From an uncultured Methanosarcinales archaeon (GTDB taxonomy: Archaea; Nanobdellota; Nanobdellia; Woesearchaeales; B54-G15): a stretch of 55,691 nucleotides of DNA. The notes under the pieces were generated by a model that ran no database searches, was not told where the DNA came from, and was given only the letters and a program-made list of their open reading frames with translations. Location of the stretch: the NCBI GenBank assembly GCA_964519225.1, contig CAZFJK010000003.1, forward strand, positions 5,061-60,751, in the 5' to 3' direction. Positions 1-55,691 of the stretch are shown here, one piece after another (positions within the stretch are counted from its first letter, which is position 1; the number at the start of each line of letters is the position of its first letter). The position numbers were made by a program, and so were the translations under genes.

Positions 1-479
1 ATTTGATCAAAGATGTATTGAGCTAGATCTTTTGTTGATTGATCGTAGATGAAAACATAAAGGATTTCTGGTGATGTTAGGACTAAAGCATTTGAGACAG
101 GAAAAGGAGCGTTGAATTGTAGAGTCCATGTGTAGAGGGTTTCATGAGTTAGTTCGGTTGGAGAAAAGAATATTTCTGTCGGTGTTTGAATATGAATCCC
201 AGTTCCTTTAACTGCATATTCTGAGTAAAGGGTGTTGGGATCGCAAATGAATTCAAGCTTTGCTTTTGGTAATTCCACTTTGTTGAAGGTTTCTTCGACT
301 GCCATTGCACCTGCTAGGATCGGCTGAAGGTCGGATAGGATTAAAGAAGCGATTTTGTATTCTGAGATCGTTTTTTGGTGTAGTGCTATTGAAATAAAGA
401 ATATTAAGATAAGAGTGCCTGCAATTAGAATGAATATCCAAAAGAAAACGTGCTGTACTTGAGCTTTTTTGTTTTTCAT
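1..479 (-). CDS. Hypothetical prepilin-like secreted protein, partial (3' end runs off the window)
   Basis: Not in the ORF track. My own translation from the ATG at 479..477 gives MKNKKAQVQHVFFWIFILIAGTLILIFFISIALHQ... and stays open to position 1. The N-terminus is a clear paralogue of the neighbouring 172-aa protein. Basic residues + A-Q + about 22 hydrophobic residues resembles an archaeal class III (prepilin-type) signal peptide. Confidence 0.6.
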   Translation of the reverse strand, partial: MKNKKAQVQHVFFWIFILIAGTLILIFFISIALHQKTISEYKIASLILSDLQPILAGAMAVEETFNKVELPKAKLEFICDPNTLYSEYAVKGTGIHIQTPTEIFFSPTELTHETLYTWTLQFNAPFPVSNALVLTSPEILYVFIYDQSTKDLAQYIFDQ

Positions 480-482
480 TTT

Positions 483-1001
483 TTATTTGACGTATATTCT
501 TGTTTTGTCTCCTCTTCCTTCGATTTTAAAATCGATTCTTCTGCGCTCTATTTTTAGGCAGGCAAATTGCTGTTCTTTGTTTGAAGTGCTGTTCCAGATT
601 TCAATCGGTCCGACAAAGATGCTGATTTCGGCTGGAGGTATTAAAAAGACATTTTCTGTTGAGTTATGGAGGTTTTGTTCGACGGCAGCTCTGATGTGAG
701 CGTATTCGTATTTTGAAGGGATGTCGCTTTTTTCTGCGTCTGGCGAGACAAAACAGACTTGGGAAAAGCCTGAAGGTACTCGCATTGGATTTTTTTCGTT
801 GAAAACTATTTGATCGCCGTACTGTATTGCTAAATCACGGATTGCGCTTTCTAGATCGTTCTTGAATTGAATTAACTCAACTTTTTTTCCTTTTTCAATG
901 AAGGAATGAATGGCTTTGTAGCCAAAGAGAAGGATTACTGCGAATATAAAGATTGCGACAATATAAAAAAATACACGCTGGATTTGGGCTTTTTTATTCA
1001 T
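483..1001 (-). CDS. Hypothetical prepilin-like secreted protein (172 aa)
   Basis: ORF track. N-terminus MNKKAQIQRVFFYIVAIFIFAVILLFGY (K-A-Q then a hydrophobic helix). Lies 2 nt downstream of the giant ORF and 3 nt upstream of its paralogue at 1..479. Confidence 0.65.
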   Translation of the reverse strand: MNKKAQIQRVFFYIVAIFIFAVILLFGYKAIHSFIEKGKKVELIQFKNDLESAIRDLAIQYGDQIVFNEKNPMRVPSGFSQVCFVSPDAEKSDIPSKYEYAHIRAAVEQNLHNSTENVFLIPPAEISIFVGPIEIWNSTSNKEQQFACLKIERRRIDFKIEGRGDKTRIYVK

Positions 1002-1003
1002 TT

Positions 1004-4000
1004 TTATTCAATGAGTTCCTTTAGATCTTCTAAGGCTTTTTTTCTTAGGGTTTTCTCCTTGAATTTTTTCTTAATTAGATCAGATAAGAGTTTGAATTCG
1101 TCTTCTGTTAATTTTTCTTTTTTTATGATCTCTCTTATTGGTTTTCCTGATTTTATTCTTTTCTCAATAAGCTCAGCGAGCTGTTTGAATTCTTCTTTCT
1201 TTAGTTTTTTTGGTAATAAGCGTTCGAGGAAACGGCTTTTTTCTTTTTCTATTTCTCGCTTGCGTTTTTCAGCAAGTTCGCGTCTTAGTTTTTCAAGTGG
1301 GGAAACTTCTCTTGGTTTTGGTATGGTTACGGGTCTATAAACTGGTGGAGGAATTTTAGGTTTTTTGAAGCGCGTAAAGAATGCAAAAATCTGTGTTTTG
1401 TATTTTAGAATGAGTAGAATCGCTGCGGCAATGATGGCTATAATCAAAATTATTAAGATGATCTTACCAAGGATTGGTCTTCTTGGAATTTCTGCTTTTG
1501 AACAACCATAGTGAGGTGAGGCTGGATTTTTGATTATGTAAGGAACTTCGCTTGGTGGTGTGTTTGGACATTTATCGAATTTGTCCGGTATTGTGTCGAG
1601 GTCTGCATCATTAAGCACAGTTGGATCTGTTCCTTTTCTGTACTCTTCAAGATTTGTATAGCCGTCGTTATCTGGATCAAGAGATGCATCACTCGGATCA
1701 TTAGGATTTAGATTGTATTTCAGTTCCCAGTAATCAGGCATGCCGTCTGCATCAGAATCGATTTCATCGGGCGCGCATCCGTAATGAGGAGAAGATTTGT
1801 TTATTTCGACTTCTGTTACTTTATCGCTCGGTGTGTTTGGGCATTTATCTTCTGCGTCTGGTATGCCATCGAGATCAGAGTCTTGAATTTTTATGACTTC
1901 AACGATTATTCTTTTGCTTCCATTTATTTGATTTCCAACAGTATCGGCAGCTGAGTAGCATAATACAGAAGTTTCTGATAGGAAGATTGTTCCAGCATAT
2001 TGTAGAGTAGGCGTACAATCTTGGGTTGTTTTTGATAAGCCATAATAAATTCCGTTGCAGCCGTTTTCATCCTGGCAAAGGATTTCAACATTTTTTCCAT
2101 TTGGAACCGGTGTTTCGATGATTGTTATGTTTGGTGGTCCTCTCTCTCTGCATTCCGGAGCTGTACTATTTAAAACAGTAAATGTTATGCTTGACCAATC
2201 TGAATAATGTCCTGCTGCATCTTTGCACCGTACTTTTAAAGTGTATTCTTCGTCTACATTTAGGAGAAGTCCGTCGATTAATGGGCTGTTCTGTGAAGAT
2301 GTTCCGTTAACTGAATAGTTCGTATTTGTAATCTGCCATTCGTAAAGCACTATAGCAGAAAGGTTGTCTGGATCTTCAGCTACGAATGTTGGATGGATTT
2401 GAGTTCTGTCGCAGGTTTTTTCTGCAAGCTGAATTGCTATGATTTTTGGCGGTGTTAAATCAATTACAATGTCAACAGGAATTGTTTGGGTTAAACCTGA
2501 TACGATAAATGTGCATGATACCTTATAAGGATATTTTCCCTCTTTTGGCTTATCAAACGTTGCTGAAAAGACTTGTGTGTTTGATTGAGGAAAGTCATAT
2601 GATGCGTTAAGTTCATCGATGTATTTACAATTTGCAGGAAGATTTGTTTCAACGTTGAGCGTTACTGTTGTTTTGTTTACGATTGGTTTTGCTGAGATTA
2701 TAACGCCCTGCCTTTTCTTATCGACTGTAAAAGTTAAAGTTACTGGAGCTGAGTCAAGTCCAGCGAGATTTCGGCAAACAACATAATATGTGTAGGTTGT
2801 TCTGTCTTTTAGTTGTGTTGTTGGAATTGATACTGTGTGGTTTGTTTTGTATAGACCAATGTGCCAGTCTGGGAATCCAGAACGCATTGAATCAAATTGT
2901 TTGGTATATAGGCTATACTTACAGATTGTTTCGTCGTCTGTTTCAACATTGAATACGGCATTTGTTGTTATTGCGCGTTGTTCTGAGCCCCATGGCGTTT
3001 CGCTTACGTACGCTCTAAGAATTTCTGGCGGGGTTGGATCGTATCTGATAAGGAATGCATGTTCTTTGCTTATGGTTCCATCTGGTTCTTTACACTGAAC
3101 GTTTAATAAGTATGTTTCGTATGGTTGCGTTTTTTGTGGATAATTTGCGCCGTCCGTTGGTTCGAATTGCTGGCCGTACCATACAGAGCGCGGAAAGTTT
3201 TCTATGTGAAATTCTGTCGGTGAATCTTTTTTGAACGGGGTACCAGAGTCATAGCTGAATGAAGTTGATGCGTATTTGCATTCCATGGCTGGTTTATCTG
3301 TTTTTATCTTAAGAGTGAATGCGGGTTTTGTGGAAACGCCGTTAGGAGGATACACTAAGCTTATTCCAAGAGGTTTGTTTATTGCGATAATGCCGCAGTT
3401 TGTTGATTCTTCATTGTCGCCGTTGTCGATAGATTTATAGCAGAAGGTTGTTGATGAATGAATTGGCAATTGGTCTGTGAATTGGGTTGATGGAGAACAT
3501 TTTTTGCCTAAATCTGTTAGGCAGTATAAAATTTCTTTACAGCCAAAGCCTGTTGCTGGAGCATCTCGGCATTGCGCCTTTACTGTTACTGATTCTGTAA
3601 ACGAAGGCCAATTTTCTGGTGTTGTTGCTGTAAAGGAGGTTGATGTTGTTTCCAAAAGAAGTATTGTCTTTGGCGGTTCAAAGTCGAGAGTGAAAAAGAT
3701 GTTTCTTTGCTTTTGTTGTTTTGTTGCGAGATCTGTGCATTTTACTGTGAACGGCATATAGAGGCCTGATCTCGTGTATGAGAATGTTGATGTTGATGTA
3801 TGGATTATGTTATCTGTTGTTGAAAATTTTTCAATAAAGGTATTGTTTCTATAAAGGGAGCAGTTTGCTTTTGCTGCTGTTTTAACCTGTACTGTGATTG
3901 TTCTCTCTTTTGTTACTCTTTTTGGTAGAAGCTGTATGATATAGGGGTCTTGTGCATCTATCTGTGCTGATGCTTTTGCTGTATTTCCAACGAGGTCCTT

Positions 4001-6685
4001 GCATGTTATTTCATAGGGATATATCTTAGGAGCTAAATCTGGATATATAATTGTTGTTGAATAATCGATTCTTTGATCTTGTAAGCCTTTAAGATTGTCT
4101 GTGCAAAAAACGATTTCATCTGAAAGTATTGTAATATAGGCTGTTGCGTTTGTGGGTGTTGGAAAAGCAACATCAGTAATAATTTGCAACGACGGCGGCT
4201 TTGTATCGATATAGATTTCTTTTGTTTTTATGTTCAGTTCTCTGTTTTTGTGCTTGTCAATAGCATAGAATGATACGAAGTACTTGTTGTTTGGTGATGC
4301 TGGAAAGCTTAATTTTGTTACATCAACTGATGCTTTTCCTGTTGAATCTGTTTTTATTTGGTTTGATGGAGTGCATTGAGCTGAAGGAGAAATGCAGTAA
4401 AAGATTGTTGATTCTGGTTCTGATTCAAATGAGATGATTGGATTTGTCGCTGTTACTTTTATCGTATTTACCTTTGTTTCTGGTCTTTTGTTATCTGCTT
4501 TGCATGTAAGGTCTGTTGGTGAGCAATCATCAATGTAATCTGCATTGCCGTCTTTTATGCATTTTGTTCCTGTCCAGCGGCAAGTTCCAAGGCGGCAGTG
4601 ATCTTTGCTCGGTGTGATTTGATTTGTTGTCGGATTAAGCAATGTTGTATCGCATGATTGCTCATCTGTGTAATCGTAACATGTTATGCCTGCTGTGCAT
4701 TTCAGACATGACTTTGTTGTTTGATCGTATCTGCATTTGCCGAGAAGTTGGCATTGCGATGGGGTGCATTCAGAAGCTAGAAAAGGTTGATTGCAAAGAT
4801 CGCATTTGTCTTCTTTTTCATAGCCAAGCTGCGTGCAGATTCCAAGACCAAGCTCTGGTACGATTGGAAGCCATTTGCACTTTCCAAAACCGCAGGCATC
4901 TTTTTGGCAAGCAAGTTCTGATTTATAATCAAAGCAGGAATGGATGTTATTGCATGATTGACATTTATATAGAAAATTAAATTTATCGTAATAGCAAAAT
5001 TGCTTTGCATGGCAGAGATTTGCATTGAAATACAGGCCGAATGGATCTGCTCCTAATGTAGAAGAATTGCATTCGCCTGGATCTATGCAATAGGTTATGC
5101 CAAAAGCATCTGGACCAAAGCAAGCAACTGAGCATGCTTCTATTTCTGATAGTTGATTTTGCTCTGTGCATTCATATCGCGATTTTCCTATGCAGAATTC
5201 TGTTGTTTTTCCTTCGCATTCAGCAGAACCTGTTTTTATAGTTGCTGTTGCTGGATCGCTTTCGCCATTCGGGTAGATCGCTTTTATTGAATAGGTGTAC
5301 TTTGTATTCCAATCTACATCTTTGTCGATGAACTGAAGCTGATTTGGATCTGAGATTGTTGCAATTTCAAAGAGTTCTCTGAAAATGCGATAGCCTAGAA
5401 CTGTTTCGCATGGTTTTTGCCATGTTAGGAGTACTGCTTTAACTCCGCGAATATGGTTTGCTGTGAATTGCTGCGGTTTGGTTAGTGTGAAATAGCTGCA
5501 ATTGGCACCGAAGGGAGTGAGGAGAATGTCTTTTGTAATTACGTCGTTTGGTAGGAGAAAAACGGTTTCTTGGGCTGGTTGGTATGAAGGTTTTTCGACT
5601 TTGATTTTATATTCGGTCCGGCCTGTGCTTTTAACAGGAAGTTCTGCTGAGAATCCTGTTGCAGTTGTACGGGTTTTTATTATGACTAGTTTATCTGTGC
5701 GGATAAAGGTTAATTCTGCAAGAGGAATATGCTGGGCTGTGATTGAATCGATGACATAGCCGCTTACGTTTGCTGTTGGTTCTTTTTTCAGAGTGAAGTT
5801 TATTTGGGTGTTGTTTGTTATTTTGATTGTTTTTGTTTGTAATTCAAAACCTGGATAAAATGCTTCGATTGAATAGGTATCTGGAACAAGTTGAATTGTA
5901 TAGTATCCTTTTGTGTCTGTTTTTGTTTTATATTGCGATTTAGCTGTTGCTGTTATTTCTGCCTGCTGGATTGGATTTCCTTTTTCATCTTTAACAAATC
6001 CTGAAAGCGTGACTGTTGGTAATGGAGTTAGCTGTATGTTGAAAGTGTTTTCTCCCGGTGAGAGTGTTTGAATAAAGTTTTTTGTTTCGTAGTTCTGAGC
6101 GCTTGCAACAATCGAGTATGTTCTTGCTAGAAGATTCTCAAAGCGATATTTTCCTGATGCGTCTGTTTTTGTGCTTAAACCATCGATGCTGATTGAAGCT
6201 GATGGAATTGGAGTTCCTGTTATTGCATTGACGACGGTACCTGAAATGTTTGCAAGTTTAGTTATTTGTTGCTGGCATATTGTTGCATCTCTGATCGATT
6301 CATTGAATGTTGCGTTGAATCCTGTAAAGGCGCTGCAGTATTGGTCGCATAAATAGCGTCTTGTTACTTTGTCTGGATGCAGGAAATGGGTTGTTCCGTT
6401 TGTGCAAATGCAGCAGCCGAGCTGACATTCTGGAACAAGGGGTGAATCGCAGCTTGTGATGTTAAGACCTGTGACGTTAATGAAAGCGGTTGGGCAGGAT
6501 GTTGTATCAGGGAATAGCAGGCAGAAGGTTGAAAGATCTGCTGGATCAAAACAGCAGTATTGGGCGTTTGTTTTTAGTGAGATAGCTAAGAAAAAGAGAA
6601 CTGCGACTATAAAAAACACACCTCTTTTTCTCATCAGGTTTTTTATTTTGTTTGTTTTATATAAGGTTTGTGTTATGTTTTGCAT
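1004..6685 (-). CDS. Giant (1893 aa) multidomain Cys-rich surface protein with a C-terminal TM anchor and a charged cytoplasmic tail
   Basis: Uninterrupted 5.7 kb ORF. The real start is probably M18 (6634), giving MRKRGVFFIVAVLFFLAISLKTNA as a signal sequence. Three carboxypeptidase-regulatory-like beta-sandwich repeats (ISGTVVNAITGTPI..., LSGFVKDEKGNPI..., VSGYVIDSITAQHI...; approx 5513..6247). Very Cys-dense central region (approx 4490..5235). Thrombospondin-type-3-like Ca-binding repeats (DSDLDGIPDAEDKCPNTP, DSDADGMPD, DPDNDGYTNLEEY, DADLDTIPDKFDKCPNTP; 1475..1882). TM helix ILGKIILIILIIAIIAAAILLIL (1406..1474). 133-aa K/E-rich tail (1007..1405). Confidence 0.85.
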   Translation of the reverse strand: MQNITQTLYKTNKIKNLMRKRGVFFIVAVLFFLAISLKTNAQYCCFDPADLSTFCLLFPDTTSCPTAFINVTGLNITSCDSPLVPECQLGCCICTNGTTHFLHPDKVTRRYLCDQYCSAFTGFNATFNESIRDATICQQQITKLANISGTVVNAITGTPIPSASISIDGLSTKTDASGKYRFENLLARTYSIVASAQNYETKNFIQTLSPGENTFNIQLTPLPTVTLSGFVKDEKGNPIQQAEITATAKSQYKTKTDTKGYYTIQLVPDTYSIEAFYPGFELQTKTIKITNNTQINFTLKKEPTANVSGYVIDSITAQHIPLAELTFIRTDKLVIIKTRTTATGFSAELPVKSTGRTEYKIKVEKPSYQPAQETVFLLPNDVITKDILLTPFGANCSYFTLTKPQQFTANHIRGVKAVLLTWQKPCETVLGYRIFRELFEIATISDPNQLQFIDKDVDWNTKYTYSIKAIYPNGESDPATATIKTGSAECEGKTTEFCIGKSRYECTEQNQLSEIEACSVACFGPDAFGITYCIDPGECNSSTLGADPFGLYFNANLCHAKQFCYYDKFNFLYKCQSCNNIHSCFDYKSELACQKDACGFGKCKWLPIVPELGLGICTQLGYEKEDKCDLCNQPFLASECTPSQCQLLGKCRYDQTTKSCLKCTAGITCYDYTDEQSCDTTLLNPTTNQITPSKDHCRLGTCRWTGTKCIKDGNADYIDDCSPTDLTCKADNKRPETKVNTIKVTATNPIISFESEPESTIFYCISPSAQCTPSNQIKTDSTGKASVDVTKLSFPASPNNKYFVSFYAIDKHKNRELNIKTKEIYIDTKPPSLQIITDVAFPTPTNATAYITILSDEIVFCTDNLKGLQDQRIDYSTTIIYPDLAPKIYPYEITCKDLVGNTAKASAQIDAQDPYIIQLLPKRVTKERTITVQVKTAAKANCSLYRNNTFIEKFSTTDNIIHTSTSTFSYTRSGLYMPFTVKCTDLATKQQKQRNIFFTLDFEPPKTILLLETTSTSFTATTPENWPSFTESVTVKAQCRDAPATGFGCKEILYCLTDLGKKCSPSTQFTDQLPIHSSTTFCYKSIDNGDNEESTNCGIIAINKPLGISLVYPPNGVSTKPAFTLKIKTDKPAMECKYASTSFSYDSGTPFKKDSPTEFHIENFPRSVWYGQQFEPTDGANYPQKTQPYETYLLNVQCKEPDGTISKEHAFLIRYDPTPPEILRAYVSETPWGSEQRAITTNAVFNVETDDETICKYSLYTKQFDSMRSGFPDWHIGLYKTNHTVSIPTTQLKDRTTYTYYVVCRNLAGLDSAPVTLTFTVDKKRQGVIISAKPIVNKTTVTLNVETNLPANCKYIDELNASYDFPQSNTQVFSATFDKPKEGKYPYKVSCTFIVSGLTQTIPVDIVIDLTPPKIIAIQLAEKTCDRTQIHPTFVAEDPDNLSAIVLYEWQITNTNYSVNGTSSQNSPLIDGLLLNVDEEYTLKVRCKDAAGHYSDWSSITFTVLNSTAPECRERGPPNITIIETPVPNGKNVEILCQDENGCNGIYYGLSKTTQDCTPTLQYAGTIFLSETSVLCYSAADTVGNQINGSKRIIVEVIKIQDSDLDGIPDAEDKCPNTPSDKVTEVEINKSSPHYGCAPDEIDSDADGMPDYWELKYNLNPNDPSDASLDPDNDGYTNLEEYRKGTDPTVLNDADLDTIPDKFDKCPNTPPSEVPYIIKNPASPHYGCSKAEIPRRPILGKIILIILIIAIIAAAILLILKYKTQIFAFFTRFKKPKIPPPVYRPVTIPKPREVSPLEKLRRELAEKRKREIEKEKSRFLERLLPKKLKKEEFKQLAELIEKRIKSGKPIREIIKKEKLTEDEFKLLSDLIKKKFKEKTLRKKALEDLKELIE

Positions 6686-8652
6686 TCTGCTCTAATGCCA
6701 AAGAATCCAGATGAGCAAGTTCCTTGACGCCAGGCTCCTTGGACAAGTTTCTTACATGGTTTTCCGCTGTCGCCAAAGCGGCAGTTGCAATGATCTTGTT
6801 CATTGAAAATGCCATCTCCGTTAGAATCCACCACTTCAGTAGTACAAAGTTTTTGACATCCTCCTTTTCCATAGCACCAACCTTCTGAAGTAAGCGAATA
6901 CGCTTTTTCTCCAACGCATGCAGAAGCTCCAAAACAGCACGTGTCTGAAGTTCCTATGATTTCGGTTTTTCCAAGGCATGCATTTCCAGTTGAGCCATCG
7001 CAATAGCGGATGATGTTGTAGCAATGCAGGTTTGAGGTGTTGTATGGTGCATTTTGTAAAGTGTTTGGACCTGAATAGCAGATTGTTGTGTTTGGAGCTA
7101 TTGTAAAATCGTCTCTGCAGCATGAATGATTTCCAAGGTATTCTGGACCGAAAGGAAATGGTGGTAAAGAAGAACGATGGGGTAAACATTGCTTTATTGT
7201 TAAAGTTGAAAAAGTATTATATGTTTGGTTGTAGCTTGAGTAGAATAAATTTGCTTTTAGAAGAGCTATACATGTTGAATTAGGCGTGCATGCATCGAAT
7301 AATTTAGTGATTTGATTTGGCTGGAGTTCTGTTATGAATTGGCTTGTTGTTACGTTAAGTACTGTTGTAGCATCTTTTTTTATTGTCCAATAAAAAAGAT
7401 ATTTGGCTTTACTGTCTAACGTTAGGTTTTTTGGTTTTGCTATGAGAAAAACAGGATCTTCGGGAGAAAGAATGTTGCTTGGAATTGTTGAATAGTTTGC
7501 TGTGATGTTTGCACTGACAATTAATTTTGGATCGACAAGTATTCTGACTAATTGAGTATCATTTAAATTATGCTCATCGTATATTGTGAAAGTGAGATTG
7601 TGATAACCTAAAGAAGAAGGAAGCGATGATGGAAAGGATTTATTTATGCTGTCCTCATCAGGATCTGCATATGAGATGTTCAGGCCGTCTATGGAAAGGT
7701 TTTCGCCTTCTATGATCAGTACGTCATAGGTATCATCGTCTTGCTTTTGAGGATATCTATTTATGTAGCTCAATATTGGGGGTCTGTTTTCTCTTGCAAA
7801 TTGGAATATAAGAGGTTGGTTTTTTATTGTGTAAAGATCATCTTTGATGATGAAAATATCAGTGTCGGTGCTTCCTTGTTGTTTAATTATTGTTAGATTT
7901 CCTTCTAGAAGATATCTTCTTAAATTTTCTTTCAGTGTTGCTGTAAGGTTTGATGTGGCGTTTGTCCAATCTGAATGGATGCTGTCCCTCAGGATTAAAT
8001 AAATATAGTATAATCTTGTTTTAACTTCAACCCAAGGGGTGTTTTCGAGAATAGGAATTTCTTCTCCCTTTAAGCGAGCAGAGAGAACAAATTGAAGTTT
8101 TGCTCTTACTGATGTCCTTAAGAGTTTAACAACAGGTTTTATTGTCGTTATGCTGAGATCATAGCCTGTCACTGATTTTAGAGCTGTTATGTTAATACAC
8201 TGGATTGCGTTTTCTTCTAGGTATTTTCTTATTTCGCTAGTTATCGATGGTAGGGTTCTTTTACCGAAAAAAACAGGTTCGGGTTGATCGAGTTTGAATC
8301 TGCAATAATCTGGTTCAGGATATGCTTTGGTACAAGGGTAATCTTCAGGAATTGGTTGTTGTATTGTAATTAAGATAGAAACGTTTTCGTTATTGAATAG
8401 AATTGAGTTTGTTGGTTTATATTGGCCTCCTCTTCTTGATATAGTCAGGATTGCATCCTCTAAAGTCGATCTCAGGCATTCTTCTGTGAAGAATTTAAAG
8501 GCTGAAACCGACATTGCTCTTTTTATAACTTTCTGAACTTCTCGGCTTGCTTTTTGTTCAGCGGTTTGTTCTGCAAGGTAGAATAATAAGAAGAAGGTTA
8601 TAATGATTGTGAAGCCTAGAACAATGAATATGGTGATTTGTGCACGACGCAT
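6673..8652 (-). CDS. Hypothetical 659-aa surface protein: prepilin-like N-terminus plus a Cys-rich C-terminal module
   Basis: ORF track. The N-terminus MRRAQITIFIVLGFTIIITFFLLFYL fits the class III signal pattern [KR][GA][Q][ILVTAS]x3 + hydrophobic stretch. The last ~170 aa are Cys-dense (HSCCRDDF, CYNIIRYCDGSTGNAC, DTCCFGASAC, DSNGDG). Overlaps the downstream giant ORF by up to 13 nt and sits 1 nt from the upstream gene. Confidence 0.8.
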   Translation of the reverse strand: MRRAQITIFIVLGFTIIITFFLLFYLAEQTAEQKASREVQKVIKRAMSVSAFKFFTEECLRSTLEDAILTISRRGGQYKPTNSILFNNENVSILITIQQPIPEDYPCTKAYPEPDYCRFKLDQPEPVFFGKRTLPSITSEIRKYLEENAIQCINITALKSVTGYDLSITTIKPVVKLLRTSVRAKLQFVLSARLKGEEIPILENTPWVEVKTRLYYIYLILRDSIHSDWTNATSNLTATLKENLRRYLLEGNLTIIKQQGSTDTDIFIIKDDLYTIKNQPLIFQFARENRPPILSYINRYPQKQDDDTYDVLIIEGENLSIDGLNISYADPDEDSINKSFPSSLPSSLGYHNLTFTIYDEHNLNDTQLVRILVDPKLIVSANITANYSTIPSNILSPEDPVFLIAKPKNLTLDSKAKYLFYWTIKKDATTVLNVTTSQFITELQPNQITKLFDACTPNSTCIALLKANLFYSSYNQTYNTFSTLTIKQCLPHRSSLPPFPFGPEYLGNHSCCRDDFTIAPNTTICYSGPNTLQNAPYNTSNLHCYNIIRYCDGSTGNACLGKTEIIGTSDTCCFGASACVGEKAYSLTSEGWCYGKGGCQKLCTTEVVDSNGDGIFNEQDHCNCRFGDSGKPCKKLVQGAWRQGTCSSGFFGIRAECKT

Positions 8653-8653
8653 T

Positions 8654-11600
8654 TTAAATAGGAGTGAGTTTGATTAACTGGTTCCATACATCTGGATTGA
8701 AGCTTAGGATTGTTTGCTCTGTTGCTGTGGCGTTGCAGAAGGTTTGAGGTATGTTTTTAAGAGAATCGCATATTTGTGCTGTTATGTTTTCTAATCTTGC
8801 AACAATGTAGGTTTCATTTGCTCTTGTCTCTTTTAATGCAAGGATTTGCTTGTTTTGTGATTTTGCAATAAATAATGCATCGTAATTTTGATGGGTTTCG
8901 ATCGATGAGAGACTGACGAGGTTTCCAAGCATTGTTTTGGGTTTCCATGTTCCTGTTATGAATTGTATTATCGATTTAAATATATTAAATAAACGTGAGA
9001 AAAATCCGCGCTGCATTGTTATGCCCTGTTTTGAATAAAATACCGCATTCAGCTGACGATCGTACCAAATGCGTTTGTCATTGCTGCAAGTGTCAAAATC
9101 AACGACGTTATTGCAATAGGTTGTTGGTAAATCTAAAGCGTAAAGGAAAGAGTATTCTGAATCGTTGATTGGTTTGTTGAGCGAAACAGCGAATAATGTT
9201 TTTTCCTTTCCTGCGTCAATGAATTTAAGAACGCAGAAGTTATTTACGCAAGGTACTGGTGTTGTGAAATTAAAGCATGTTGGCGGTACTGCTGGAAAAA
9301 GAGATTCTCCTTGAATATACTTAAGCTTTAATGTTGGTTCTGGTAGTGTTGTTTTGAAATCGTCGCACAGTAAAGTGAATTCGTTTGCTGTTGTTGTAAG
9401 ATTAAGAAGGACCGATGCAAGAGTTCTTGTTCTTGTGCGCCATTCGCCGTTATAGCACAGATGATCAAAGATATACTGGCTGTGGTTTATACATATTGGA
9501 TTGTCTTTGTAGCCCGGATCTGGTGAATATGTCTCTGGTTTGTTGAAGTTGTCTGGATTTCCGTTAGGATCAACTAAACATTGTTCTGGATAAGGGCAGT
9601 AAGCTGATTGGTTTGAAAGCCAGTCGTATTTAAGAGGCGCAGCAATCCATTTTCCGTAAACACAACGATATGTTTTTCCTGAAATGTTGTATGTTTGTTG
9701 AGGTTTGTCGTGTAAAGATGCTAGACACATAGAGCCGTTCCAGCAAAATAGCGGATGACAGCAGCTTTTTGTTTTTTTGTCAGGATCATAGGAAGTTGTG
9801 TTTCTTTCTGATGCAGGTGTTCCTGAGAATGCGTCACTCCAGCTTTCTTCATAGGAACAGAAGTAGTTTCCAAAGGTAGTGCATGGTTCTGATTTTTTGG
9901 TTTTTGCTGGAAGGGGAAGCGTTGAAACTAGATTTTGGCAGTAGTAGAACTTTTTATTTGAATACAGGACATCGCGTTTAATTTCTTCTAATTCAGATGA
10001 GTAGATTGTTTCTGTTGGTTTTCCTTGGATTGCTGTTTGCATAATGAAGATTGATTTTGAACAGAATGGTTCTTTGCAAGCAATAGGTTTTTTGAAATTG
10101 CCTTTTGTTTCTGTGAAAAATGCTGATTCGTTTTCTAAGATTGGTAAGCCATTGATGCAAGCTCCTTTTTCGTCTGCGTATGATTGTGTTTCGTTGTAGC
10201 AGCATTTAGTGCCTGTCCATGTATAAAGATTTGAGCAGACGGTTTCTGAATTTTCTAATTTTTCTGGTGATATCCAGTAATCGTGAGTTTGAGCAAATTC
10301 ATCTGTGCAGAAAAATAAGGGTTCTTTTGTTTCGAGGTATATGTTTTTCACTTTAAGCTTGAGGGGTTCTGTCATAGCAGTAACATTTGTATAAAAAATG
10401 ATCTGATCGATATCTGTTGGATTTACGTTATGCAGAGGGATTTCGATTCTTATCCATTTTCCTGTTTTTACCTCGCGTGCAAATGCGAAGATCGGACCTC
10501 TTATGAGAATGTCTAAATTATTGACATTTGTTGCCATGCCTGACGCAAGTAGAACTTCTGTTACTGGTTTGACTGAAGATATGTTTATGAAGAAGATAAG
10601 ATATTCGGAAGGAGGGCTTGAATTAATGTTTAGAGAAATGCTTTTGTATGCTGAAATTGTTTCGTCTGAGATATGAGGGGTGATATCTTTAAAATATTCG
10701 TATGTGAATGAGTAATTGTTTCTATCAATAATCGTGATTGGTTCTGCTCGGTAGATTGCTTGAGTATATTGCTCTGGATACCTGTGTTTGCTGTAGCATG
10801 TTTCGCCTGGAATGCAGCATTCGTAGAATTTTTGATTGTAGCAAATAAATCTGTAAGATTCTCTAGTTCCAGATAAGATTGTTCTGTCTGGTATGCCTGT
10901 ATCTGCTGTTGTGTTGCATAAGTACCATCTTGCACCGTTTGAGATGTATTGTTTTTTATTGAATTCATATATTTTGAAGGGTTCCTGACCTGCTTGATGC
11001 CAGATAGAGCCGTCGCAAAGGAATTCGTAATCAGAAATATCTTTTAGTCCTTTTGGAGAAAGTTTTCCTTTGTTTTCTGGATAGCAGCAGTATTCGTCAA
11101 AGGAACCTGTTTGAGGAGCATTTGGAAGCCATTCGCCATCCTCTAATTGGCATTGCGCGTAGCCTTTGAATTTTCTATAACCAATAATGAAGCGTGTTTC
11201 GTCGTTTGTTGAACCGCCAAGTTCTAAGCCGACAATTGCTGCATCGTCGTATTCAACAAAAACCCGGGCTTGGTAAAAGGATTTATCTGCGCCAGCTGAT
11301 GATGCGTCCTTAACTGAAGAAAGACTGCAATCAGGGTTTAATTCTCTGTAAGAATACCAAAATGAATCAAAGCGTCCTTTATGAAAATCAAATCCAAAGC
11401 CAACAAGAAAAGCGTTTTCAGGCAATTGGATATTGAATGGAAATTTATATTTTAGTGGTACGAGTGTGGGCCCTGGAACAAGAGAATAACATTTTCCTTT
11501 GTTTGTCCATTTTTTTATGCCGAGTTTGCATGTGCCTGTTGTTTCATTATAGATCAGTTCTGCATATTGGATTCCTTTGTCTCGGCTGAAGCCCGTTATG

Positions 11601-11767
11601 ACATAAGGTTTATCAGTTGGGATTTGCTGGTATTCACAATACGTTCTTGCGAAAGCGCTCTTTTTTGTTTCTTTTACTGATGCTTCTAAGAAAGCTATTG
11701 ATAGTTGGGCTGTGATGATCAAGAGCGTTGCGAGTATAAATAGATGAATAAAACAGTTTTTCTTCAT
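8654..11767 (-). CDS. Hypothetical 1037-aa secreted Cys-rich protein
   Basis: ORF track (the track starts at a GTG at 11773; an ATG at 11767 gives MKKNCFIHLFILATLLIITAQLSIAF, a Sec-type signal). Many Cys residues, often as CC/CxC pairs. I recognise no enzymatic motif. First gene of the tightly packed 5-gene minus-strand cluster. Confidence 0.8.
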   Translation of the reverse strand: MKKNCFIHLFILATLLIITAQLSIAFLEASVKETKKSAFARTYCEYQQIPTDKPYVITGFSRDKGIQYAELIYNETTGTCKLGIKKWTNKGKCYSLVPGPTLVPLKYKFPFNIQLPENAFLVGFGFDFHKGRFDSFWYSYRELNPDCSLSSVKDASSAGADKSFYQARVFVEYDDAAIVGLELGGSTNDETRFIIGYRKFKGYAQCQLEDGEWLPNAPQTGSFDEYCCYPENKGKLSPKGLKDISDYEFLCDGSIWHQAGQEPFKIYEFNKKQYISNGARWYLCNTTADTGIPDRTILSGTRESYRFICYNQKFYECCIPGETCYSKHRYPEQYTQAIYRAEPITIIDRNNYSFTYEYFKDITPHISDETISAYKSISLNINSSPPSEYLIFFINISSVKPVTEVLLASGMATNVNNLDILIRGPIFAFAREVKTGKWIRIEIPLHNVNPTDIDQIIFYTNVTAMTEPLKLKVKNIYLETKEPLFFCTDEFAQTHDYWISPEKLENSETVCSNLYTWTGTKCCYNETQSYADEKGACINGLPILENESAFFTETKGNFKKPIACKEPFCSKSIFIMQTAIQGKPTETIYSSELEEIKRDVLYSNKKFYYCQNLVSTLPLPAKTKKSEPCTTFGNYFCSYEESWSDAFSGTPASERNTTSYDPDKKTKSCCHPLFCWNGSMCLASLHDKPQQTYNISGKTYRCVYGKWIAAPLKYDWLSNQSAYCPYPEQCLVDPNGNPDNFNKPETYSPDPGYKDNPICINHSQYIFDHLCYNGEWRTRTRTLASVLLNLTTTANEFTLLCDDFKTTLPEPTLKLKYIQGESLFPAVPPTCFNFTTPVPCVNNFCVLKFIDAGKEKTLFAVSLNKPINDSEYSFLYALDLPTTYCNNVVDFDTCSNDKRIWYDRQLNAVFYSKQGITMQRGFFSRLFNIFKSIIQFITGTWKPKTMLGNLVSLSSIETHQNYDALFIAKSQNKQILALKETRANETYIVARLENITAQICDSLKNIPQTFCNATATEQTILSFNPDVWNQLIKLTPI

Positions 11768-11810
11768 TTTCACCTCTTTTTATTGTTTTGTTAAAAGGAG
11801 TGAAAAGGAT

Positions 11811-11818
11811 TATATAAA
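11811..11818 (-). promoter_or_regulatory. Candidate TATA box for the surface-protein operon
   Basis: The minus strand reads TTTATATA about 44-51 nt upstream of the ATG at 11767. It lies just after the stop of the upstream Rpp30 gene. Confidence 0.35.
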
Positions 11819-11820
11819 CC

Positions 11821-12483
11821 TTATTCAACGAGTTCTATTCCTTTTGCTATAAAAGTTGGTGATTTTCTTTTGCGATTGAATTTTATTTTTTCTACCAATG
11901 TTTTGTAATTTTGTTTTGTTTCTTTTGGAGTAAGCTGGAATAGGTTAAAGAAGCTTATTACGTCGTGAAAATAAAGCATTTCTAAAGGATGGTTTGCAAA
12001 ACTTGCCATAATAACTGGAACGTGATATTTTTTGCATAGTATGATGTTCTGCGCTATTCTTCCAAGCAGAATGGATTTTTGCTTTGTATTGAGGATTGAG
12101 CGATTTATGCAAAGGAATTTTTCTTTTTTTGCAAGAATCTTAACGAGAACTTGATTTAAACCGCTTGCTCTAAAATGAAGCGGATCTTTTGATTCAAGGG
12201 TTTCGATGTTTGTTATGATGTCGCAATTTGCTTTCTCAATAAAAATGCGAAGGTTCTGCTTTGATGGAACAGCAATGACAAGATCTGCAAGCTTTGATGC
12301 TTTTTTTGCCTGGTTCGGTTTATTGATGATTATTGCTGAAGCGATATTTATGCTGTTTTCAGTAAATTTTAGTTCTTTAAATTCATTGAAAGGATAAGCA
12401 AAAACGAGCCATTTATAAGCAAAACGTTTAGCAAATGACAGGAATTCTTTCTCATTGTTTTTTGGAGAAACGATGTCGAACAT
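11821..12483 (-). CDS. rnp3: RNase P protein component 3 (Rpp30-like)
   Basis: 220 aa. The pattern ...CDIITNIE...PLHFRASGLNQVLVKILAKKEKFLCINRSIL...ILLGRIAQNIILCKKYHVPVIMASFANHPLEMLYFHDV matches my recollection of archaeal Rpp30 TIM-barrel proteins. Motif recall only. Confidence 0.6.
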   Translation of the reverse strand: MFDIVSPKNNEKEFLSFAKRFAYKWLVFAYPFNEFKELKFTENSINIASAIIINKPNQAKKASKLADLVIAVPSKQNLRIFIEKANCDIITNIETLESKDPLHFRASGLNQVLVKILAKKEKFLCINRSILNTKQKSILLGRIAQNIILCKKYHVPVIMASFANHPLEMLYFHDVISFFNLFQLTPKETKQNYKTLVEKIKFNRKRKSPTFIAKGIELVE

Positions 12484-12506
12484 GTGCTTTTTGAGTGTTT
12501 GTTTTC

Positions 12507-12515
12507 TATATAAAA
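12507..12515 (-). promoter_or_regulatory. Candidate TATA box for rnp3 (implies a leaderless or near-leaderless mRNA)
   Basis: The minus strand reads TTTTATATA, with its proximal edge 24 nt upstream of the start codon at 12483. Confidence 0.35.
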
Positions 12516-12536
12516 GTTGCTACGAATTTGTTATAT

Positions 12537-12640
12537 TTCCACTGGAAATAAAGGGGTGTTAGTCGTTTTGATTTAAAGTTCCAAAGGAAATGAAGGGGTT
12601 TTAAAAATGAATTATATAAATTCCAAAGGAAATGAAGGGG
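12537..12640 (+). repeat. Three direct ORB-like (origin recognition box-like) 20-bp repeats with an exact 42-bp period
   Basis: TTCCACTGGAAATAAAGGGG at 12537..12556, TTCCAAAGGAAATGAAGGGG at 12579..12598, and an identical copy at 12621..12640. Each has a TCCAnnGGAAA dyad followed by a G-string, as in archaeal Orc1/Cdc6 binding sites. Confidence 0.6.
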
Positions 12641-12791
12641 AGTAGAGATTTTGGCTTATATTTTAGGTTCTCTTTATTTTTAAATACATAAATTTAAATA
12701 AGTTTTTGCTTTATAAATAAAAGATGTGAAAAGTCCAATCTAATGCTTTTTAAGCTAAATGGAAAGAAAATATTTGGTTTGGTGGTAAAGA

Positions 12792-13364
12792 ATGCCTAAA
12801 AAAAGGAAAAAAATAGGTAAAAAGGAAATACATGTTGTTAATATTGTTGTAAGCACTTCTTTGGAGCATGATATACCGTTAGAGAAGATGGCTGCAACAC
12901 TTTCTAATACAGAGTATAATCCTGAGCAGTTTCCTGGTCTTGTGCTTAGGATTAAAGAGCCTAAAACAAGTGCTTTGATATTCAGCAGCGGAAAGGTTGT
13001 TTGCACAGGAGCGAGGAGCATGGATAAGGTGGAAGAGAGCATAAAGAAGATAATAAAAAGTTTGGAGAAGATCAATATAAAGATCAAGATAAAGCCTGTG
13101 ATTAGCATTCAGAATATTGTTGCAAGCGGCAGCGTTGGAATGGATTTGAATTTGAATGATCTGGCAATGAAGTTACCTAATACAGAATACGAACCTGAAC
13201 AGTTTCCCGGTTTGGTTTTTAAGCTGCCTGGAACAAGAGCAACGTTTTTGCTTTTCTCGAACGGAAAGATTGTCTGTACTGGAACAAAGAGCGAAAAGGA
13301 AGTGCATGAAAGCTTGGATAAGCTGATTGAGGTTTTGAAGAAAGCAAAAGGGATTAAGCGTTAA
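12792..13364 (+). CDS. tbp: TATA-box binding protein
   Basis: Two internal TBP repeats: NIVVSTSL...EYNPEQFPGLVLRIKEPKTSALIFSSGKVVCTGARS and NIVASGSV...EYEPEQFPGLVFKLPGTRATFLLFSNGKIVCTGTKS. GGTGG lies 7 nt upstream of the ATG. Confidence 0.95.
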   Translation: MPKKRKKIGKKEIHVVNIVVSTSLEHDIPLEKMAATLSNTEYNPEQFPGLVLRIKEPKTSALIFSSGKVVCTGARSMDKVEESIKKIIKSLEKINIKIKIKPVISIQNIVASGSVGMDLNLNDLAMKLPNTEYEPEQFPGLVFKLPGTRATFLLFSNGKIVCTGTKSEKEVHESLDKLIEVLKKAKGIKR

Positions 13365-13370
13365 ATCGAG

Positions 13371-13382
13371 TTTTTTATTTTT
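13371..13382 (+). terminator. Oligo-T tract downstream of tbp (possible archaeal terminator)
   Basis: TTTTTTATTTTT begins 7 nt after the tbp stop codon. Confidence 0.3.
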
Positions 13383-13421
13383 GATTTAAAAAAAGAGGTG
13401 TTTCTGAACTATTTTGGTTAG

Positions 13422-16400
13422 ATGAAAATGGAGGTGAGAGAGTTAATTGATAAAATAAAGGAATTTTTTGAATTGTTTTATTTTGATAGGATTCTTGAAA
13501 AAGCAAGGAAGGGTGAGAAAAGTTTTCAGGTTGATTTTTCTGACCTGTTGAAGTTTGATTCTGAGCTTGGTGAAATGGTTTTGGATGATCCAGAAGAATT
13601 ATTGAAGTGCTTTGATCTTGCTGTGAAGGAGCTTGGGTTTGAGTTAAGGGTTAGGTTTTTTAACCTTCCTTTAAGCAGCTATATGCTGATCAGAAATATA
13701 AGAAGTAAAGATATAGGTAAGTTTGTTGCGATTGAAGGCGTAGTAAGGCAGAAAAGTGATGTAAGGCCGCAGGTCACAGCTGCAAGATTTGAATGTCCTA
13801 GTTGTGGCAATGTGATAAATGTTTTACAGCTTGATACGAGCTTTAAAGAGCCAAATAGGTGTAGTTGCGGCAGAAAAGGAAGATTCAGATTGCTTGGAAA
13901 GGAACTGGTTGATGCTCAGGGACTGGTTCTTGAAGAATTGCCAGAACATCTTGAAGGAGGAGAGCAACCTAAGAGAATTAAGGTTTTTCTTAAGGATGAC
14001 TTGGTAAGTCCTATGACAGAGAAGAGAACAAATCCTGGAAGCAGAATAGTTGTAATTGGTGTAATTAAGGAAGTGCCGATTGTTTTGAGAGGCGGCGTAA
14101 AGAGCACAAGGTATGATTTAATGGTCGAGGCAAACAATGTTGAGTTTGTTGAAGAAGATTTCTATTCGCTTGAGATTACAAAAGAGGAGGAAGAACAGAT
14201 AAAAGAACTTGCAAAAGATGAATACATTTATGATAAACTTGTTGAGAGCATAGCACCATCGATTTATGGTTATGAAAAGATGAAGGAGGCGTTGGTTCTG
14301 CAATTATTTGGCGGTGTAAGAAAAACAAGGAAAGACGGTGTTGTTTCAAGAGGGGATATCCATATTCTGCTTATTGGCGATCCTGGTGCAGGAAAAAGTG
14401 CTCTTTTGAAAAGAATGGTACTGGTTGCGCCAAAAGCAAGATATGTAAGCGGAAAGGGTGCGACGGGTGCAGGTTTATGTGTTGGTCCGGATAGTTTTGT
14501 GATTACAAATTCAGGATGCATTTATAGAATTGAAGAATTAGTTGAAGAAAAATTAAATGGAAATAAGAAAAGATTTGAGGAGGGGATCTGGCAGGCTAAG
14601 GATCCGAATGATGGTAGGAAGGTTTTAAGCTTGGATAAAGACTTGAAGCTGAATGAAAGAAAGATAAGTCAATTTTGGAAGCTTGAAGCTCCGCATGAGC
14701 TGGTACGTTTGATTACGCAAAGTGGAAAAGAATTGATTGTGACGCCAGAAACGAGATTGCTTACGCTGGAAAATGGTTTTGTTTGTTGGAAAAAAGCAAA
14801 GTCGTTTAAAGAAGGTGATTGTCTTGCAACTGCGCGAGAAATTGAAACAAGTGAAGTAATCAACGATGTTCTTGTTGTTGATTTGATTGAGAGCAATCCG
14901 CTTGTTTATGGTGTTGGCGATCATGTTAAGAAAGCGATAGATATTATTGCAAAAAAGTTTGGTTCTAAACGAGATGCTGCTAGAAAGCTTGGTTTGAGCG
15001 AAAATCAGCTCTATGTTTGGTTTGGAAAGTGCCCGCCCAAAGGAATACATTTGAAGAAACTTAAGAAATTAGTTGATGCGGCTGGGTTGGATTGGAAAGA
15101 AGTTGTTAAAGATATTGTTTATCTCTCATTGTATAGGGGCCGTAAAATAAAGATTCCATATGCTTTAAATAAAGAATTGTTGTATTTTGCCGGGCTTGTC
15201 GCTGGTGATGGCGATCTCTCAAAAGGCAAGTGTAGCATAGCTATCCGATTTTCGAATAGCTCAGAAGAATTACTAAACCGATTTTCAGCATTAGCTGAGA
15301 GATTGTTTGGTGTAAAGTGTAACAGAACCGAAAAGAGCATGCATAGGCCTGCTGCGGTTAGATTTTCATCGAAGATTGTTTTTGAGATACTCAATAAGCT
15401 GGGCATACCTGCATCGCCTAAATCAGGAAAGATTGATTTGAGTAACGTTCTTCTAGGACTTCCTAATGAGTTGGTTTCGGCATTCCTATCAGGGCTTTTT
15501 GATAGCGATGGGTATGTTGTTGACAGAAAAACAAGAGGAAGTTCTTATGTTGGATTTGTAACAACGAGTAAAATTTTAGCATATAAATTACAATTAGTTC
15601 TGTTGAGGTTCGGGATACACGCAAAGATAAGAAAAAGAAATGCGAATCCGAATATCAAAGTAAAATCTAAGTTGGATAAGTATGAAATTACAATAAAGGG
15701 AAAAGAAAATTTAGAACAATTTGAGAAGAGGATTGGATTTAAATCCAGTGAGAAGAAAGCAAAACTAAGGAAGATTATTAAAAAGATTGGAAGATCAAAT
15801 ACTAATGTAGATTTAATTCCCGGGGTGCAAAACAAAGTTATAGAAGCAAAAATCTGTGCTGGTATTTCTTCTAAACAATTATTTGGTTATAAGAGTTCTA
15901 GTTATAGTTTGAAGGAGAAGGAGAGACTTCAGCGAATTGCTAATAAATTGAACGATAGGCATCTTAAGAAATTAGCTTATTCAGATATTTTCTGGGAGAA
16001 GATAACAAAAGTTGAGATGATACGTAATAAAATAAAATATGTATATGATCTTACTGTTGATGATGCACATAATTTTCTAGTGAATGGTTTCATTGTTCAT
16101 AATACTGCTTCTGTAACAAGAGATGAGTTCCTGAAAGGATGGAGCCTTGAAGCTGGTGCGATGGTTTTGGCGAACGGTGGTTTATGCGCTATTGACGAAT
16201 TGGATAAGATGAGTCAAGAGGATAGGGCTGCTATGCATGAAGGACTGGAGAATCAAACAATAACTATAAGCAAAGCAAACATCCAAGCAACGCTTATTGC
16301 AAGAACGACTGTTCTCGCTGCTGCTAATCCAAAGTTTGGGAGATTTGATCCATATGATATAATTGCTAAGCAGATTGATTTGCCACCGACTTTGATTAAT

Positions 16401-17060
16401 AGATTTGATTTGATATTCCCTGTTAAAGACCTGCCTGAAGAAAAGAAGGATGAATTGCTTGCCGGACATATTTTGAAGCTACATCAAAGGCCTGACTTAA
16501 AAGAAGGAGCAATTCCAACTAAACTTTTAAGGAAATATATTGCTTATGCTAGACAAAGGGTTAAGCCTGTTCTGACTGATGCTGCATTAGAAGAAATAAA
16601 GAGATATTATGTTGAGATGAGGAATAAAGCAGGAGAAGCTGAAGGGGGTATGAAAGCCATTCCTATTTCGCCAAGGCAATTAGAGGCATTAGTAAGGTTG
16701 GCTGAAGCAAGTGCAAAAGTCAGGCTTTCTGATAAAGTTGAAAGGAAGGATGCAAGGCGAGCCATTGATTTACTGCATTATTGCTTAACACAGGTCGGAA
16801 TTGATCCGCATACTGGGAAGATAGATATTGATAAGATCGCGACAGGCGTTACTGCTTCTCAGAGGAGTAGAATCGTTTTGGTGAAGGAAATAATTGAAGA
16901 GCTTGAAAACAGGGTCGGGAAACAGATTCCTATTGAAGATGTTCTTAGGGAAGCACTTAGAAGAAAGATAAGTGAGAGTGATGTTGAAGAAGCTATTGAA
17001 AAGTTAAAGAGGGTGGGGGATATATTTGAGCCTAGAAGAGGATTTATTCAAAGAATTTAA
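13422..17060 (+). CDS. mcm: MCM replicative helicase, interrupted by an in-frame intein
   Basis: N-terminal C4 zinc motif CPSCG...CSCG, Walker A GDPGAGKS, Walker B CAIDELDKM, arginine-finger region NRFDLIF, C-terminal winged-helix tail. 1212 aa in total, about 670 aa once the intein is removed. Confidence 0.95.
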   Translation: MKMEVRELIDKIKEFFELFYFDRILEKARKGEKSFQVDFSDLLKFDSELGEMVLDDPEELLKCFDLAVKELGFELRVRFFNLPLSSYMLIRNIRSKDIGKFVAIEGVVRQKSDVRPQVTAARFECPSCGNVINVLQLDTSFKEPNRCSCGRKGRFRLLGKELVDAQGLVLEELPEHLEGGEQPKRIKVFLKDDLVSPMTEKRTNPGSRIVVIGVIKEVPIVLRGGVKSTRYDLMVEANNVEFVEEDFYSLEITKEEEEQIKELAKDEYIYDKLVESIAPSIYGYEKMKEALVLQLFGGVRKTRKDGVVSRGDIHILLIGDPGAGKSALLKRMVLVAPKARYVSGKGATGAGLCVGPDSFVITNSGCIYRIEELVEEKLNGNKKRFEEGIWQAKDPNDGRKVLSLDKDLKLNERKISQFWKLEAPHELVRLITQSGKELIVTPETRLLTLENGFVCWKKAKSFKEGDCLATAREIETSEVINDVLVVDLIESNPLVYGVGDHVKKAIDIIAKKFGSKRDAARKLGLSENQLYVWFGKCPPKGIHLKKLKKLVDAAGLDWKEVVKDIVYLSLYRGRKIKIPYALNKELLYFAGLVAGDGDLSKGKCSIAIRFSNSSEELLNRFSALAERLFGVKCNRTEKSMHRPAAVRFSSKIVFEILNKLGIPASPKSGKIDLSNVLLGLPNELVSAFLSGLFDSDGYVVDRKTRGSSYVGFVTTSKILAYKLQLVLLRFGIHAKIRKRNANPNIKVKSKLDKYEITIKGKENLEQFEKRIGFKSSEKKAKLRKIIKKIGRSNTNVDLIPGVQNKVIEAKICAGISSKQLFGYKSSSYSLKEKERLQRIANKLNDRHLKKLAYSDIFWEKITKVEMIRNKIKYVYDLTVDDAHNFLVNGFIVHNTASVTRDEFLKGWSLEAGAMVLANGGLCAIDELDKMSQEDRAAMHEGLENQTITISKANIQATLIARTTVLAAANPKFGRFDPYDIIAKQIDLPPTLINRFDLIFPVKDLPEEKKDELLAGHILKLHQRPDLKEGAIPTKLLRKYIAYARQRVKPVLTDAALEEIKRYYVEMRNKAGEAEGGMKAIPISPRQLEALVRLAEASAKVRLSDKVERKDARRAIDLLHYCLTQVGIDPHTGKIDIDKIATGVTASQRSRIVLVKEIIEELENRVGKQIPIEDVLREALRRKISESDVEEAIEKLKRVGDIFEPRRGFIQRI
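14478..16103 (+). mobile_element. MCM intein (542 aa) with a LAGLIDADG homing endonuclease domain
   Basis: The host motif SGKGATGAGL|TASVTRDEF is split. The insert starts with Cys (CVGPDSFVITNSG) and ends ...AHNFLVNGFIVHN, followed by Thr+1. LAGLIDADG motifs LYFAGLVAGDGDL and FLSGLFDSDGYV. Junction codons verified in frame (TGT 14478..14480, AAT 16101..16103). Confidence 0.85.
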
Positions 17061-17911
17061 TGAAACAGGGCAGGAGTTATCCAGACTTCAATGAATGCTG
17101 CGAGGATTAAGACCAGTATGGCAATTATTAAGAGGTTTGCTGCATCTAGCATAGTTGTTGAAAATCTTTTTGTGTAGATGTTTTCTCTTATCATTGCTAC
17201 AGATATTAGACCGCCTGCAAGACCTGCTATGAAATATGCTGCTATTTCAAAAAGGCCGTGGGTCAGGTATCTAAGCAGACCGATTGATATTATCTGAAAG
17301 TAAGTAGCTGCTGAGGAAACATGTGCTAGTGATGCAAGATAAGAAAGTTTTGTTCTGATGAAATTACCGATTGCTGTTGCAACGACTGAAGCATTCCATG
17401 CCAAGATGAAGATTGCTCCTGCGCCGTAAAGGAAAGAGAAGATTATACAGAATAAAAGGACTTTGAGGTTGTTAAGCAGGATTGTTTTGAATGCAATCAT
17501 TTTCGCTGTAACATTTGCTGTAATCTTTGAGTTTATTGCTTGTATTGTTATTGTTTGGATATAGAAAGATCTTTGAACAACATTGATCGGCAAAAGACAG
17601 TAACAAAGAACATACGCTATAACAAAACCAAGGAATAGGCAAACAAATGCCGCCAACACAGAACCATGTTCTTTTATCAGTGCAAGACGTTCTATGTTTC
17701 TTGCTGAAATACGTTCTTCATATTTTATTGTAATATACATAAAGGGAATTGCTGCTGCGACTGTGAGAAAAACAATAAGTAAACTTGCATATTCTTTGAA
17801 TATCCAGTTTCCGAGGAAAACGGCAATCAAGGCGTATAAGAAACCAAGAATCAAGGTTGCCCATGGTTTGTGTTTAACTTTGAATGGTGAAATTAATGAT
17901 TCAAGGACCAT
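17057..17911 (-). CDS. Polytopic membrane protein, SpoIIM/DUF95-like
   Basis: 284 aa with about 6 TM segments. The segment GLFEIAAYFIAGLAGGLIS is reminiscent of the stage II sporulation protein M family common in archaea. Motif recall only. Confidence 0.5.
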   Translation of the reverse strand: MVLESLISPFKVKHKPWATLILGFLYALIAVFLGNWIFKEYASLLIVFLTVAAAIPFMYITIKYEERISARNIERLALIKEHGSVLAAFVCLFLGFVIAYVLCYCLLPINVVQRSFYIQTITIQAINSKITANVTAKMIAFKTILLNNLKVLLFCIIFSFLYGAGAIFILAWNASVVATAIGNFIRTKLSYLASLAHVSSAATYFQIISIGLLRYLTHGLFEIAAYFIAGLAGGLISVAMIRENIYTKRFSTTMLDAANLLIIAILVLILAAFIEVWITPALFH

Positions 17912-17984
17912 AGATTGTTTGTTTTTGGTATTTATATAAAATTTTTGGACAATATTTTTAAATGAGAAATGAGGTTTCTAACGT

Positions 17985-18395
17985 ATGGACTACAAAGCTC
18001 TGTTGGAAAAGGCAAGAAAGGAATTACCTGAGACTGTTAAGGTTAATGTAAAAAGGTTTGAGATTCCAAAAGTTAAAGGCCATATTGAAGGAAATAAAAC
18101 AATCATTAGTAATTTTCATCAAATTGCTAGTTATCTTCATAGAAAGCCTGAACACCTGTTAAAGTTTTTGTTGAGGGAGCTTGCAACGCCTGGTGAGCTT
18201 ACAAAGAATGGTGCTGTTCTTGGTAGAAAAATTGGAGCTGACAAAATTAATCAAAAAATAGAGGAATATGTTAAGGAATTTGTGGTCTGTCCTGAATGCA
18301 AAAGGCCGGACACAAAATTGGTTAAAGAAGACAGGTTTACTTTTATGCACTGTCTTGCGTGCGGTGCAAGACATCCAGTAAGGCAACTAAAATGA
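17985..18395 (+). CDS. eif2b: Translation initiation factor aIF2 beta subunit
   Basis: 136 aa. C-terminal zinc ribbon CPECKRPDT...CLACGA and the typical ...GNKTIISNF..IA..L.R.PEHLLKFLLRELAT.G core. Confidence 0.85.
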   Translation: MDYKALLEKARKELPETVKVNVKRFEIPKVKGHIEGNKTIISNFHQIASYLHRKPEHLLKFLLRELATPGELTKNGAVLGRKIGADKINQKIEEYVKEFVVCPECKRPDTKLVKEDRFTFMHCLACGARHPVRQLK

Positions 18396-18682
18396 TTTGT
18401 AAAAAGCATTTCTTAGTTGATGGTAGGATGATCTTAGTTGTTGTTGATGATGATTTGATAGGTAAAAGATTTGAAGAAGGAGATTTGCAGATTGACCTTT
18501 CAAAGGATTTCTACAAAGGTGAAAAAGCAACCGAGGATGAGGTTGTTGGTTTGTTCAGAAAAGCTTATATCATTCATCTTGTTGGTGAAAGGGCTGTTGG
18601 GCTTGGTATTAGGGAGGGGTATGTTGATAAGAGCAAGATTGTAAAGATTGCTGGGGTAAAGCATGCTGAGGTTTTGTGTTAA
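18392..18682 (+). CDS. Small conserved protein, DUF424-like
   Basis: The likely start is the ATG at 18392, which overlaps the aIF2-beta stop (ATGA). Sequence MICKKHFLVDGRMILVVVDDDLIGKRFEEGDLQIDLSKDFYKGE resembles the archaeal DUF424 family. Confidence 0.5.
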   Translation: MICKKHFLVDGRMILVVVDDDLIGKRFEEGDLQIDLSKDFYKGEKATEDEVVGLFRKAYIIHLVGERAVGLGIREGYVDKSKIVKIAGVKHAEVLC

Positions 18683-18727
18683 ATATTGGGGTGTAAATTA
18701 GATTATTATAATCATGATTACGAAGCG

Positions 18728-21700
18728 CTAACCGAACCATTTCCTTAAACCGAGTTGGGTTTCTTTTGGTTTTCCGAAGACGTCCTCAACACGTCTTTTG
18801 AGCAATTCAAGAGATTGTTTTAGATAGGGTGAAAGATTGTATTTTTTTGCTAGAGAAAGACTCGGCTCGAGATATTTGACTATGCTTCCTTCTGCGATTG
18901 TGAATATAATTCTACCGTTACAAACAGGACATACACCTTTCAATGGCGGCCGTCTGAATTTTTCATTACATTGGACGCATCTGAATTGTTGCATGCTGAA
19001 TTTTCTTAGGTTTCCTTTTATATCACGGATAAAATGTTTTTCAATAACGAGTTCTGCAACAGTATGCTCATCTACGGCTGAGATAAGTTCTGCTATTTCC
19101 ATCTGACCTTTCAGTTTTTCTTCCATTGAAGGAATGGTTTTGTATGCTGAACATCTAACGCCGTTATTTATGTTGGTAACAGGATGTGTAAAACCGTAGC
19201 CGTAGTATTGGGTTTCTTTGCCAAGATGGTCTTTTACTGTTTCGACTTTCACTTCCCAAGGAAGCTTGTATTCCTGCGCTGCGTAGTAAAGCTCGAGAGG
19301 ATAGCGCCAACAACAATCCATATCAAAAACCATGTCATCGACTTCTGATGGGATGAGTGTTGAGGTTATAACTAGAGGCGCATCTTGGATGCCTCCTCTG
19401 TGGGCTGGAAGGTACTGTTTTGAAAAATTTAAGAGGGCATCAAGTAACAAGATTAGACAGCTTTCATCACCGTCGAGATCGCGGCGATGGGCTGCATGAA
19501 AAAGTGGGTGCGCTAAATAGCCTTGTGTTTTTGAAAAGCCGATTATTCTTCCAACGATGGCAGCAGATGTGTGGGGTGCTAAACCAAGAACGAGGTGGCC
19601 AATCAAGTCCGAGGGTGAATTTAAATTATAGAATGGTTCTAGGTTATATAGCTTAATAAGAAGGTCATCAATGAATTTTGAAACTCTGAAAAAAACTTTA
19701 TCGGCACCTTCGTCAGGGGAAGTATCGCATGCTGGGAGAATGATATCTTGAGGAAATATTTCGAGTAGTTGGTCTTCATGTTCGAGAGGGTTTCCATTAA
19801 TATCATAAAGGTAACCAAGTTCTTTTAGCTTTTCTATAGGTGTTCCTATTTCTTTTGGAGTAAAATGAGTTATACCCATTTGAGTCATGTCATACCTGAT
19901 TGTTCCATCCTTATTGACTGTGACGTTATGGGTTGCCCTGAGTATTCCCTTGGCTGGGTGCTCTGGAATGTGTAATTTGTTTGACGTTCCCCTAACACCC
20001 TTAACTAATGCTGGTAGTGGCGTGTCGATCCTTTTTGTAATATAAGTTATCAAGTTCTTAATGTCGATTTGCTTTAGCATATAAGGGCTTGCTTTTCCGT
20101 GTTTGCATTGTTCGAACGGGATTAAGCCGCATTTCTGACAATAGTAGAGCCGTTTTGTTGGTTTATCGCAAATTTCACATTTTGTGAGAACTGTGATGTG
20201 ATTGCATGCTTCGCATTTGTATATAGCAAACTCTGCTGTAACCTTCCCTTTTTCAATTGCTGATTGAAAAGATCTTAGCTTTCCACCTTCGTCTCCTATC
20301 GGGAATAGGACGTGCGGTGAGCCAGTAAGTTTCCTTAGCTTTGCTTTTTCTGGTCTGCCCATTCTTGCTCCGATAAATGTTCCTGCTTTGTCTCTGATTT
20401 TTATTTTTGAAAAAGAATTTATTGCTTCGATGGTGTTTTCTGGCAATGTGTTAGCATCTATGTTTTCCAGATTTATGTTTTCAAATAAAGTTGATAGGAT
20501 TTTTGCTTCTGCGTTTTCAAATACAATAAATTGTTTTGCTGGGGCTTTGTGAGGAATGCATAGTTTTTCAGCTATTTCTTTTAATTTTTCTGAAAAAGGA
20601 ATTATGAGTTTTTCATCAGACTTCGTTGCTTGTTTTAATGCTTTGATAAATTCGATAAGTTCGCTTTTTGTTATTGCCTTCCAAAAATATGTGTATTTTG
20701 GGTGCAGGGGCACTGTTAAGCGTAAAGATAATGTGGTGGCTTCGTCGACTGTTGGTTGTTTGTAAAAAGGGTTTGACAGGATTTCTTTAAGTCTCGGCTC
20801 GGTTATGCCGGTTAGTTCTGATGTTTTAAACAAGTCTAAAGATCCGAATTGCTCAACGATCGCTTTTTCAAGTTCTTGTACCCACCATTCCTGACAATAG
20901 CCTGCCGGTACTAATGGATGGGACCTGTTTAGGAAATCACCGTAGGTTATGAGAAGATCACCAAGGAAGAGAATGGAATCTATTTCTCTTCTCAATGTTT
21001 TGTCTGGTATTTTTTCGAGTTGAAGAACTGTTCCATCTTTCAGCCTGACGATAGGCCCTTCGATAGTGTCGCATACAGCAACTACAGCTCCTTTACCTGG
21101 TCTTTCAAGTTTAAGTTGTGTTCCTATTGCGATGTAGTTTTTAAGGACAAACATTGTTGCTGGGTGTATTGCTGCGCTGCTATAGCCGCTGTTTCTTGCT
21201 CTTCCATAGCGTAGTCTGAAACCTCCGAAACGCATAGGCATGGTTAGAATTGGTCTCCCTGCAACAATATCTTTCATGAACGTAAAATCAGGAGTTATCT
21301 TTGCTTTTTCTTTCTTTTCTTCTTTCTTTTCCTCTTTTAGCTTTGCTTTTGCTTTTTTCTGTATTTCTATAAACTCCTTGAGGAAGGACCAATGAAGTAA
21401 GTCAAAGTCCTTTCCCCATTTGCTGAGTTGCTTCCATAGTTTTGGTGCTTTCTGGCAGAGGCATTCTGCTATAACAAGACAGACTCCGTTTCTTAGTTTG
21501 TTTGTTTCGATGCGCTTGATATCTTTATATTGTGAAACTTCTATTTTTTCTGATGGATCACCATCTATTTGTACTGGAAGGTGTCTAACAAGAAAGATGA
21601 TTTCTTCTTCGCTTGGTAGGTATTGTAGGTTTGTTATACGGGTATGGAAATCATAAACTTCTGTAACAATTCTTTGGATTTCATCTTCTGTAGGGTCATA

Positions 21701-22252
21701 AGTTGGAATACCGAGTTTTTTTCTTACGTAATCTGCTATTAAAACGCAGACGGAGGCTCCTGTTCCACCAGCGCTTCTTATTGGGCCTGAGAAAAAGAGT
21801 GCCCAGTATTCTTTTCCGTCTGCTCTTTTCCTTACTTTTATACCTGTAAAACCTTCAAGAGGTGAAGCGACAGTGCCGAGGGTGTGATAAGCAAAGCCCG
21901 TTCTTATACCTGCTTCTGCTGCCTCGAGTTGCGAATTGAACTTGCAGAATTTTTCTTTGGCTATTTCTTCTGCTATCTTGAGGGAAACTCGCCAATCAAG
22001 AATCCCGTATTCTTTTTCGAGTTCTTTTATTCTGTTTATGATATTATTAACAACATTTTTTTGTGTTAGCTGTGATGCTACGGCTGAAACAAGCCTAATT
22101 ACCCTTTCAGCCATGTTTTTTGCGAGAGGAATATCTACTCTTCTTTCTGGGTCGTAGCCTTTTTCTCGTGCTTTTTGAGCAACGGCGTATGCCCTTTTGG
22201 TTTTTTCTTGTATTTCCTCGAAATACTTTTTTAGGTTTGGTTTCATTTTCAC
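18728..22252 (-). CDS. polC: DNA polymerase D (Pol II) large subunit DP2
   Basis: 1174 aa. N-terminus ...YFEEIQEKTKRAYAVAQKAREKGYDPERRVDIPLAKNMAERV is typical of DP2. Multiple Cys4 zinc modules (CEACNH..CEICDK, CQKCG, CVQCNEKFRRPPLKGVCPVCNG). No intein-like insertion. Confidence 0.93.
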   Translation of the reverse strand: MKMKPNLKKYFEEIQEKTKRAYAVAQKAREKGYDPERRVDIPLAKNMAERVIRLVSAVASQLTQKNVVNNIINRIKELEKEYGILDWRVSLKIAEEIAKEKFCKFNSQLEAAEAGIRTGFAYHTLGTVASPLEGFTGIKVRKRADGKEYWALFFSGPIRSAGGTGASVCVLIADYVRKKLGIPTYDPTEDEIQRIVTEVYDFHTRITNLQYLPSEEEIIFLVRHLPVQIDGDPSEKIEVSQYKDIKRIETNKLRNGVCLVIAECLCQKAPKLWKQLSKWGKDFDLLHWSFLKEFIEIQKKAKAKLKEEKKEEKKEKAKITPDFTFMKDIVAGRPILTMPMRFGGFRLRYGRARNSGYSSAAIHPATMFVLKNYIAIGTQLKLERPGKGAVVAVCDTIEGPIVRLKDGTVLQLEKIPDKTLRREIDSILFLGDLLITYGDFLNRSHPLVPAGYCQEWWVQELEKAIVEQFGSLDLFKTSELTGITEPRLKEILSNPFYKQPTVDEATTLSLRLTVPLHPKYTYFWKAITKSELIEFIKALKQATKSDEKLIIPFSEKLKEIAEKLCIPHKAPAKQFIVFENAEAKILSTLFENINLENIDANTLPENTIEAINSFSKIKIRDKAGTFIGARMGRPEKAKLRKLTGSPHVLFPIGDEGGKLRSFQSAIEKGKVTAEFAIYKCEACNHITVLTKCEICDKPTKRLYYCQKCGLIPFEQCKHGKASPYMLKQIDIKNLITYITKRIDTPLPALVKGVRGTSNKLHIPEHPAKGILRATHNVTVNKDGTIRYDMTQMGITHFTPKEIGTPIEKLKELGYLYDINGNPLEHEDQLLEIFPQDIILPACDTSPDEGADKVFFRVSKFIDDLLIKLYNLEPFYNLNSPSDLIGHLVLGLAPHTSAAIVGRIIGFSKTQGYLAHPLFHAAHRRDLDGDESCLILLLDALLNFSKQYLPAHRGGIQDAPLVITSTLIPSEVDDMVFDMDCCWRYPLELYYAAQEYKLPWEVKVETVKDHLGKETQYYGYGFTHPVTNINNGVRCSAYKTIPSMEEKLKGQMEIAELISAVDEHTVAELVIEKHFIRDIKGNLRKFSMQQFRCVQCNEKFRRPPLKGVCPVCNGRIIFTIAEGSIVKYLEPSLSLAKKYNLSPYLKQSLELLKRRVEDVFGKPKETQLGLRKWFG

Positions 22253-23781
22253 ATAAATTTTAGAATTTTAATCTCTCTTGTTTTTAGGTTTACGATTGGA
22301 ACTCTAGCTGGTTCTGGACGATGACCGAGCTTTTTTTGAAAGGATGTTGCTGATTGCCAACAGCTTCCAGAAATAAGTGTTATGCCTTTGTAATTTGTTG
22401 CGCACGCTTTATGGATGTGCCCTGTAACAAAGATATCTGGAATGTGTGTGATAACAAGAGGGTCAAATTTTTTTTCAGGAATGTAGAGAGTTGATGTGTG
22501 TGTTGGTGCAAGGTGGCGCCTTCTTAGAAAGAATTTCATAAGTAGGTCTGGTCTATCGTAGCCGCCCATTGTCCTTAGAAATTCAACATTATCAACATAA
22601 AAATCAAATGAATAACCATGGTAGATAAGGATAGTAAATCCAGGAAAGGTTTTTGTCTGTTCGATTTTAACATACGCTGGATTGCTAACAAGAATCGCGT
22701 TCTTTAATTTGTGAATTGGTTCTGCGTAATCTTTCGGCAGGGGAGGTTGTGGTTCTGCTATTCGTGATGCGTCGTGGTTTCCAGGAGCGATGATTAGTTT
22801 TATTTGATGGGGTATTTCTTTAAGTAAGGAAGCGCACTTCTCGTATTGTTCATATATGTCTTTTATTATAAGTTCTTTATCTTGGTTTGGGTAAATACCA
22901 ACGCCGTCGACAAGGTCGCCGGCGATTATAATATATTTTACTTTTTTAGCTATTGAAACTTGTGTTTCGTCGCCAAGATCTCCTTTGATCCATTGGAGGA
23001 AGCGTTCAAAAGCTTTGGGCAGGAAATCAACTGAGCCAACGTGAAGATCCGAAAGGAAGATTGCATAACCATCGTATGGAGATTTTTTTAATTCTTGATG
23101 TGGAACTTCTGGCCAACAAATATTGTTTGCAAAGATAATGTTATTTCCATTAACGCCTGATACGCCTATAACCTCATCCTCGACGATAGTCTTGGCTTCG
23201 TTGTGGAGATCTGGTTTATTTGCGCTTACAAGAACTGATATTGTTCCAGTAGGGTCTTCTATCCTTAGCAAGAGATTCTTGTTTTTTGTGACTTGTTTTT
23301 CAGTCACAAGACCGATTATGCTAAGTTCTTCTCTTTCTCTTTTTGATTTCACCCTTGAGATTGATAGAAGGTTTTGTAGTTCTGGTCTTGCTTGAAGAAA
23401 TTTCTTTATTGTTTGGTATCTGGCTGTGAATAAAGCAATGAAATCTGAAACGCTTCTTTCATGGCTTTTTTCTTGATAGGAGAACATAACTTCAACATCA
23501 TTTAGTTCTTCTTTTTCTTCAGATAGTTTTGGTGGTTCTTTTATTGTTGATAGAAATTTATTGTATAGGTTTGTTTTTCCATGTTCATAAAGAGATTTAA
23601 TTCTTTCGAACTCTTTCCAGTTTATTTCACTGTTTTTATTCTCGATAATTTCGGGCGTTAAAACAGCTATGTCCTTCTCTGCATCGATTTTATCAGGCAT
23701 TCTTTCTAGCATCTCTGGGCTGATGAGAATTCCTTTTTCAATGAAAGAAGTAATTTTCTTTTTCAGTTCTGTTTGGTTCAT
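22249..23781 (-). CDS. polB: DNA polymerase D small subunit DP1 (Mre11-like phosphoesterase/exonuclease)
   Basis: 510 aa. Calcineurin-like phosphoesterase motifs LSDLHVGS, AGDLVDG, PGNHD, GHIH. 4-nt overlaps with cdc6 upstream and DP2 downstream. Confidence 0.92.
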   Translation of the reverse strand: MNQTELKKKITSFIEKGILISPEMLERMPDKIDAEKDIAVLTPEIIENKNSEINWKEFERIKSLYEHGKTNLYNKFLSTIKEPPKLSEEKEELNDVEVMFSYQEKSHERSVSDFIALFTARYQTIKKFLQARPELQNLLSISRVKSKREREELSIIGLVTEKQVTKNKNLLLRIEDPTGTISVLVSANKPDLHNEAKTIVEDEVIGVSGVNGNNIIFANNICWPEVPHQELKKSPYDGYAIFLSDLHVGSVDFLPKAFERFLQWIKGDLGDETQVSIAKKVKYIIIAGDLVDGVGIYPNQDKELIIKDIYEQYEKCASLLKEIPHQIKLIIAPGNHDASRIAEPQPPLPKDYAEPIHKLKNAILVSNPAYVKIEQTKTFPGFTILIYHGYSFDFYVDNVEFLRTMGGYDRPDLLMKFFLRRRHLAPTHTSTLYIPEKKFDPLVITHIPDIFVTGHIHKACATNYKGITLISGSCWQSATSFQKKLGHRPEPARVPIVNLKTREIKILKFM

Positions 23782-24992
23782 TTTAGATTTAGGGCCTCTT
23801 CTAGGATTGCTTTTATTTTTGGTTGTGTTGTTGGTGAAATGGCGGATGCTATTTCCCGCGTTCTTCCATAACGGCCTTTTGAGATTACTTTTGCACTAAT
23901 TATACCTAACATATCGAGTTCTGATATTATATCTGAGATTCTTCTCTGTGTTAAAGGTCTTAAACTTGTTTTTAGACAAATTTGCTTGTATAACTCGTAC
24001 ACTTCTCCTGTGAAAATTGGCCTTGAATTCGTTTGATTAAAAATATTTAGTATTGCAAGAAGGGTAGCTTGGTGTTGTTTTGGTTGTGTTTTGACAATAT
24101 CAAGGATGCGGTCTTTTTCTATTTTTTCCTCTGCTTGGTCGATGTGTTCTATTTTGATTTTAGTGTCATTTTGTCTTTCTGCAATTTCCCCTGCAACACG
24201 AAGCAATTCAAGAGCGCGTCTTGCATCGCCATGCTCACGTGCTGCGTAAGCTGCGCATTTTTCAATAACACCCTCTTCTAGAACGTTTGGTTTAAAGGCT
24301 TTTTCTGCCCTCTGCAAAAGTATGCTTTGGAGTTGTATTGCATTATATGGTGGGAATACTATTTCTTCTTCAGAAAGGCTTGATTTTACTCTTGGATCAA
24401 TATGGTCTATGAAAATAAGATCGTTTGAGATACCGATGATTGAGATTTGACTGTTTTTTAATTCGGCGTTAATTCTTGTAAGATTATATAAAACTTCATC
24501 GCCTGATTTTTTTACAAGTTGGTCTATTTCATCAAGGATTAGTAGGACGAGTTGCTTTTTTTCATCGATTAATTCGAACAATGTTTTGTAAACTTCATCT
24601 GTGGGTAAACCTGTTGCTGGAATCTCGTGACCGAATTCCCTGATTATTCGAGCTGCAAGTCTGTATTCTGTATCTGCAATTTTTTTAAGTTTACAGTTAA
24701 GATATATTATCTTTAGTGGTATGTTTCTTTCTTTTGCTATTTTTTCTATGTTTTTAGCGACAAATTTTATAGTCACTGTTTTTCCTGTCCCTGTTTTTCC
24801 GTAGATGAAAAGATTAGATGGTTTTTCGAGTTTTAATGCCGGCGCAAGGATATTTGCTATTATTTTAATCTGTTCTTCTCTGTGAGGTATTGTTTCTGGT
24901 GTGAAATTGCTTTGGAGGACTGATTTGTCTTTGAAAAGAGGTTCTTTTTCTAAATATGCTGTGAAAAAGTCTACTAAGTTGTTTTCTTCCAT
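23778..24992 (-). CDS. cdc6: Orc1/Cdc6 replication initiator
   Basis: 404 aa. Walker A GKTGTGKT, Walker B LILDEID, sensor regions, C-terminal winged helix. First gene of a cdc6-DP1-DP2 operon. Confidence 0.93.
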   Translation of the reverse strand: MEENNLVDFFTAYLEKEPLFKDKSVLQSNFTPETIPHREEQIKIIANILAPALKLEKPSNLFIYGKTGTGKTVTIKFVAKNIEKIAKERNIPLKIIYLNCKLKKIADTEYRLAARIIREFGHEIPATGLPTDEVYKTLFELIDEKKQLVLLILDEIDQLVKKSGDEVLYNLTRINAELKNSQISIIGISNDLIFIDHIDPRVKSSLSEEEIVFPPYNAIQLQSILLQRAEKAFKPNVLEEGVIEKCAAYAAREHGDARRALELLRVAGEIAERQNDTKIKIEHIDQAEEKIEKDRILDIVKTQPKQHQATLLAILNIFNQTNSRPIFTGEVYELYKQICLKTSLRPLTQRRISDIISELDMLGIISAKVISKGRYGRTREIASAISPTTQPKIKAILEEALNLK

Positions 24993-25349
24993 TTTTGAAC
25001 CACCACACCCTTTTTTCCTATGGAAATTCTAAAAGAAGTTAAGGTTATAAGTTTTTTCGAGATAGGATATATATGTTATAAAGTTGATAATGAAATATTT
25101 CAAGTGGAAAATTTGTTTTTGATGATTTTTGTTTTATTATATTTTTTTCTATATTGAAAATTAATAGGAAACGATAAAAAAAGAAAATAAAAAGTTAATT
25201 CCACAAGAAATTATAGGGTAACAGAGTAGTCTAAAGCTGGTGTGGATTTATTTTTATTACTATGTTATGACAAAAACGAAAAATTTAAATATTGGTTTCT
25301 TCTTTTTGAAAAGAAAAAGAGGTTTTCTGTTAGATAAATTAAATTTAAG
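24993..25349. promoter_or_regulatory. AT-rich cdc6-proximal spacer with degenerate ORB-like elements (candidate oriC and/or cdc6 autoregulatory region)
   Basis: On the minus strand, 25003..25025 reads TTCCATAGGAAAAAAGGGTGTGG. On the plus strand, TTCAAGTGGAAAAT lies at 25099..25112 and TTCCACAAGAAATTATAGGGTA at 25199..25220. A very AT-rich block (25113..25198) lies between the plus-strand elements. Confidence 0.45.
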
Positions 25350-25358
25350 GTGGTATTT

Positions 25359-26144
25359 ATGATTGTATCAAAGGAATTTATAAACAAGTTAAGAGAATTT
25401 GGTTTAAATAGCTACGAGGCCAAACTTTGGACTGCTTTGCTTAGTAGGGGTATAAGTACTGCTGGTGAGTTAAGTGAAATAGCAGGGGTTCCAAGAAGTA
25501 GAACTTATGATGTTCTTGAAAGTTTAGAAAAGAAAGGATTTATTCTTATGAAGATTGGTAAACCAATTAAATTTATTGCACTACCACCTTATGAAGTTAT
25601 AGAAAGAGTAAAAAAGAGATTGATAGAAGATGCAGAAAGGAGGGTTGCTCAGCTTGAGTCGGATAAATTGGGTGACGTTTTAAAAGAATTGAATAGATTA
25701 CACGATCAAACTATCTCTACAATAGATCCAGTTGAACTTACTGGGTGCGTTAAAGGGAGAAAAAATTTCTATAATCATATTGAAAACAGGTTAAAGAATG
25801 CTGAAAGAGAGGTTATCATTTTAACAACTGAACAAGGATTAGTAAGGAAAACACAATTTTTAAAGAAGGTATTAAAAAAGTTAAAGAAGAAAAACGTTGA
25901 TGTGAAAATATTTGTACCATTCACAAAAAAGATAAAAGATCTAATAAAAGAATTATCAGACTTTGCTAAATTTTCAAATACGAATATCAATAACAGATTA
26001 ATTATTATTGACGGTAAGGAAGTTATTTTTGGATTGGTTGGGGATGATGCGCATCCAAGTTATGACGTAGGGGTTTGGATCACAAGTGAATTTTTTGCGA
26101 ACGGTTTAAAACAGTTGATTACAAGCAGAGTAAACAAGATTTAA
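25359..26144 (+). CDS. TrmB-family transcriptional regulator
   Basis: N-terminal wHTH LREFGLNSYEAKLWTALLSRGISTAGELSEIAGVPRSRTYDVLESLEKKGFI is the TrmB signature. The ATG at 25359 is preceded by AAGGTGG. The track's GTG start at 25350 lies inside that SD-like motif. Confidence 0.8.
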   Translation: MIVSKEFINKLREFGLNSYEAKLWTALLSRGISTAGELSEIAGVPRSRTYDVLESLEKKGFILMKIGKPIKFIALPPYEVIERVKKRLIEDAERRVAQLESDKLGDVLKELNRLHDQTISTIDPVELTGCVKGRKNFYNHIENRLKNAEREVIILTTEQGLVRKTQFLKKVLKKLKKKNVDVKIFVPFTKKIKDLIKELSDFAKFSNTNINNRLIIIDGKEVIFGLVGDDAHPSYDVGVWITSEFFANGLKQLITSRVNKI

Positions 26145-26200
26145 AAACGAAAAATCTTATATATAAATACTCTTTTCTTTTATTTAAAAGAGGTGATAAA

Positions 26201-26398
26201 ATGGCTTTGGATATTATGCAATTTACCCTGCTTGTTATTCTAGGTACTTTAGCTGCGATAGTATACTCTTTAAGAATTCTTGTACTAATGGAAAGAAGGG
26301 TTGCTAGGATGGAAAGACATGTTGAGAAAATGGTTAATAAAATCCTAGCTGAAGAGATAAAACTTGAGAGAAAGATTAGGATTAGACGTAAAAGATAA
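26201..26398 (+). CDS. Small single-pass membrane protein with a basic coiled tail (65 aa)
   Basis: TM LLVILGTLAAIVYSLRILVL followed by an R/K/E-rich helix. TATA-like TTATATATAAAT at about 26157..26170 and AGGTGA 4 nt upstream of the ATG. Confidence 0.45.
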   Translation: MALDIMQFTLLVILGTLAAIVYSLRILVLMERRVARMERHVEKMVNKILAEEIKLERKIRIRRKR

Positions 26399-26399
26399 G

Positions 26400-27302
26400 A
26401 TGTCTTTTGAGAGAATAGTAAATGACATTAAAACGATTAAAATTCAGGGTGCAGAGGCTGTGGCAAAAGCTGCAGCAAAAGCAATTCTATTATTGGCTCA
26501 AAGAAATAAAGGTATGAGAAAAGATAAATTATTAAAGGTTCTATCAAAAGGGAAAGATATTCTATTGGAAACAAGGCCAACAGAACCTTGCATGAGAAAT
26601 GTACTAAATTTTCTTTTGAATGACTTGGTTTTTGAGCACAATGTTTTTGACGCTCTTTTAGATAGGTTTGATTATATTAAGCAACACTTTAACGAGGTAA
26701 AAGAAAAGATTGCTCTTTTTGGGAGTGGGAAGATCAAGAATGGAATGGTTGTTTTTACTCACTGTCATAGTTCGAGTGTTGTTTCTGTTTTATTGAAAGC
26801 AAGGGAACAGGGAAAGGAATTTGAGGTTTTTAATACAGAGACAAGACCTCTTTTTCAGGGAAGAATAACAGCAAAAGAATTAGCAAAGGCAGGTATTAAG
26901 GTTACAATGTTCATAGATGCTGCAGCAAGAATTGCATTGAAAAAAGCTGATTTAATGTTGATTGGAGCTGATGCAATCACGGTTGAAGGAAAAGTGATTA
27001 ATAAAATAGGGAGTGAGTTATTTGCGATAATAGCAGATAGATATGATATTCCTGTTTATAGCTGTACTGATAGTTGGAAATTTGACGGAGGAAGTATTTA
27101 TGGTGTTCCGATTGAGATGGAGAAGAGGAGTGCAATAGAGGTTTGGCCTAATAAGCCTAGGAATGTGCTGATTGAAAATCCTGCTTTTGAAAAGGTTGAT
27201 TGGAAATTGATAACTGGTATTGTGTCGGAACTTGGCATTCATAGGCCAGAGGTTCTAGTTGAAGAAGTAAAGAGGGTTTATCCTTGGATTGTGAAAAGGT
27301 AA
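26400..27302 (+). CDS. eIF-2B alpha/beta/delta family protein (possible ribose-1,5-bisphosphate isomerase)
   Basis: MSFERIVNDIKTIKIQGAEAVAKAA... then ...VFTHCHSSSV...TETRP.FQGR.TAKELA..GI.VT...DAA......ADLMLIGADAI... is typical of the family. The ATG at 26400 immediately follows the upstream stop. Confidence 0.75.
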   Translation: MSFERIVNDIKTIKIQGAEAVAKAAAKAILLLAQRNKGMRKDKLLKVLSKGKDILLETRPTEPCMRNVLNFLLNDLVFEHNVFDALLDRFDYIKQHFNEVKEKIALFGSGKIKNGMVVFTHCHSSSVVSVLLKAREQGKEFEVFNTETRPLFQGRITAKELAKAGIKVTMFIDAAARIALKKADLMLIGADAITVEGKVINKIGSELFAIIADRYDIPVYSCTDSWKFDGGSIYGVPIEMEKRSAIEVWPNKPRNVLIENPAFEKVDWKLITGIVSELGIHRPEVLVEEVKRVYPWIVKR

Positions 27303-27305
27303 TCC

Positions 27306-27941
27306 TTACCTCTTTCTTTTCTTCTTAATTTGTGCGCTTTTCCTTTTTACCCTTTTTTCTTTTTTCTTTTTTGTTTTTTTAACTTTCTTTGGCTTCCTTT
27401 TCTTTATTCTTCTGAGTTTTATTCTTTCTTTCTTTTCTTCTTGTTTGATTTCTCCCTCCAACTTTTTTATTTCAGCTTCTAGTTTTTTGATCTTCTCTGT
27501 GTTGTCTTCTTGCTGAACAATGGATCCGCATTCAGGACACTTAAACTCAAAACTCATTGCATGATCAAAATCTAGCCTCACGCATTTGTTTGGACAAACA
27601 AAGAATTGGGATGATTTTTCTTGAGCGAGTTTTTCTTTTAACTCCTCAAGGCGTTTTCTTTTGAGAATCTTTGCAAGATATTTTACTCTTTTAAGATCAA
27701 AAGTCCAGTAATAAATATACCATCCCTTCTTCTTATCTTTTTTTCTGACAAAAGAAACAAGGTTTACATTGTATAATCTGTATAACATATTTCTTGCTTG
27801 GTTTATTTCGATCTTTAAAGCTTCAGCAAGCTTGAATTCGCTTACGTTTTTTTTATTCTTAAGAAGTTTGACAAGAGGGATAACATCAGCGCCGGCTGTT
27901 TCAGCAACGACTTTCTCAATGATTTTATTACTGAGGGACAT
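27306..27941 (-). CDS. tfe: Transcription factor E (TFE alpha) with a long polybasic C-terminal tail
   Basis: N-terminal winged helix (SEFKLAEALKIEINQARNMLYRLYNVNLVSF), zinc ribbon CPNKC...CPECGS, coiled coil, then about 46 aa of K/R-rich tail. Confidence 0.85.
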   Translation of the reverse strand: MSLSNKIIEKVVAETAGADVIPLVKLLKNKKNVSEFKLAEALKIEINQARNMLYRLYNVNLVSFVRKKDKKKGWYIYYWTFDLKRVKYLAKILKRKRLEELKEKLAQEKSSQFFVCPNKCVRLDFDHAMSFEFKCPECGSIVQQEDNTEKIKKLEAEIKKLEGEIKQEEKKERIKLRRIKKRKPKKVKKTKKKKEKRVKRKSAQIKKKRKR

Positions 27942-27967
27942 TTTTTAGATTTTGGATTTTAACTTAT

Positions 27968-28345
27968 TTATAACTTTTTTGTTATGAGCTTGTTTAATGG
28001 AGTTAGCTTTGTTGTTGAAAACCCTTTTGGTGTTTTTCTTAAATCTTTAATTCTCGTGTAGAACCAGCCCTCTCTCTTTTTCTTTACGGCTATAATTGGC
28101 GTTGCTTTGAAAAGTTGCGCAAATGTTACGAGATCAGAGACCTCTTTTTCTTTTAGATATTTTGTTTTTTCTTTGATTGACTTTACCTCGATAGCGTATA
28201 TTTTTGAATTTACTGAAACAATGATGTCAGGACTTGGATAGGTTGAACTTCCGCTGCCAGCAACTCTTATTGCTGGGTGTTTGTGTTGCCAGAATAAGTG
28301 GATAAGTTCTCTTTCAACGTTTGTCCCTTTTGTTTTGCTTGACAT
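27968..28345 (-). CDS. hjc: Holliday junction resolvase Hjc
   Basis: 125 aa. GTNVERELIHLFWQ...AIRVAGSGSS...PDIIVS....IYAIEVKS is the Hjc nuclease motif set (E..., D, ExK). Confidence 0.85.
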   Translation of the reverse strand: MSSKTKGTNVERELIHLFWQHKHPAIRVAGSGSSTYPSPDIIVSVNSKIYAIEVKSIKEKTKYLKEKEVSDLVTFAQLFKATPIIAVKKKREGWFYTRIKDLRKTPKGFSTTKLTPLNKLITKKL

Positions 28346-28348
28346 TTT

Positions 28349-29242
28349 TTACAGCGTTATTTTCATAAAATCTTTTGCAGCAATTGTATTTGGAAATATT
28401 TTTGATGCATCGTTTTCAAGAACAGAAATGTCTTTGTAGCGCGTTGAGAAATGTGTTAGGATAAGCTGTTTTACGTTTGCCTTTGAGGCAAGTTGTGCTG
28501 CGTCAGCTGATGTCATATGCTTGTATTCCAACGCTTTTTCTTTCATATTAGATGCGTATGTGCTGTCGCAGATTAAAACGTTAGCATTTTTAGATAAGAG
28601 CAATGCATTTTTGCATGGAACTGTGTCAGCGACATAGACTATCTTTCTTCCTTTAGTTAAATAAGTTGTTTCTTTAGGGCTGATACGCTTTCCTCGCCAT
28701 GTTATTGATTTACCAGCTTGAAGTTTTCCAAGCAAAGGCCCTTCTGGAATACCGAGTTTTTTAACAACGTCGATCTTGATTTTTCTTTTTGGTTTTTCAA
28801 TAAATGCATAACCATTGGTCGGGCAAAGGTGATCTAATGGAAGCGTTTCAATATGGTAAAGAGATGTTTCAAGTATTTTTCCTTTTGATGCCTCATGGCA
28901 TTCTATTTTTATAGCTTCGATGTTTGTGATACATGCGTGAAGGAGGTTATTTAGATATTTCTTTGTTCCTTTCGGGCCGAAGATGTGCAGAGTTTTGTTA
29001 TAGTTACTCATGGCAAGCGTTTGAATTAAGCCAAGCAATCCAATAACATGGTCGCCATGCCAATGGGAGATGAAGATTTTGTTTATTTTTGTTGGTTTAA
29101 GTTTTGCTATTTGGAGCTGTCTTTGTGTTCCTTCGCCGCAATCGAAAAGAATTATCTCATCATGGTAACGTAAAGCTATACAGCTATGGTTTCTTTCTTT
29201 TGTTGGTATTGCACAGCTTGTGCCAAGGAAAATGATTTGCAT
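28349..29242 (-). CDS. rnz: Ribonuclease Z (tRNA 3' processing)
   Basis: MQIIFLGTSCAIPTKERN...LFDCGEGTQRQL...ISHWHGDHVIGLLGLIQT: metallo-beta-lactamase HxHxDH in the RNase Z context. Confidence 0.85.
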   Translation of the reverse strand: MQIIFLGTSCAIPTKERNHSCIALRYHDEIILFDCGEGTQRQLQIAKLKPTKINKIFISHWHGDHVIGLLGLIQTLAMSNYNKTLHIFGPKGTKKYLNNLLHACITNIEAIKIECHEASKGKILETSLYHIETLPLDHLCPTNGYAFIEKPKRKIKIDVVKKLGIPEGPLLGKLQAGKSITWRGKRISPKETTYLTKGRKIVYVADTVPCKNALLLSKNANVLICDSTYASNMKEKALEYKHMTSADAAQLASKANVKQLILTHFSTRYKDISVLENDASKIFPNTIAAKDFMKITL

Positions 29243-29347
29243 ATTGTTTTAAGGACTTTATTAAGTATTTTAAGGTTTTGTTTGAAGAAGCTCGGAGAGA
29301 GCCTTCTGACGAAAAACTTAAATAAGTAGGGGGAATGTAGGAGTGTA

Positions 29348-30343
29348 ATGAAAAAAGAGGTTTTGATTTTGGTATTTCTAGTTCTATTGTTAGTTTGTGG
29401 TGGATGCAAAAAGGCAAAAGAACCTGTTGCTGTTACTGGTATAACGCCTGCTGGTGCTGTAACGGGCACAAAAGGGATAACAATGAAGTTCGCAAAAAAT
29501 CTTCCACCAAACAGGATTTATGACACGCAGCCTTTAGATATTGTTGTTGAATTGAACAATAAAGGTGCATATGATATTGCAGGACCGGCAGACTGTATGC
29601 TTCACCTTTCTGGCTATGATGAAACAATTCTGCCCGGGATTGATAAAGATCAGGACTGCGGCTTTCTTGAAGGTGTAAGCATGTATAATCCAGACGGCGG
29701 GAGTACAACAAAAGAGTTTAGAACTGATACAATATACCTGCCTGAAGGAGTAGATGTTTATGAACCGACTTTTATGTTAACAATTTGTTATAGATACAGA
29801 ACTGTTGCCAATCCGATTGTTTGTATTGATCCGAATTATTATCAAATTACACCGCAGCAGAGGGCATGCGCTGTAAAAGATGTAACACTCCCTCGAGGAC
29901 AAGGAGCGCCTGTTTCAGTAGATAGAGTTGATGTTGATATGATGCAAGGCAAGGTTAGATTTAAGATTTATGTTTCGAATAAAGGGGGAGTTGAGATTAA
30001 ACCTGAAAAGAGGGGGATTTTTAGAAAGAAAAAGATCGCTCCTAGAAGGCTTGGTGTTGTTTTGAGTCCTGATGTTGCTGTTGCGAGGTGTCCTATGGAT
30101 TTGGAATATGGGGATTATAATATTGTCAGGTATAATGTTGAGATGACTGGAAGCTATCCTATCGAATGCAAGCCACAAATCGATGGCGAATATAAACTAA
30201 GATTGATAGATAACAAGGGAGTTATTTATTGTGTTTTTCCTGTGTCTGGAAACGAAGCTTACCAGACGCCATTGAAAATAACTTTGGATTATGTTTATAT
30301 GGATGCGGTTTCAAAAAAAGTTGAAATATTAAGAACTCCATAG
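29348..30343 (+). CDS. Hypothetical lipobox-containing secreted protein (331 aa), paralogue A
   Basis: Signal MKKEVLILVFLVLLLVCGGC (lipobox-like). Blocks shared with the next gene: GAPVSVDRVDV / GAPVHVLSVRE, LTICYRYRTVANPIVCI / AEACYEYGTRAVSRICI, PLKITLDYVYMDAVSKKVEILR / PISIELTYGYKDYIDKKLIVKH. Confidence 0.7.
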   Translation: MKKEVLILVFLVLLLVCGGCKKAKEPVAVTGITPAGAVTGTKGITMKFAKNLPPNRIYDTQPLDIVVELNNKGAYDIAGPADCMLHLSGYDETILPGIDKDQDCGFLEGVSMYNPDGGSTTKEFRTDTIYLPEGVDVYEPTFMLTICYRYRTVANPIVCIDPNYYQITPQQRACAVKDVTLPRGQGAPVSVDRVDVDMMQGKVRFKIYVSNKGGVEIKPEKRGIFRKKKIAPRRLGVVLSPDVAVARCPMDLEYGDYNIVRYNVEMTGSYPIECKPQIDGEYKLRLIDNKGVIYCVFPVSGNEAYQTPLKITLDYVYMDAVSKKVEILRTP

Positions 30344-30353
30344 GAGGTGAAAA

Positions 30354-31307
30354 ATGAACAAGATGAAAAAGATCGCTTTGGTTATCTTAGCTCTGGTTGT
30401 TTTGTTTATTTTAGGATGTAAAGAAGAGGTCGTAGAAGAAAAACCAGTTGTGAGTTTTATTGGCGGAAATAAAGGTGTTGAGTTGAGCTTTTTGCCAGGG
30501 GCACCGCCTGATGTTGTTTTTGATAGGAATTTTCCATTCAGCGTTGGCATTCAAGCTGAGAACGTTGGTGAGTGGGATATAACGAATCCTAAGGATTTGA
30601 CAGTAAGGCTGATCGGGATTAATCCAGCGGATTTTGGAACAAGCTTAGAAGCGTTAGAGAAAGATAGTCCAACAGCTTTAATGGGAAAACATCTTGATCC
30701 CGCTGGGAATGTGATTAGGGGGACTTTGGTTAATATTGAATTTCCTGATCTGCAATATCAGACAGAGATCACCGGTTCTGTTGAATATGTGCTTAGGGCA
30801 GAGGCATGCTATGAATATGGAACAAGGGCTGTTTCGAGAATTTGCATTTTAGACGACTTGTTGGGTGTTACAAGAAAGCCAGGAGAAAAGCCGATATGCG
30901 AGCCTAATGAAGCTAAAGCGGTTGAGAACAGTGGAGCGCCTGTTCATGTTCTAAGCGTTAGGGAAAGTGTTGCAGGACCAGATAAGGTTAGCTTAACGAT
31001 TGAGATTGGACATGTTGGTAGCGGCAGTGTGCATCAAAGGTTTAGTGAATGTGGTAGTGAGATTGCACAAAGAGACAGGGTTTATGTAAAGATTGATACT
31101 GGCTTGCCTGGATTGAGCTGTAGTGGACTTGCTGCAGGAAATGAGGGCTATATTACATTGTATGGTGGAAAGAGAGAAATAGTTTGTATGCAGCCATTGC
31201 CAACACCGAGAGGAGATTTTGAGAAACCAATTTCGATCGAACTAACATACGGCTATAAGGATTATATAGATAAGAAATTGATTGTGAAGCACGCTGGCAG
31301 TAGTTAG
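30354..31307 (+). CDS. Hypothetical lipobox-containing secreted protein (317 aa), paralogue B
   Basis: Signal MNKMKKIALVILALVVLFILGC (canonical I-L-G-C lipobox). GGAGGTGA SD 4 nt upstream of the start. Homologous blocks with 29348..30343. Confidence 0.7.
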   Translation: MNKMKKIALVILALVVLFILGCKEEVVEEKPVVSFIGGNKGVELSFLPGAPPDVVFDRNFPFSVGIQAENVGEWDITNPKDLTVRLIGINPADFGTSLEALEKDSPTALMGKHLDPAGNVIRGTLVNIEFPDLQYQTEITGSVEYVLRAEACYEYGTRAVSRICILDDLLGVTRKPGEKPICEPNEAKAVENSGAPVHVLSVRESVAGPDKVSLTIEIGHVGSGSVHQRFSECGSEIAQRDRVYVKIDTGLPGLSCSGLAAGNEGYITLYGGKREIVCMQPLPTPRGDFEKPISIELTYGYKDYIDKKLIVKHAGSS

Positions 31308-33563
31308 TTAGTGTTTTCCAGCTAAAACGAATTGAGCAAGCAATGCTTCGAGCTGAAGGAATTCATCACTTCCTTCAGTAAGTCTGAATTCGATTTCAGC
31401 ACAGAGTTCAATTAGTTTTATTTTCTTTTCATCTTTTATTGGAAGTTGCCAAATCGTTTGATGGATCTGTTTTATCATATCTTGTCCTGAAAGACCATGT
31501 TTCAGCATTGTATCTAGGAGAAGTTTTCTTGCTGTTATGAAGTCTCCTTTGATAGCTTTTTCAAGAATTGTCTTTATTTCTGTTGGTGTTGCGTATGAAA
31601 TTATTTGATAGACATCATTTACTGTAATTTGTTTTGATAGAACTGAACAGCTTTGAAGTATGTTTGTAAGCTTTCTACAATCGCCTCCTGAAACATTGAT
31701 AAGCTCCTTTTTAGCTTGTTCATCTATTTCTAGACCTTCTTTTTGTGCGATGGTGTTGATTATTTCGTAGAGCGCCTCTTCTGGTAATGGCTTGAACCTG
31801 AATATTGCACATCTGCTTTGAATGGGATCAATGATCTTGCTTGAAAAATTGCAGCTGAGGATAAAACGGCATGTCTTTGTGAACAATTCCATTGTTCTTC
31901 GCAATGCTTGCTGTGCATCTCTTGTTAAGGCGTCACTTTCATCAAGATAGATTATCTTAAATGGTATCCCGCCAAGAGCTTTTGTTCTTGCAAAGTCTTT
32001 TACCTTATTTCTTATTATGTCTATCCCTCTTTCATCGCTATTGTGTAATAGGATAGGTGTCGAACCCCCCCAAAACATTTCAATTCCTGGCACAGAAACA
32101 TCATAGACGTACCCTTCATATTTTATTTTCTTAACACTGGTAACCATTACAACATACAGGTCGGAATGGACTAATTTTTTCAGATTTTTAACTAACCTGT
32201 TTTTATCTGATAAGTTTTTGAGAAGTTTTCTTGCTATGTTTTTCGTTATTCGTTTGGATTTTTTTGAATAAAGTGAGTGTCTGAGAAGATATGTTTCTTC
32301 CAGTCCAAATTTCTCATTTAATTTGTGGAATGGTTTTGCTGGAAGAAGTTCTGACTTTATGTAAGTAAAATCTTCATTAGGTTGTATTATCCTTACCTCA
32401 CGTCCAAATACAGAAGTTTCAAATCCAGCCAATCGTCCTAGCCATGCGGTGTCGATTAAACAATTTTTTGATGTTGAAATTATTCTTGCGACCTTACCCC
32501 ATACGCCGGTTCCGTCCCCATCAAAATAACCTCTTATGAATGCTTGTTTGATGTTATCAGCTGCCGAAAAAACGAATTCAGGTATTTTTTTATGTTTTGC
32601 AGTTTTGGAGTTACTGTCATAGAAAGCGTTTCTGAAAAATTTTGTTAGTTGTGTATTGCAGACTCTGAAATGATTTGCTGTTTCTTTGTTTCTATCAAAT
32701 CCTGATTTCGCTTTATTAATTCTGAAATTTAATCCTAGTAATGAGAACATATCTGCAAGTTTTTTTAGATACTTCCTTTCTTTTTGCCCAACTGTGAAAA
32801 TTATTTGACCTCTTGTATTCTCGTTAATTGCCGTACACCCTTCAGCTAGATAGAACCCTAACATCCACGCGAAATTTTGTGTTAAATTAATTTTGTCAAA
32901 TATTTTTTTGAGCTTTGGATTCTCTTTGATTGATGAATATTTAGTGTATTTTCTAAGATCTATTTTATTAACATTTCCTTTTAGGTGTGTCTTAAAACTT
33001 ATGAGCAGGTCTCCTTTCTTTATTTCAGACGCTTTTTTAGGAACGAACCGTCCATAATCGTCAATTACTATTAAGGAATGGTCCGGACTTGTTTTTACTG
33101 ATCCCCCCTCATAATTTATTTGTATTATTTCTCGTTTTTTATGTCTGAATATATAGCTTACTGGTTGAAAAGCAATATTAAGATCTTTGTTTATTGATAA
33201 GATCTCCAAGTCATTAACGAACACCCTATTCATGTGATGGGATTTAAAATAAATTTTGTCAAGTTCTGCGAAATTAGTCCTCTTTATTACTCCATTTTTT
33301 TTAATCATTATTGGTGTATCAGGAGTAACGCTCGCGTTCAATTCTAGCAGATATCTTCGCCAAGAATTGCCGAATAGTTTTCTTGCTATAACTAAAGCCA
33401 GAGTGGTTTTTCCAACACCTGCTGGACCTGCAAATAGCATGTGAGGGAGATTCTTTTTTTCAACGAATGCCTTTATCCTTGGAATGATATGTTCTTGACC
33501 CACAATCTGCGAGAAGTCAGTTGGTCTGTATTTTTCTGTCCAGATCATACTACCTTCTGACAT
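31308..33563 (-). CDS. rfcS: Replication factor C small subunit, interrupted by an in-frame intein
   Basis: WTEKYRP, Walker A GPAGVGKTT, Walker B IIYLDESDAL, SRC motif QSRCAIFRF. 751 aa in total, 320 aa after intein removal. Confidence 0.93.
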   Translation of the reverse strand: MSEGSMIWTEKYRPTDFSQIVGQEHIIPRIKAFVEKKNLPHMLFAGPAGVGKTTLALVIARKLFGNSWRRYLLELNASVTPDTPIMIKKNGVIKRTNFAELDKIYFKSHHMNRVFVNDLEILSINKDLNIAFQPVSYIFRHKKREIIQINYEGGSVKTSPDHSLIVIDDYGRFVPKKASEIKKGDLLISFKTHLKGNVNKIDLRKYTKYSSIKENPKLKKIFDKINLTQNFAWMLGFYLAEGCTAINENTRGQIIFTVGQKERKYLKKLADMFSLLGLNFRINKAKSGFDRNKETANHFRVCNTQLTKFFRNAFYDSNSKTAKHKKIPEFVFSAADNIKQAFIRGYFDGDGTGVWGKVARIISTSKNCLIDTAWLGRLAGFETSVFGREVRIIQPNEDFTYIKSELLPAKPFHKLNEKFGLEETYLLRHSLYSKKSKRITKNIARKLLKNLSDKNRLVKNLKKLVHSDLYVVMVTSVKKIKYEGYVYDVSVPGIEMFWGGSTPILLHNSDERGIDIIRNKVKDFARTKALGGIPFKIIYLDESDALTRDAQQALRRTMELFTKTCRFILSCNFSSKIIDPIQSRCAIFRFKPLPEEALYEIINTIAQKEGLEIDEQAKKELINVSGGDCRKLTNILQSCSVLSKQITVNDVYQIISYATPTEIKTILEKAIKGDFITARKLLLDTMLKHGLSGQDMIKQIHQTIWQLPIKDEKKIKLIELCAEIEFRLTEGSDEFLQLEALLAQFVLAGKH
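32040..33332 (-). mobile_element. RFC intein (431 aa) with a LAGLIDADG homing endonuclease domain
   Basis: The host motif LELNA|SDERGID is split. The insert begins SVTPDTPIMIKKNG (Ser1), has block B TSPDHSLI, and ends STPILLHN followed by Ser+1. LAGLIDADG motifs MLGFYLAEGCT and FIRGYFDGDGTG. Junction codons verified (AGC at 33332..33330, AAT at 32042..32040). Confidence 0.85.
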
Positions 33564-33596
33564 TTTTTCTTATTCTTTACGACTGTTGAGAATGTT

Positions 33597-33857
33597 TTAA
33601 ATAATGTCTTCTTCAGATACGACTAAAAAATCACCAGCGGCTATGACTGCTGAAAACGGAATCAGCGGGTTTCCATTTTTATCTTTTTCTAGTTCTAGTT
33701 TTTCAATGTAAGGTGTTGGATTTTTAAGCACAAGGTGGATTAATTCGCCGCTCCTCGTTTCAAATATGATGTCACCAACTTCACCATAGCGCTTTCCTGT
33801 TTTGCTAACAACAGTTTTACCAAGCAATTCTTTTGAGAGCTTTTTTTCTTCAGGCAT
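33597..33857 (-). CDS. PRC-barrel domain protein
   Basis: 86 aa. LLGKTVVSKTGKRYGEVGDIIFETRSGELIHLVL is the typical PRC-barrel core. Confidence 0.65.
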   Translation of the reverse strand: MPEEKKLSKELLGKTVVSKTGKRYGEVGDIIFETRSGELIHLVLKNPTPYIEKLELEKDKNGNPLIPFSAVIAAGDFLVVSEEDII

Positions 33858-33923
33858 TGTAAATCACACGAATAAGTGATTGGGAATATATTTAAAGTTT
33901 TCTTTGCTTTGGTGCTTTAGCTG

Positions 33924-34721
33924 TTAGATTGCTTCACAATATTCTCTAAATGAGCAATATAAACACTTTTTTGAATTTATTTTTGGTGGCGGATTTTTAG
34001 AGGATAGTAGGTCTTTTATTCTTGATATGAGGGATTTTATTTCATACGGCATAAAAGGGTTTAGGTGTAGTTTTATCTCTTGATTTCCTGAGTAGATTAT
34101 TTTTGCATAACTGACTGGTTTTTCGAAGTTTTCCCTTACAAGTAAAGCATATGCAGTTAGCTGTATTCTGTCTTGAGGCCAGATATTGTTTTTTGGCGCA
34201 AGTCCTGTTTTTAGCTCAATAGGAATGATTTTGTTTTTGTGTTCTTCTATTAAATCTACTTTTCCTTTTAGAGAAAAGGACTTTGAGCTAAGGCTGACTT
34301 CAGCCATGAAGCGAGGATATAATGCATCTATTAGAGCTTTGCCGAATAAGTTTTTTCGCATTAAGTTAGTCACGATCAAGATTCTGTTTTGAATGAATTT
34401 TTCATACGTAAGAAAGAACTGTCTTTTAATTAAGTTGGTATCTATTTGAAAATGTTTTATCTCTTTTTCTGATGCTGAGATTGTTTTTTCGATGGCGTGC
34501 TTGAGATTCTTTTTAAGAACGTCTTTTATTTTATTCATGTCTGGGCTTTTTAGCTTTTTTAATACTTTGAACTCATTTTTAAACATAAACTCTTGGGCCT
34601 GATGTTTTATCCTGCCTGCGATCATCTGCTGAGTGGGTTTTGGTTTAAAGCCAAGGACTCTTTTTAGATATAACTTTCTTTTACAATAGATAAAGCACGC
34701 TAGATCTGTTACGTTGATCAT
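33924..34721 (-). CDS. Cas4-like / RecB-family PD-(D/E)xK nuclease with a Cys cluster (stand-alone)
   Basis: 265 aa. N-terminal Cys (LACFIYCKRK), nuclease core GKVDLIEE...IPIELKTG, QLTAYALL, C-terminal CLYCSFREYC (the 1+3 Cys pattern of Cas4 Fe-S clusters). No cas genes or array nearby. Confidence 0.65.
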   Translation of the reverse strand: MINVTDLACFIYCKRKLYLKRVLGFKPKPTQQMIAGRIKHQAQEFMFKNEFKVLKKLKSPDMNKIKDVLKKNLKHAIEKTISASEKEIKHFQIDTNLIKRQFFLTYEKFIQNRILIVTNLMRKNLFGKALIDALYPRFMAEVSLSSKSFSLKGKVDLIEEHKNKIIPIELKTGLAPKNNIWPQDRIQLTAYALLVRENFEKPVSYAKIIYSGNQEIKLHLNPFMPYEIKSLISRIKDLLSSKNPPPKINSKKCLYCSFREYCEAI

Positions 34722-34818
34722 ATAGTTTTTATCTTTACTTTTTTATATAAAAGAATTAGGGATTGCTGTCCTGTGTTTTGTGGAAAATTTATTAAATTAG
34801 TTACGGTCTGTTTTTTAA

Positions 34819-35373
34819 ATGTTAAATGAAATTTGGTCTGCACTTAAAGGAATCTTTTTGAGTATAGCGAATGAACCGAGCATTCTCTGGTATATTGCTC
34901 CTATCGGTGTTTTATGGTTCATTCTTGAGATTTATTTTGGAATTTATGAAAAAGAAAAACTCGGATGGAATACTGCTTTGGGAAACGGCATTACATTGAT
35001 GTGGATTTGCGTAGAGGGTCTTAGATATTTGTTCTTGCATAAGCCAGAGCCTTTTTTTACGAGATTTTTTATCTTATGCGCTATACTGGGCTATGCGATT
35101 TTGATTATTTTCCTTTCCTTTTCACACAAACTTTCGAGTAAGCTTACTTATTTGCTCGCATCACCGACGCCGATATTCTACCTTTGCTTTATAACAACTT
35201 TATGGAGTCACGGTTTGGTTGCAATAAATAAATGGACTGTTTTGGCGATGATAGCTTTGTTTTTGATTTTGATTTTATTTTCTCTTTTGTTGAAAGCAAT
35301 TCTACCAGGAAAGAAAGCGATAACAGAATTGCCTGAGATAAGTGAGGAGTTTAAGCCGGAGGAAAAGTTATGA
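34819..35373 (+). CDS. Hypothetical polytopic membrane protein (184 aa)
   Basis: About 5 predicted TM helices and an acidic C-terminus. No motif recognised. Confidence 0.55.
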   Translation: MLNEIWSALKGIFLSIANEPSILWYIAPIGVLWFILEIYFGIYEKEKLGWNTALGNGITLMWICVEGLRYLFLHKPEPFFTRFFILCAILGYAILIIFLSFSHKLSSKLTYLLASPTPIFYLCFITTLWSHGLVAINKWTVLAMIALFLILILFSLLLKAILPGKKAITELPEISEEFKPEEKL

Positions 35374-35437
35374 ACCGCTATTCTGTCATTTTATTGATTG
35401 CCTGGTTTAAATTTACATAACAAATAGTTTAATCTAC

Positions 35438-35848
35438 CTACAAAGTAATTCTATATATCTCATCAGAATATATAGCTCGGAGAGTGTCTATCCGGTCTCC
35501 CTGCTTTTCTAGCTCAAGTAAACACTGTGGAGATCCATGAAGATACCAAAAGGGATCTAGGCGGCAGCCAAGCCATTGGGTTGGGCTCGTAAGAATTTCA
35601 TACCTTATTTCATATACATCAGCTAACTCCAAAAATTTTAGTGTCAGAAGAAATTCATTACGCTCCCTTTCACTAAGCTTTCCAGAATCAAATTTTTTTG
35701 AAATTTCTATTAAGTCATGTACTGTGTATTCCCTGCTGGGAGTTTTTACACAAAACTTCCAATCTTCGTTTAAACTATAATCGTATCCCAACATTTTAAA
35801 TTTCCTAAATTCGAGTTCCTCTATTATCGTTCCTAGTTCTCGAGTCAC
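35438..35848 (-). CDS. Hypothetical cytoplasmic protein (136 aa, GTG start in the track)
   Basis: ORF track only. No motif recognised and no signal peptide. Confidence 0.45.
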   Translation of the reverse strand: MTRELGTIIEELEFRKFKMLGYDYSLNEDWKFCVKTPSREYTVHDLIEISKKFDSGKLSERERNEFLLTLKFLELADVYEIRYEILTSPTQWLGCRLDPFWYLHGSPQCLLELEKQGDRIDTLRAIYSDEIYRITL

Positions 35849-35963
35849 TAAGTTTATCTAGCCTTTCTTGTAGTCTGATTATACATCGGATTCTATCAAC
35901 CCTTTCCTTTTCTAGCTTTTCAATTTCTTCCTTATTCAGAAAATTAAAGTATAATTGTTTCAT
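35808..35963 (-). CDS. Possible 51-aa coiled-coil micro-ORF overlapping the start of the 136-aa gene
   Basis: My own translation from the ATG at 35963: MKQLYFNFLNKEEIEKLEKERVDRIRCIIRLQERLDKLSDSRTRNDNRGTRI*. Below the track's length cutoff. Coding status is uncertain. Confidence 0.25.
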
Positions 35964-36060
35964 ACAGGTTTTATAATTAAACCAGTATTAATCTTTTTCC
36001 ATTAAGTTTATGTGACCTCTTTGACAAAAATTTATAAACTTTTATTCTGTCCTTTTGAGG

Positions 36061-37077
36061 ATGGATGTTGATGCGAGACTGGAGCTTGTAAGGCGGAATG
36101 TTGTTGAAGTATTGACAGATGAAGAACTTCAAGAACTGCTGTTGAAAAAGCGAAAGCTTGTTGCTTATCATGGAACTGCACCGACAGGGCCGTATCATAT
36201 TGGTTATTTGATACCAATAGCGAAGCTGTTTGATTTTATGATGGCTGGCATAAAATGCAAGGTTTTAATAGCTGATATTCATGCAGCGCTTGATGACTTG
36301 AAAACTCCTTGGGAAAAAATAGCTGAGAGGAGTGAATATTATAAAAAATGCATAGAACTTGCGTTTCCATGGGAAGAAAAGCCTGTTTTTGTTTTTGGAA
36401 GTAGCTTTCAGCTTAAAAGCAGCTATGTTCTTGATGTTCTGAAGATTTCTACGCTTGCTACTGTAAAAAGGGCAATGAGGGCTGCAAGCGAGGTTACAAG
36501 GATGAAAAATCCTAAGGTAAGTGAATTGATTTATCCAATAATGCAAGCAATGGATGAGGTTGGCTTAGAAGCAGATATTCAGCTTGGTGGTATTGATCAG
36601 AGACATATATTTGCTTTTGCAAGAGAGTTTTTGCCGAAAATAGGTCATAAAGCAAGGGTTGAGGTGATGACGCCTTTGATTACATCATTGAAAGGTCCTG
36701 GAACAAAGATGAGTGCATCATTGCCTGGAACACATATAAAGATTTATGATAGTGAAGAACAGATTAGGAAAAAGCTAAGGGAAGCTTTTTGTCCCGAGGG
36801 CATAGTAGAGGACAATCCTGTTTTGGAAATATGCAAGCATATTGTTTTTACCTTTAGGAAAAAGTTAAAGGTTAAAAGGCCTGAGAAATTCGGCGGGGAT
36901 GTTGAATTTAAAAGCTATGAAGAGCTTGAAAGAGCTTTTTCACTGAAGCAGCTTCATCCGTTTGATTTGAAAATGGCTGTAGCTGATGAATTAATAAAAC
37001 TTTTTTCAAAAGCAAGAAAATACTTTGAGAAACGGCGTGATTGGCTTAAAGAACTTGGAGATGAATTTTTACCATGA
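36061..37077 (+). CDS. tyrS: Tyrosyl-tRNA synthetase (archaeal type)
   Basis: Class I HIGH motif (GPYHIGYL), GGIDQR, and a KMSKS-like KMSAS. The ~338 aa length fits archaeal TyrRS. The ATG at 36061 is preferred over the track's TTG at 36055. Confidence 0.8.
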   Translation: MDVDARLELVRRNVVEVLTDEELQELLLKKRKLVAYHGTAPTGPYHIGYLIPIAKLFDFMMAGIKCKVLIADIHAALDDLKTPWEKIAERSEYYKKCIELAFPWEEKPVFVFGSSFQLKSSYVLDVLKISTLATVKRAMRAASEVTRMKNPKVSELIYPIMQAMDEVGLEADIQLGGIDQRHIFAFAREFLPKIGHKARVEVMTPLITSLKGPGTKMSASLPGTHIKIYDSEEQIRKKLREAFCPEGIVEDNPVLEICKHIVFTFRKKLKVKRPEKFGGDVEFKSYEELERAFSLKQLHPFDLKMAVADELIKLFSKARKYFEKRRDWLKELGDEFLP

Positions 37078-38132
37078 AACTGAAAGAATTTCAAACAATC
37101 GTTTCGGAAAAAGCAGATGCTGCTATTCTTTTAAATCCAGATAGCAATGTTAGTTATTTTTGTGAAAACGAGATTTATGGTTTTGGTTGCTTGGTTGTTC
37201 CTGCAAAGAAAAATCCTTTTTTGATAACGAGTTTGCTTGATTATGAACAAGCAAAAGAAAAGGTTAAGCTTGAGGTAATAAGCTTTAGGGAGAAAAAGAG
37301 ATTTTTGAATTTTTTAACTGATCTGTTCAGGAAGAGGGGTATAAAATACAGAAGGATCGCTGTGAATAAAAAGGCATTGAGCTGTGCTATGTTTGAGAAT
37401 TTGAAGAAAGCACTAAAGGCGAAATTTGTTGATGTAAGTGATGACTTAAAGGAACTTAGGGAAGTGAAAACAAGAAAAGAAATCGAATTGATTGAAAAAG
37501 CTTGTAGGATAGGTGATAAGGTTTTGAGTAAAGTGTTTGATCTTTTTCATAAGTTTAGAACAGAAAGCGATGTTGAAGCAGAGCTATTTTATCATGCGAA
37601 AAAATATTTTGCTGATAGAAGTTTTAAGGCAATTATTGCGAGCGGAAGGAATGCAAGTATGCCACACCATATGACAAGGAATAAACAACTGCAAAAAGGA
37701 TTTTGCATTATAGATTTTGGAGTCAGGTATAAAGGATATTGCAGTGATATGACAAGAACTGTTTTCATTGGAAAACCAAAGAAAAAAGAAAGGGAATTGT
37801 ACAAGTTTGTTCTAAGGGCACAGACAGGCGCGATAAAAAACATTAAGGCGGGGATGGAATGTAAAGAATTGCATCAATTTGCTGTTGGGATGTTGGGCAG
37901 GTATGGAAAATATTTTATCCATGGACTTGGCCATGGAATCGGTGTTGATATTCATGAAAGTCCGAGTATAAGTCCTTTTTCTAATGATTGTTTTAAAGAA
38001 GGAATGGTCTTTACGATAGAGCCAGGGATATATGTTCCGCACAAGTATGGTATAAGGATAGAGGATGTTGTTCTGCTTGAAAAGAGGCTGAGAGTTTTGA
38101 CGAGGAGCAAGAAGGAGTTGATATGTTTTTAA
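37074..38132 (+). CDS. M24-family Xaa-Pro peptidase
   Basis: IDFGVRYKGYCSDMTRT, HGLGHGIGVDIHESP, IEPGIY, IRIEDVV: the metal ligand set of M24B prolidases. ATGA overlap with tyrS. Confidence 0.85.
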   Translation: MKLKEFQTIVSEKADAAILLNPDSNVSYFCENEIYGFGCLVVPAKKNPFLITSLLDYEQAKEKVKLEVISFREKKRFLNFLTDLFRKRGIKYRRIAVNKKALSCAMFENLKKALKAKFVDVSDDLKELREVKTRKEIELIEKACRIGDKVLSKVFDLFHKFRTESDVEAELFYHAKKYFADRSFKAIIASGRNASMPHHMTRNKQLQKGFCIIDFGVRYKGYCSDMTRTVFIGKPKKKERELYKFVLRAQTGAIKNIKAGMECKELHQFAVGMLGRYGKYFIHGLGHGIGVDIHESPSISPFSNDCFKEGMVFTIEPGIYVPHKYGIRIEDVVLLEKRLRVLTRSKKELICF

Positions 38133-39200
38133 TTAAATCAAGAACTTTCCATCGCGCTGAATGCATTTTCCGTCGATATAGATTGCACCGCCTTTTCTCA
38201 AATCAAGGATCATATCCCAGTGTATGGCTGATTCATTTCGGCCGCCGCCTTCTTTATAAGCCATTCCCAGGGCAAGATGGATCGTCCCGCCAATTTTTTC
38301 ATCTAAAAGGATTTCTTTTGTAAAGCGATTTATGTTATAATTCATTCCAATACCGAATTCACCGAGCCTTTTTGCACCGGGATCAACACGGAGCATTTCT
38401 TTTAGATATGCTTCGCCCTTTTCTGCACTTGCTTTGATGACGCGGCCTTTTTTGAAATGAAGCTCTACTCCTTCAACTATTCTACCTTGTCTGATTGCCG
38501 GGTATGTAAATCGAATCTTTCCTTCTGTTGTTGTTTCAACAGGCGCTATGAAAACTTCACCATCAGGCATGTTGCGATGACCGTCACATTTTATTGCTTC
38601 CCTTCCTTTGATACTGAATCTGATGTCTGTTCCTTCAGCAACAATCCTGACTTCTTTTCCTTTGTCAAGAACTGCTTTTAGTTTGTCTTGCTTTTTGCTC
38701 ATACGTTGCCAGTCAATGTTTGTTGCTCTGAATATGAAATCATAGTATTCTTCATAGCTCATATCTGCTTCTTGTGCAAGAGCAGGCGTTGGGAATATTG
38801 TTAAGACCCAATTATCTTTTTTAAGATGTATTTTATGCACTGGATATGTTACTTTATTGCGCAGGGCTATTTTCCAGTTTGGTATGTTTGTGAGCTCTCT
38901 TGTATTTATATCGGCTATTATGCTTATGCTTCCAGCAACTTTTTGTGCTTCGTACAAAGCAATAATTGGTTTTTTTTCAAGCTGTTTTTTAGTTGCTAGT
39001 TTATAATAAGTATATGTAAATCCAGGAACGGATGCATGGGTTATTGCTGTGGCGCCTTTTTTAAGAATTTGTTTAAAGCATTCCAAAGCAAGTTCTTTTG
39101 CCTGAATGCCAAAGTTTAAATCTATGATGTCGCCCTTTTTTATTTTTATTGAATATGAAGTAAGTATCGATGCAAGTTTTTTTATTCTTGGATCAACCAT
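38133..39200 (-). CDS. M29-family aminopeptidase (AmpS/PepS-like)
   Basis: 355 aa. ...NMPDGEVFIAPVE...GTIHLALG...ESAIHWDMI pattern of thermophilic metalloaminopeptidases. Confidence 0.75.
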   Translation of the reverse strand: MVDPRIKKLASILTSYSIKIKKGDIIDLNFGIQAKELALECFKQILKKGATAITHASVPGFTYTYYKLATKKQLEKKPIIALYEAQKVAGSISIIADINTRELTNIPNWKIALRNKVTYPVHKIHLKKDNWVLTIFPTPALAQEADMSYEEYYDFIFRATNIDWQRMSKKQDKLKAVLDKGKEVRIVAEGTDIRFSIKGREAIKCDGHRNMPDGEVFIAPVETTTEGKIRFTYPAIRQGRIVEGVELHFKKGRVIKASAEKGEAYLKEMLRVDPGAKRLGEFGIGMNYNINRFTKEILLDEKIGGTIHLALGMAYKEGGGRNESAIHWDMILDLRKGGAIYIDGKCIQRDGKFLI

Positions 39201-39254
39201 TTTGGTTTTAGAAATGAGAAAATATTTTTAAACTTTCTGGAAATTAAAACAGAT

Positions 39255-40367
39255 ATGGTTGATACTGATATTGATACTGATAGGCTTTTGGGTGTTTTTG
39301 AAGAGAATAGGTTTCTTAAGGCAGAAGTAATGAGGTTAAGAAGAGAACTGGAACGCTTTCAAAAACCGCCCCTTGTTATTGCCGAAGTTAAAGAAGTCTT
39401 TGATGATAAAAAAGTGGTTGTTAAGATTCCAAATGGAAGTGAATTTTTGGTTGAAGTTTCTAAGAGCTGTGGCACCTTGACGCCTGGCGATTTTGTTGCA
39501 CTCGAACAGAAAAACCTTATTGTTGTTAGAAAACTTGGGCAGATTAGTAAATTTGCTGTCGAGAGGTTTGTTATTATTGAGAAACCAAAGGTTGGATGGT
39601 GTGATGTTGGTGGTTTGAACGAGCAGATAAAAGAAATTAGGGAAGTTGTTGAGTTGCCTTTGAAAAATCCAAAACTGTTTAGAAAAATTGGAATAACTCC
39701 CCCAAAAGGAATATTACTTTATGGTCCTCCTGGAACTGGAAAGACGCTTCTGGCAAAAAGTATAGCGTCGTCAACAAAGGCGGTGTTTATAGAGATTGTT
39801 GCAAGCGAGCTTGTTCAAAAATTTATTGGAGAGGGTGCAAAACTTGTAAAGGAAATATTCTCTTTAGCGAGGGAGAAGGCACCAGCAATTATATTCATAG
39901 ACGAGCTTGATGCAATAGCAGCACAGAGGGTAGAACTCGGAACAAGCGGTGAAAGGGAAGTGAATAGGACATTTATGCAATTGCTTGCTGAGATTGACGG
40001 CTTTGACCCTTTGGGCGATGTTAAGATAATCGGCGCAACAAACAGGGCAGACATTCTTGATCCTGCTATTTTGAGGCCTGGACGGCTCGATAGGCTGATA
40101 CATGTTCCTCTGCCTGATGGAAAAGGAAGGGCAGACATATTTAAAATACATACACGGAAAATGCCATTAAGAGAAGTTGATTTGAATGCGCTTGCTAAAT
40201 TAACAGAAGGATTTAGCGGTGCAGATATTAAGGCTGTATGCACAGAAGCAGGGTATTTTGCAATTAGAAGAAAAAGGAACTATGTTTCGATGGATGATTT
40301 TCTTAAAGCGATTAAAAAGGTAAGGAGAGAGGAATCGAGTGAAGGTTATAAAGAAATGTTTGGCTAG
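39255..40367 (+). CDS. pan: Proteasome-activating nucleotidase (PAN, AAA+ ATPase)
   Basis: N-terminal coiled coil, OB region, Walker A GPPGTGKT, Walker B IIFIDELD, second region of homology ATNRADILDPAILRPGRLDR. Confidence 0.9.
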   Translation: MVDTDIDTDRLLGVFEENRFLKAEVMRLRRELERFQKPPLVIAEVKEVFDDKKVVVKIPNGSEFLVEVSKSCGTLTPGDFVALEQKNLIVVRKLGQISKFAVERFVIIEKPKVGWCDVGGLNEQIKEIREVVELPLKNPKLFRKIGITPPKGILLYGPPGTGKTLLAKSIASSTKAVFIEIVASELVQKFIGEGAKLVKEIFSLAREKAPAIIFIDELDAIAAQRVELGTSGEREVNRTFMQLLAEIDGFDPLGDVKIIGATNRADILDPAILRPGRLDRLIHVPLPDGKGRADIFKIHTRKMPLREVDLNALAKLTEGFSGADIKAVCTEAGYFAIRRKRNYVSMDDFLKAIKKVRREESSEGYKEMFG

Positions 40368-41191
40368 TAAACTTTGAAATCAATGCAGATTCTATATGTT
40401 CTTGGAGCTATCTGACCACATTTAATAAGTCGAAGGATTTTGCATTTTTTCCTTGCTTTTTTGCACGCTGTTAGAACTTTTTCTTTTGCTATTTCAAAGC
40501 CAGTTATGTCTTTAAAGTCGTAGAAATGAATTATTCCTCCTTTCTTGATGGCTGATAATGCTGTATCGAGGAAGTTTTCTCCTCCTAATGGGAGGGGCAT
40601 TACGATTCTGTCAAATTTTTTCTTTAACAGCGGAACGACTATTCTTACATCACCTAGGTAAAGACGGATCTTTTCTTCGAGTTTGTTTAGCTTAATGTTT
40701 TCTTCTGCAAAGCGGTGCGCTATTGGATTCATCTCTATGCCGTAGACAATCTTAGGTGAGGAATTTTTTGCAATAACCAAACAATAAGGAGCTACACCAC
40801 TGAACATAACAAGCACTGTCTCATTTTGTTTAACCTGTTTTGCTATACGCAATCTTTCTGTGCTGAGTCTTGGTGAAAAGTAAACCTTCTCTAGATGGAG
40901 CTTAATGAGCACTTTGTTTTCGCGATGGATGGTTGTTTTTCTTCTTTCTCCCGCGATTATTTTCAGTTTTTGTCTTCTGTATATGCCTCTATGGATTCCA
41001 ATCTTTTTACAAACAACACGAATGTGTTTGTTTATCTTCATTATTGTTTCTGCAATAAGTTTTTCCTTTTGTTTAAGCAGAGAGGGTACTTCAATTATTG
41101 CAATGTCACCGATAACGTCATAAGAAGTGACTAATGCCGCGAGTTCTTTTTTTGTAAGCTTGTTTTTCAGAGCTTGTTTTAAAGTTGTCAT
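40364..41191 (-). CDS. trm5: tRNA (guanine37-N1)-methyltransferase Trm5-like (Met-10+ family)
   Basis: SYDVIGDIAIIEVP, FSPRLSTERLRI, SAM-binding VLVMFSGVAPY, RIVMPLP catalytic loop. Confidence 0.8.
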   Translation of the reverse strand: MTTLKQALKNKLTKKELAALVTSYDVIGDIAIIEVPSLLKQKEKLIAETIMKINKHIRVVCKKIGIHRGIYRRQKLKIIAGERRKTTIHRENKVLIKLHLEKVYFSPRLSTERLRIAKQVKQNETVLVMFSGVAPYCLVIAKNSSPKIVYGIEMNPIAHRFAEENIKLNKLEEKIRLYLGDVRIVVPLLKKKFDRIVMPLPLGGENFLDTALSAIKKGGIIHFYDFKDITGFEIAKEKVLTACKKARKKCKILRLIKCGQIAPRTYRICIDFKVY

Positions 41192-41194
41192 TTT

Positions 41195-42073
41195 TTATGT
41201 TAGCATAAGGATGATTCCTGCTACCATTATTAGGCATGCAATTGTTTTTTGTATTAAATGCTTTTCGTGGAAAAACTTTCCTCCAGCTATTGTTGTGATG
41301 ACCGCACTAAATCTTTTTATTGTTATGACATAGCTCAGGTATGCTGTAGATAAAGCAAAGAAGTATGCAAGGTTTGATAAGTTTGCAAATATGCTTGCCA
41401 TGCAGATATTTCCGCCACATTTTTTAATGCCTTTGATGATTCCCTTTAATCCGTCGTATAAAATCGAGTGAATTAAAAGTAGGTTTGCTGTTGTAAAGAT
41501 ATATATTAAAAGGAGGAGTGTTATAGGGGTTAGTTGGCTTATTGCATGTTTTTCACCAGCGTTCTTTATTGCCGCTACGCTAAATGCAAGTATTAGATAT
41601 GAAACATATTTTGATTTGAATAGTCTTTTGATTGGTCGCGTTAAATGCTTTAGATGATGATCCAATTCTAGAATGTATGCACCGACGAGAATGATGAATA
41701 TACCTAAGAAGTGCTTTGGTGTTAATTTTTCGTTAAGAAAAGCAAGGGCAGCAAAGACAGTAAACAGCGGTTGAAGATTATGTAACGGAATTACTGTTGA
41801 TATCTCCATGTGACGAAGCGCTTTTGATGTGAATATGTTCTGTATTGCTACGCCAAGGGATAGAAGATAAACAAAGAGGTATGTTCTTATTGGGAGATGA
41901 AGATTTAGGTTTAGGAAAGGGATTAGGCAAAGCAAAAAGAGAATTTGGAATATTTTGAAAACGACTGAGAACTCAGTTGCATGTTCTTTAAAGAGGGCTT
42001 TTTTCTTGTATATCGTTGCTATCGAACCGAATACAGCTGAAAGCAATATGAAGATGAGCCAACCTATAGCCAT
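41195..42073 (-). CDS. EamA/DMT-superfamily transporter
   Basis: 292 aa with about 10 TM helices as two internal 5-TM halves. Confidence 0.65.
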   Translation of the reverse strand: MAIGWLIFILLSAVFGSIATIYKKKALFKEHATEFSVVFKIFQILFLLCLIPFLNLNLHLPIRTYLFVYLLSLGVAIQNIFTSKALRHMEISTVIPLHNLQPLFTVFAALAFLNEKLTPKHFLGIFIILVGAYILELDHHLKHLTRPIKRLFKSKYVSYLILAFSVAAIKNAGEKHAISQLTPITLLLLIYIFTTANLLLIHSILYDGLKGIIKGIKKCGGNICMASIFANLSNLAYFFALSTAYLSYVITIKRFSAVITTIAGGKFFHEKHLIQKTIACLIMVAGIILMLT

Positions 42074-43077
42074 TTTTGCAATCCTTTTTGTTCCTTTACT
42101 ACTTTTTCAATTATGTATTTAACCCTTTCTTCTGAGAAGTCGTATTCTTCGATGAGGATTTTTTCTATAGCTTTTCTATCAGGTTCTTTAAAAGTTATTT
42201 TGTAGTATTTTTCAATAGGCATTAGTTTGAATATGTCGAATATTTCACCCCAATCGACAGGATTAACAGAAGACCATTTAACGTGAGCAAACAATGCTTT
42301 AAAATCATTTTTAAATCGCTTAACAAGTTCGAGTGCGCGCTTTGGACCAATGCCGTGAATGCCGCCTGGGTTATAGTCTGTGCCTATCAGAATGCCGAGA
42401 GCAATAAGTTGGTCGTGGTTTATTCCGAGATGCTGTAAAGCTTCTGAAAGAATTATGAGTTCTGGTTTTATTGTTACCTGTTTTCCGTGAAGGGTTTTCT
42501 TACCGTAAATCGATATGTTCTTCACCATCCTCGGTGCGCCAAAGAGCAGGGCGTCATAATCGTTTGTTGAAACAGCGAACGCGTCTTTCTGTTTAACGAG
42601 ATATGCTGCTTGAGCATCTGCTTCTTGCGGGGCCTGAATAATCGGCAATCCGAAGGCTGAGATGAGTTTTTTTGCAGATGTTATAATCTCATTAGTTAGT
42701 GTTGTTGTTCGCATTGCATATTTCCTTGCTTCTTCAAGTTCGCCTTTTTCAAGCGCTTCGCGGTATTGTTTTAGTGCTTCTTCTTTGATGGCAGTTCTTC
42801 TTTCTTTTTCAGCGAGCTTTAGTTCAGGCGGTTTTCCGTCAAAGCAGAAAATGAGCTTTATGTTGGCTTCGAGAAGATTTGCTATGCGAGATGAAAGTCC
42901 GATTAAATGGGATGTTACTCTTCTTTTTTTATCGCAGAAGAGGGTTCCATCGGGTGCCCTGATTGATGCAAGAAACTGGTGAATCCACATTGATGCATCG
43001 ACAGCAAGAATTTTTCCTGCCAATTCACTGATTGATATCTCTCTGCCATTTATCAACGAGCCCAAGTTTATTCCCAT
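42064..43077 (-). CDS. fen: Flap endonuclease 1
   Basis: MGINLGSLI...LAVDASMWIHQF, FCFDGKPPELK, APQEADAQAAYL, GTDYNPGGIHGIGPKRA (H3TH). Confidence 0.93.
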   Translation of the reverse strand: MGINLGSLINGREISISELAGKILAVDASMWIHQFLASIRAPDGTLFCDKKRRVTSHLIGLSSRIANLLEANIKLIFCFDGKPPELKLAEKERRTAIKEEALKQYREALEKGELEEARKYAMRTTTLTNEIITSAKKLISAFGLPIIQAPQEADAQAAYLVKQKDAFAVSTNDYDALLFGAPRMVKNISIYGKKTLHGKQVTIKPELIILSEALQHLGINHDQLIALGILIGTDYNPGGIHGIGPKRALELVKRFKNDFKALFAHVKWSSVNPVDWGEIFDIFKLMPIEKYYKITFKEPDRKAIEKILIEEYDFSEERVKYIIEKVVKEQKGLQKWL

Positions 43078-43906
43078 TGATTTTCACCAGTTTAACATTG
43101 AGTTCTTTTATCTTTTCAAGTGCTTTTTTTGATGGATTTCCATTTGTGATTAGGATGCAAAGGTTTTCCTTGTTCTGATTTGATTTAACGAACAGACTTA
43201 AGATGTCGTTTTCGCTGATTTTTGATTTGTTCTTTGCGACAGCAAATGCCTGAACATGACCGAGTGGCGTTGGTATGTGCAGTGTTAATTCAAATTCTTT
43301 TGCTTTTTTTATCTCTTTTGATTTAAGGATTTTTATTTCGGCACTCGCTAATGCATTTCTTACTTTTTCAATGAAATTTTTGTCATACGCTGGTTTTGGT
43401 CGAGGCCTTTTGATTTTCTGATCTTCTTTTAGTTGTTGAGGCTGGGGCCTGGGTTCTGGTTTCGGGGAAAGTATTTTACGGATCATTTCCTTTGCTTGCT
43501 CTACTGGGAGCAGATGCCATCGCCAGAAAAGGATTTGTTTGTTTTCTGTATTTACAGAGAGAGGTTTAGCAAAATCTTTGAGATTTCTTATGCTTACCCT
43601 CTGCAGAGGAGTTAGCTCATCATCTCGGAGTACTTTTTTTTCTTTCAGAAGCGAGAGTGTTTCTCTGTCTTTTGGGTTAAGGTTTTCAACAATAAAGGAT
43701 TCGAGTTTTTGCTCTTGTCCAGGAAGATAATAGAGGACGCTTCCACCGATTCTTGCATAGGTGGATTTTATTAAGCCGCGTCTTACCATTTCAGAAAGAT
43801 GGGCGGCAGTTATGATAAGGTCCTTTCCAATTACTTTGGCTATGTCGACCGGAAGAACAGGTCCTTTCAGCCGGATTGTTTTGATAATCAACTCATCACT
43901 GATCAT
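43025..43906 (-). CDS. Hypothetical protein: winged-helix N-terminus, P/Q/K-rich linker, small alpha/beta C-terminal domain
   Basis: 293 aa. The N-terminus GPVLPVDIAKVIGKDLIITAAHLSEMVRRGLIKS looks like a wHTH. Linker PKPEPRPQPQQLKEDQKIKRPRPKP. Its 3' end overlaps the fen start by 53 nt. Confidence 0.55.
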   Translation of the reverse strand: MISDELIIKTIRLKGPVLPVDIAKVIGKDLIITAAHLSEMVRRGLIKSTYARIGGSVLYYLPGQEQKLESFIVENLNPKDRETLSLLKEKKVLRDDELTPLQRVSIRNLKDFAKPLSVNTENKQILFWRWHLLPVEQAKEMIRKILSPKPEPRPQPQQLKEDQKIKRPRPKPAYDKNFIEKVRNALASAEIKILKSKEIKKAKEFELTLHIPTPLGHVQAFAVAKNKSKISENDILSLFVKSNQNKENLCILITNGNPSKKALEKIKELNVKLVKINGNKLGLVDKWQRDINQ

Positions 43907-43939
43907 CTGTTTAGAATTTTCATCTGATTTAATAAATTT

Positions 43940-44464
43940 TTATGGTCTTATCCATCTACATTCCCAGTAGCTTACGTCGCCTTCGTCATCAACAACAGCT
44001 ATGAGCAAGCGCTTTTTTGTGCTGTGAGCGACCCTGTTTTTTGCTGCGAATTCGTGCCAAGTTAGGGTTTCTCCTTCGTGCACTGCAAAAACAATCCATT
44101 TTGCGTGGGCTTCTCCTGGTTTGATGCCCCTGTCATAGACTCGAAAGTCTGCACCGAATTTTAATGCTGTTTTCACAATATAGCCCCGAGTCCTTAGATC
44201 TTTGAAGACGCAATATCTTATCCAGAATCGCGGTTCGAGACGCTTTGCTTTTCTAATAAACTGTTCGAAAGTAAGTTCTTTGTTGCGTAGGTCGTAAAGC
44301 TTTATTTTTCCTCTTTCGAGGAGGAAGGCAGCTTCAAGCAATGAAAGCTGTAGTTTGTTATCTTGTAGGAGGGAGCCGAAGCAACTTTTTTCGAACAGCG
44401 CCTTTGCTTGAGGAGAATCTTCTGTTATAACTTGGTGTTTTGTGAGCGTTGCTTTGATTTGCAT
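43940..44464 (-). CDS. endA: tRNA-splicing endonuclease EndA (short, homotetramer-type)
   Basis: 174 aa. LLEAAFLLERGKIKL, YCVFKDLRTRGYIVKTALKFGADFRVY, HAKWIVFAV. Confidence 0.88.
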   Translation of the reverse strand: MQIKATLTKHQVITEDSPQAKALFEKSCFGSLLQDNKLQLSLLEAAFLLERGKIKLYDLRNKELTFEQFIRKAKRLEPRFWIRYCVFKDLRTRGYIVKTALKFGADFRVYDRGIKPGEAHAKWIVFAVHEGETLTWHEFAAKNRVAHSTKKRLLIAVVDDEGDVSYWECRWIRP

Positions 44465-44662
44465 ATAGGATTAAGAATGTTTTATGTTTTTAAGCTTTAC
44501 TTTTTAAAATAACAGGATTTTCATTCCGAAAAACTTGTAGATTTTTTGGAATTAGATTCCTGTAGGAATTCTTCATTGGTTGGAGATTGTTCCTCTGCGC
44601 TTAGTGCTTAGGCTTGAGACTACGAAATATTTTTAAATCGTGAGCAGAAGCGAAAGAAGAGG

Positions 44663-45265
44663 ATGACAGAACAACAGCAGTTTTTGGTGCCGCAGGATAT
44701 TTATTTAAAGGCCGGAGTACACATAGGTACGAAGTTTAAAACTAAGTACATGGAGCCTTTTATTTACAAAACAAGGCCTGATGGTTTGTCTATTCTTAAC
44801 TTGCAGAAAATTGATGAGCGACTAAGGATTGCTGCTAAATTTTTAGCGAATTATGAACCAGAAGATATCTTAGTTGTTAGCAGGCGAGAAAACGGATGGA
44901 AGGCTATTGAATTGTTTGCTAAATATACAGGAGCGATGGCATATCCAGCAAGGTATCCGCCTGGAATAATGACAAACCCTAATTTGAGGAATTACATAGA
45001 ACCGAAGGTTTTGTTGGTTGTTGATGCCTGGCCCGACAGGAATGCTGTTGCCGATGCTTTAAAGAGAGGGATTCCTATTGTTGCGCTTTGCGATACGAAT
45101 AATCAAGTAAATAATATCGATCTCGCTATTCCGTGCAATAATAAAGGAAAAAAGGCTCTTGGTTTGGTATTTTATATTCTTGCAAGGGAGTATTTGAGAA
45201 ATAGAGGAAAGATACAGAAGGACGAAGAGTTTCCTGGAAAGATTGAAGAATTTATGGAGGAATAA
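44663..45265 (+). CDS. rps2: 30S ribosomal protein uS2
   Basis: YLKAGVHIGTKFKTKYMEPFIYKTRPDGLSILNLQKIDERL and IPIVALCDTNN. Confidence 0.92.
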   Translation: MTEQQQFLVPQDIYLKAGVHIGTKFKTKYMEPFIYKTRPDGLSILNLQKIDERLRIAAKFLANYEPEDILVVSRRENGWKAIELFAKYTGAMAYPARYPPGIMTNPNLRNYIEPKVLLVVDAWPDRNAVADALKRGIPIVALCDTNNQVNNIDLAIPCNNKGKKALGLVFYILAREYLRNRGKIQKDEEFPGKIEEFMEE

Positions 45266-45863
45266 TTCCTTTTGTGCTGATTCTAAAAAGTTTCTTTTTG
45301 TTTCTATATTCTGCGATTATGCTGTTTTTTGCTTTTTCAAGCTTTAACAGATGTTTTGAATATGCTTTAATGACTTGCTCGCCATAAAGGTGGAATGTTT
45401 TTTTCTCTGGGTTTGTAAATACCCTGCTTGTTAGGATCACTGGAATATTTTTTTCTTTTGCCAATTTTCTTATTATGATAAGTTGTCGCTCGAGATCTTT
45501 TATTGGGTATTCTTCTGTTGTGTAGTGCTTTGTTATTGAGTCGATAATAATTACAGAAGCTCCTTTTGGTTTTAAGGCAAAGATAATCCTTTTTTGCTCT
45601 GAAAATGATTTTGGTTTTGATATGATGATGTTTTTTAGGTCTTCTTGCCAAGTTTTGTTTATTTGCTTGAATCTTTCTATAGAAAAATCGTGTTCTGAGT
45701 CGATGTAGAATACCTTTCCAAGTTTTGATGCTGATTTTGCAACGTGCAAGCATAGGAGGGTTTTTCCTGTAGCGGCAGGCCCATATATTGTAGTTATGCT
45801 ACCAGAATCAAAGCATTCTGAAAGAAATTCGTCGAGGAAGGGAATGCCAAGCAGCAAACGCAT
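45252..45863 (-). CDS. radB: RadB-like RecA-family ATPase
   Basis: 203 aa with no N-terminal HhH domain. Walker A GPAATGKT, Walker B-like VIIIDSI. Could alternatively be a KaiC-like single domain. Confidence 0.6.
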   Translation of the reverse strand: MRLLLGIPFLDEFLSECFDSGSITTIYGPAATGKTLLCLHVAKSASKLGKVFYIDSEHDFSIERFKQINKTWQEDLKNIIISKPKSFSEQKRIIFALKPKGASVIIIDSITKHYTTEEYPIKDLERQLIIIRKLAKEKNIPVILTSRVFTNPEKKTFHLYGEQVIKAYSKHLLKLEKAKNSIIAEYRNKKKLFRISTKGIIPP

Positions 45864-45904
45864 TGGATAACAATCTTTTTAAAATTTAAAAAGATTTTTC
45901 TTGA

Positions 45905-47368
45905 ATGCGAAACGAGACGAAGTTGCTTGTGTTGCTTTTTTTAGTCCTGCTTGGCGTAAGACTGTATCTTGCTTTTCAACAATCTGGTTTGGTTCTTGAT
46001 GCTTACAGGGAAGTTAGAAATCTTCAGTTGGTTGAGAAAAAGATCTTTCCAACGTATGATCCGCTTAGCTTTGGTGGAAAAAGAGTAGTTATCCTTCCAC
46101 TTGGATATTTTGTTTATGCTTTTTTCGATATTTTTCTGCCGAAGATGTTGCTGTTTAAGCTTTTGCCGAATCTGTTTTTATCCGGATTGTTTCTTCTTTT
46201 TTACTGGATCAGCAGGGACGTGATTAGCGACAGGCGGATTGCGGTTTTAGCGAGTTTTGCGTGCGCTGTTATGCCTGTAATTTTTGCTGATGCTTTTTCT
46301 TTTTCGACCTTGATTATTGCTGTTTTGGTTTATCTTGTTTTGATTAAGGTTTTAATGAATATGAGGGAGCACAATTTGAAGTATATTGCCGTCATTATGT
46401 TGCTTTTACCTTTTATTCACGCTTCTGCTGTATTGGTCGGAGTTGGATTTTTGATTTATTTATTATTGGTGAAGTTCGAGAGGCTGAAGCAGAGGAGAAT
46501 AGAGCTTGAGGTTTTGCTTTTCTTCTTCGTTTATATCATTTGGATTTATTTGATTCTATTCAAGGGCGCACTGTTAATGCATGGCATAGATGCTTTCTGG
46601 CAGAATGCTAAGCACAGCAGGTATGCTGTTGATTTTCTAAAATTTGTTAGGGATGTTGGTGCGGTTCCGCTTCTTTGCGTTGTTTTCTTAATTTACAAAT
46701 ATTTCTTTGTAAGCAAAGATAAGAGGGTATATCTTCTTACAAGCTTTTTCATCGCTTCATTTGTTTTTTACCTATTTGGGTTCTTAGCTGAGAAGGAGAT
46801 TCTGCTTTTAGTTAGTTGTTTTGTTGGTTTGATTTTCATTAGGTTTGTTGACGACTTTTATAGGTATCTATCAAAAACCAAGTTTGATGGCGTAAAGGAA
46901 AAACTTGTTACTGGCTTTCTCATTTTTGTTATTTTGACGAATATATTTTTTGGATTCGTTTTGTTGAGAGAGCGAGAAAAACTGATACCGTCCGAGGATA
47001 GCATAGAAGCAATGAAGTGGTTAAGAGAACATACGCCTGAGGATGCTGTTATTGTTGCGAGCGTACAAGAAGGCAGCATGATTACAGCTATTGCTCAAAG
47101 AAAGAACATCGCTGATACAAATCGACTTTTTTCAAAAGATGCGTTAATTAGAGAGATTGATATAAAAAGATTGTACCTATCTCCATTTAAAACAGATGCT
47201 GTTAGGACTATGAGCGATTATAATGCTGAATATCTTGTTTTTTCAGGATTCACCAAAAATATTTTTGGCATAGAGCACCTGGCTTTTGCTGAACCTGATT
47301 GTTTTGAATTGGTAAGGAATGGCGAAACAAAAATCTATAAAAGGATTTGCGAGTTGAAAACAAGATGA
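45905..47368 (+). CDS. GT-C-fold polytopic membrane protein, STT3/AglB-like but lacking WWDxG
   Basis: 487 aa with about 11 TM helices plus a C-terminal soluble domain. The first-loop LDAYREVRN resembles the AglB D-x-Y-Y-H-x-R loop. AMKWLREHTPEDAVIVASVQEGSMITAIAQRKNIADTN aligns by eye to the STT3 ...WL.ENTPED..V.SWWDYGY.I......R....D region, with SVQEG (47060..47074) in place of WWDYG. Confidence 0.55.
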   Translation: MRNETKLLVLLFLVLLGVRLYLAFQQSGLVLDAYREVRNLQLVEKKIFPTYDPLSFGGKRVVILPLGYFVYAFFDIFLPKMLLFKLLPNLFLSGLFLLFYWISRDVISDRRIAVLASFACAVMPVIFADAFSFSTLIIAVLVYLVLIKVLMNMREHNLKYIAVIMLLLPFIHASAVLVGVGFLIYLLLVKFERLKQRRIELEVLLFFFVYIIWIYLILFKGALLMHGIDAFWQNAKHSRYAVDFLKFVRDVGAVPLLCVVFLIYKYFFVSKDKRVYLLTSFFIASFVFYLFGFLAEKEILLLVSCFVGLIFIRFVDDFYRYLSKTKFDGVKEKLVTGFLIFVILTNIFFGFVLLREREKLIPSEDSIEAMKWLREHTPEDAVIVASVQEGSMITAIAQRKNIADTNRLFSKDALIREIDIKRLYLSPFKTDAVRTMSDYNAEYLVFSGFTKNIFGIEHLAFAEPDCFELVRNGETKIYKRICELKTR

Positions 47369-48726
47369 GATTTTCAAATAAACTGGTTTGCATTGTATTC
47401 TTGCTGATATTTTTAGGGCTCGGGCTTGTTCTCTATTTCCTGCGCTTTGATAGGCTTTTTCCTTTAGGCGAGAGCTATTATCTTTTATCTGTTGCTGGCA
47501 AGCTTAGCGGCAGGGATCTTGTTGGCAGAGAGCTTGGATTTAGTTTAGTAAGGTTTATTTATCTTTTGCCAGCAAGGATCATCCCTCTTATTGGCATTGC
47601 AGTTGGTTCTTTCAGTTTTATTTTTCTTTATTTGATAATGCGGAGATTGAATTATAAGCCTTTGAGAACCTTTTCAACATTGCTTTTGATTGTTTGTTCG
47701 CCGTCTATTTTCTTTCTCTTTTATTCTGCTACGGCGCACGCCTTTTGCGTTTTCTTTATTATTCTCGGAGTTTATCTTCAGATATCTGAAAGAAGGATGA
47801 TTTATCCTGTGATTTGTTTTTTGATCGGCGTTCTTTTTTCTCCGGTCGGCATTACAGCAGTTCCCCTGAGTTTGTTTATTTATAAAGAAAAGGGATTTGG
47901 AAAAAAGAAGTATCTTTTGGTTGTTTTGTTGGCTTTTTTTGTTCATCTTGGATATTTGATAAGGAATCTTACGCTGCCTGTAGTTAAGAGTAATGCAGTA
48001 AAGATTCTGCTTTCTGATTTGGGAAGCTGGACTGGAAATGGATTTTTTTGCGTAGTTTTTTTTCTGATGGGTCTGTACTTTTTATGGAAACAAAAGAAAA
48101 GAGTTCTGCTTTTTAGCAGTATAATCCTGGCTTTTATTGTCGGCTTTTATTTTGATTTTTTGTTTTATTATCTATCATTTTTGATTTGCTGGGTTGGCGG
48201 AACAGGCCTTTACAGGTTTATAAAGATGAGGTGGACGCTTAAATTCTTTAAGAGAATTGTTGTTGGTGTTGCTTTGTTCGGGATTGCTTTTTCTATGCTT
48301 ACTGCTTTTGTTGGTTTTGTTAAGTCAGAGCCTTTACAGGAGCAGCTTGACGGTTTGGTTTGGTTGAGGGCGCATAGTGGAAAGGATGCTGTTGTTTTAG
48401 CTGATAGGGAGAAAGGATTTATGATTGAAGGCGTTGCAAACAGGGCAGTTGTTATGGATGATTTGCTTCTTTATACGAGGGACGCAAGAGAAAGGATTGA
48501 TGATTTGAGTATAATTTTTCAATCGTATAGCTTGAGGAAGACAATGGCTTTCCTTGATAAGCATAATATTAGTTATATATGGATTGATAGGGATATGAGA
48601 GAAAGGATATGGAATAATGAAGAAAAAGGATTGATTTTTGTTTTGAGGAATAAAATTTTTAAAAAGGAGTTTGAGAATTCTTTTGTTGAGATTTATAGTT
48701 ATAATCCAGAGGCGGTTGAGAGATGA
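47365..48726 (+). CDS. Second GT-C-fold STT3/AglB-like membrane protein, paralogue, also lacking WWDxG
   Basis: The ATG at 47365 overlaps the upstream stop (ATGA). First-loop GESYYLLS. LVWLRAHSGKDAVVLADREKGFMIEGVANRAVVMDD has DREKG (48403..48417) in place of WWDYG. Confidence 0.55.
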   Translation: MRFSNKLVCIVFLLIFLGLGLVLYFLRFDRLFPLGESYYLLSVAGKLSGRDLVGRELGFSLVRFIYLLPARIIPLIGIAVGSFSFIFLYLIMRRLNYKPLRTFSTLLLIVCSPSIFFLFYSATAHAFCVFFIILGVYLQISERRMIYPVICFLIGVLFSPVGITAVPLSLFIYKEKGFGKKKYLLVVLLAFFVHLGYLIRNLTLPVVKSNAVKILLSDLGSWTGNGFFCVVFFLMGLYFLWKQKKRVLLFSSIILAFIVGFYFDFLFYYLSFLICWVGGTGLYRFIKMRWTLKFFKRIVVGVALFGIAFSMLTAFVGFVKSEPLQEQLDGLVWLRAHSGKDAVVLADREKGFMIEGVANRAVVMDDLLLYTRDARERIDDLSIIFQSYSLRKTMAFLDKHNISYIWIDRDMRERIWNNEEKGLIFVLRNKIFKKEFENSFVEIYSYNPEAVER

Positions 48727-49955
48727 TATGGAACTTTGAAACGATTTTGCTTTGTATAGTTTGCTTTTTTGGTCTTTATTCAAGCTTGTTTTTTTTGTTT
48801 TTAATTCTTGATAATAGAGAAAGGCTTGATGATCCAAAGCCTAAGAGGTTCCCGAGCGTTACGATAATAGTTCCTGCCTATAATGAGGAGCGCACAATTG
48901 CAAAGACGTTAAGGAGTTTGCTAAAACTTGATTATCCAAGAAACAAGCTGAAGATATTTGTTATAGATGATGGTTCAACTGACAGGACATACGAGATAGC
49001 AAAAAAATTTGAAGATGCAAACAAAGGTTTGGTTAAGGTTTTTACAAAGCCGAATGGCGGAAAGGCAAGCGCACTGAATTATGGGATAAAAAGAACAAAA
49101 AGCGAACTGATTGTTTCTTTGGATGCAGATAGTTTTGTGAGTAAGGATACATTAAAAAGGATGGTTGGTTATTTTGATGATCCTGTTGTTATGGCTGTGA
49201 CGCCAGCTCTTAAAGTGTATAAGCCAAAAGGCTTTTGGAGGAGGATACAGGCAATGGAGTACCTGCTCGGTGTTTTTTTAAGAAAGGCTTTTGCTTTGCT
49301 TGGAGGTATTCATGTTACACCTGGACCATTTTCAGCGTACAGAAGAAAATTCTTTGAACGCTACGGCTACTATGATGAAGGAAATCTTACTGAAGATATA
49401 GAGGTTGCTTTGAGAATACAGGCAAAAGGATATGATATTGAGAATTCGATTAAGGCAGAGGTGTTTACTGTTGCTCCCAACAGGTTTTTGCCGTTGCTCA
49501 GGCAGAGGCTCAGATGGTATACTGGATTTATAGTTAATCTATTTAGGTATAGAAGCTTGTTTAAGCAAAGAAATAATTTAGGACTTTTTGTCCTGCCGAC
49601 GTCGTTGATTTCGGTTGGTTTGGTTTTGGTTACAGCTGGATTTTCTTGTTATATTCTAATTAAATCTCTTACGCATTTATTTAGATCTATAAAGCTGCTC
49701 GGCTTTTTAGATGCGATAAAAATGTTGAAGTTGAATTTGAATCCTTTTTATTTTGGAAATGAATTTGTTATTGTTACTGCCTCATGTTTTGTGCTTGGAT
49801 TTTTGATCATTTATTCTGCAAAGCTTTTTTCAAGAGAACGGAGTAAGATAAAATATAGCTATCTTTTGTATGTGCTGATTTATTATTATTTATTTGGGTT
49901 TTGGTGGTTTTGGACTTTGATTAATAGGTTGTTTGGAAGGCAGATAAAATGGTAA
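48723..49955 (+). CDS. Membrane-embedded family-2 glycosyltransferase, processive-synthase-like
   Basis: N-terminal TM, VTIIVPAYNEE, VIDDGSTD, LDADS, TEDIEVALR, QRLRW (QxxRW), then about 3-4 C-terminal TM helices. This is the architecture of NodC/IcaA/chitin-synthase-type enzymes. Confidence 0.75.
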   Translation: MIWNFETILLCIVCFFGLYSSLFFLFLILDNRERLDDPKPKRFPSVTIIVPAYNEERTIAKTLRSLLKLDYPRNKLKIFVIDDGSTDRTYEIAKKFEDANKGLVKVFTKPNGGKASALNYGIKRTKSELIVSLDADSFVSKDTLKRMVGYFDDPVVMAVTPALKVYKPKGFWRRIQAMEYLLGVFLRKAFALLGGIHVTPGPFSAYRRKFFERYGYYDEGNLTEDIEVALRIQAKGYDIENSIKAEVFTVAPNRFLPLLRQRLRWYTGFIVNLFRYRSLFKQRNNLGLFVLPTSLISVGLVLVTAGFSCYILIKSLTHLFRSIKLLGFLDAIKMLKLNLNPFYFGNEFVIVTASCFVLGFLIIYSAKLFSRERSKIKYSYLLYVLIYYYLFGFWWFWTLINRLFGRQIKW

Positions 49956-50593
49956 ATAGGAAAAAAGTTATTTTAAGAAGATATTTGGTTGCGCTTATTT
50001 TAACTGTTTTGATTTTCCTTATTGGGGTTTTGCTTGGAGGGGGTATTGCAAACATTAAGCTTGGTAAGCTTGCAAAGCTTGAGAGGGAGATGAAAACAAG
50101 GATTATGGATTTAGAGTTGCAATTCTTGCTTGCTGAAGAACAGCCTTGCAGCAGTGAATTGCCAGGCCTTGCTGAAGAACTTTATCAGATAGGTGGAAAG
50201 TTAAACTATATGGAAAGGCAAAAAGGAGTCGATGACCCTGATGTAATTGAACTTAAAAAATATTACAGCCTTCTTCAGATAAGACATTGGCTTTTTTTGA
50301 AGATGGTAAAAAAGCGATGCAAAAAGGATTTACACTTGATTCTTTATTTTTATTCCAATGAACCAAAAAAATGTGATAGGTGCGGTGATCAGGGAATTAT
50401 ATTAAGTTATTTAAGGGAAAAATATCCTAATGTTAGGGTTTATTCTTTTGATGTCGGACTTGATTCTGGAGCGATAAAGACTTTGATGAAGAATTTTAAA
50501 GTCGAGGTTGTGCCGACCGTTGTTGTTGATGGAAAAGCTTTGTATGGTTTTCAGGAAAAAGAAAAGCTGGAAGGGTTGCTTCAAGGTTCGTGA
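49949..50593 (+). CDS. Membrane-anchored thioredoxin-fold protein with a CxxC motif, predicted to face outside
   Basis: The N-terminus MVNRKKVILRRYLVALILTVLIFLIGVLLGG is a signal anchor (positive-inside). Trx-like core LILYFYS..CDRCG (CxxC 50372..50383) ...VRVYSFDV...VVPTVVVDGKALYG, with a cis-Pro-type VPT. Confidence 0.6.
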   Translation: MVNRKKVILRRYLVALILTVLIFLIGVLLGGGIANIKLGKLAKLEREMKTRIMDLELQFLLAEEQPCSSELPGLAEELYQIGGKLNYMERQKGVDDPDVIELKKYYSLLQIRHWLFLKMVKKRCKKDLHLILYFYSNEPKKCDRCGDQGIILSYLREKYPNVRVYSFDVGLDSGAIKTLMKNFKVEVVPTVVVDGKALYGFQEKEKLEGLLQGS

Positions 50594-50976
50594 TATTGTT
50601 CGATTAGTTTTATCTTTAGTACATGTTCGAGTTTTTTTGCGAGTTTTATTGACGGTTCGAGTTCGCCGGTTTCGAGTTTGTGAACGACGCTTTCTTTTTC
50701 TTTTATAAGTTTGGCAAACTCTGATTGCTTTAAGCCAAGCTTTTCCCTTGCTTTCTTTATAATGGCTGGGTAGTCAGGATTTATGATGAGAATTTCTTCT
50801 TCTATGCTTGGTTTGGTCGGCTGTTTGACTGGTTCTTGTTTTGGTTTTTCTGGTTTTGTTTTGATTGGGCCAAGAACGGTGCCGAATTTTGCACATTCTT
50901 GGCATACGATTAACTCTGTCCCTTCGATTTTTGCCCTGACGAGATTTTTTGTTGAGCCGCACAGATCGCATTGCAT
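50581..50976 (-). CDS. Multiprotein bridging factor 1 (zinc ribbon + XRE-type HTH)
   Basis: CDLCGS...CQECAKFG zinc ribbon followed by IIKKAREKLGLKQSEFAKLIKEKESVVHKLETGELEPSIKLAKKLEHVLKIKL. Confidence 0.85.
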   Translation of the reverse strand: MQCDLCGSTKNLVRAKIEGTELIVCQECAKFGTVLGPIKTKPEKPKQEPVKQPTKPSIEEEILIINPDYPAIIKKAREKLGLKQSEFAKLIKEKESVVHKLETGELEPSIKLAKKLEHVLKIKLIEQYHEP

Positions 50977-50978
50977 TT

Positions 50979-51377
50979 TTATTCACCTTGAATTTTGCAT
51001 AGAATGGTTCTTTCTCTTGGGCCATCGAATTCTAGAAGAATGATGTTTTGCCACGTGCCTAGTGCAAGTTTTTTGTTTTGAATCGGTACTGAAAGGCTCG
51101 GACCGATGATTGCTGCCTTTATGTGTGCATCGCCGTTATTATCAATGCTGTCGTGGAGCCACTTTCCTTTTGGAATGAGTTTGTTCAGGCAGTTTGTTAT
51201 GTCTTTTAAGACATTTGGATCATAGCTCTCAGCTACTGTAATGGCTGCTGTTGCATGCGGGCAGTACAGAAAGCAAATGCCTTCTTTGATTCCTGTTTTT
51301 CGGACAAGCTGATCTATCTGCGGCGTTATGTCAATACCTTGTTCTCGTGCTGATGTTTTGATTTTTATTTTGAACAC
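50979..51377 (-). CDS. YjbQ/UPF0047 family protein
   Basis: IDITPQI, LYCPHATAAITVAESYDPNVLKD, DNNGDAHIKAAIIGPSLSVPI...LALGTWQNIILLEFDGPR. GTG start in the track. Confidence 0.8.
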   Translation of the reverse strand: MFKIKIKTSAREQGIDITPQIDQLVRKTGIKEGICFLYCPHATAAITVAESYDPNVLKDITNCLNKLIPKGKWLHDSIDNNGDAHIKAAIIGPSLSVPIQNKKLALGTWQNIILLEFDGPRERTILCKIQGE

Positions 51378-51456
51378 AGCTTCACCCTTTTCTGTAAAGA
51401 TGCCGATCTTAATAAAATTTTTTAACCTTCTGGATGGGACGAATAAATAAGATAAA

Positions 51457-51465
51457 TTTATAAAA
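51457..51465 (+). promoter_or_regulatory. Candidate TATA box for the prepilin-like operon
   Basis: TTTATAAAA lies 38-46 nt upstream of the ATG at 51503. GAGGTGA (51492..51498) lies 4 nt upstream of the ATG. Confidence 0.35.
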
Positions 51466-51502
51466 TAACAAAGAATGATAAGGAAATAAAAGAGGTGAAA
51501 CT

Positions 51503-51829
51503 ATGCTTGGAAAAAAAGGACAAGGGCTACCTATTACTGTTATTATAATAGCAGCGATTGCTCTTGTAATTCTTGTTGTTTTGGTTGCAATGTTTATTGG
51601 TAAGATGGGTATTTTTGGCAAGAAGGTTACAACAGTGACTGAGATAAGCTGTACTGAGAGCTGCTTTACGAACGCGCAAGGTGCAAGGGTTCATGGTGTT
51701 GTTATGCCCGGACCGACCTGTCCTGCTGAGGAAGGATATCGCGAGGTATTGGGGAGTTTTAGAGATGTAGGACCAGGAGAAGTTTGTTGTATTAAAGATG
51801 ATCAAGAGGTAGATGATGCTGGCTGCTAG
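51503..51829 (+). CDS. Small Cys-rich prepilin-like protein (108 aa)
   Basis: MLGKKGQGLPITVIIIAAIALVILVVLVAMFIG (K-G-Q + hydrophobic helix), then a Cys-rich ectodomain ending GEVCCIKDD... Confidence 0.7.
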   Translation: MLGKKGQGLPITVIIIAAIALVILVVLVAMFIGKMGIFGKKVTTVTEISCTESCFTNAQGARVHGVVMPGPTCPAEEGYREVLGSFRDVGPGEVCCIKDDQEVDDAGC

Positions 51830-52076
51830 GAAAGGACAGGCTACTGTGCTTAGGATTTTAGTTATTGCGGTCTTGCTTTTAGTTGTTCTTTCAATAATGA
51901 TTATTTTCTTTACAGGAAAGTTCAGGTTGTTCAGTAAAGGATTGGTCAGTTGCGAAGGTAGGGGCGGCATATGCAAAGAAAAGCCATGCAGCGAATATGG
52001 GATGGCAACGATTGCAAATAGTGATTGTCCACAAATTAATAAATCAACGCCGTATTGTTGTGTTCCAGTAGAATGA
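51813..52076 (+). CDS. Small Cys-rich prepilin-like protein (87 aa)
   Basis: MMLAARKGQATVLRILVIAVLLLVVLSIMIIFF fits the class III signal pattern (K-G-Q-A-T-V). The Cys-rich ectodomain ends TPYCCVPVE. 17-nt overlap with the upstream gene. Confidence 0.7.
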   Translation: MMLAARKGQATVLRILVIAVLLLVVLSIMIIFFTGKFRLFSKGLVSCEGRGGICKEKPCSEYGMATIANSDCPQINKSTPYCCVPVE

Positions 52077-52201
52077 GCAACCGGAAGAAAAGCCGCTCTG
52101 GCTTGGCAGCAAAAACGCTTTTGCTGATTATTATTGCGATTGCTCTCGGATTGATGTTTTTAGCTATTGTTATGAGGATAAGACATGCTATACTTAAATA
52201 A
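52073..52201 (+). CDS. Possible 42-aa single-TM micro-protein
   Basis: My own translation: MSNRKKSRSGLAAKTLLLIIIAIALGLMFLAIVMRIRHAILK*. The ATG overlaps the upstream stop (ATGA). Below the track's cutoff. Confidence 0.4.
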   Translation: MSNRKKSRSGLAAKTLLLIIIAIALGLMFLAIVMRIRHAILK

Positions 52202-52919
52202 GCGCGGGCAGGCAAAGTTTTTGGTAACGATAATGATAGTTATAATTGGGTTTATTGTTGTTTTTGCTGTTGTGAGAATGTTTGCTTCTAAGGCAGGGGG
52301 AACACAGCTCGAAATGCAATGCAGGGCAAGTGTTTTAGCCAGAGCTAAAAGTTTAGTGAATGTTGAAGTTGGTGTTGTTAAAGTAAATGTTCATGTTGCG
52401 CCTCTACTCTGCTTTACGCAAGAGAAAACGATAAAAGGGAATGATGAGGAAGTGATGGAACAGCTTGCTGAACTGATGCTGCGCTGCAAATGGATGTTTG
52501 CTGACGGACGATATAATAATGTACTTGGCGGCGAATCTGGCGATCAATGTTTTCCATGCTATACTGTGAAGATCGATTCTGATGTTGAAATTCCTGCCTG
52601 GGAATTCAAGGAATTTTTAAGGACAAAGAAGAAGAAAGGCAAGCTTTTATGGAACTTACTTCAGGAACCTGTTGGAATGAGGGTTCTTGTTCCAAAGGAG
52701 ATAAAAGGAAAGCATATTTATCAAGTGATGTATTCTGATTTTTCAAAAGGTAGATGGTATGTTCCTGTCCTTGAAGGTGAAAATACAGGACCGAATGGGA
52801 TTTATTTGGTTGATCCGAACGATATGCCTGAAACCTGGTATAGAGAATATCAATGGTTTTTGAAAGAGGTCGTTGGTTTAAAGAGTGTTGAATATGAAAC
52901 GTGTAAGATTTGGAGTTAA
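52185..52919 (+). CDS. Prepilin-like secreted protein (244 aa)
   Basis: MLYLNKRGQAKFLVTIMIVIIGFIVVFAVVRMF (R-G-Q + hydrophobic helix). The ectodomain has no recognised motif. Confidence 0.65.
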   Translation: MLYLNKRGQAKFLVTIMIVIIGFIVVFAVVRMFASKAGGTQLEMQCRASVLARAKSLVNVEVGVVKVNVHVAPLLCFTQEKTIKGNDEEVMEQLAELMLRCKWMFADGRYNNVLGGESGDQCFPCYTVKIDSDVEIPAWEFKEFLRTKKKKGKLLWNLLQEPVGMRVLVPKEIKGKHIYQVMYSDFSKGRWYVPVLEGENTGPNGIYLVDPNDMPETWYREYQWFLKEVVGLKSVEYETCKIWS

Positions 52920-52929
52920 AGGTTTAGCA

Positions 52930-53049
52930 ATGAGAACAATCTTGGTCATTTTAATACTTGTAGCTCTCCTGGTTTTTGTTATTATATTTTACAAACATGT
53001 CGGAGAAGGTGCGAAAAAAATAGCCGAAAGTCTTTTTGGAATGTTTTAA
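52930..53049 (+). CDS. Possible 39-aa single-TM micro-protein
   Basis: My own translation: MRTILVILILVALLVFVIIFYKHVGEGAKKIAESLFGMF*. Fills the gap between two operon genes exactly. Confidence 0.4.
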   Translation: MRTILVILILVALLVFVIIFYKHVGEGAKKIAESLFGMF

Positions 53050-53050
53050 A

Positions 53051-54424
53051 ATGGCATTGAATTGGTTAATCAAATGGATAGCTTTGATACTCACTGCCTT
53101 GCTTATTATTTCTATCTTTTTTGGCGGACCGCATGCTTTTTTTCCAAAGCTGTTTAGAGCAGTGAAAAGCTTGACGAAAGTTGTTAAGATAGGTGCGGAA
53201 GAAATGCGTGCCGAAGAAAAAGAGACTGTTCCAAAAGCAGTAAAAGATTACTTTGATACTCTTTGTTATAAACTTAAGAAGTACAGCAAGACGCGACACA
53301 GAGATTGGCCGGGATGCTATATTTTCTTACCAGACCCGCCTGAAGATATGGGTGGTGCTAAGATTGTATTTCAAAATATGTTGAAGAGAAAGGAGAGCGA
53401 ACTAGGCATTCCTATTGAATATAGTGTTTTGAAGATATCTTTATTTACAAAAGGAGATAAGCTTGTTGACTGGTGTTTGGTAAATCTAAGTAGGATTGCT
53501 GCGGTCGATCCGAAAAGCTTTTTTGAGGATGTTAGGAATTGGAGGGAAAGATGGAGTCCTAGATATAATATTTCGTGTTCTCTTGGTGGAATTGGTGGAG
53601 AATTTATTCTTACAGATAAGCAAAAGATGTGGGATTACAGCTTGGAGGATCACTTTGATGATATTGTTATTTACAGAAGAACACATCTTAAAGGAATACC
53701 GGAAACTAGTTTTTGTTTTTTCCTAACGAAAGATCTTGGCGGAAAAACCGGTAAAAGTTATGAAGGTGTTGCAATAAATGAATGGTTTAGGCATTGGTTT
53801 TTTATCGGGATGACAGGTTATAAGGAGAAATATCCTTTTTTAAGGTGTGAAGAAAATGAACAAACGCTTTGGGAGTTTTATAACGAAAAAGGAAATGATT
53901 TGCTTAACTTGGCGTTGAAATCTAATCTGAGTGCTGAATCGCAAAAAGCTTGTTCAGAGGCTTTTACTTTTTTTGCGCCCATAATTGATTTCTATGGTGA
54001 TATGGTTGATGAAGAAACTATTTGCAGGATTAAATTTAAGCTTATTGGCAGCGAGCTCTGTAGTGGTAATATTGAGCATGCAAAATCTCTTGCCGATCGC
54101 TTTGGCAGTGAATGTAAATTCGATGGCGTGCTGGGAAATTGTTCTGATGAGTTCATTGCAACTTTGAAAAAGGCTGATGGACTTAGCGCAGGAGACTTAA
54201 AAGATGTTTTTATTTTTCTTGATGTGTTTGATGTGATTGATTTCTTTTGGAAAGGAAAAGATGAGCTAAAAGTTCCAGGATTGCTGTCTGAATTGATTGA
54301 GCGAAAAGGTGTTTTTTCAGGGACGGCAGAGAAGTGCGCTGATTATTATTGTAAGACGCATGGCAGCTGGCTTAAATGGGAAAACGAAACACTTTATAAC
54401 AAGATTTGCGGAGGTGTTGTTTGA
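53051..54424 (+). CDS. Hypothetical N-terminally anchored extracytoplasmic protein (457 aa)
   Basis: The ATG at 53051 (MALNWLIKWIALILTALLIISIFFGG) is preferred over the track's TTG at 53036. W- and C-rich ectodomain with no recognised motif. Confidence 0.65.
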   Translation: MALNWLIKWIALILTALLIISIFFGGPHAFFPKLFRAVKSLTKVVKIGAEEMRAEEKETVPKAVKDYFDTLCYKLKKYSKTRHRDWPGCYIFLPDPPEDMGGAKIVFQNMLKRKESELGIPIEYSVLKISLFTKGDKLVDWCLVNLSRIAAVDPKSFFEDVRNWRERWSPRYNISCSLGGIGGEFILTDKQKMWDYSLEDHFDDIVIYRRTHLKGIPETSFCFFLTKDLGGKTGKSYEGVAINEWFRHWFFIGMTGYKEKYPFLRCEENEQTLWEFYNEKGNDLLNLALKSNLSAESQKACSEAFTFFAPIIDFYGDMVDEETICRIKFKLIGSELCSGNIEHAKSLADRFGSECKFDGVLGNCSDEFIATLKKADGLSAGDLKDVFIFLDVFDVIDFFWKGKDELKVPGLLSELIERKGVFSGTAEKCADYYCKTHGSWLKWENETLYNKICGGVV

Positions 54425-54747
54425 TGAAAAAAGGAATGTTGCCTTTGCAATTGGTTGTTTTGATTATAATTTTGTTGGTTGCCTTGGCTGTTGTGATTGT
54501 CTGGTTTACAGGAACTTTTAGAAAGCAGGCAGGAGTAATTGGTGTTGAGCTTAATAAGTTGTATGATTGTGATTGCGACGGCATTAGGAATATGCTCGAT
54601 AAATGTCCATGTATTTATGCAGAAACTGAAAACGGATGTCCTGAAGGTGTTTCTGCTACTGGATGTACGCAGGATCAGATAAGGACATGCAATAAGTACG
54701 GCTATATTCCTGGCGGGCATTGTCCTGCTGCGCCGCCTGAAAAGTAA
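54424..54747 (+). CDS. Small prepilin-like protein carrying a thrombospondin-type-3-like Ca-binding motif (107 aa)
   Basis: ATG at 54424, with GGAGGTG 9 nt upstream: MKKGMLPLQLVVLIIILLVALAVVIVWF. DCDCDGIRNMLDKCPC (54565..54612) matches the DxDxDGxxDxxDxCP logic seen in the giant protein. Confidence 0.65.
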   Translation: MKKGMLPLQLVVLIIILLVALAVVIVWFTGTFRKQAGVIGVELNKLYDCDCDGIRNMLDKCPCIYAETENGCPEGVSATGCTQDQIRTCNKYGYIPGGHCPAAPPEK

Positions 54748-54748
54748 G

Positions 54749-55210
54749 ATGAAAAAAGGAGCAATTCCGTTAAGATTTTTGGTCTCTTTGATTTTAGCTA
54801 TTGTTATTTTTCTTCCTGTTATTCTGATTTTATCAAAGTGTTCTACGCTGACTGCAGAAGGAAAATTGAAGAAAGGCTTGACTGATTTGCTCGAGGCAGC
54901 AAGCAAACTCAAGCCTAGAGAAGTTGATGCTGTTTTGATTTTTATTCCTGCTGGATATGAGATACATTTTGGTGCTGTTGGCTGCAAAGGACTAATATGG
55001 GTAAAGAAAGAAGGTAAGGAAATATTTCGTTTAGAGAAGGATAATGCGCCTTTTAGGGCAAGGATTAAGGATAAAGGAAAGGTTGGCTTTCTTTTTATCA
55101 TGCCAGAAAATACTGATAGATATATCGCATTGCAGATAAGAAAATGGCCTAAAGGAAGTAGTGAAACATTACCAGGCTGCGAGGTTGTAACTATAAATAA
55201 ACAAAAATGA
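54749..55210 (+). CDS. Prepilin-like secreted protein (153 aa)
   Basis: MKKGAIPLRFLVSLILAIVIFLPVILIL (K-G-A + hydrophobic helix). 1 nt after the upstream stop. Confidence 0.65.
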   Translation: MKKGAIPLRFLVSLILAIVIFLPVILILSKCSTLTAEGKLKKGLTDLLEAASKLKPREVDAVLIFIPAGYEIHFGAVGCKGLIWVKKEGKEIFRLEKDNAPFRARIKDKGKVGFLFIMPENTDRYIALQIRKWPKGSSETLPGCEVVTINKQK

Positions 55211-55691
55211 TTGGAAAAAAAGGAGCAAGTGTTTTGATGCTGATTTTTGAGATTTTGGTTGTTGTTGCTGTCTTAAAGGTTATGCTTGATTTTACCTATA
55301 AATCTGCGAACAGCGAATCCAATCAGAGGGTTGTTTTTGCAAGGAATCTTGGTCTTGCGGCTGAAGCTGCTTTTGCATTTGACGGAAATAGTTGGAGCAT
55401 GATAGGCGCATTTCCTGATTTAGAAGAATATAGTTGCGATGTAAAGGAGAATACGGTTGTAGTGAAGCATAGAAATTTTAGCTGGAAAAAGGCAGAGGGA
55501 ACTTTCCATCCTGCTGGAATGTTTAATGTTTTGTGTCCGCTGGAAAGTTCAAAAATTTTGAAGTACGATAATAGGGTTTTGATCGGGCTTCCAGAGGAAG
55601 AGTATTTTCGCAGAGGATATCAGACTTTTACTCAGGATTTTTCTTTGCTTGGGTTTGATGTTAGATCTGAGTGCGATGATGAAAAAGCAGA
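55207..55691 (+). CDS. Prepilin-like secreted protein, partial (3' end runs off the window)
   Basis: Not in the track. My own translation from the ATG at 55207 (ATGA overlap): MIGKKGASVLMLIFEILVVVAVLKVMLDF... stays open to 55691. K-G-A-S-V-L fits the class III signal pattern. Confidence 0.6.
   Translation, partial: MIGKKGASVLMLIFEILVVVAVLKVMLDFTYKSANSESNQRVVFARNLGLAAEAAFAFDGNSWSMIGAFPDLEEYSCDVKENTVVVKHRNFSWKKAEGTFHPAGMFNVLCPLESSKILKYDNRVLIGLPEEEYFRRGYQTFTQDFSLLGFDVRSECDDEKA

Follow-up and report, generated by a model that had tools for sequence, protein, structure and literature searches.

The window analysed here, a 55,691-nt stretch of DNA whose assignment to a DPANN Woesearchaeote was confirmed, carries an operon of at least seven conserved genes (order A-B-C-D-E-F-G) that runs on beyond the window edge. 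We consider it reasonably probable that the products of A-G sit on a type IV pilus-like filament as its adhesive tip or its set of minor pilins, a candidate tool for cell attachment. Archaea are known to combine minor pilins with large adhesins, and the operon is a widespread DPANN form of that arrangement, not a categorically new apparatus. The preliminary description had spoken of a candidate undescribed apparatus, which was too strong, since archaeal type IV pilus loci are known in which at least five minor pilins occur together with two large adhesin-like proteins and Cys-rich parts (PMC4858521; bioRxiv 10.64898/2026.04.22.720090). What the computational analysis leads us to infer is the operon's function: that the signals are cleaved, that the products form a complex, that this sits at the tip and that it acts in adhesion or host contact.

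Operon layout, synteny and promoter region

The five co-directional minus-strand ORFs listed previously (8654..11767, 6673..8652, 1004..6685, 483..1001 and <1..479) were confirmed in their coordinates. A 99% identical Logan contig continues the series: gene 5 (E) encodes 343 aa, and genes for two further KAQ proteins, of 156 and 164–167 aa, come after it. The products thus measure 1037 (A), 659 (B), about 1876 (C), 172 (D), 343 (E), 156 (F) and about 164–167 aa (G). An operon of five genes had been proposed; its tight packing stood, but its true extent is greater. Likewise, among the reported gaps of -13 to +3 nt, the short ones hold (1 nt from A to B, 2 nt from C to D, 3 nt from D to E), whereas the -13 at B-C is probably wrong. 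This overlap of 13 nt exists only if C starts at 6685 (1893 aa). Because homologue N-termini read M.KRG..., we place the start at Met18 (position 6634; 1876 aa), which leaves a 38-nt gap after B (Table 1).

Synteny in relatives, on which the original proposal depended, was found: the order A-B-C-D-E-F-G recurs in about 47 informative Woesearchaeota/Nanoarchaeota loci with one violation, at 21–35% identity and with median gaps of -4 to 8 nt for C-D, D-E, E-F and F-G. The operon is near-universal in its clade and often lies amid housekeeping genes. In three genomes (L054, L068, L088), a Sec protein of ~700–790 aa, a candidate S-layer protein, follows a reduced operon. Small pilin-like genes (73–117 aa) stand directly 3' of G in three others (L020, L040, L042), and the window ORFs at 51503 and 51813 are homologous to them. 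An assembly ATPase, platform protein or peptidase was found neither in the window, as noted before, nor within 10 kb at any of 80 loci, so dependence on type IV pilus machinery is an assumption. Hamm et al. 2024 (PMC11291902) report that loci for a type IV pilus ATPase and TadC are conserved across Woesearchaeota, Pacearchaeota and Nanoarchaeota.

The box said to precede the operon was located as TTTATATA, a putative TATA element. It comes straight after the stop codon that ends the RNase P p30 gene upstream and is separated by 43 nt, including a GAGGTG Shine-Dalgarno-like motif, from the gene A ATG. The window has 11 copies of the octamer (3.9 expected), mostly upstream of genes, and the copy at 11811-11818 is the sole one on the minus strand within 1..11818.

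Table 1 Features of the operon and small pilin-like genes in the window
Feature	Position	Strand	Basis or remarks
TTTATATA box, putative archaeal TATA element ahead of gene A	11811..11818	minus	read in the sequence; promoter function putative
Gene A, 1037 aa, candidate secreted adhesin	8654..11767	minus	Sec-type signal, 41 Cys
Gene B, 659 aa, 'modular pilin'	6673..8652	minus	N-terminus MRRA|QITIFIVLG, passes strict FlaFind
Gene C, about 1876 aa, candidate membrane-anchored giant adhesin or envelope protein	1004..6634	minus	homologue N-termini
Gene D, 172 aa, pilin-like	483..1001	minus	MNKKA|QIQRVFFYIV..., AlphaFold model
Gene E, 343 aa, pilin-like, first 159 codons in window	1..479	minus	MKNKKA|QVQHVFFWIFILIAG...; cut by window edge
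Genes F (156 aa) and G (164–167 aa)	beyond window		after E on contig L001
Small protein, 108 aa, candidate major pilin	51503..51829	plus	class-III-signal-like MLGKKG|QGLPITVIIIAAIALVIL...
Small Cys-containing protein, 87 aa, second candidate pilin	51813..52076	plus	class-III-signal-like ..ARKG|QATVLRILVIAVLLL..

Pilin-like proteins with class III-like signals

The N-termini of B, D, E, F and G share the sequence [KR]-[G/A]-Q ahead of a hydrophobic helix: position -2 is basic, -1 is Gly or Ala and +1 is Gln, and these are the positions important to archaeal signal peptidase III (PMC3387779). We confirmed the N-termini MRRAQITIF (B), MNKKAQIQRV (D) and MKNKKAQVQHV (E). The class III-like character ascribed to these three proteins is kept in their orthologues and extends to F and G. 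Across five separate families at 21–35% identity, [KR][GA]Q is retained at -2/-1/+1, Ala and Gly replacing one another at -1, and the families resemble each other in their N-terminal 30–60 residues only. Among pilins, too, likeness is limited to the N-terminal part. Beyond the shared signal, each family has an N-terminal signature of its own: Glu is invariant at +6 in F, and G always has Glu at +3 together with Gly at +6, while no invariant residue of this kind occurs in B, D or E. Loci were collected partly through the N-terminal motif of B itself, so the conservation of this N-terminus is partly circular. Applying FlaFind, as had been suggested, gave a divided result: B passes the strict pattern, but D and the window's E do not, nor does any member of the D, F and G families, while 5/23 E proteins pass. 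A relaxed motif also matches the ordinary Sec-type signals of A and C, in which a K[KR]RG n-region is conserved. Sequence-profile searches with the five pilin-like families brought up no solved pilin or archaellin; Pfam and PDB sequence searches returned nothing for A, B, D, E, F and G, and the seven families have no Pfam models save generic β-sandwich domains in C.

For D, a family of 1808 clusters at E<=1e-10, the AlphaFold model (pLDDT 95.9) predicts a 57-residue N-terminal helix (residues 3-59), running as a single helix from the membrane segment into a globular β-domain in which two Cys (C83, C148) form a conserved pair. This predicted 'lollipop' is pilin-like in topology; a Foldseek search of the model against the PDB gave nothing significant (best E 0.4). 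D and E had been taken for small paralogues. Their N-terminal ~60 residues are indeed alike (hhalign probability 87%), but the globular parts show no similarity (0.1%).

B is built on a larger scale. Its class III-like N-terminus leads into a long α-helix (residues 2-73) and an α/β domain, followed by Ig/cadherin-like β-sandwiches with invariant NR.P.L.Y and DPDED and by a C-terminal module in which about 12 Cys are conserved. The structure model agrees with an N-terminal helix of ~70 residues, an α/β domain and Ig-like domains; Foldseek on this model found generic tandem-Ig matches only (TM 0.15). The proposal that pilin-like subunits carry or tether the giant ectodomains applies to B alone: A and C have Sec signals, and C is held by its own C-terminal helix.

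Large secreted proteins

A, B and C are extracellular in character. The abundance of cysteines remarked on earlier was borne out by counts of 41, 24 and 73 (3.6–4.0% vs 1.56% in the window's 40 other ORFs), and N-glycosylation sequons reach 1.3–2.9 per 100 aa (background 0.34). No S-layer or enzyme family was matched by these large proteins, in line with the original reading, and domain and profile searches with C likewise gave no match to S-layer families. A consists of a variable N-terminal half and a conserved Cys/Trp-rich domain in the C-terminal ~550 aa, without a C-terminal membrane anchor; in some homologues, the variable part contains Laminin_G_3, disaggregatase-repeat or MopE-motif modules. 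We found no evidence for a β-propeller in A, and a DUF2341/PilY-type domain is absent from both A and C.

In C, the Sec signal is followed by a Cys-rich domain, three CarboxypepD_reg domains and one fn3 domain, and then by a Cys-dense region, Ig-like repeats and TSP3 repeats of the Ca-binding type. A transmembrane helix (residues 1725-1743) precedes a Lys/Glu-rich cytoplasmic tail of ~130 aa, which is conserved in the family at about 130–240 aa. The ectodomains had been called Ca-binding; the motifs are present (TSP3 in C, DPDED in B), but a claim built on motifs overstated the case. With a transmembrane anchor of its own, C suits the role of an envelope protein better than that of an adhesin carried on a pilus.

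Proposed assembly, alternatives and known systems

In the reading we favour, the prepilin peptidase would be encoded elsewhere and cleave behind G/A, making Gln the new N-terminus, and the retained hydrophobic helices of B, D, E, F and G would bundle as a small pilin complex. In bacteria, FimU-PilVWX-PilY1 and GspHIJK prime the filament and take the tip position. By analogy, the B-D-E-F-G complex may prime assembly and cap the tip of a type IV pilus-like filament, the shaft of which would be formed by the small pilins (73–117 aa), for which some genomes have genes beside the operon and the window has them at 51.5 kb. B would bring adhesive modules of its own (Ig/cadherin-like and Cys-knot-like), and A could dock via its conserved C-terminal domain and display its variable N-terminal part, lectin-like in some homologues. 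C would be a glycoprotein of β-sandwich repeats in the cell's own membrane and may serve as co-adhesin or envelope partner.

C could also be the centre of the system, as the major envelope or S-layer-like glycoprotein of a cell-envelope module in which the pilin-like proteins form a short pseudopilus- or bindosome-like stalk, embedded in the membrane, that organises or anchors A and C at the surface, with no long filament. Its Sec signal, sequon enrichment, β-sandwich arrays, C-terminal helix and tail speak for this, as do the operon's near-universality, its frequent housekeeping surroundings and the fact that it never adjoins an assembly ATPase. Large C-terminally anchored proteins of type IV pilus loci were read as S-layer-like by Makarova et al. 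(PMC4858521), and class III signals also occur on non-filament 'bindosome' proteins (bioRxiv 10.64898/2026.04.22.720090). We nevertheless hold such a module to be unlikely: S-layer families are unmatched, shaft-type small pilin genes lie right behind G in three genomes, and the separate Sec protein after the reduced operon is itself an S-layer candidate, albeit unverified. Moreover, 73 Cys and a conserved cytoplasmic tail are, to our knowledge, unusual for an S-layer protein.

A pilus link would fall away altogether if the signals were uncleaved anchors, with B and D-G acting as type II membrane proteins in a surface complex with A and C. We regard this as quite improbable, because five otherwise unrelated globular families of common N-terminal design keep both Gln at +1 and a small residue at -1, a constraint that would not be expected of a mere anchor. 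The continuous helix modelled for D, which passes from membrane to globular part in pilin fashion, and the adjacent, homologous small pilin-type genes argue in the same direction; the poor strict FlaFind results for D, E, F and G, the relaxed motif's match to the Sec signals of A and C, the missing match to known pilins in sequence or structure and the absence of a peptidase nearby favour the anchors. Finally, the pilin-like set might work as the piston of a type II secretion-like pseudopilus that exports or exposes A, and perhaps other cargo, and would then not be an adhesive organelle. Five pilin-like genes, one of them larger and only some with Glu, do recall GspH-I-J-K, and A has no anchor. 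With its own Sec signal, though, A would already be outside a single-membrane cell, archaea of this kind have, as far as we know, no outer membrane to cross, and neither a secretin nor an ATPase is linked to the operon, which makes a secretion piston very improbable indeed.

The adhesive-tip reading finds its closest counterparts in archaeal type IV pilus loci that combine minor pilins with two large proteins (Makarova, Koonin & Albers 2016, PMC4858521). In Methanococcus Epd ('system 1') and Thermoproteales 4E/4G loci, as here, at least five proteins with class III signals, whose globular sequences are unrelated, stand beside two large secreted proteins, one with a C-terminal transmembrane anchor, and many cysteines are conserved; system 1 has been reported in DPANN (PMC4858521; Sivabalasarma & Albers 2026, bioRxiv 10.64898/2026.04.22.720090). 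The A-G operon differs from them in having no ATPase, TadC or peptidase in or near it in the loci examined, no DUF2341/PilY-type domain in A or C and, apart from C's generic β-sandwich domains, no Pfam models, and its gene order is peculiar to Woesearchaeota/Nanoarchaeota. With the type IVa set FimU-PilV-PilW-PilX-PilE plus PilY1 and with GspH-I-J-K, it shares four to five pilin-like genes beside a large non-pilin protein of variable N-terminal and conserved C-terminal part, an N-terminal Glu kept in some subunits only, and Ca-binding-type motifs in adhesive proteins. This is a functional analogy in which no sequence or structural homology was detected: the A-G signals are of the archaeal type (basic -2, Gln +1), A shows no sign of a β-propeller, and C's membrane anchor has no counterpart. 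The Streptococcus sanguinis 'modular' pilins PilB and PilC, in which a pilin bears a grafted functional module (PMC9934059), offer a parallel to B, whose pilin-type N-terminus and head continue into additional modules, in this case Ig/cadherin-like and Cys-rich; the modules differ, the organisms belong to another domain of life, the proteins are not homologous, and B is a candidate filament component. Hamm et al. (PMC11291902) described DPANN type IV pilus loci encoding CpaF, TadC, PilA/FlaF and coiled-coil proteins. These loci are defined by the ATPase, TadC and coiled-coil proteins, and A-G are absent from their description, but they occur in the same lineages and are the likely in-trans machinery for A-G.

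Layout of the operon and its recurrence across genomes

The five minus-strand ORFs of the preliminary description (A to E; see table) lie where it placed them, and their translations bear the features ascribed to them. Its spacing of -13 to +3 nt stands at the A-B, C-D and D-E junctions, but at B-C it depends on which start codon is assigned to C. All C homologues open with M.KRG followed by a hydrophobic stretch, and the closest relatives have their start called where Met18 lies in C. Position 6634 is accordingly the most likely start, and the protein would then have 1876 aa. The proposed upstream box is also present: TTTATATA lies directly past the point where the upstream RNase P p30 gene stops, and a GAGGTG motif falls within the 43 nt that separate the box from the ATG of A. 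Because the octamer is enriched in the window (11 copies against 3.9 expected), stands mostly ahead of genes and has here its sole minus-strand copy within the five-gene stretch, a single promoter serving the whole block is plausible. A scan for sigma-70 promoters and terminators was uninformative, the host being an archaeon.

Beyond window position 1, a 99% identical Logan contig (L001) continues the operon with the rest of E and with two further genes, F and G. Downstream of G this contig has a lipoprotein-like gene (90 aa, Cys-rich) and then an ABC transporter, a tail found, among the loci examined, in the closest relatives only. On L001 and L002 the protein after G has 86-90 aa, 13 Cys and a lipobox-like LAAC/LTAC sequence, and it precedes genes for an ABC ATPase and a permease.

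Whether the gene order recurs in related genomes had been named as a check. A word-indexed protein search yielded 11 relatives of B. Loci were then retrieved with two search patterns from a six-sequence alignment, one of them the B N-terminal motif; the pattern scan, with one genome per species, gave 134 relatives and 80 loci that we kept, and the seven operon proteins were compared by BLAST with all ORFs of these loci. The order A-B-C-D-E-F-G on one strand is preserved in about 47 informative loci, with a single exception. All seven genes occur in nine loci and B, C, D and E in nineteen, the majority of the remainder being interrupted by contig ends. Median gaps are short (C-D 8, D-E 5, E-F 1 and F-G -4 nt), and identities of the operon proteins across loci are only 21-35%. 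Of 1.84 billion cluster representatives (50% identity), 2736 belong to the D family alone when E<=1e-3 is required, and 1808 when the limit is E<=1e-10. Source-named matches of the operon proteins are, without exception, 'hypothetical protein'. Carriers of the operon include the complete chromosome OY970338.1 and the 780-kb contig CAZCGN010000001.1, and Guaymas-type and groundwater samples are among the sources of these genomes.

Several variants were found. A ranges from ~400 to 2000 aa across loci, and some loci encode, between B and C, an extra Sec-signal protein of 310-420 aa with ~16 Cys, a relative of the Cys-rich domain at the N-terminus of C (GCF.YPES..YCQ). Three loci carry a reduced operon, in which a B of ~280-290 aa and a C of ~1230 aa stand ahead of D, E, F and G. 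The reduced operon directly follows a PCNA-like gene, as judged by N-terminal sequence; in L054 its C is apparently split into two ORFs. Downstream lies a 700-790 aa Sec-signal protein that could be an S-layer protein.

Features of the operon, its relatives and the surrounding window. Positions in the window are forward-strand coordinates; a slash marks the predicted cleavage site of class III (archaeal prepilin-type) signals.
Feature	Contig or locus	Position	Strand	Size	Details
TTTATATA	window	11811-11818	-		upstream of A
Gene A	window	8654..11767	-	1037 aa	A to B, 1 nt
Gene B	window	6673..8652	-	659 aa	signature [KR][GA]Q[IV]T.F[IM]ILG; B to C, 13-nt overlap with C start 6685, 38-nt gap with C start 6634
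Gene C	window	1004..6634 or 6685	-		C to D, 2 nt
Transmembrane helix of C	window	residues 1725-1743			followed by Lys/Glu-rich tail
Gene D	window	483..1001	-	172 aa	signature KK[GA][QM]..Q.F.[FY]I; D to E, 3 nt
Gene E	window, L001	1..479 (cut by window edge)	-	343 aa on L001	signature [KR][GA]Q....F.WI[YF].LIAGA
Gene F	L001	after E		156 aa	MVVRKSTKA/QIKVTE...; signature [KR][GA]Q..M[TS]ET, Glu invariant
Gene G	L001	after F		164-167 aa	MKNKA/QTEAIGL...; signature [KR][GAS]Q[MV]E..GL, Glu and Gly invariant
Lipoprotein-like and ABC genes	L001	6319..6712			after G
Lipoprotein-like and ABC genes	L002	20159..21983			after G
Reduced operon	L054, L068, L088	~9990..19400
Extra protein between B and C	L016	12503..13759
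Extra protein between B and C	L022	3598..4704
Extra protein between B and C	L026	13849..15018
Extra protein between B and C	L030	12577..13590
Extra protein between B and C	L035	12547..13476
Extra protein between B and C	L080	6843..7934
Small pilin look-alike	window	51503..51829	+	108 aa	KKG/QGLPITVIII...
Small pilin look-alike	window	51813..52076	+	87 aa	RKG/QATVLRI...
Second cluster of small ORFs	window	51503..55210	+	108, 87, 244, 113, 153 aa	244 aa, MLYLNKRG/QAKFLV..; 113 aa, ..MKKG/MLPLQLVV.., DCDCDG motif; 153 aa, MKKG/AIPLRF..
MCM gene	window	13422..17060	+		intein
RFC small subunit gene	window	31308..33563	-		intein
Lipoprotein-like ORF	window	29348..30343	+	~320-330 aa	N-terminus ..LVCGGC.. 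or ..ILGC..
Lipoprotein-like ORF	window	30354..31307	+	~320-330 aa	N-terminus ..LVCGGC.. or ..ILGC..
Cas4/PD-(D/E)XK nuclease gene	window	33924..34721	-		stand-alone

Signals and predicted folds of the pilin-like proteins

Positions -2, -1 and +1 are reported to matter for archaeal signal peptidase III, a basic residue at -2 being the archaeal hallmark; by the class III rule, the first ~5-35 residues of the protein contain this residue, Gly or Ala at -1 and a specified residue at +1 (PMC3387779). Such proteins further have ~20 uncharged hydrophobic residues just past the cleavage site, kept as the N-terminal half of a long α1 helix, a feature borne out by the hydrophobic windows and by the helices modelled for D and B (below). 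The proteins B, D, E, F and G of the window and L001 follow this rule, reading RA/Q in B and KA/Q in the other four, with hydrophobic windows at residues 6-34 and ~20 hydrophobic residues after the Gln. The prepilin-like N-termini earlier noted for B, D and E accordingly have the expected signal features, which F and G share. Across orthologues Ala and Gly swap at -1 and the Gln is kept. ORFs that combine motif and hydrophobic stretch number 11 of 25 in the D family, 16 of 23 in E, 12 of 14 in F and 8 of 11 in G, the failing family members being mostly other accepted variants (e.g. KKG/M) or miscalled starts. For B the corresponding count is 69 of 75, and 67 of 75 members fit the strict FlaFind pattern ([KRDE][GA][ALIFQMVED][ILMVTAS]x3), both values being biased and partly circular because the loci were retrieved with the B N-terminal motif. 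In the other families the same FlaFind check, which had been suggested for all the N-termini, matched 5 of 23 E members and none of D, F or G; the window's E is not among the matches.

A relaxed class III motif was rejected as a discriminator because it also picks up A and C, in whose Sec signals the n-region reads K[KR]RG. This sequence is conserved in their homologues and, taken alone, meets the class III rule at -2 and -1; judged by eye, some homologues would fit a FlaFind-type pattern. The N-termini of A and C, with short n- and h-regions, an A-x-A-type site and conservation starting at GC[CYF], are not of class III design, and they may nevertheless be processed by prepilin peptidase.

Profile-profile comparison between the families found likeness confined to the first 30-60 residues (best probability 87%, D against E) and none between the globular parts (probabilities <=0.3%). 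The description of D and E as two small paralogues is therefore not upheld, there being no detectable paralogy beyond the N-terminus. Similarity restricted to the N-terminus is the usual pattern among pilins. The AlphaFold model of D (pLDDT 95.9, from an alignment of 87 sequences) has a continuous helix over residues 3-59 and then an antiparallel β-domain, in which a near-invariant Cys pair of the family is predicted to form a disulfide; the mature α1 helix of ~54 residues has the canonical pilin length. This topology fits the pilin fold, and a Foldseek search of the PDB with the D model returned nothing significant. For B (pLDDT 67), the model is good over residues 1-485, with helices 2-47 and 50-73, an α/β domain and then β-sandwich domains, and of low confidence over the Cys-rich C-terminus. 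Its Foldseek matches, to complement C3 and protocadherin EC domains (E ~1e-6, TM 0.15-0.2), are generic tandem-Ig matches with TM about 0.15, and homology to these proteins was discounted.

Searches of Pfam and NCBIfam left A, B, D, E, F and G without a significant match (NCBIfam sub-threshold only, E >= 0.035), and PDB sequence searches with single proteins and with family profiles gave none either. Since the strict FlaFind, Foldseek, PDB and Pfam results weaken the case, we call B, D, E, F and G pilin-like by signal and topology and assign them to no known pilin family.

The large cysteine-rich proteins A, B and C

The Cys-richness of the three large products is borne out by counts of 41 in A, 24 in B and 73 in C, equal to 3.6-4.0% of residues against 1.56% in 40 other window ORFs. 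N-glycosylation sequons are likewise denser (1.3-2.9 per 100 residues against 0.34 in other window ORFs), and judged from composition both levels would fit extracellular, disulfide-bonded glycoproteins.

The β-sandwich modules of C, taken across its family, are CarboxypepD_reg, PEGA, Big, SpaA-like and fn3; after them come a region dense in Cys, TSP3 repeats, the transmembrane helix and a tail. Recognisable Ca-binding repeats (TSP3 or cadherin-like) were sought with the proposed Ca-binding ectodomains in view: the match of C to TSP3_bac (E 2.6e-4) is weaker than the Pfam cut-off, four of 21 homologues match (best E-value 2.3e-11), and NCBIfam adds weak matches to the thrombospondin-type-3 protein MtsD and to lanmodulin. 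At least 12 homologues share the anchor and have a tail of 115-241 aa, with tail positions conserved in the family consensus. A has no membrane anchor; its invariant Cys and Trp all fall within residues 498-864, and its N-terminal part is variable, single homologues carrying Laminin_G_3 or a disaggregatase repeat and two a MopE metal-binding motif. In B, the β-sandwich region contains invariant NR.P.L.Y and DPDED motifs and the C-terminal part (residues 489-657) 12 invariant Cys; it has no cadherin Pfam match, despite DPDED and the protocadherin hits.

Membership of A and C in an S-layer or enzyme family would have spoken against a novel surface apparatus. Neither matched an enzyme family, and no S-layer family appears in their Pfam/NCBIfam matches or among the matches listed for their homologues. 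DUF2341 and the PilY1 C-terminal β-propeller are absent from the Pfam matches of A (none at E<=0.1), of C and of those listed for 21 homologues of each.

Relation to type IV filaments and to the host

As previously noted, the window lacks an assembly ATPase, platform protein and peptidase: T2SSE, T2SSF and Peptidase_A24 have no match in it. A motif scan covering 10 kb around the operon in 80 loci detected no secretion-ATPase motif, and P-loop and polytopic neighbours match other Pfam families in the 25 of 44 families listed, the rest having at most one member each. Neither in the window nor, by these scans, in the 80 loci does the operon lie near a secretion ATPase (FlaI/PilB/CpaF), a platform protein (FlaJ/TadC) or a peptidase. 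Service in trans, which for the predicted cleavage would take a prepilin peptidase of PibD/FlaK/EppA type, would be a reasonable arrangement, since Woesearchaeota, Pacearchaeota and Nanoarchaeota reportedly have conserved loci for the type IV pilus ATPase and TadC (PMC11291902).

The operon is linked to genes for candidate small shaft-type (major) pilins. Directly downstream of G in L020, L040 and L042 lie ORFs of 73-117 aa with KKG/Q or KKG/A signals, homologous to the 108- and 87-aa pilin look-alikes of the window. There, these two open a second cluster of small ORFs with class-III-like signals, which also encloses a 462-aa protein with 15 Cys; the four cluster ORFs scanned (108, 244, 462 and 153 aa) have no significant Pfam match.

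We think it probable that the operon supplies a type IV pilus-like filament with adhesins and with a set of minor pilins that acts at the tip or in priming. B would then serve as a modular pilin and C as a membrane-anchored partner, and A would be an adhesin that docks and has a variable binding end. Archaeal type IV pilus loci with at least five minor pilins, two large adhesin-like proteins, Cys-rich components and large C-terminally anchored proteins have been described (PMC4858521; bioRxiv 10.64898/2026.04.22.720090). Bacterial minor-pilin-PilY1 complexes would offer a mechanistic analogy. The predicted signal peptide, sequons and C-terminal transmembrane helix of C are also compatible with an envelope role, and we regard it as unlikely, given shaft-type pilin genes next to G, that the operon builds an envelope or pseudopilus platform. 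Still less probable in our view are plain uncleaved signal anchors, for which the FlaFind failures of D, F and G and the retained Gln at +1 point in opposite directions; and a secretion piston, drawing on the same pilin-like set with no linked secretion ATPase, seems very improbable. The MoxR/vWA 'putative secretion system' (arCOG01314/arCOG02487) was dismissed, its described parts (MoxR ATPase, vWA) being unmatched by the operon; the DPANN dark-matter family NEQ255 was a further candidate considered alongside it (PMC5898192, PMC6393860).

Three aspects of the operon are new: its seven genes form a fixed module specific to Woesearchaeota and Nanoarchaeota, this module lies apart from the assembly genes, and six of the families lack a Pfam or PDB relative. 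We found no paper describing the module in a literature that is incompletely searchable. The operon, conserved across the clade, pairs the two kinds of protein expected in an attachment device. DPANN archaea probably live on other cells, with contact molecules known for a minority of their lineages, and Woesearchaeota are not known to have a cultured representative. Tentatively, and with more doubt than confidence, A-G might be a lineage-defining host-contact organelle of Woesearchaeota and Nanoarchaeota: a minor-pilin tip complex, with no detectable homology to characterised pilins, that would display to the partner cell two giant glycoproteins rich in disulfides, the conserved cytoplasmic tail of C coupling surface contact to the symbiont interior. 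Were this so, this uncultured DPANN clade would have its first defined attachment machinery, and the bacterial pilus tip complex its first counterpart in archaea; a tip complex as such would extend minor pilins that prime and cap a filament from bacteria to archaea. The analysis provides as targets seven families with defined boundaries and signatures, one predicted cleavage site per pilin-like protein and candidate shaft pilins.

The host is an archaeon. Neighbouring window genes encode TBP, MCM, RFC, PolD DP1 and DP2, Cdc6, TFE, Hjc and a tRNA-splicing endonuclease, and every named relative of the operon proteins belongs to a metagenome-assembled genome of Woesearchaeota, Nanoarchaeia or Pacearchaeota. 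A mobile or viral origin, weighed in passing, was set aside with GC content even across the window and housekeeping neighbours. Many operon-bearing genomes (L012-L015, L018, L019, L021, L024 and others) are third-party assemblies titled 'uncultured Methanosarcinales archaeon', which on Woesearchaeota-type genomes looks like a labelling artefact and not true taxonomy. The window further holds two adjacent ORFs with lipoprotein-like N-termini, which have no Pfam match even at E<=1, and a stand-alone Cas4 gene, the only one of the scanned window ORFs with a cas-family Pfam match. The MCM and RFC small subunit genes each contain an intein, with Intein_splicing and LAGLIDADG_3 matches.

Follow-up and report, generated by a model that had tools for sequence, protein, structure and literature searches.

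Here we report that three copies of the origin recognition box (ORB) preceding the tbp-mcm gene pair of an archaeon, which encodes the TATA-binding protein and the replicative helicase, form a conserved, one-armed and helically phased array, which on balance we consider to be a probable operator through which Orc1/Cdc6 acts on the tbp-mcm promoter; the candidate replication origin is located beside cdc6. The array was studied within a contiguous stretch of 55,691 nucleotides (hereafter, the window) and was compared with two collections of related DNA. The source is an uncultivated archaeon of the Woesearchaeota-type DPANN group; a search of genome assemblies with its TBP returned 80 loci with 77-89% identity, almost all of which are labelled as Woesearchaeota/Nanoarchaeota-type DPANN. 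The second collection was obtained from metagenomes by scanning for same-direction box pairs located 72-102 bp apart, without reference to tbp, and chance pattern matches in bacterial genes (glyQS, collagen-like, and TraG) were excluded from its interpretation. ORBs were identified upstream of tbp-mcm in 49 of the 80 related genomes and at 19 metagenome loci.

ORB boxes at tbp-mcm and at cdc6 in the window

The full ORB boxes (TTCCAnnGGAAATnAAGGGG) start at positions 12537, 12579, and 12621, all on the plus strand, with start-to-start distances of 42 and 42 bp. The first copy is TTCCACTGGAAATAAAGGGG (12537-12556, plus strand), and the second and third copies share the sequence TTCCAAAGGAAATGAAGGGG (12579-12598 and 12621-12640, plus strand). 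The mini-ORB dyad core TTCCAnnGGAAA is exact in all three copies, and GGGG at positions 17-20 of each copy represents the G-string directly 3' of the dyad, which sets the polarity of the box. A search for this pattern with at most three mismatches detected six matches in the 55.7-kb window compared to 0.19 expected, and none of the 100 shuffled windows used as a control gave six matches. All three copies match the published ORB and mini-ORB oligonucleotides of P. furiosus, and the reverse complement of P. furiosus ORB1, TTCCAGTGGAAATGAAAC...GGGGGG, resembles the window boxes. The origin of the array by a recent tandem duplication of a 42-bp unit was considered and rejected, as conservation is limited to the boxes and the spacers between them bear no relation to one another.

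A 30-nt weight matrix built from the tbp-upstream boxes of the relatives (matrix 1) identified only five sites with scores of at least 8 bits in the whole window, all of them at tbp or cdc6. The three tbp boxes scored 37, 35, and 27 bits, and the two cdc6-side boxes scored 24.7 and 16 bits. To remove circularity, another matrix was built from 115 cdc6-linked boxes of independent metagenome loci (matrix 2), by which the three tbp boxes scored 33, 26, and 23 bits and occupied ranks 1, 3, and 4 in the window, with the cdc6-proximal box at rank 2 (29.2 bits). On shuffled windows, matrix 2 gave between 0 and 6 matches of at least 8 bits, none of which were clustered. In the tbp-derived as well as the cdc6-derived matrix, the information content of the G-string columns is high. 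No box was found with either matrix at the other replication genes of the window (RFC, FEN1, and a Cas4/Dna2-like nuclease), and a search of the window for known RNA families and tRNAs found none. Judged by their motif, the three boxes are members of the ORB class and carry the same motif as is present at cdc6-linked origins.

The array is located at a switch of gene orientation, with five long ORFs between positions 483 and 12483 all on the minus strand and both tbp and mcm on the plus strand (Table 1). The 151-bp stretch between box 3 and tbp (12641-12791) has an AT content of 76.8%. Together with the pattern scan and the Pfam assignments, these observations bear out what a previous sequence-only reading of this DNA had described, namely three direct ORB-like repeats with an exact 42-bp period and a likeness to the Pyrococcus-type mini-ORB, about 150 bp of very AT-rich DNA before tbp, the orientation switch, and the identities of the flanking genes and of cdc6.

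The distance between the array and cdc6 is 11.1 kb when counted from the stop codon and 12.4 kb from the start codon. The block tbp-mcm-SpoIIM-aIF2beta-DP2-DP1-cdc6 is common among the relatives. The mcm gene was found in 77 of the 80 related loci, downstream of tbp in 76 of them and inverted relative to tbp in one (L040); the remaining three loci end just after tbp, with mcm beyond the sequenced stretch. The p30-like gene is not conserved as the upstream neighbor of tbp, and this position is occupied by p30, TrmB, or other genes in different relatives. The mcm-aIF2beta and cdc6-DP1-DP2 linkages are known from a survey that does not mention a tbp-mcm linkage (PMC2643942).

Table 1. Genes, ORB boxes, and predicted promoter and origin elements in the window
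Feature	Position	Strand	Description
Divergent neighbor, RNase P p30-like	11821..12483	-	TATA-like element at ~12507-12517, 20 bp from box 1
ORB box 1	12537..12558	+	TTCCACTGGAAATAAAGGGGTG; dyad and G-string, polarity toward tbp
ORB box 2 (middle)	12579..12600	+	42 bp from box 1; sublineage-specific
ORB box 3 (promoter-proximal)	12621..12642	+	84 bp from box 1
Spacer and three tandem TATA-like elements	12643..12719	+	Taken as the tbp-mcm core promoter region
TATA-like elements	12679-12686, 12693-12700 (TTTAAATA); 12710-12719 (TTTATAAATA)	+	
Shine-Dalgarno-like GGTGGT	12781..12786	+	Precedes tbp ATG; GGGGGT/GGTG before the start codon in relatives
tbp (TATA-binding protein)	12792..13364	+	Pfam TBP, E = 1.5e-61; first gene of the pair
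mcm (replicative helicase), LAGLIDADG intein	13422..17060	+	Pfam
Orc1/Cdc6 initiator (Orc1-1 class)	23778..24992	-	Pfam; presumed binder; heads the cdc6-DP1-DP2 operon
Near-arm ORB	25004..25025	-	12-33 bp upstream of cdc6 ATG, G-string toward cdc6
Candidate duplex unwinding element	25026..25198		173 bp, 82% AT, least stable duplex of the window
Far-arm ORB	25199..25220	+	Inverted relative to the near arm

The cdc6 gene, whose operon also includes the PolD subunits DP1 and DP2, is divergent from a gene of the TrmB family (25350-26144). The encoded initiator matches 2qby_A (S. solfataricus Orc1-1; E = 2.6e-114) and 2v1u_A (A. pernix ORC1; E = 8e-105), which are both Orc1 proteins crystallized on ORB DNA, and the same comparison revealed that its winged-helix RR and the GRYGRTRE wing are conserved. 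The cdc6-adjacent spacer (24993-25349) holds inverted ORBs flanking AT-rich DNA. These correspond to two of the remaining three pattern matches in the window, a near-arm match at 25006-25025 (minus strand) and a far-arm match at 25199-25218 (plus strand), and a mini-ORB is present inside the candidate duplex unwinding element (DUE) at 25099-25111. This inverted pair had been missed by the sequence-only reading. By its layout, the cdc6 spacer is a candidate classical inverted-ORB/DUE origin, located 12.4 kb from the three boxes.

A similar organization was observed at other cdc6-linked loci. When cdc6 is placed on the plus strand, a far box on the minus strand is located at positions from -230 to -820 and one or two near boxes on the plus strand are located at positions from -30 to -210. 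The boxes turn their TTCCA ends to the AT-rich DNA that separates the arms and their G-strings outward. This two-armed layout is found in the window, at approximately 38 of the 48 cdc6-linked metagenome loci, and at most of the eight genome loci. The near-arm position is also occupied in relatives. An explicit published statement on which end of the ORB faces the DUE was not found in the literature searched, and the geometry was taken instead from the layout observed at the cdc6-linked loci.

Orientation, spacing, and promoter register of the boxes in related genomes

Using matrix 1 with a threshold of at least 15 bits, we identified 61 sites upstream of tbp at 49 of the 80 loci in 1.17 Mb of related DNA. 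Almost all of these boxes (60 of 61), as well as all boxes of the 19 metagenome loci, point toward tbp. The same search returned 21 strong sites at other locations, including nine upstream of cdc6 and 12 elsewhere. The latter group comprises five sites just upstream of mcm, one site facing an inverted mcm gene, two far arms at cdc6, and four others, three of which are weak and intragenic. With few exceptions, the strong ORBs in the 1.17 Mb of related DNA are confined to tbp/mcm and cdc6. The sequence-only reading would have been overturned by a general site in front of many unrelated genes, and this is not how the motif is distributed.

No box of the opposite orientation (minus strand) was found within 1.2 kb of any of the 19 metagenome tbp-linked arrays, and in the genome-anchored set such boxes near the tbp arrays were present in only four of 81 sequences. 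The idea that direct repeats are foreign to origins was examined and dropped, since the near arm of cdc6-linked origins often contains same-direction pairs. On this comparison, it is the missing inverted arm, not the directness of the repeats, that is the discriminating feature, and in their layout the tbp arrays resemble the near arm of an origin without the far arm. The sequence-only reading was correct in setting the arrangement apart from the classical inverted layout, and this departure turns out to be what distinguishes the array.

The tbp-mcm arrays of Woesearchaeota-type genomes contain from one to four boxes. In almost all two-box relatives from the genome set, the boxes are spaced by 83-86 bp, which is the distance between boxes 1 and 3 in the window, and all 19 tbp-linked pairs from metagenomes have a spacing of 83-87 bp; the four boxes of one tbp-linked locus (L130) are spaced by 85, 83, and 85 bp. 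The cdc6-linked pairs fall into other spacing classes (97-98, 78, 88, 74-77, and 85 bp). Three boxes at intervals of 42-43 bp were found in the two closest relatives, L167 and L199, whose TBP proteins are 98% and 96% identical to that of the window. Box 1 is kept in both of these loci, and the sequence of box 3 is identical across all three close relatives. We also considered that the 84-bp relatives might carry a hidden middle box; a scan for it found no degenerate copy, and a middle box is carried, apart from the window, by L167 and L199 only. On the evidence of these spacings, the 84-bp (eight-turn) frame is the conserved feature, and the middle box is an addition in the sublineage of the window.

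The position of the boxes relative to the predicted promoter elements is also constrained. Among 68 tbp-linked loci, the TATA-like elements start preferentially at +43/45 (15 occurrences), +57/59 (28 occurrences), and +73 (25 occurrences) from the proximal box, and at most two TATA-like elements were found at any offset on the control side. The TATA-like elements of the window are located at +58 and +72 (TTTAAATA) and +89 (TTTATAAATA) from box 3, matching the peaks at +57/59, +73, and +89 of the 68 loci. In the relatives, the proximal box is followed by a TTTAAAAAcAAAAGTATTTATAAATA-type block, a second TTTATAAA, a GGGGGT ribosome-binding site, and the ATG, and the sequence between the box and the TATA-like elements has diverged. 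In the alignment of the window with L167 and L199, the boxes and the segment 12641-12719 are almost invariant, and divergence is seen in the spacers between the boxes and in the 5' leader.

The boxes also occur at mcm itself. They are located directly upstream of mcm at three loci with an additional ORF between tbp and mcm (L037, L073, and L076), in the tbp-mcm spacer of two others (L012 and L065), and in front of the inverted mcm gene in L040. At the six loci where mcm has its own promoter, a box is followed by approximately 23 nt, a single TATA element, approximately 30 nt, and the ATG, and the local DNA is not AT-rich. Because this box-TATA layout precedes mcm in DNA that is not AT-rich, the boxes would belong to promoters, and in our comparative analysis these mcm-linked boxes constitute the strongest evidence for a promoter role rather than an unwinding-element role.

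Alternative explanations for the array

Among the alternatives to the operator, the one that survives best is an additional origin (second or auxiliary) or a site of helicase loading, at which Orc1/Cdc6 bound to the phased array would melt the segment 12643-12740 and load MCM, either in one orientation only or jointly with the cdc6 site 12.4 kb away. We consider it unlikely. The main support for such an origin comes from the DNA adjacent to the array, where the 80-bp segment starting at 12655, after box 3, ranks second in the whole window for low duplex stability. In addition, the tbp boxes are full ORBs with scores equal to or above those of the boxes at the cdc6 site, and their better match to the consensus counts against an operator. 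The helical phasing of the boxes and their fixed distance to the tandem AT-rich repeats resemble the box array and DUE of a bacterial oriC, and a fixed register between boxes and AT-rich repeats is also expected of a bacterial-style one-sided origin; this register, like the occurrence of same-direction pairs in the near arm of cdc6-linked origins, speaks against the operator reading. Moreover, multiple origins are known in archaea (PMC3607249). What argues against an auxiliary origin is, in the first place, the lack of opposite boxes in the 19 metagenome arrays and their rarity in the genome set, given that both inverted ORBs of Sulfolobus oriC1 are individually required for bidirectional firing (PMC12141716). 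The polarity is also at odds with this explanation. At 38 of the 48 cdc6-linked sites the unwinding DNA is on the TTCCA side of the box, whereas at tbp the AT-rich DNA is on the G-string side, which in the canonical site is the side of the cdc6 promoter. Furthermore, the AT-rich stretch is sequence-invariant in close relatives and is made of TATA-like elements, the boxes before the own promoter of mcm are found in DNA that is not AT-rich, and a canonical origin candidate already exists 12 kb away.

The sequence-only reading had left two options for this spacer, an origin or a promoter regulated by Orc1/Cdc6. The second option is favored by the orientation of the boxes, their register with the TATA-like elements, the boxes that follow mcm, and the missing inverted arm. 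The first option loses weight because cdc6 is adjoined by a classical inverted-ORB/DUE site whose layout is conserved in relatives.

It is also improbable, in our estimate, that the array serves as a reservoir that titrates the initiator in a datA-like manner, or as an architectural site that loops the 12-kb replication-gene island via the ORBs on the cdc6 side. A precedent exists in Thermococcales, where a second conserved ORB cluster is located inside dp1 and is bound by Cdc6 in vivo in Pyrococcus (PMC1904270). Like the tbp array, this cluster consists of conserved ORBs outside oriC that are close to the cdc6-polD island, but it is located inside a coding sequence, 2-3 kb from oriC, whereas the tbp array is intergenic and promoter-linked; in the window, no ORB was found with either matrix inside the dp1 coding sequence (22249-23781). 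The tbp boxes are multiple and high-scoring, and in the window and many relatives the island tbp-mcm...DP2-DP1-cdc6 has an ORB cluster at either end. At locus L071, this island has an inverted orientation compared with its flanks, and the breakpoints fall within the two spacers that carry ORBs. However, a fixed promoter register and a fixed gene orientation are not needed for a reservoir, and both are observed. The boxes also follow mcm when tbp and mcm are separated, and the arrays persist where cdc6 and polD are absent within 10 kb (L033) or where the order of the island is different (L034, L040, and L063).

The GC skew was also examined as a test for an origin. The plus strand of the window is G-rich throughout, and the GC3 skew is between +0.35 and +0.67 in nearly every gene, whichever strand is coding. 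A flip of the GC3 skew was seen neither at 12.5 kb nor at 25 kb in the window, and several equally skewed relatives show no flip at the tbp boxes. Among eight strongly skewed cdc6-linked ORB loci with flanks on both sides, six keep the same sign across the site; no flip is seen at the canonical cdc6 site of the window or at five other strongly skewed cdc6-linked sites. The sequence-only reading had proposed that skew extrema located elsewhere would speak against an origin at the array. Formally, this is the case at 12.5 kb, yet the canonical cdc6 site is equally flip-free, and we dropped the skew as evidence for or against an origin at this position. Since cdc6-linked sites are mostly flip-free too, the skew cannot separate origin from non-origin here.

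A related and very unlikely scenario is that the one-armed, phased arrays are single-orientation helicase-loading sites beside the gene of the helicase itself and that replication does not proceed bidirectionally from the cdc6-linked origin but is unidirectional or starts from a differently defined site. It is suggested by the one-armed arrays together with the absence of a GC3-skew flip at the cdc6 ORB/DUE in strongly skewed DPANN-type genomes.

Finally, binding of the boxes by a different regulator, for instance the TrmB-family protein encoded at 25350-26144 recognizing a TCCAnnTGGA-like dyad, is most improbable, for although its gene recurs beside ORB-bearing spacers (at the cdc6 origin in the window, L034, L040, L057, and L162, and adjoining the tbp boxes in L071) and the dyad part has the palindromic form typical of wHTH dimer sites, the complete motif, with its conserved G-string 3' of this dyad, lacks symmetry, is the same at cdc6-linked origins in many lineages, and matches ORBs shown to bind Cdc6/Orc1 in Pyrococcus, and the initiator of the window is closely related to two Orc1 proteins crystallized on such DNA.

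Proposed mechanism and relation to known systems

In the proposed Orc1/Cdc6 operator, each box would be occupied by a monomer of the initiator with its winged helix on the dyad and its AAA+ domain, through the ISM, on the G-string, as in the known contacts of Orc1, in which the dyad is contacted by the winged helix and the G-tract by the ISM of the AAA+ domain (PMC9738581). Binding of Orc1 bends DNA by approximately 35 degrees (PMC3089459). The boxes are spaced by 42 or 84 bp, corresponding to four or eight helical turns, and lie on one helical face; because the sites share this face, the protein-induced bends would be expected to add up coherently. The promoter-proximal protomer would present its AAA+ side to the binding site of TBP and TFB. 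The occupancy of the boxes, set by the level and nucleotide state of the initiator, may then tune the transcription of the operon encoding the helicase and TBP. The boxes are located upstream of the BRE/TATA and not over it, which would favor activation or anti-repression, although this position only suggests the sign of the regulation. At cdc6, the near box is located between the promoter region and the ATG, which would favor autorepression of cdc6. Upstream of tbp, no box is detectable in approximately 30 of the 80 relatives; for this reason the operator would be a dispensable element, which counts against this reading.

The tbp array shares several features with the ORBs of archaeal oriC regions (Sulfolobus oriC1, Aeropyrum ori1, and Pyrococcus oriC), namely the same TTCCAnnGGAAA dyad with a G-string, the same class of initiator with a conserved winged helix and ISM, several copies per spacer, and AT-rich DNA nearby. 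In contrast to these origins, all boxes of the tbp array have one direction and no inverted arm, the array is located 11-12 kb from cdc6, and it is gene-oriented and locked to the core promoter of tbp-mcm (or mcm), with a separate inverted site at cdc6.

In bacteria, DnaA boxes are present in the promoters of dnaA, nrdAB, and other genes, and datA is a DnaA titration locus. Like the tbp array, these are initiator sites outside the origin, located in or near replication-related promoters, with possible feedback. By analogy, the tbp array would work most like the DnaA boxes in bacterial promoters, with the differences that the protein family and the domain of life are other ones and that the predicted target is the replicative helicase together with TBP. 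This analogy has to be set against genome-wide ChIP-chip data from P. abyssi, the single study of this kind known for archaea, in which Cdc6 was found essentially only at the oriC region, and from which it was argued that archaeal Cdc6 is unlike DnaA at promoters (PMC1904270). Given this restriction to oriC, a promoter role of an initiator-type Orc1 would be without experimental precedent. A member of the Orc1/Cdc6 family that does act at promoters is Orc1-2 of Sulfolobales, a DNA-damage-responsive, non-initiator paralog that functions as a transcription factor, with altered winged-helix arginines and a short asymmetric ANTTTC element (PMC9738581). The ATP-dependent control of transcription by Orc1-2 parallels the role proposed here, with the differences that the sites upstream of tbp are full initiator-type ORBs and that the only Cdc6 seen in the window is of the initiator type.

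In the literature searched, we found no prior description of ORBs at tbp or mcm or of DPANN origins. The initiator-type Orc1/Cdc6 of archaea is regarded as a DNA binder of origins only. With its single arm, the tbp array may serve as a natural 'half-origin' in which the contribution of the inverted arm to origin function can be studied. If the operator reading is true, it would be the first sign of direct control by an archaeal initiator over the expression of the helicase that it loads, and initiation capacity and helicase supply would be linked by a simple feedback in minimal-genome organisms with a single initiator.

Promoter-linked elements upstream of tbp

The tbp promoter region contains at least three tandem TATA-like elements, which lie approximately 14-16 bp apart at conserved offsets. 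This description covers the window, the tbp-upstream regions of the relatives' genome loci retrieved by TBP (L001-L080), and the tbp-linked loci among the metagenome loci from the ORB-pair scan (L081-L200). Such tandem elements could make autoregulation of tbp by its product possible. In one relative, L040, mcm has the opposite orientation and is transcribed away from tbp, and the boxes between -847 and -200 comprise one minus-strand box toward mcm and two plus-strand boxes toward tbp, with about 560 bp between them. The origin-like inverted geometry of L040 arises incidentally from two promoter-linked arrays.

Strand-wide skew and gene content

Over all genes of the window (1-55691), compositional asymmetry along the whole strand is very strong. 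When read on the plus strand, GC skew at third codon positions ranges from +0.35 to +0.67 for nearly all window genes on either coding strand, and within the window its sign changes neither at the three tbp boxes nor at the canonical cdc6 ORB/DUE site. The same sign is kept across the cdc6-linked ORB site in other strongly skewed DPANN-type loci; those listed with the window for strong skew are L034, L052, L060, L054, L045, L106, L161, L128, and L093. In the majority of relatives, skew follows gene orientation only.

Two replication proteins of the window, MCM and the RFC small subunit, carry inteins. The window also encodes three consecutive very large ORFs, all on the minus strand. A Pfam search of the 659-aa and 1039-aa ORFs gave no match for either, and the 1039-aa protein has weak relatives only (22-32% identity), found near tbp in a few other loci.

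Coordinates of individual features in the window
Feature	Positions	Strand	Detail
Tandem TATA-like elements	12679-12719		
MCM gene	13422-17060		LAGLIDADG intein, ~residues 363-894
RFC small subunit gene	31308-33563		intein, ~residues 118-508
Large ORF	1004-6685	-	1893 aa
Large ORF	6673-8652	-	659 aa
Large ORF	8654-11773	-	1039 aa
TrmB-family regulator gene	25350-26144		

Island inversion and ORB spacing at cdc6

On the far side of the origin spacer from cdc6, and divergent from it, a TrmB-family regulator gene recurs; in the window it is followed by an IF-2B-family gene. The observations on the TrmB-family gene draw on the window, L071, L013, L015, L019, and L020. In relative L071, both genes instead lie together on the tbp side (-2337..-247). 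With respect to its flanks, the entire tbp...cdc6 island of L071 is therefore inverted, and the breakpoints fall within the two ORB-bearing spacers.

In a second DPANN-like lineage (Cdc6 56-62% identical), two ORBs of the same direction form the near arm at the cdc6-linked origin, and their spacing hardly varies, at 97-98 bp (L093, L095, L096, L115, L121, L122, L125, L146, L150, and others); a far inverted box is also present. ORB spacing classes appear to be specific to lineage and site.

Follow-up and report, generated by a model that had tools for sequence, protein, structure and literature searches.

The DNA analysed here, hereafter the window, is a stretch of 55,691 nt that ends in a series of co-oriented, overlapping genes. 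Its host is a small-genome, Woesearchaeota-like DPANN archaeon, akin to a Guaymas Basin 'Candidatus Woesearchaeota' MAG. An initial annotation had placed nine ORF starts in this region (51503, 51813, 52073, 52185, 52930, 53051, 54424, 54749 and 55207). These starts, the tight spacing of the ORFs (junctions of -17 to +10 nt) and the six N-terminal sequences given at that time were recovered, the last of these exactly. The count of at least nine genes holds for the window, but synteny with related contigs gives a full operon of 12 genes in ~6 kb, of which the window carries the first nine and the remainder (genes 10-12) lies in ~2 kb beyond the window end. The features are as follows, with a slash marking the predicted cleavage position.

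51457..51467, + strand: archaeal TATA-box-like promoter element TTTATAAAATA, ~36 nt 5′ of the gene-1 ATG
51492..51498, + strand: gene-1 Shine-Dalgarno (SD) GAGGTGA, as read from the sequence
51503..51829, + strand: gene 1, 108 aa, prepilin-like, MLGKKG/QGLPITVIII..., 27-residue hydrophobic stretch
51813..52076, + strand: gene 2, 87 aa, prepilin-like, MMLAARKG/QATVLRILVI..., 6-Cys head
52073..52201, + strand: gene 3, 42 aa, short single-helix protein, MSNRKKSRSG/LAAKTLLL...
52185..52919, + strand: gene 4, 244 aa, prepilin-like, MLYLNKRG/QAKFLVTIMI...
52894..53049, + strand: gene 5, 51 aa, short prepilin-like, MKRVRFGVKG/LAMRTILVIL..., headless, predicted mature length ~41 aa
53051..54424, + strand: gene 6, 457 aa, ectoprotein, either secreted or with an N-terminal anchor
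52335..54420, + strand: hypervariable cassette of ~2.1 kb (gene-4 head, gene 5, gene 6), boundaries approximate at 90-nt resolution
54424..54747, + strand: gene 7, 107 aa, prepilin-like, MKKG/MLPLQLVVLIIILL...
54749..55210, + strand: gene 8, 153 aa, prepilin-like, MKKG/AIPLRFLVSL...
55207..55691, + strand: gene 9, prepilin-like, MIGKKG/ASVLMLIFEILVVV..., truncated by the window end (161 of ~252 aa)

The TATA and SD elements reported ahead of the 51503 start are both invariant in six related loci. TTTATAAAATA is identical even in L007 and L011, which have different upstream flanks, and the SD region, AAAAGAGGTGA, is likewise identical across the six. One conserved TATA promoter would drive the whole 12-gene operon. 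Each of the nine genes, micro-ORFs included, has a dN/dS of 0.05-0.30 against two syntenic relatives, and all nine evolve under purifying selection. The operon occupies a constant chromosomal slot, with YjbQ/MBF1-like genes on one side and RPA-YdjM-RadA on the other, in relatives down to ~20% identity.

Gene 6 apart, the N-termini encoded by the operon share a basic leader of 3-9 residues that ends in Gly or Ala ([K/R]-[G/A]) and is followed by 17-28 hydrophobic residues; except in the headless genes 3 and 5, a head whose size varies comes next. When 493 ATG-started ORFs were scanned for [KR][GA] ahead of a hydrophobic stretch, the hits fell almost exclusively in the operon and in the first such locus of the window. 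The binomial probability that 7 or more of 12 genes carry the motif is 1e-9 to 5e-5, and its presence in the operon is not due to chance. Up to 12 prepilin-like genes were counted in the window, operon and first locus together, in keeping with the earlier figure of at least nine in 55 kb. The other exported proteins of the window have signals of the Sec or lipobox type, in which the h-region is short. Across relatives only G or A occurs at -1, although the codons differ (GGA/GGG/GGT/GCC/GCA), and the [K/R]-[G/A] junction is kept in relatives that are only ~20-50% identical. Family-wide, the motif is present in 11 of 12 operon genes, gene 6 being the sole one without the junction; in this lineage genes 6, 10 and 11 lack the leader. 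Where the motif is present, identity over the first 40 residues is 72-100%, versus 26-69% for the heads (gene 1, 90% versus 69%; gene 4, 97% versus 39%; gene 8, 72% versus 26%), with the gene-7 head standing apart at 91% identity to its closest relative, L009. N-termini of the motif-less set (genes 3, 5, 6 and 11) are 50-54% identical, with gene 10 an exception at 82%.

Processing of Methanococcus maripaludis pilins by EppA occurs at the junctions KGQV, KGQL, KGQI and RAQI (PMC4371748). The KGQ/RAQ junctions of the operon, including the KGQ site of gene 2, are the same as these experimentally processed Epd sites (PMC4371748). In sequence terms the operon N-termini behave like class III (prepilin) signal peptides. 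Against a pilin reading, several junctions are atypical: genes 1, 7 and 8 have Pro at +3/+4, genes 2, 4 and 8 have Lys or Arg somewhere from +3 to +6, gene 3 has Ser at -2, and no junction in the window has Glu at +5. The heads are rich in cysteine (3.2% of ectodomain residues versus 1.2% in cytoplasmic proteins), and the counts are nearly always even, which fits extracellular disulfide-bonded domains.

Database comparisons were largely negative. The operon genes in the window have no match in Pfam, NCBIfam or PDB, and no pilin, archaellin or class III model of Pfam or NCBIfam matches their products even at E<=1. Sequence searches of PDB gave nothing significant, the top hit being alpha1 of Thermus thermophilus PilA5 (E 1.9). 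AF2 models were poor, with mean pLDDT values of 51 and 55; that of gene 4 (only 51) has a helix at 6-53 followed by an alpha/beta region. The exception comes from a distant relative, L014, whose gene-7 orthologue (MKKG/FSALEIVVAIIILL, beginning FSALE; 49% identity, E 7e-19) passes NCBIfam TIGR02532, a curated prepilin cleavage/methylation model, over the full model at 18.4 bits versus a cut-off of 16.3, whereas the gene-7 protein of the window does not match it. By similarity and synteny this orthology is secure. The earlier proposal of a pilin-like subunit set for a type IV-like filament is well supported at the level of sequence by junction conservation, by helices that are more conserved than heads, by identity with Epd sites and by the L014 match, but it has no curated match among the window proteins.

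Individual genes add to this picture. Gene 1 has a small 6-Cys head, and its L007 orthologue reads KKA/Q, a G-to-A exchange at -1. The two micro-ORFs, previously taken for plain transmembrane peptides, are probably short prepilins. For gene 5 the 39-aa ORF starting at 52930 was not retained, as the ATG at 52894 is the most likely start and gives 51 aa with a K-G motif of its own; gene callers assign the same length in L002 and L003, and a divergent allele (L009/L005) retains MLKKAKKG/LAMRTIL. Gene 5 scores 19.1 bits against Pfam Flp1_like, below the cut-off of 33.5. Gene 3 is probably a headless (Flp/EpdE-like) short pilin and a paralogue of gene 5; its motif, S-G/L, is weaker (K-A/L in the L007 orthologue, MSKKA/LAMKTLV), and the assignment is less certain because of the weak -2 residue. 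Gene 7, the most conserved gene of the operon, has an 8-Cys head with an invariant, TSP3-like DCDCDGxRNxxDKCPC motif. Gene-8 orthologues have the junctions KEG/A (L002), KKG/T (L013), CRA/S (L014) and KHG/I (L016).

Gene 9, whose full length was taken from P0006 and L002, carries an additional C-terminal alpha/beta module. Its remote family comprises eight clusters at 19-30% identity with a common KKG[AS]S..LM.FE.LVV, in which F14 and E15 are invariant; the F-E of this helix is reminiscent of bacterial pilin N-termini. Foldseek relates the C-terminal domain (AF2 pLDDT 67-89) only weakly to Zn-hydrolases of the Amidase_3 fold (E 7e-3 to 3e-2). It has no His and hence no metal ligands and, its hydrolase-fold likeness being weak, is probably non-catalytic. 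One family member, P0017, is a modular pilin with a bona fide Amidase_3 domain.

Between near-identical flanks (~90-96% identity), relatives carry unrelated sequence in place of the cassette. The first ~50 codons of gene 4 are near-invariant even in DNA, and its 6-Cys head domain is variable: relative to L005 there are three nucleotide differences in the first 150 nt, then abrupt divergence. DNA identity between the window and L009 is 94-96% until ~52300, falls to 62-64% and then to 32-50%, with 64% and 61% in the segments at 52934 and 53114 inside the low-identity stretch, and returns to 80-90% from ~54460. Gene 6 (14 Cys, five N-X-S/T sequons; no Pfam, NCBIfam or PDB match) is the most variable gene of the operon. 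Its ectodomain is hypervariable, and at least three unrelated alleles (window/L002, L009 and L013 types) share similarity only in the first ~70-150 aa. For this variable, motif-less protein the tip-complex role suggested in the initial annotation is not supported.

Type IV pilus ATPase, platform and peptidase domains were found neither in any large ORF of the 55.7-kb window nor in the ~5 kb of syntenic downstream flank, which upholds the initial annotation in that no machinery is linked. Its premise that such machinery normally adjoins pilin clusters fails for archaea, in which standalone pilin loci are documented: Haloferax volcanii pilA1-6, M. maripaludis EpdD/E (PMC4371748) and subsystem 4E are all unlinked. 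Because archaeal pilin loci are often unlinked, the missing machinery is no anomaly.

We consider it probable that the operon, gene 6 apart, encodes only type IV pilin-like filament subunits, and that their machinery is encoded elsewhere. In the mechanism that we propose, the proteins would insert N-in/C-out and be cut after G/A by a class III (prepilin) peptidase whose gene lies elsewhere. A FlaI/PilB-type ATPase and a FlaJ/TadC-type platform, also encoded elsewhere, would then draw the hydrophobic N-terminal helices out of the membrane and assemble them as a helical filament. The bulk subunit may come from one or two genes, the candidates being gene 1 and, by analogy with EpdE and Flp, the headless genes 3 and 5; the remaining pilin-like proteins would be present in low abundance and would prime the fibre or decorate it. 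Its exposed adhesive, partner-recognising part may be made up of the disulfide-rich heads together with the replaceable cassette.

Alternatively, the class III-type proteins could use type IV machinery to build a short pseudopilus- or bindosome-like platform and not a long adhesive pilus. Such a platform would resemble the Sulfolobus bindosome, the ComG competence pili or the pseudopilins of T2SS, and would serve to display cargo (the 457-aa protein, enzyme modules), to export it, or to take up DNA. The 9-11 different pilin-like genes, none clearly dominant, do resemble pseudopilin and ComG sets, and archaeal SPIII proteins that functionalise TFF machineries have been proposed to be widespread (bioRxiv 10.64898/2026.04.22.720090). 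The hydrolase-like module of gene 9 and the union of pilin module and Amidase_3 in its family would also suit such a platform, but in gene 9 itself the metal ligands are missing. The L014 gene-7 orthologue matches ComGE and ComGF weakly, but far below cut-off (20 versus 49 bits). Since no ABC transporter, substrate-binding domain or DNA-uptake gene lies within or adjoining the operon, and since headless short pilins typify fibre-forming Epd/Flp systems, we regard this arrangement as unlikely.

We give still less credence to the view that the N-termini stay uncleaved as type II signal anchors, holding in the membrane an envelope or cell-contact complex that has no relation to type IV filaments, with K-K-G reflecting merely the positive-inside rule and AT-rich codon bias. 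The commonest coding of the motif is indeed AAA AAA GGA, genes 6, 10 and 11 bear plain anchors, pilin models match none of the window proteins, machinery is absent within 60 kb, and the structure models give no guidance. However, other anchored or secreted proteins of the same AT-rich window lack G/A at the junction, and in relatives of ~20% identity this residue survives codon changes and G-A exchange. Simple-anchor transmembrane helices are usually less conserved than ectodomains, the opposite of what the operon shows, and both the TIGR02532 match of an orthologue and the agreement with proven EppA sites (PMC4371748) speak against this view. The cluster could also be taken for part of an integrated virus or another mobile element, or its ORFs for spurious products of AT-rich DNA, inasmuch as every product is an ORFan at family level and a replaceable cassette is present. 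This is effectively refuted by the fixed chromosomal position and purifying selection, and, for a mobile element, by the lack of any relative among 2.9 million viral contigs and of the integrase, capsid and tRNA features that were looked for.

Taking the operon as a set of pilin-like filament subunits, one of its closest known counterparts is the Epd system (archaeal TFF 'System 1'; EpdA-E and EppA in M. maripaludis), which has been reported in DPANN. Shared traits are the short basic leader with a K-G/Q or R-A/Q junction, numerous different pilin-like genes per genome, some of them (EpdD, EpdE) unlinked to machinery, and a headless major pilin, as in genes 3 and 5. Sequence homology to Epd is not detectable, and the operon differs in its Cys-rich heads, in lacking Glu at +5 within the window, and in having Q at +1 in only three of nine junctions (otherwise A, M or L); the 11-gene M. 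maripaludis cluster holds a peptidase, two platform genes and an ATPase, and the 12-gene operon none. The Haloferax volcanii pilA1-6 and split Pyrobaculum subsystem 4E loci likewise combine a conserved H-domain with variable heads, and the Pyrobaculum pilin has disulfides. Those loci, however, comprise one gene or a pair, in contrast to the translationally coupled 12-gene operon, and have junctions of the form D or R followed by A/V-S; Pilin_N or a related Pfam domain was not found in the operon.

Bacterial minor-pilin operons (Pseudomonas aeruginosa fimU-pilVWXY1E, T2SS GspH-K, ComGC-GG) also join several small pilin-like genes to one large non-pilin surface protein, and their minor-pilin/partner block differs in allele between strains, as the cassette does here. 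The N-terminus of the L014 gene-7 orthologue is of their G/FxxxE type (TIGR02532). The present operon differs from them in its archaeal host, in having 9-11 pilin-like genes versus 4-5, in its headless short pilins, and in showing no homology to PilY1, GspK or ComG (ComGE, 20 versus 49 bits). Gene 9 and its relatives, with a pilin module plus an extra C-terminal module, resemble modular type IV pilins such as Streptococcus sanguinis PilB (PMC8179133), although in this lineage the module lacks metal ligands and is only weakly hydrolase-like (E 7e-3). The almost pilin-only operon is a new, lineage-specific example of a kind of system that is already known.

The nine ORFs sit exactly at the positions given in the initial annotation; their junctions lie between -17 and +10 nt, and the N-termini that it had quoted are confirmed. 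Its count of at least nine genes stands as a lower bound: the window ends within gene 9, and synteny with two related contigs, L002 (17.2 kb) and L003 (10.9 kb), gives a full count of 12. These contigs, both syntenic with the window, carry the only two homologues found among 5.8 billion proteins of the 457-aa ectoprotein encoded by gene 6. A relative of this protein is present in one genome record only, the MAG Candidatus Woesearchaeota archaeon isolate B54_G15 (QMQQ01000009.1), and one 1.3-kb and one 2.7-kb Logan fragment from the same population were found. The window accordingly comes from a DPANN archaeon with kinship to this MAG, which is of Guaymas Basin origin. All 12 genes, including the micro-ORFs (genes 3 and 5), are under purifying selection, with dN/dS values of 0.05-0.30. 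The SD sequence AAAAGAGGTGA and a TATA-like element show no variation across six loci, including two with different upstream flanks.

Promoter element and genes of the operon
51457-51467, + strand: TATA-like element TTTATAAAATA, invariant in six loci
Genes 1 to 12, product sizes in order: 106-108, 87, 41-42, 239-244, 51, 457-471, 107, 140-153, 250, 140, 171 and 215-219 aa

The operon occupies a defined chromosomal setting. Upstream, on the other strand, are YjbQ and an MBF1-like HTH gene, and downstream, in L002 and L003, are an RPA-like gene, YdjM, a small ORF and RadA with an intein. The window as a whole is archaeal and of small-genome type, with a GC content of ~37% and genes for TBP, MCM, PolD DP1/DP2, Cdc6, RFC, Hjc, aIF2 subunits and the tRNA-splicing endonuclease; tRNA and Rfam scans of the window gave no match. 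The MCM and RFC genes (13422-17060, + strand, and 31308-33563, - strand) carry inteins with LAGLIDADG homing-endonuclease domains. Together with RadA, whose intein is present in syntenic relatives (L003 8505-10865; L014 6824-9376), three replication or recombination genes bear inteins in this one small-genome lineage. The window also encodes tandem lipobox proteins of 331 and 317 aa (...LLLVCGGC and ...FILGC; 29348-30343 and 30354-31307, + strand) with no Pfam match, and a stand-alone Cas4/PD-(D/E)XK nuclease (33924-34721, - strand; Cas_Cas4, 5.8e-21), with no further cas genes found among the Pfam-scanned window ORFs. Two antisense ORFs that overlap operon genes, 51527-51976 and 54394-55101 on the - strand (149 and 235 aa), were rejected as genes; they are probably composition artefacts, because the selection signal sits in the + strand frames.

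A class III (prepilin-type) signal consists of a short, positively charged leader with Gly or Ala as its last residue and, immediately after it at the extreme N-terminus, some 20 or more hydrophobic residues. In genes 1, 2, 4, 7, 8 and 9, as well as in gene 12 of L002, a [KR]-G motif is followed by 17-28 hydrophobic residues, in line with this pattern. A motif scan of 493 ATG-started ORFs returned essentially the operon and the first locus (window 1-11773), and the chance expectation for finding the motif in at least seven of 12 genes is 1e-9 to 5e-5. The other exported proteins of the window have Sec-type or lipobox signals, whose h-regions are short, or else plain anchors that lack the G/A residue. 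At the first locus the motif recurs in the genes listed below, apart from that of the 1039-aa protein; in these sequences, as throughout this text, a slash marks the predicted prepilin cleavage junction between residues -1 and +1.

First locus, with class III-type N-termini
8654-11773, - strand: 1039-aa protein, Sec-like signal
6673-8652, - strand: 659-aa protein, MRRA/QITIFIV, RAQI site identical to that of M. maripaludis EpdA
1004-6685, - strand: 1893-aa adhesin-like protein with two CarboxypepD_reg domains, fn3, Big_1 and a bacterial TSP3 repeat; internal MRKRG/VFFIVAV
483-1001, - strand: 172-aa protein, MNKKA/QIQRVFF
1-479, - strand: tandem paralogue of the 172-aa protein, at least 159 aa (truncated at the start of the window), MKNKKA/QVQHVFF

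With this locus counted, the window holds as many as 12 prepilin-like genes, in agreement with the earlier figure of at least nine.

We compared the motif across relatives recovered by a metagenome scan and by searching with a gene-9 profile in a full HMMER run; they include L007, L009, L013, L014, L015 and L016. L014 has the same gene order and the same RPA-YdjM-RadA context at ~20-50% identity. Across all relatives the -1 residue is G or A only, encoded by varying codons. The junction of gene 1 becomes KKA/Q in a relative, that of gene 8 appears as KEG/A, KKG/T, CRA/S and KHG/I, and that of gene 12 is KKG/T in a diverged relative. The reading of K-K-G as mere codon bias (AAA AAA GGA) was rejected, since orthologues differ in their Gly/Ala and Lys/Arg codons. 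Over the first 40 residues, motif-bearing genes are 72-100% identical, versus 26-69% in the heads (the remainder of gene 7 is 91% identical to its closest relative). Gene 4 has a homologue that matches it at each of the first 51 residues but is only ~39% identical in the head. N-terminal identity is 50-54% in the genes counted as motif-less (3, 5, 6 and 11), except in gene 10 (82%). The predicted signal motif survives deep divergence.

KGQ and RAQ are the junctions of the EppA-processed Epd pilins of M. maripaludis, and the Epd/EppA-type (System 1) pattern is Gln at +1, with Glu common at +5 (PMC4371748). Three first-locus proteins and the products of genes 1, 2 and 4 have Gln at +1. In genes 5, 7, 8 and 9 this position is taken by L, M or A, and Glu at +5 occurs in no window gene.

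The short genes 3 and 5 probably fall into the same class. The most likely start of gene 5 is the ATG at 52894, which was chosen by the gene callers in L002 and L003 and yields 51 aa with the [KR]-G motif (...VKG/LAMRTIL). A divergent allele shared by L009 and L005 has another leader and keeps KKG/LAMRTIL. Gene 3 shows the motif weakly, as S-G, with the junction RSG/LAAKTLL in the window and KKA/LAMKTLV in L007, and looks like a paralogue of gene 5. Both would be headless short pilins resembling EpdE or Flp, although gene 5 scores below threshold against Flp1_like (PF16982; 19.1 bits versus a cut-off of 33.5) and gene 3 gives no match. In distant relatives, genes 10 and 11 carry junctions (NKSG/QFDVARKT, NKKA/QFELTRKT, KKG/VMDDW, KKG/IIEDI and KKG/MMDDF). 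In the lineage of the window the first codon of each of these two genes falls close to that of the predicted mature +1 residue (MVSAYAIAKK... and MLEDVIDL...), and they therefore appear to be leaderless pilin-like derivatives.

Genes 10 and 11 and the loci compared
L002 12912-13851: genes 10 and 11
L014 2306-3294: counterpart for comparison
L015 1477-2100: counterpart for comparison
L016 1359-2331: counterpart for comparison

The junctions in gene 3, gene 5 and the relatives' genes 10 and 11 thus bring the number of genes with a predicted class III-type N-terminus across the family to 11 of 12, the sole exception being gene 6.

Curated models were also searched. In Pfam and NCBIfam scans, none of the operon proteins and none of their counterparts in L002 could be assigned to a family, and no window protein matches TIGR02532, the curated model of the prepilin-type N-terminal cleavage/methylation domain, or Pfam N_methyl (PF07963) at E<=1. 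The same threshold gave no matches of window proteins to the Pfam models for archaeal pilin N-termini, class III signals or Arch_flagellin; one remote gene-9 relative has a non-significant Arch_flagellin match (E 0.093). The case for class III signals rests on the behaviour of the motif, because the operon proteins of the window match no Pfam or NCBIfam model even at E<=1. The L014 orthologue of gene 7, MKKG/FSALEIVVAIIILL, passes the TIGR02532 cut-off (18.4 versus 16.3 bits, model positions 1-24 of 24) and falls under that of Pfam N_methyl (18.0 versus 21.2). Its orthology to window gene 7 is indicated by 49% identity (E 7e-19) and by synteny. This protein misses the cut-offs for ComGE (20 versus 49 bits) and ComGF (12 versus 80 bits). 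Searches of PDB sequences, run with profiles of genes 4, 6 and 9 and with the gene-7 orthologue of L014, returned nothing significant. An AF2 model of gene 4 built from three sequences (mean pLDDT 51) has a helix at residues 6-53 followed by an alpha/beta region, and Foldseek against the PDB with this model gave noise matches and no meaningful pilin match. Ectodomains contain 3.2% Cys, versus 1.2% in cytoplasmic proteins, and Cys counts are almost always even.

Two operon products carry further features. Residues 48-63 of gene 7 (54424-54747, + strand) form an invariant DCDCDG[IV]RNxxDKCPC segment that resembles a thrombospondin type 3 calcium-binding repeat (TSP_3, E 0.03). The 1893-aa first-locus protein also has a bacterial TSP3 repeat, and the two may share a calcium-binding surface motif. 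Gene 9 occupies 55207-55691 (+ strand) up to the window end, and P0006 supplies its full length. The helix of the gene-9 family has an invariant F-E pair. In the AF2 model of gene 9 (mean pLDDT 55) the N-terminal pilin module is below 50, and the C-terminal beta-alpha-beta module is confident (pLDDT 67-89). Foldseek finds for this module a weak likeness to Zn-hydrolase/Amidase_3 folds (E 7e-3 to 3e-2, none <=1e-3), which is a hint only, and it gave no meaningful pilin match for gene 9 either; the module is probably non-catalytic, because it contains no His. A remote gene-9 relative from a DPANN-like lineage, P0017, has a true Amidase_3 domain (2.9e-8) behind the same pilin module, and is a modular pilin-like protein with an N-acetylmuramoyl-L-alanine amidase domain.

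A four-gene block adjoins the operon upstream (45905-50593, + strand) and is conserved in L002 and in another related locus, L010. It encodes two large multi-TM proteins of 487 and 459 aa, whose weak DUF6798/DUF6541 match suggests GT-C-like enzymes, a GT2 glycosyltransferase of 410 aa, and a 214-aa protein that is membrane-anchored, has a thioredoxin-like C-terminal part with C-x-x-C, and gives a weak HyaE match. The block may serve to glycosylate the Cys-rich heads and to form their disulfides. In the related locus L011, an extra 477-aa GT-C glycosyltransferase (2040-3473; PMT_2 8.9e-10, Glyco_transf_22) lies between YjbQ and gene 1, directly 5' of the conserved operon promoter.

Variation within the operon is concentrated in one segment. 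DNA identity between the window and L009 is 94-96% up to ~52300, falls to 62-64% in the proximal gene-4 head and to 32-50% over the remainder of gene 4, gene 5 and gene 6 (apart from two intervals at 64% and 61%), and is 80-90% again from ~54460, inside gene 7. Gene 6 is the least conserved gene even between closer relatives (74-76%), and its at least three alleles have no detectable similarity past the first 70-150 residues. The pattern is that of allelic replacement of a presumably exposed module between conserved, putatively recombination-competent flanks, and so sharply bounded a hypervariable cassette suggests diversifying surface recognition.

None of the large ORFs in the 55.7-kb window or its syntenic flanks contains a T2SSE, T2SSF or Peptidase_A24 domain (ATPase, platform and peptidase). 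The initial annotation had expected pilin clusters to sit beside their machinery. This expectation does not hold for archaea, where a missing adjacent machinery is not unusual; an archaeal pilin cluster of this kind is no anomaly. Unlinked pilin genes are likewise seen in H. volcanii (pilA1-6), in M. maripaludis (EpdD/E) and in subsystem 4E. The best explanation is a pilin-only operon that would depend on machinery encoded elsewhere for the processing and assembly of its products, with a replaceable adhesive module exposed on the filament. We infer the cleavage, polymerization and function of these products, and the identity of the major subunit. Among the alternatives considered, they might use the same machinery for a pseudopilus or a bindosome-like structure, or remain uncleaved as the anchors of an envelope complex unrelated to filaments. 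A mobile or viral origin is effectively excluded, both by the fixed position of the operon in the chromosome and by a search of viral contigs, which yielded no relatives.

DPANN archaea live attached to other cells, and to our knowledge how they recognize and hold their partners is largely unknown. A bolder proposal can be made, although we consider it rather unlikely: the ~2.1-kb cassette of the gene-4 head, the short pilin gene 5 and the gene for the 457-aa protein (gene 6) would be a swappable partner-recognition module displayed on a type IV filament by an episymbiotic DPANN archaeon. Recombination at the near-invariant DNA of the gene-4 N-terminal helix and of the gene-7 start would swap the entire adhesive module for unrelated alleles, and so set or switch the host or surface to which the cell can attach. 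In some lineages the same scaffold would carry enzymes, as in the gene-9 relative with a cell-wall amidase module. The cassette offers a testable handle, in that allele can be compared with co-occurring host.

The operon provides a concrete, conserved and promoter-defined set of 9-11 pilin-like genes. Its sequence families are new to the curated libraries Pfam and NCBIfam, and current annotation pipelines would miss the genes because of this absence. The kind to which they belong is already known: archaeal type IV pilin-like proteins include standalone pilin loci, and the archaeal 'System 1', with its many pilins, standalone ones among them, occurs in DPANN. Against these known systems, the noteworthy variations are the size of the pilin-only operon, its apparently leaderless derivatives and its sharply bounded cassette.
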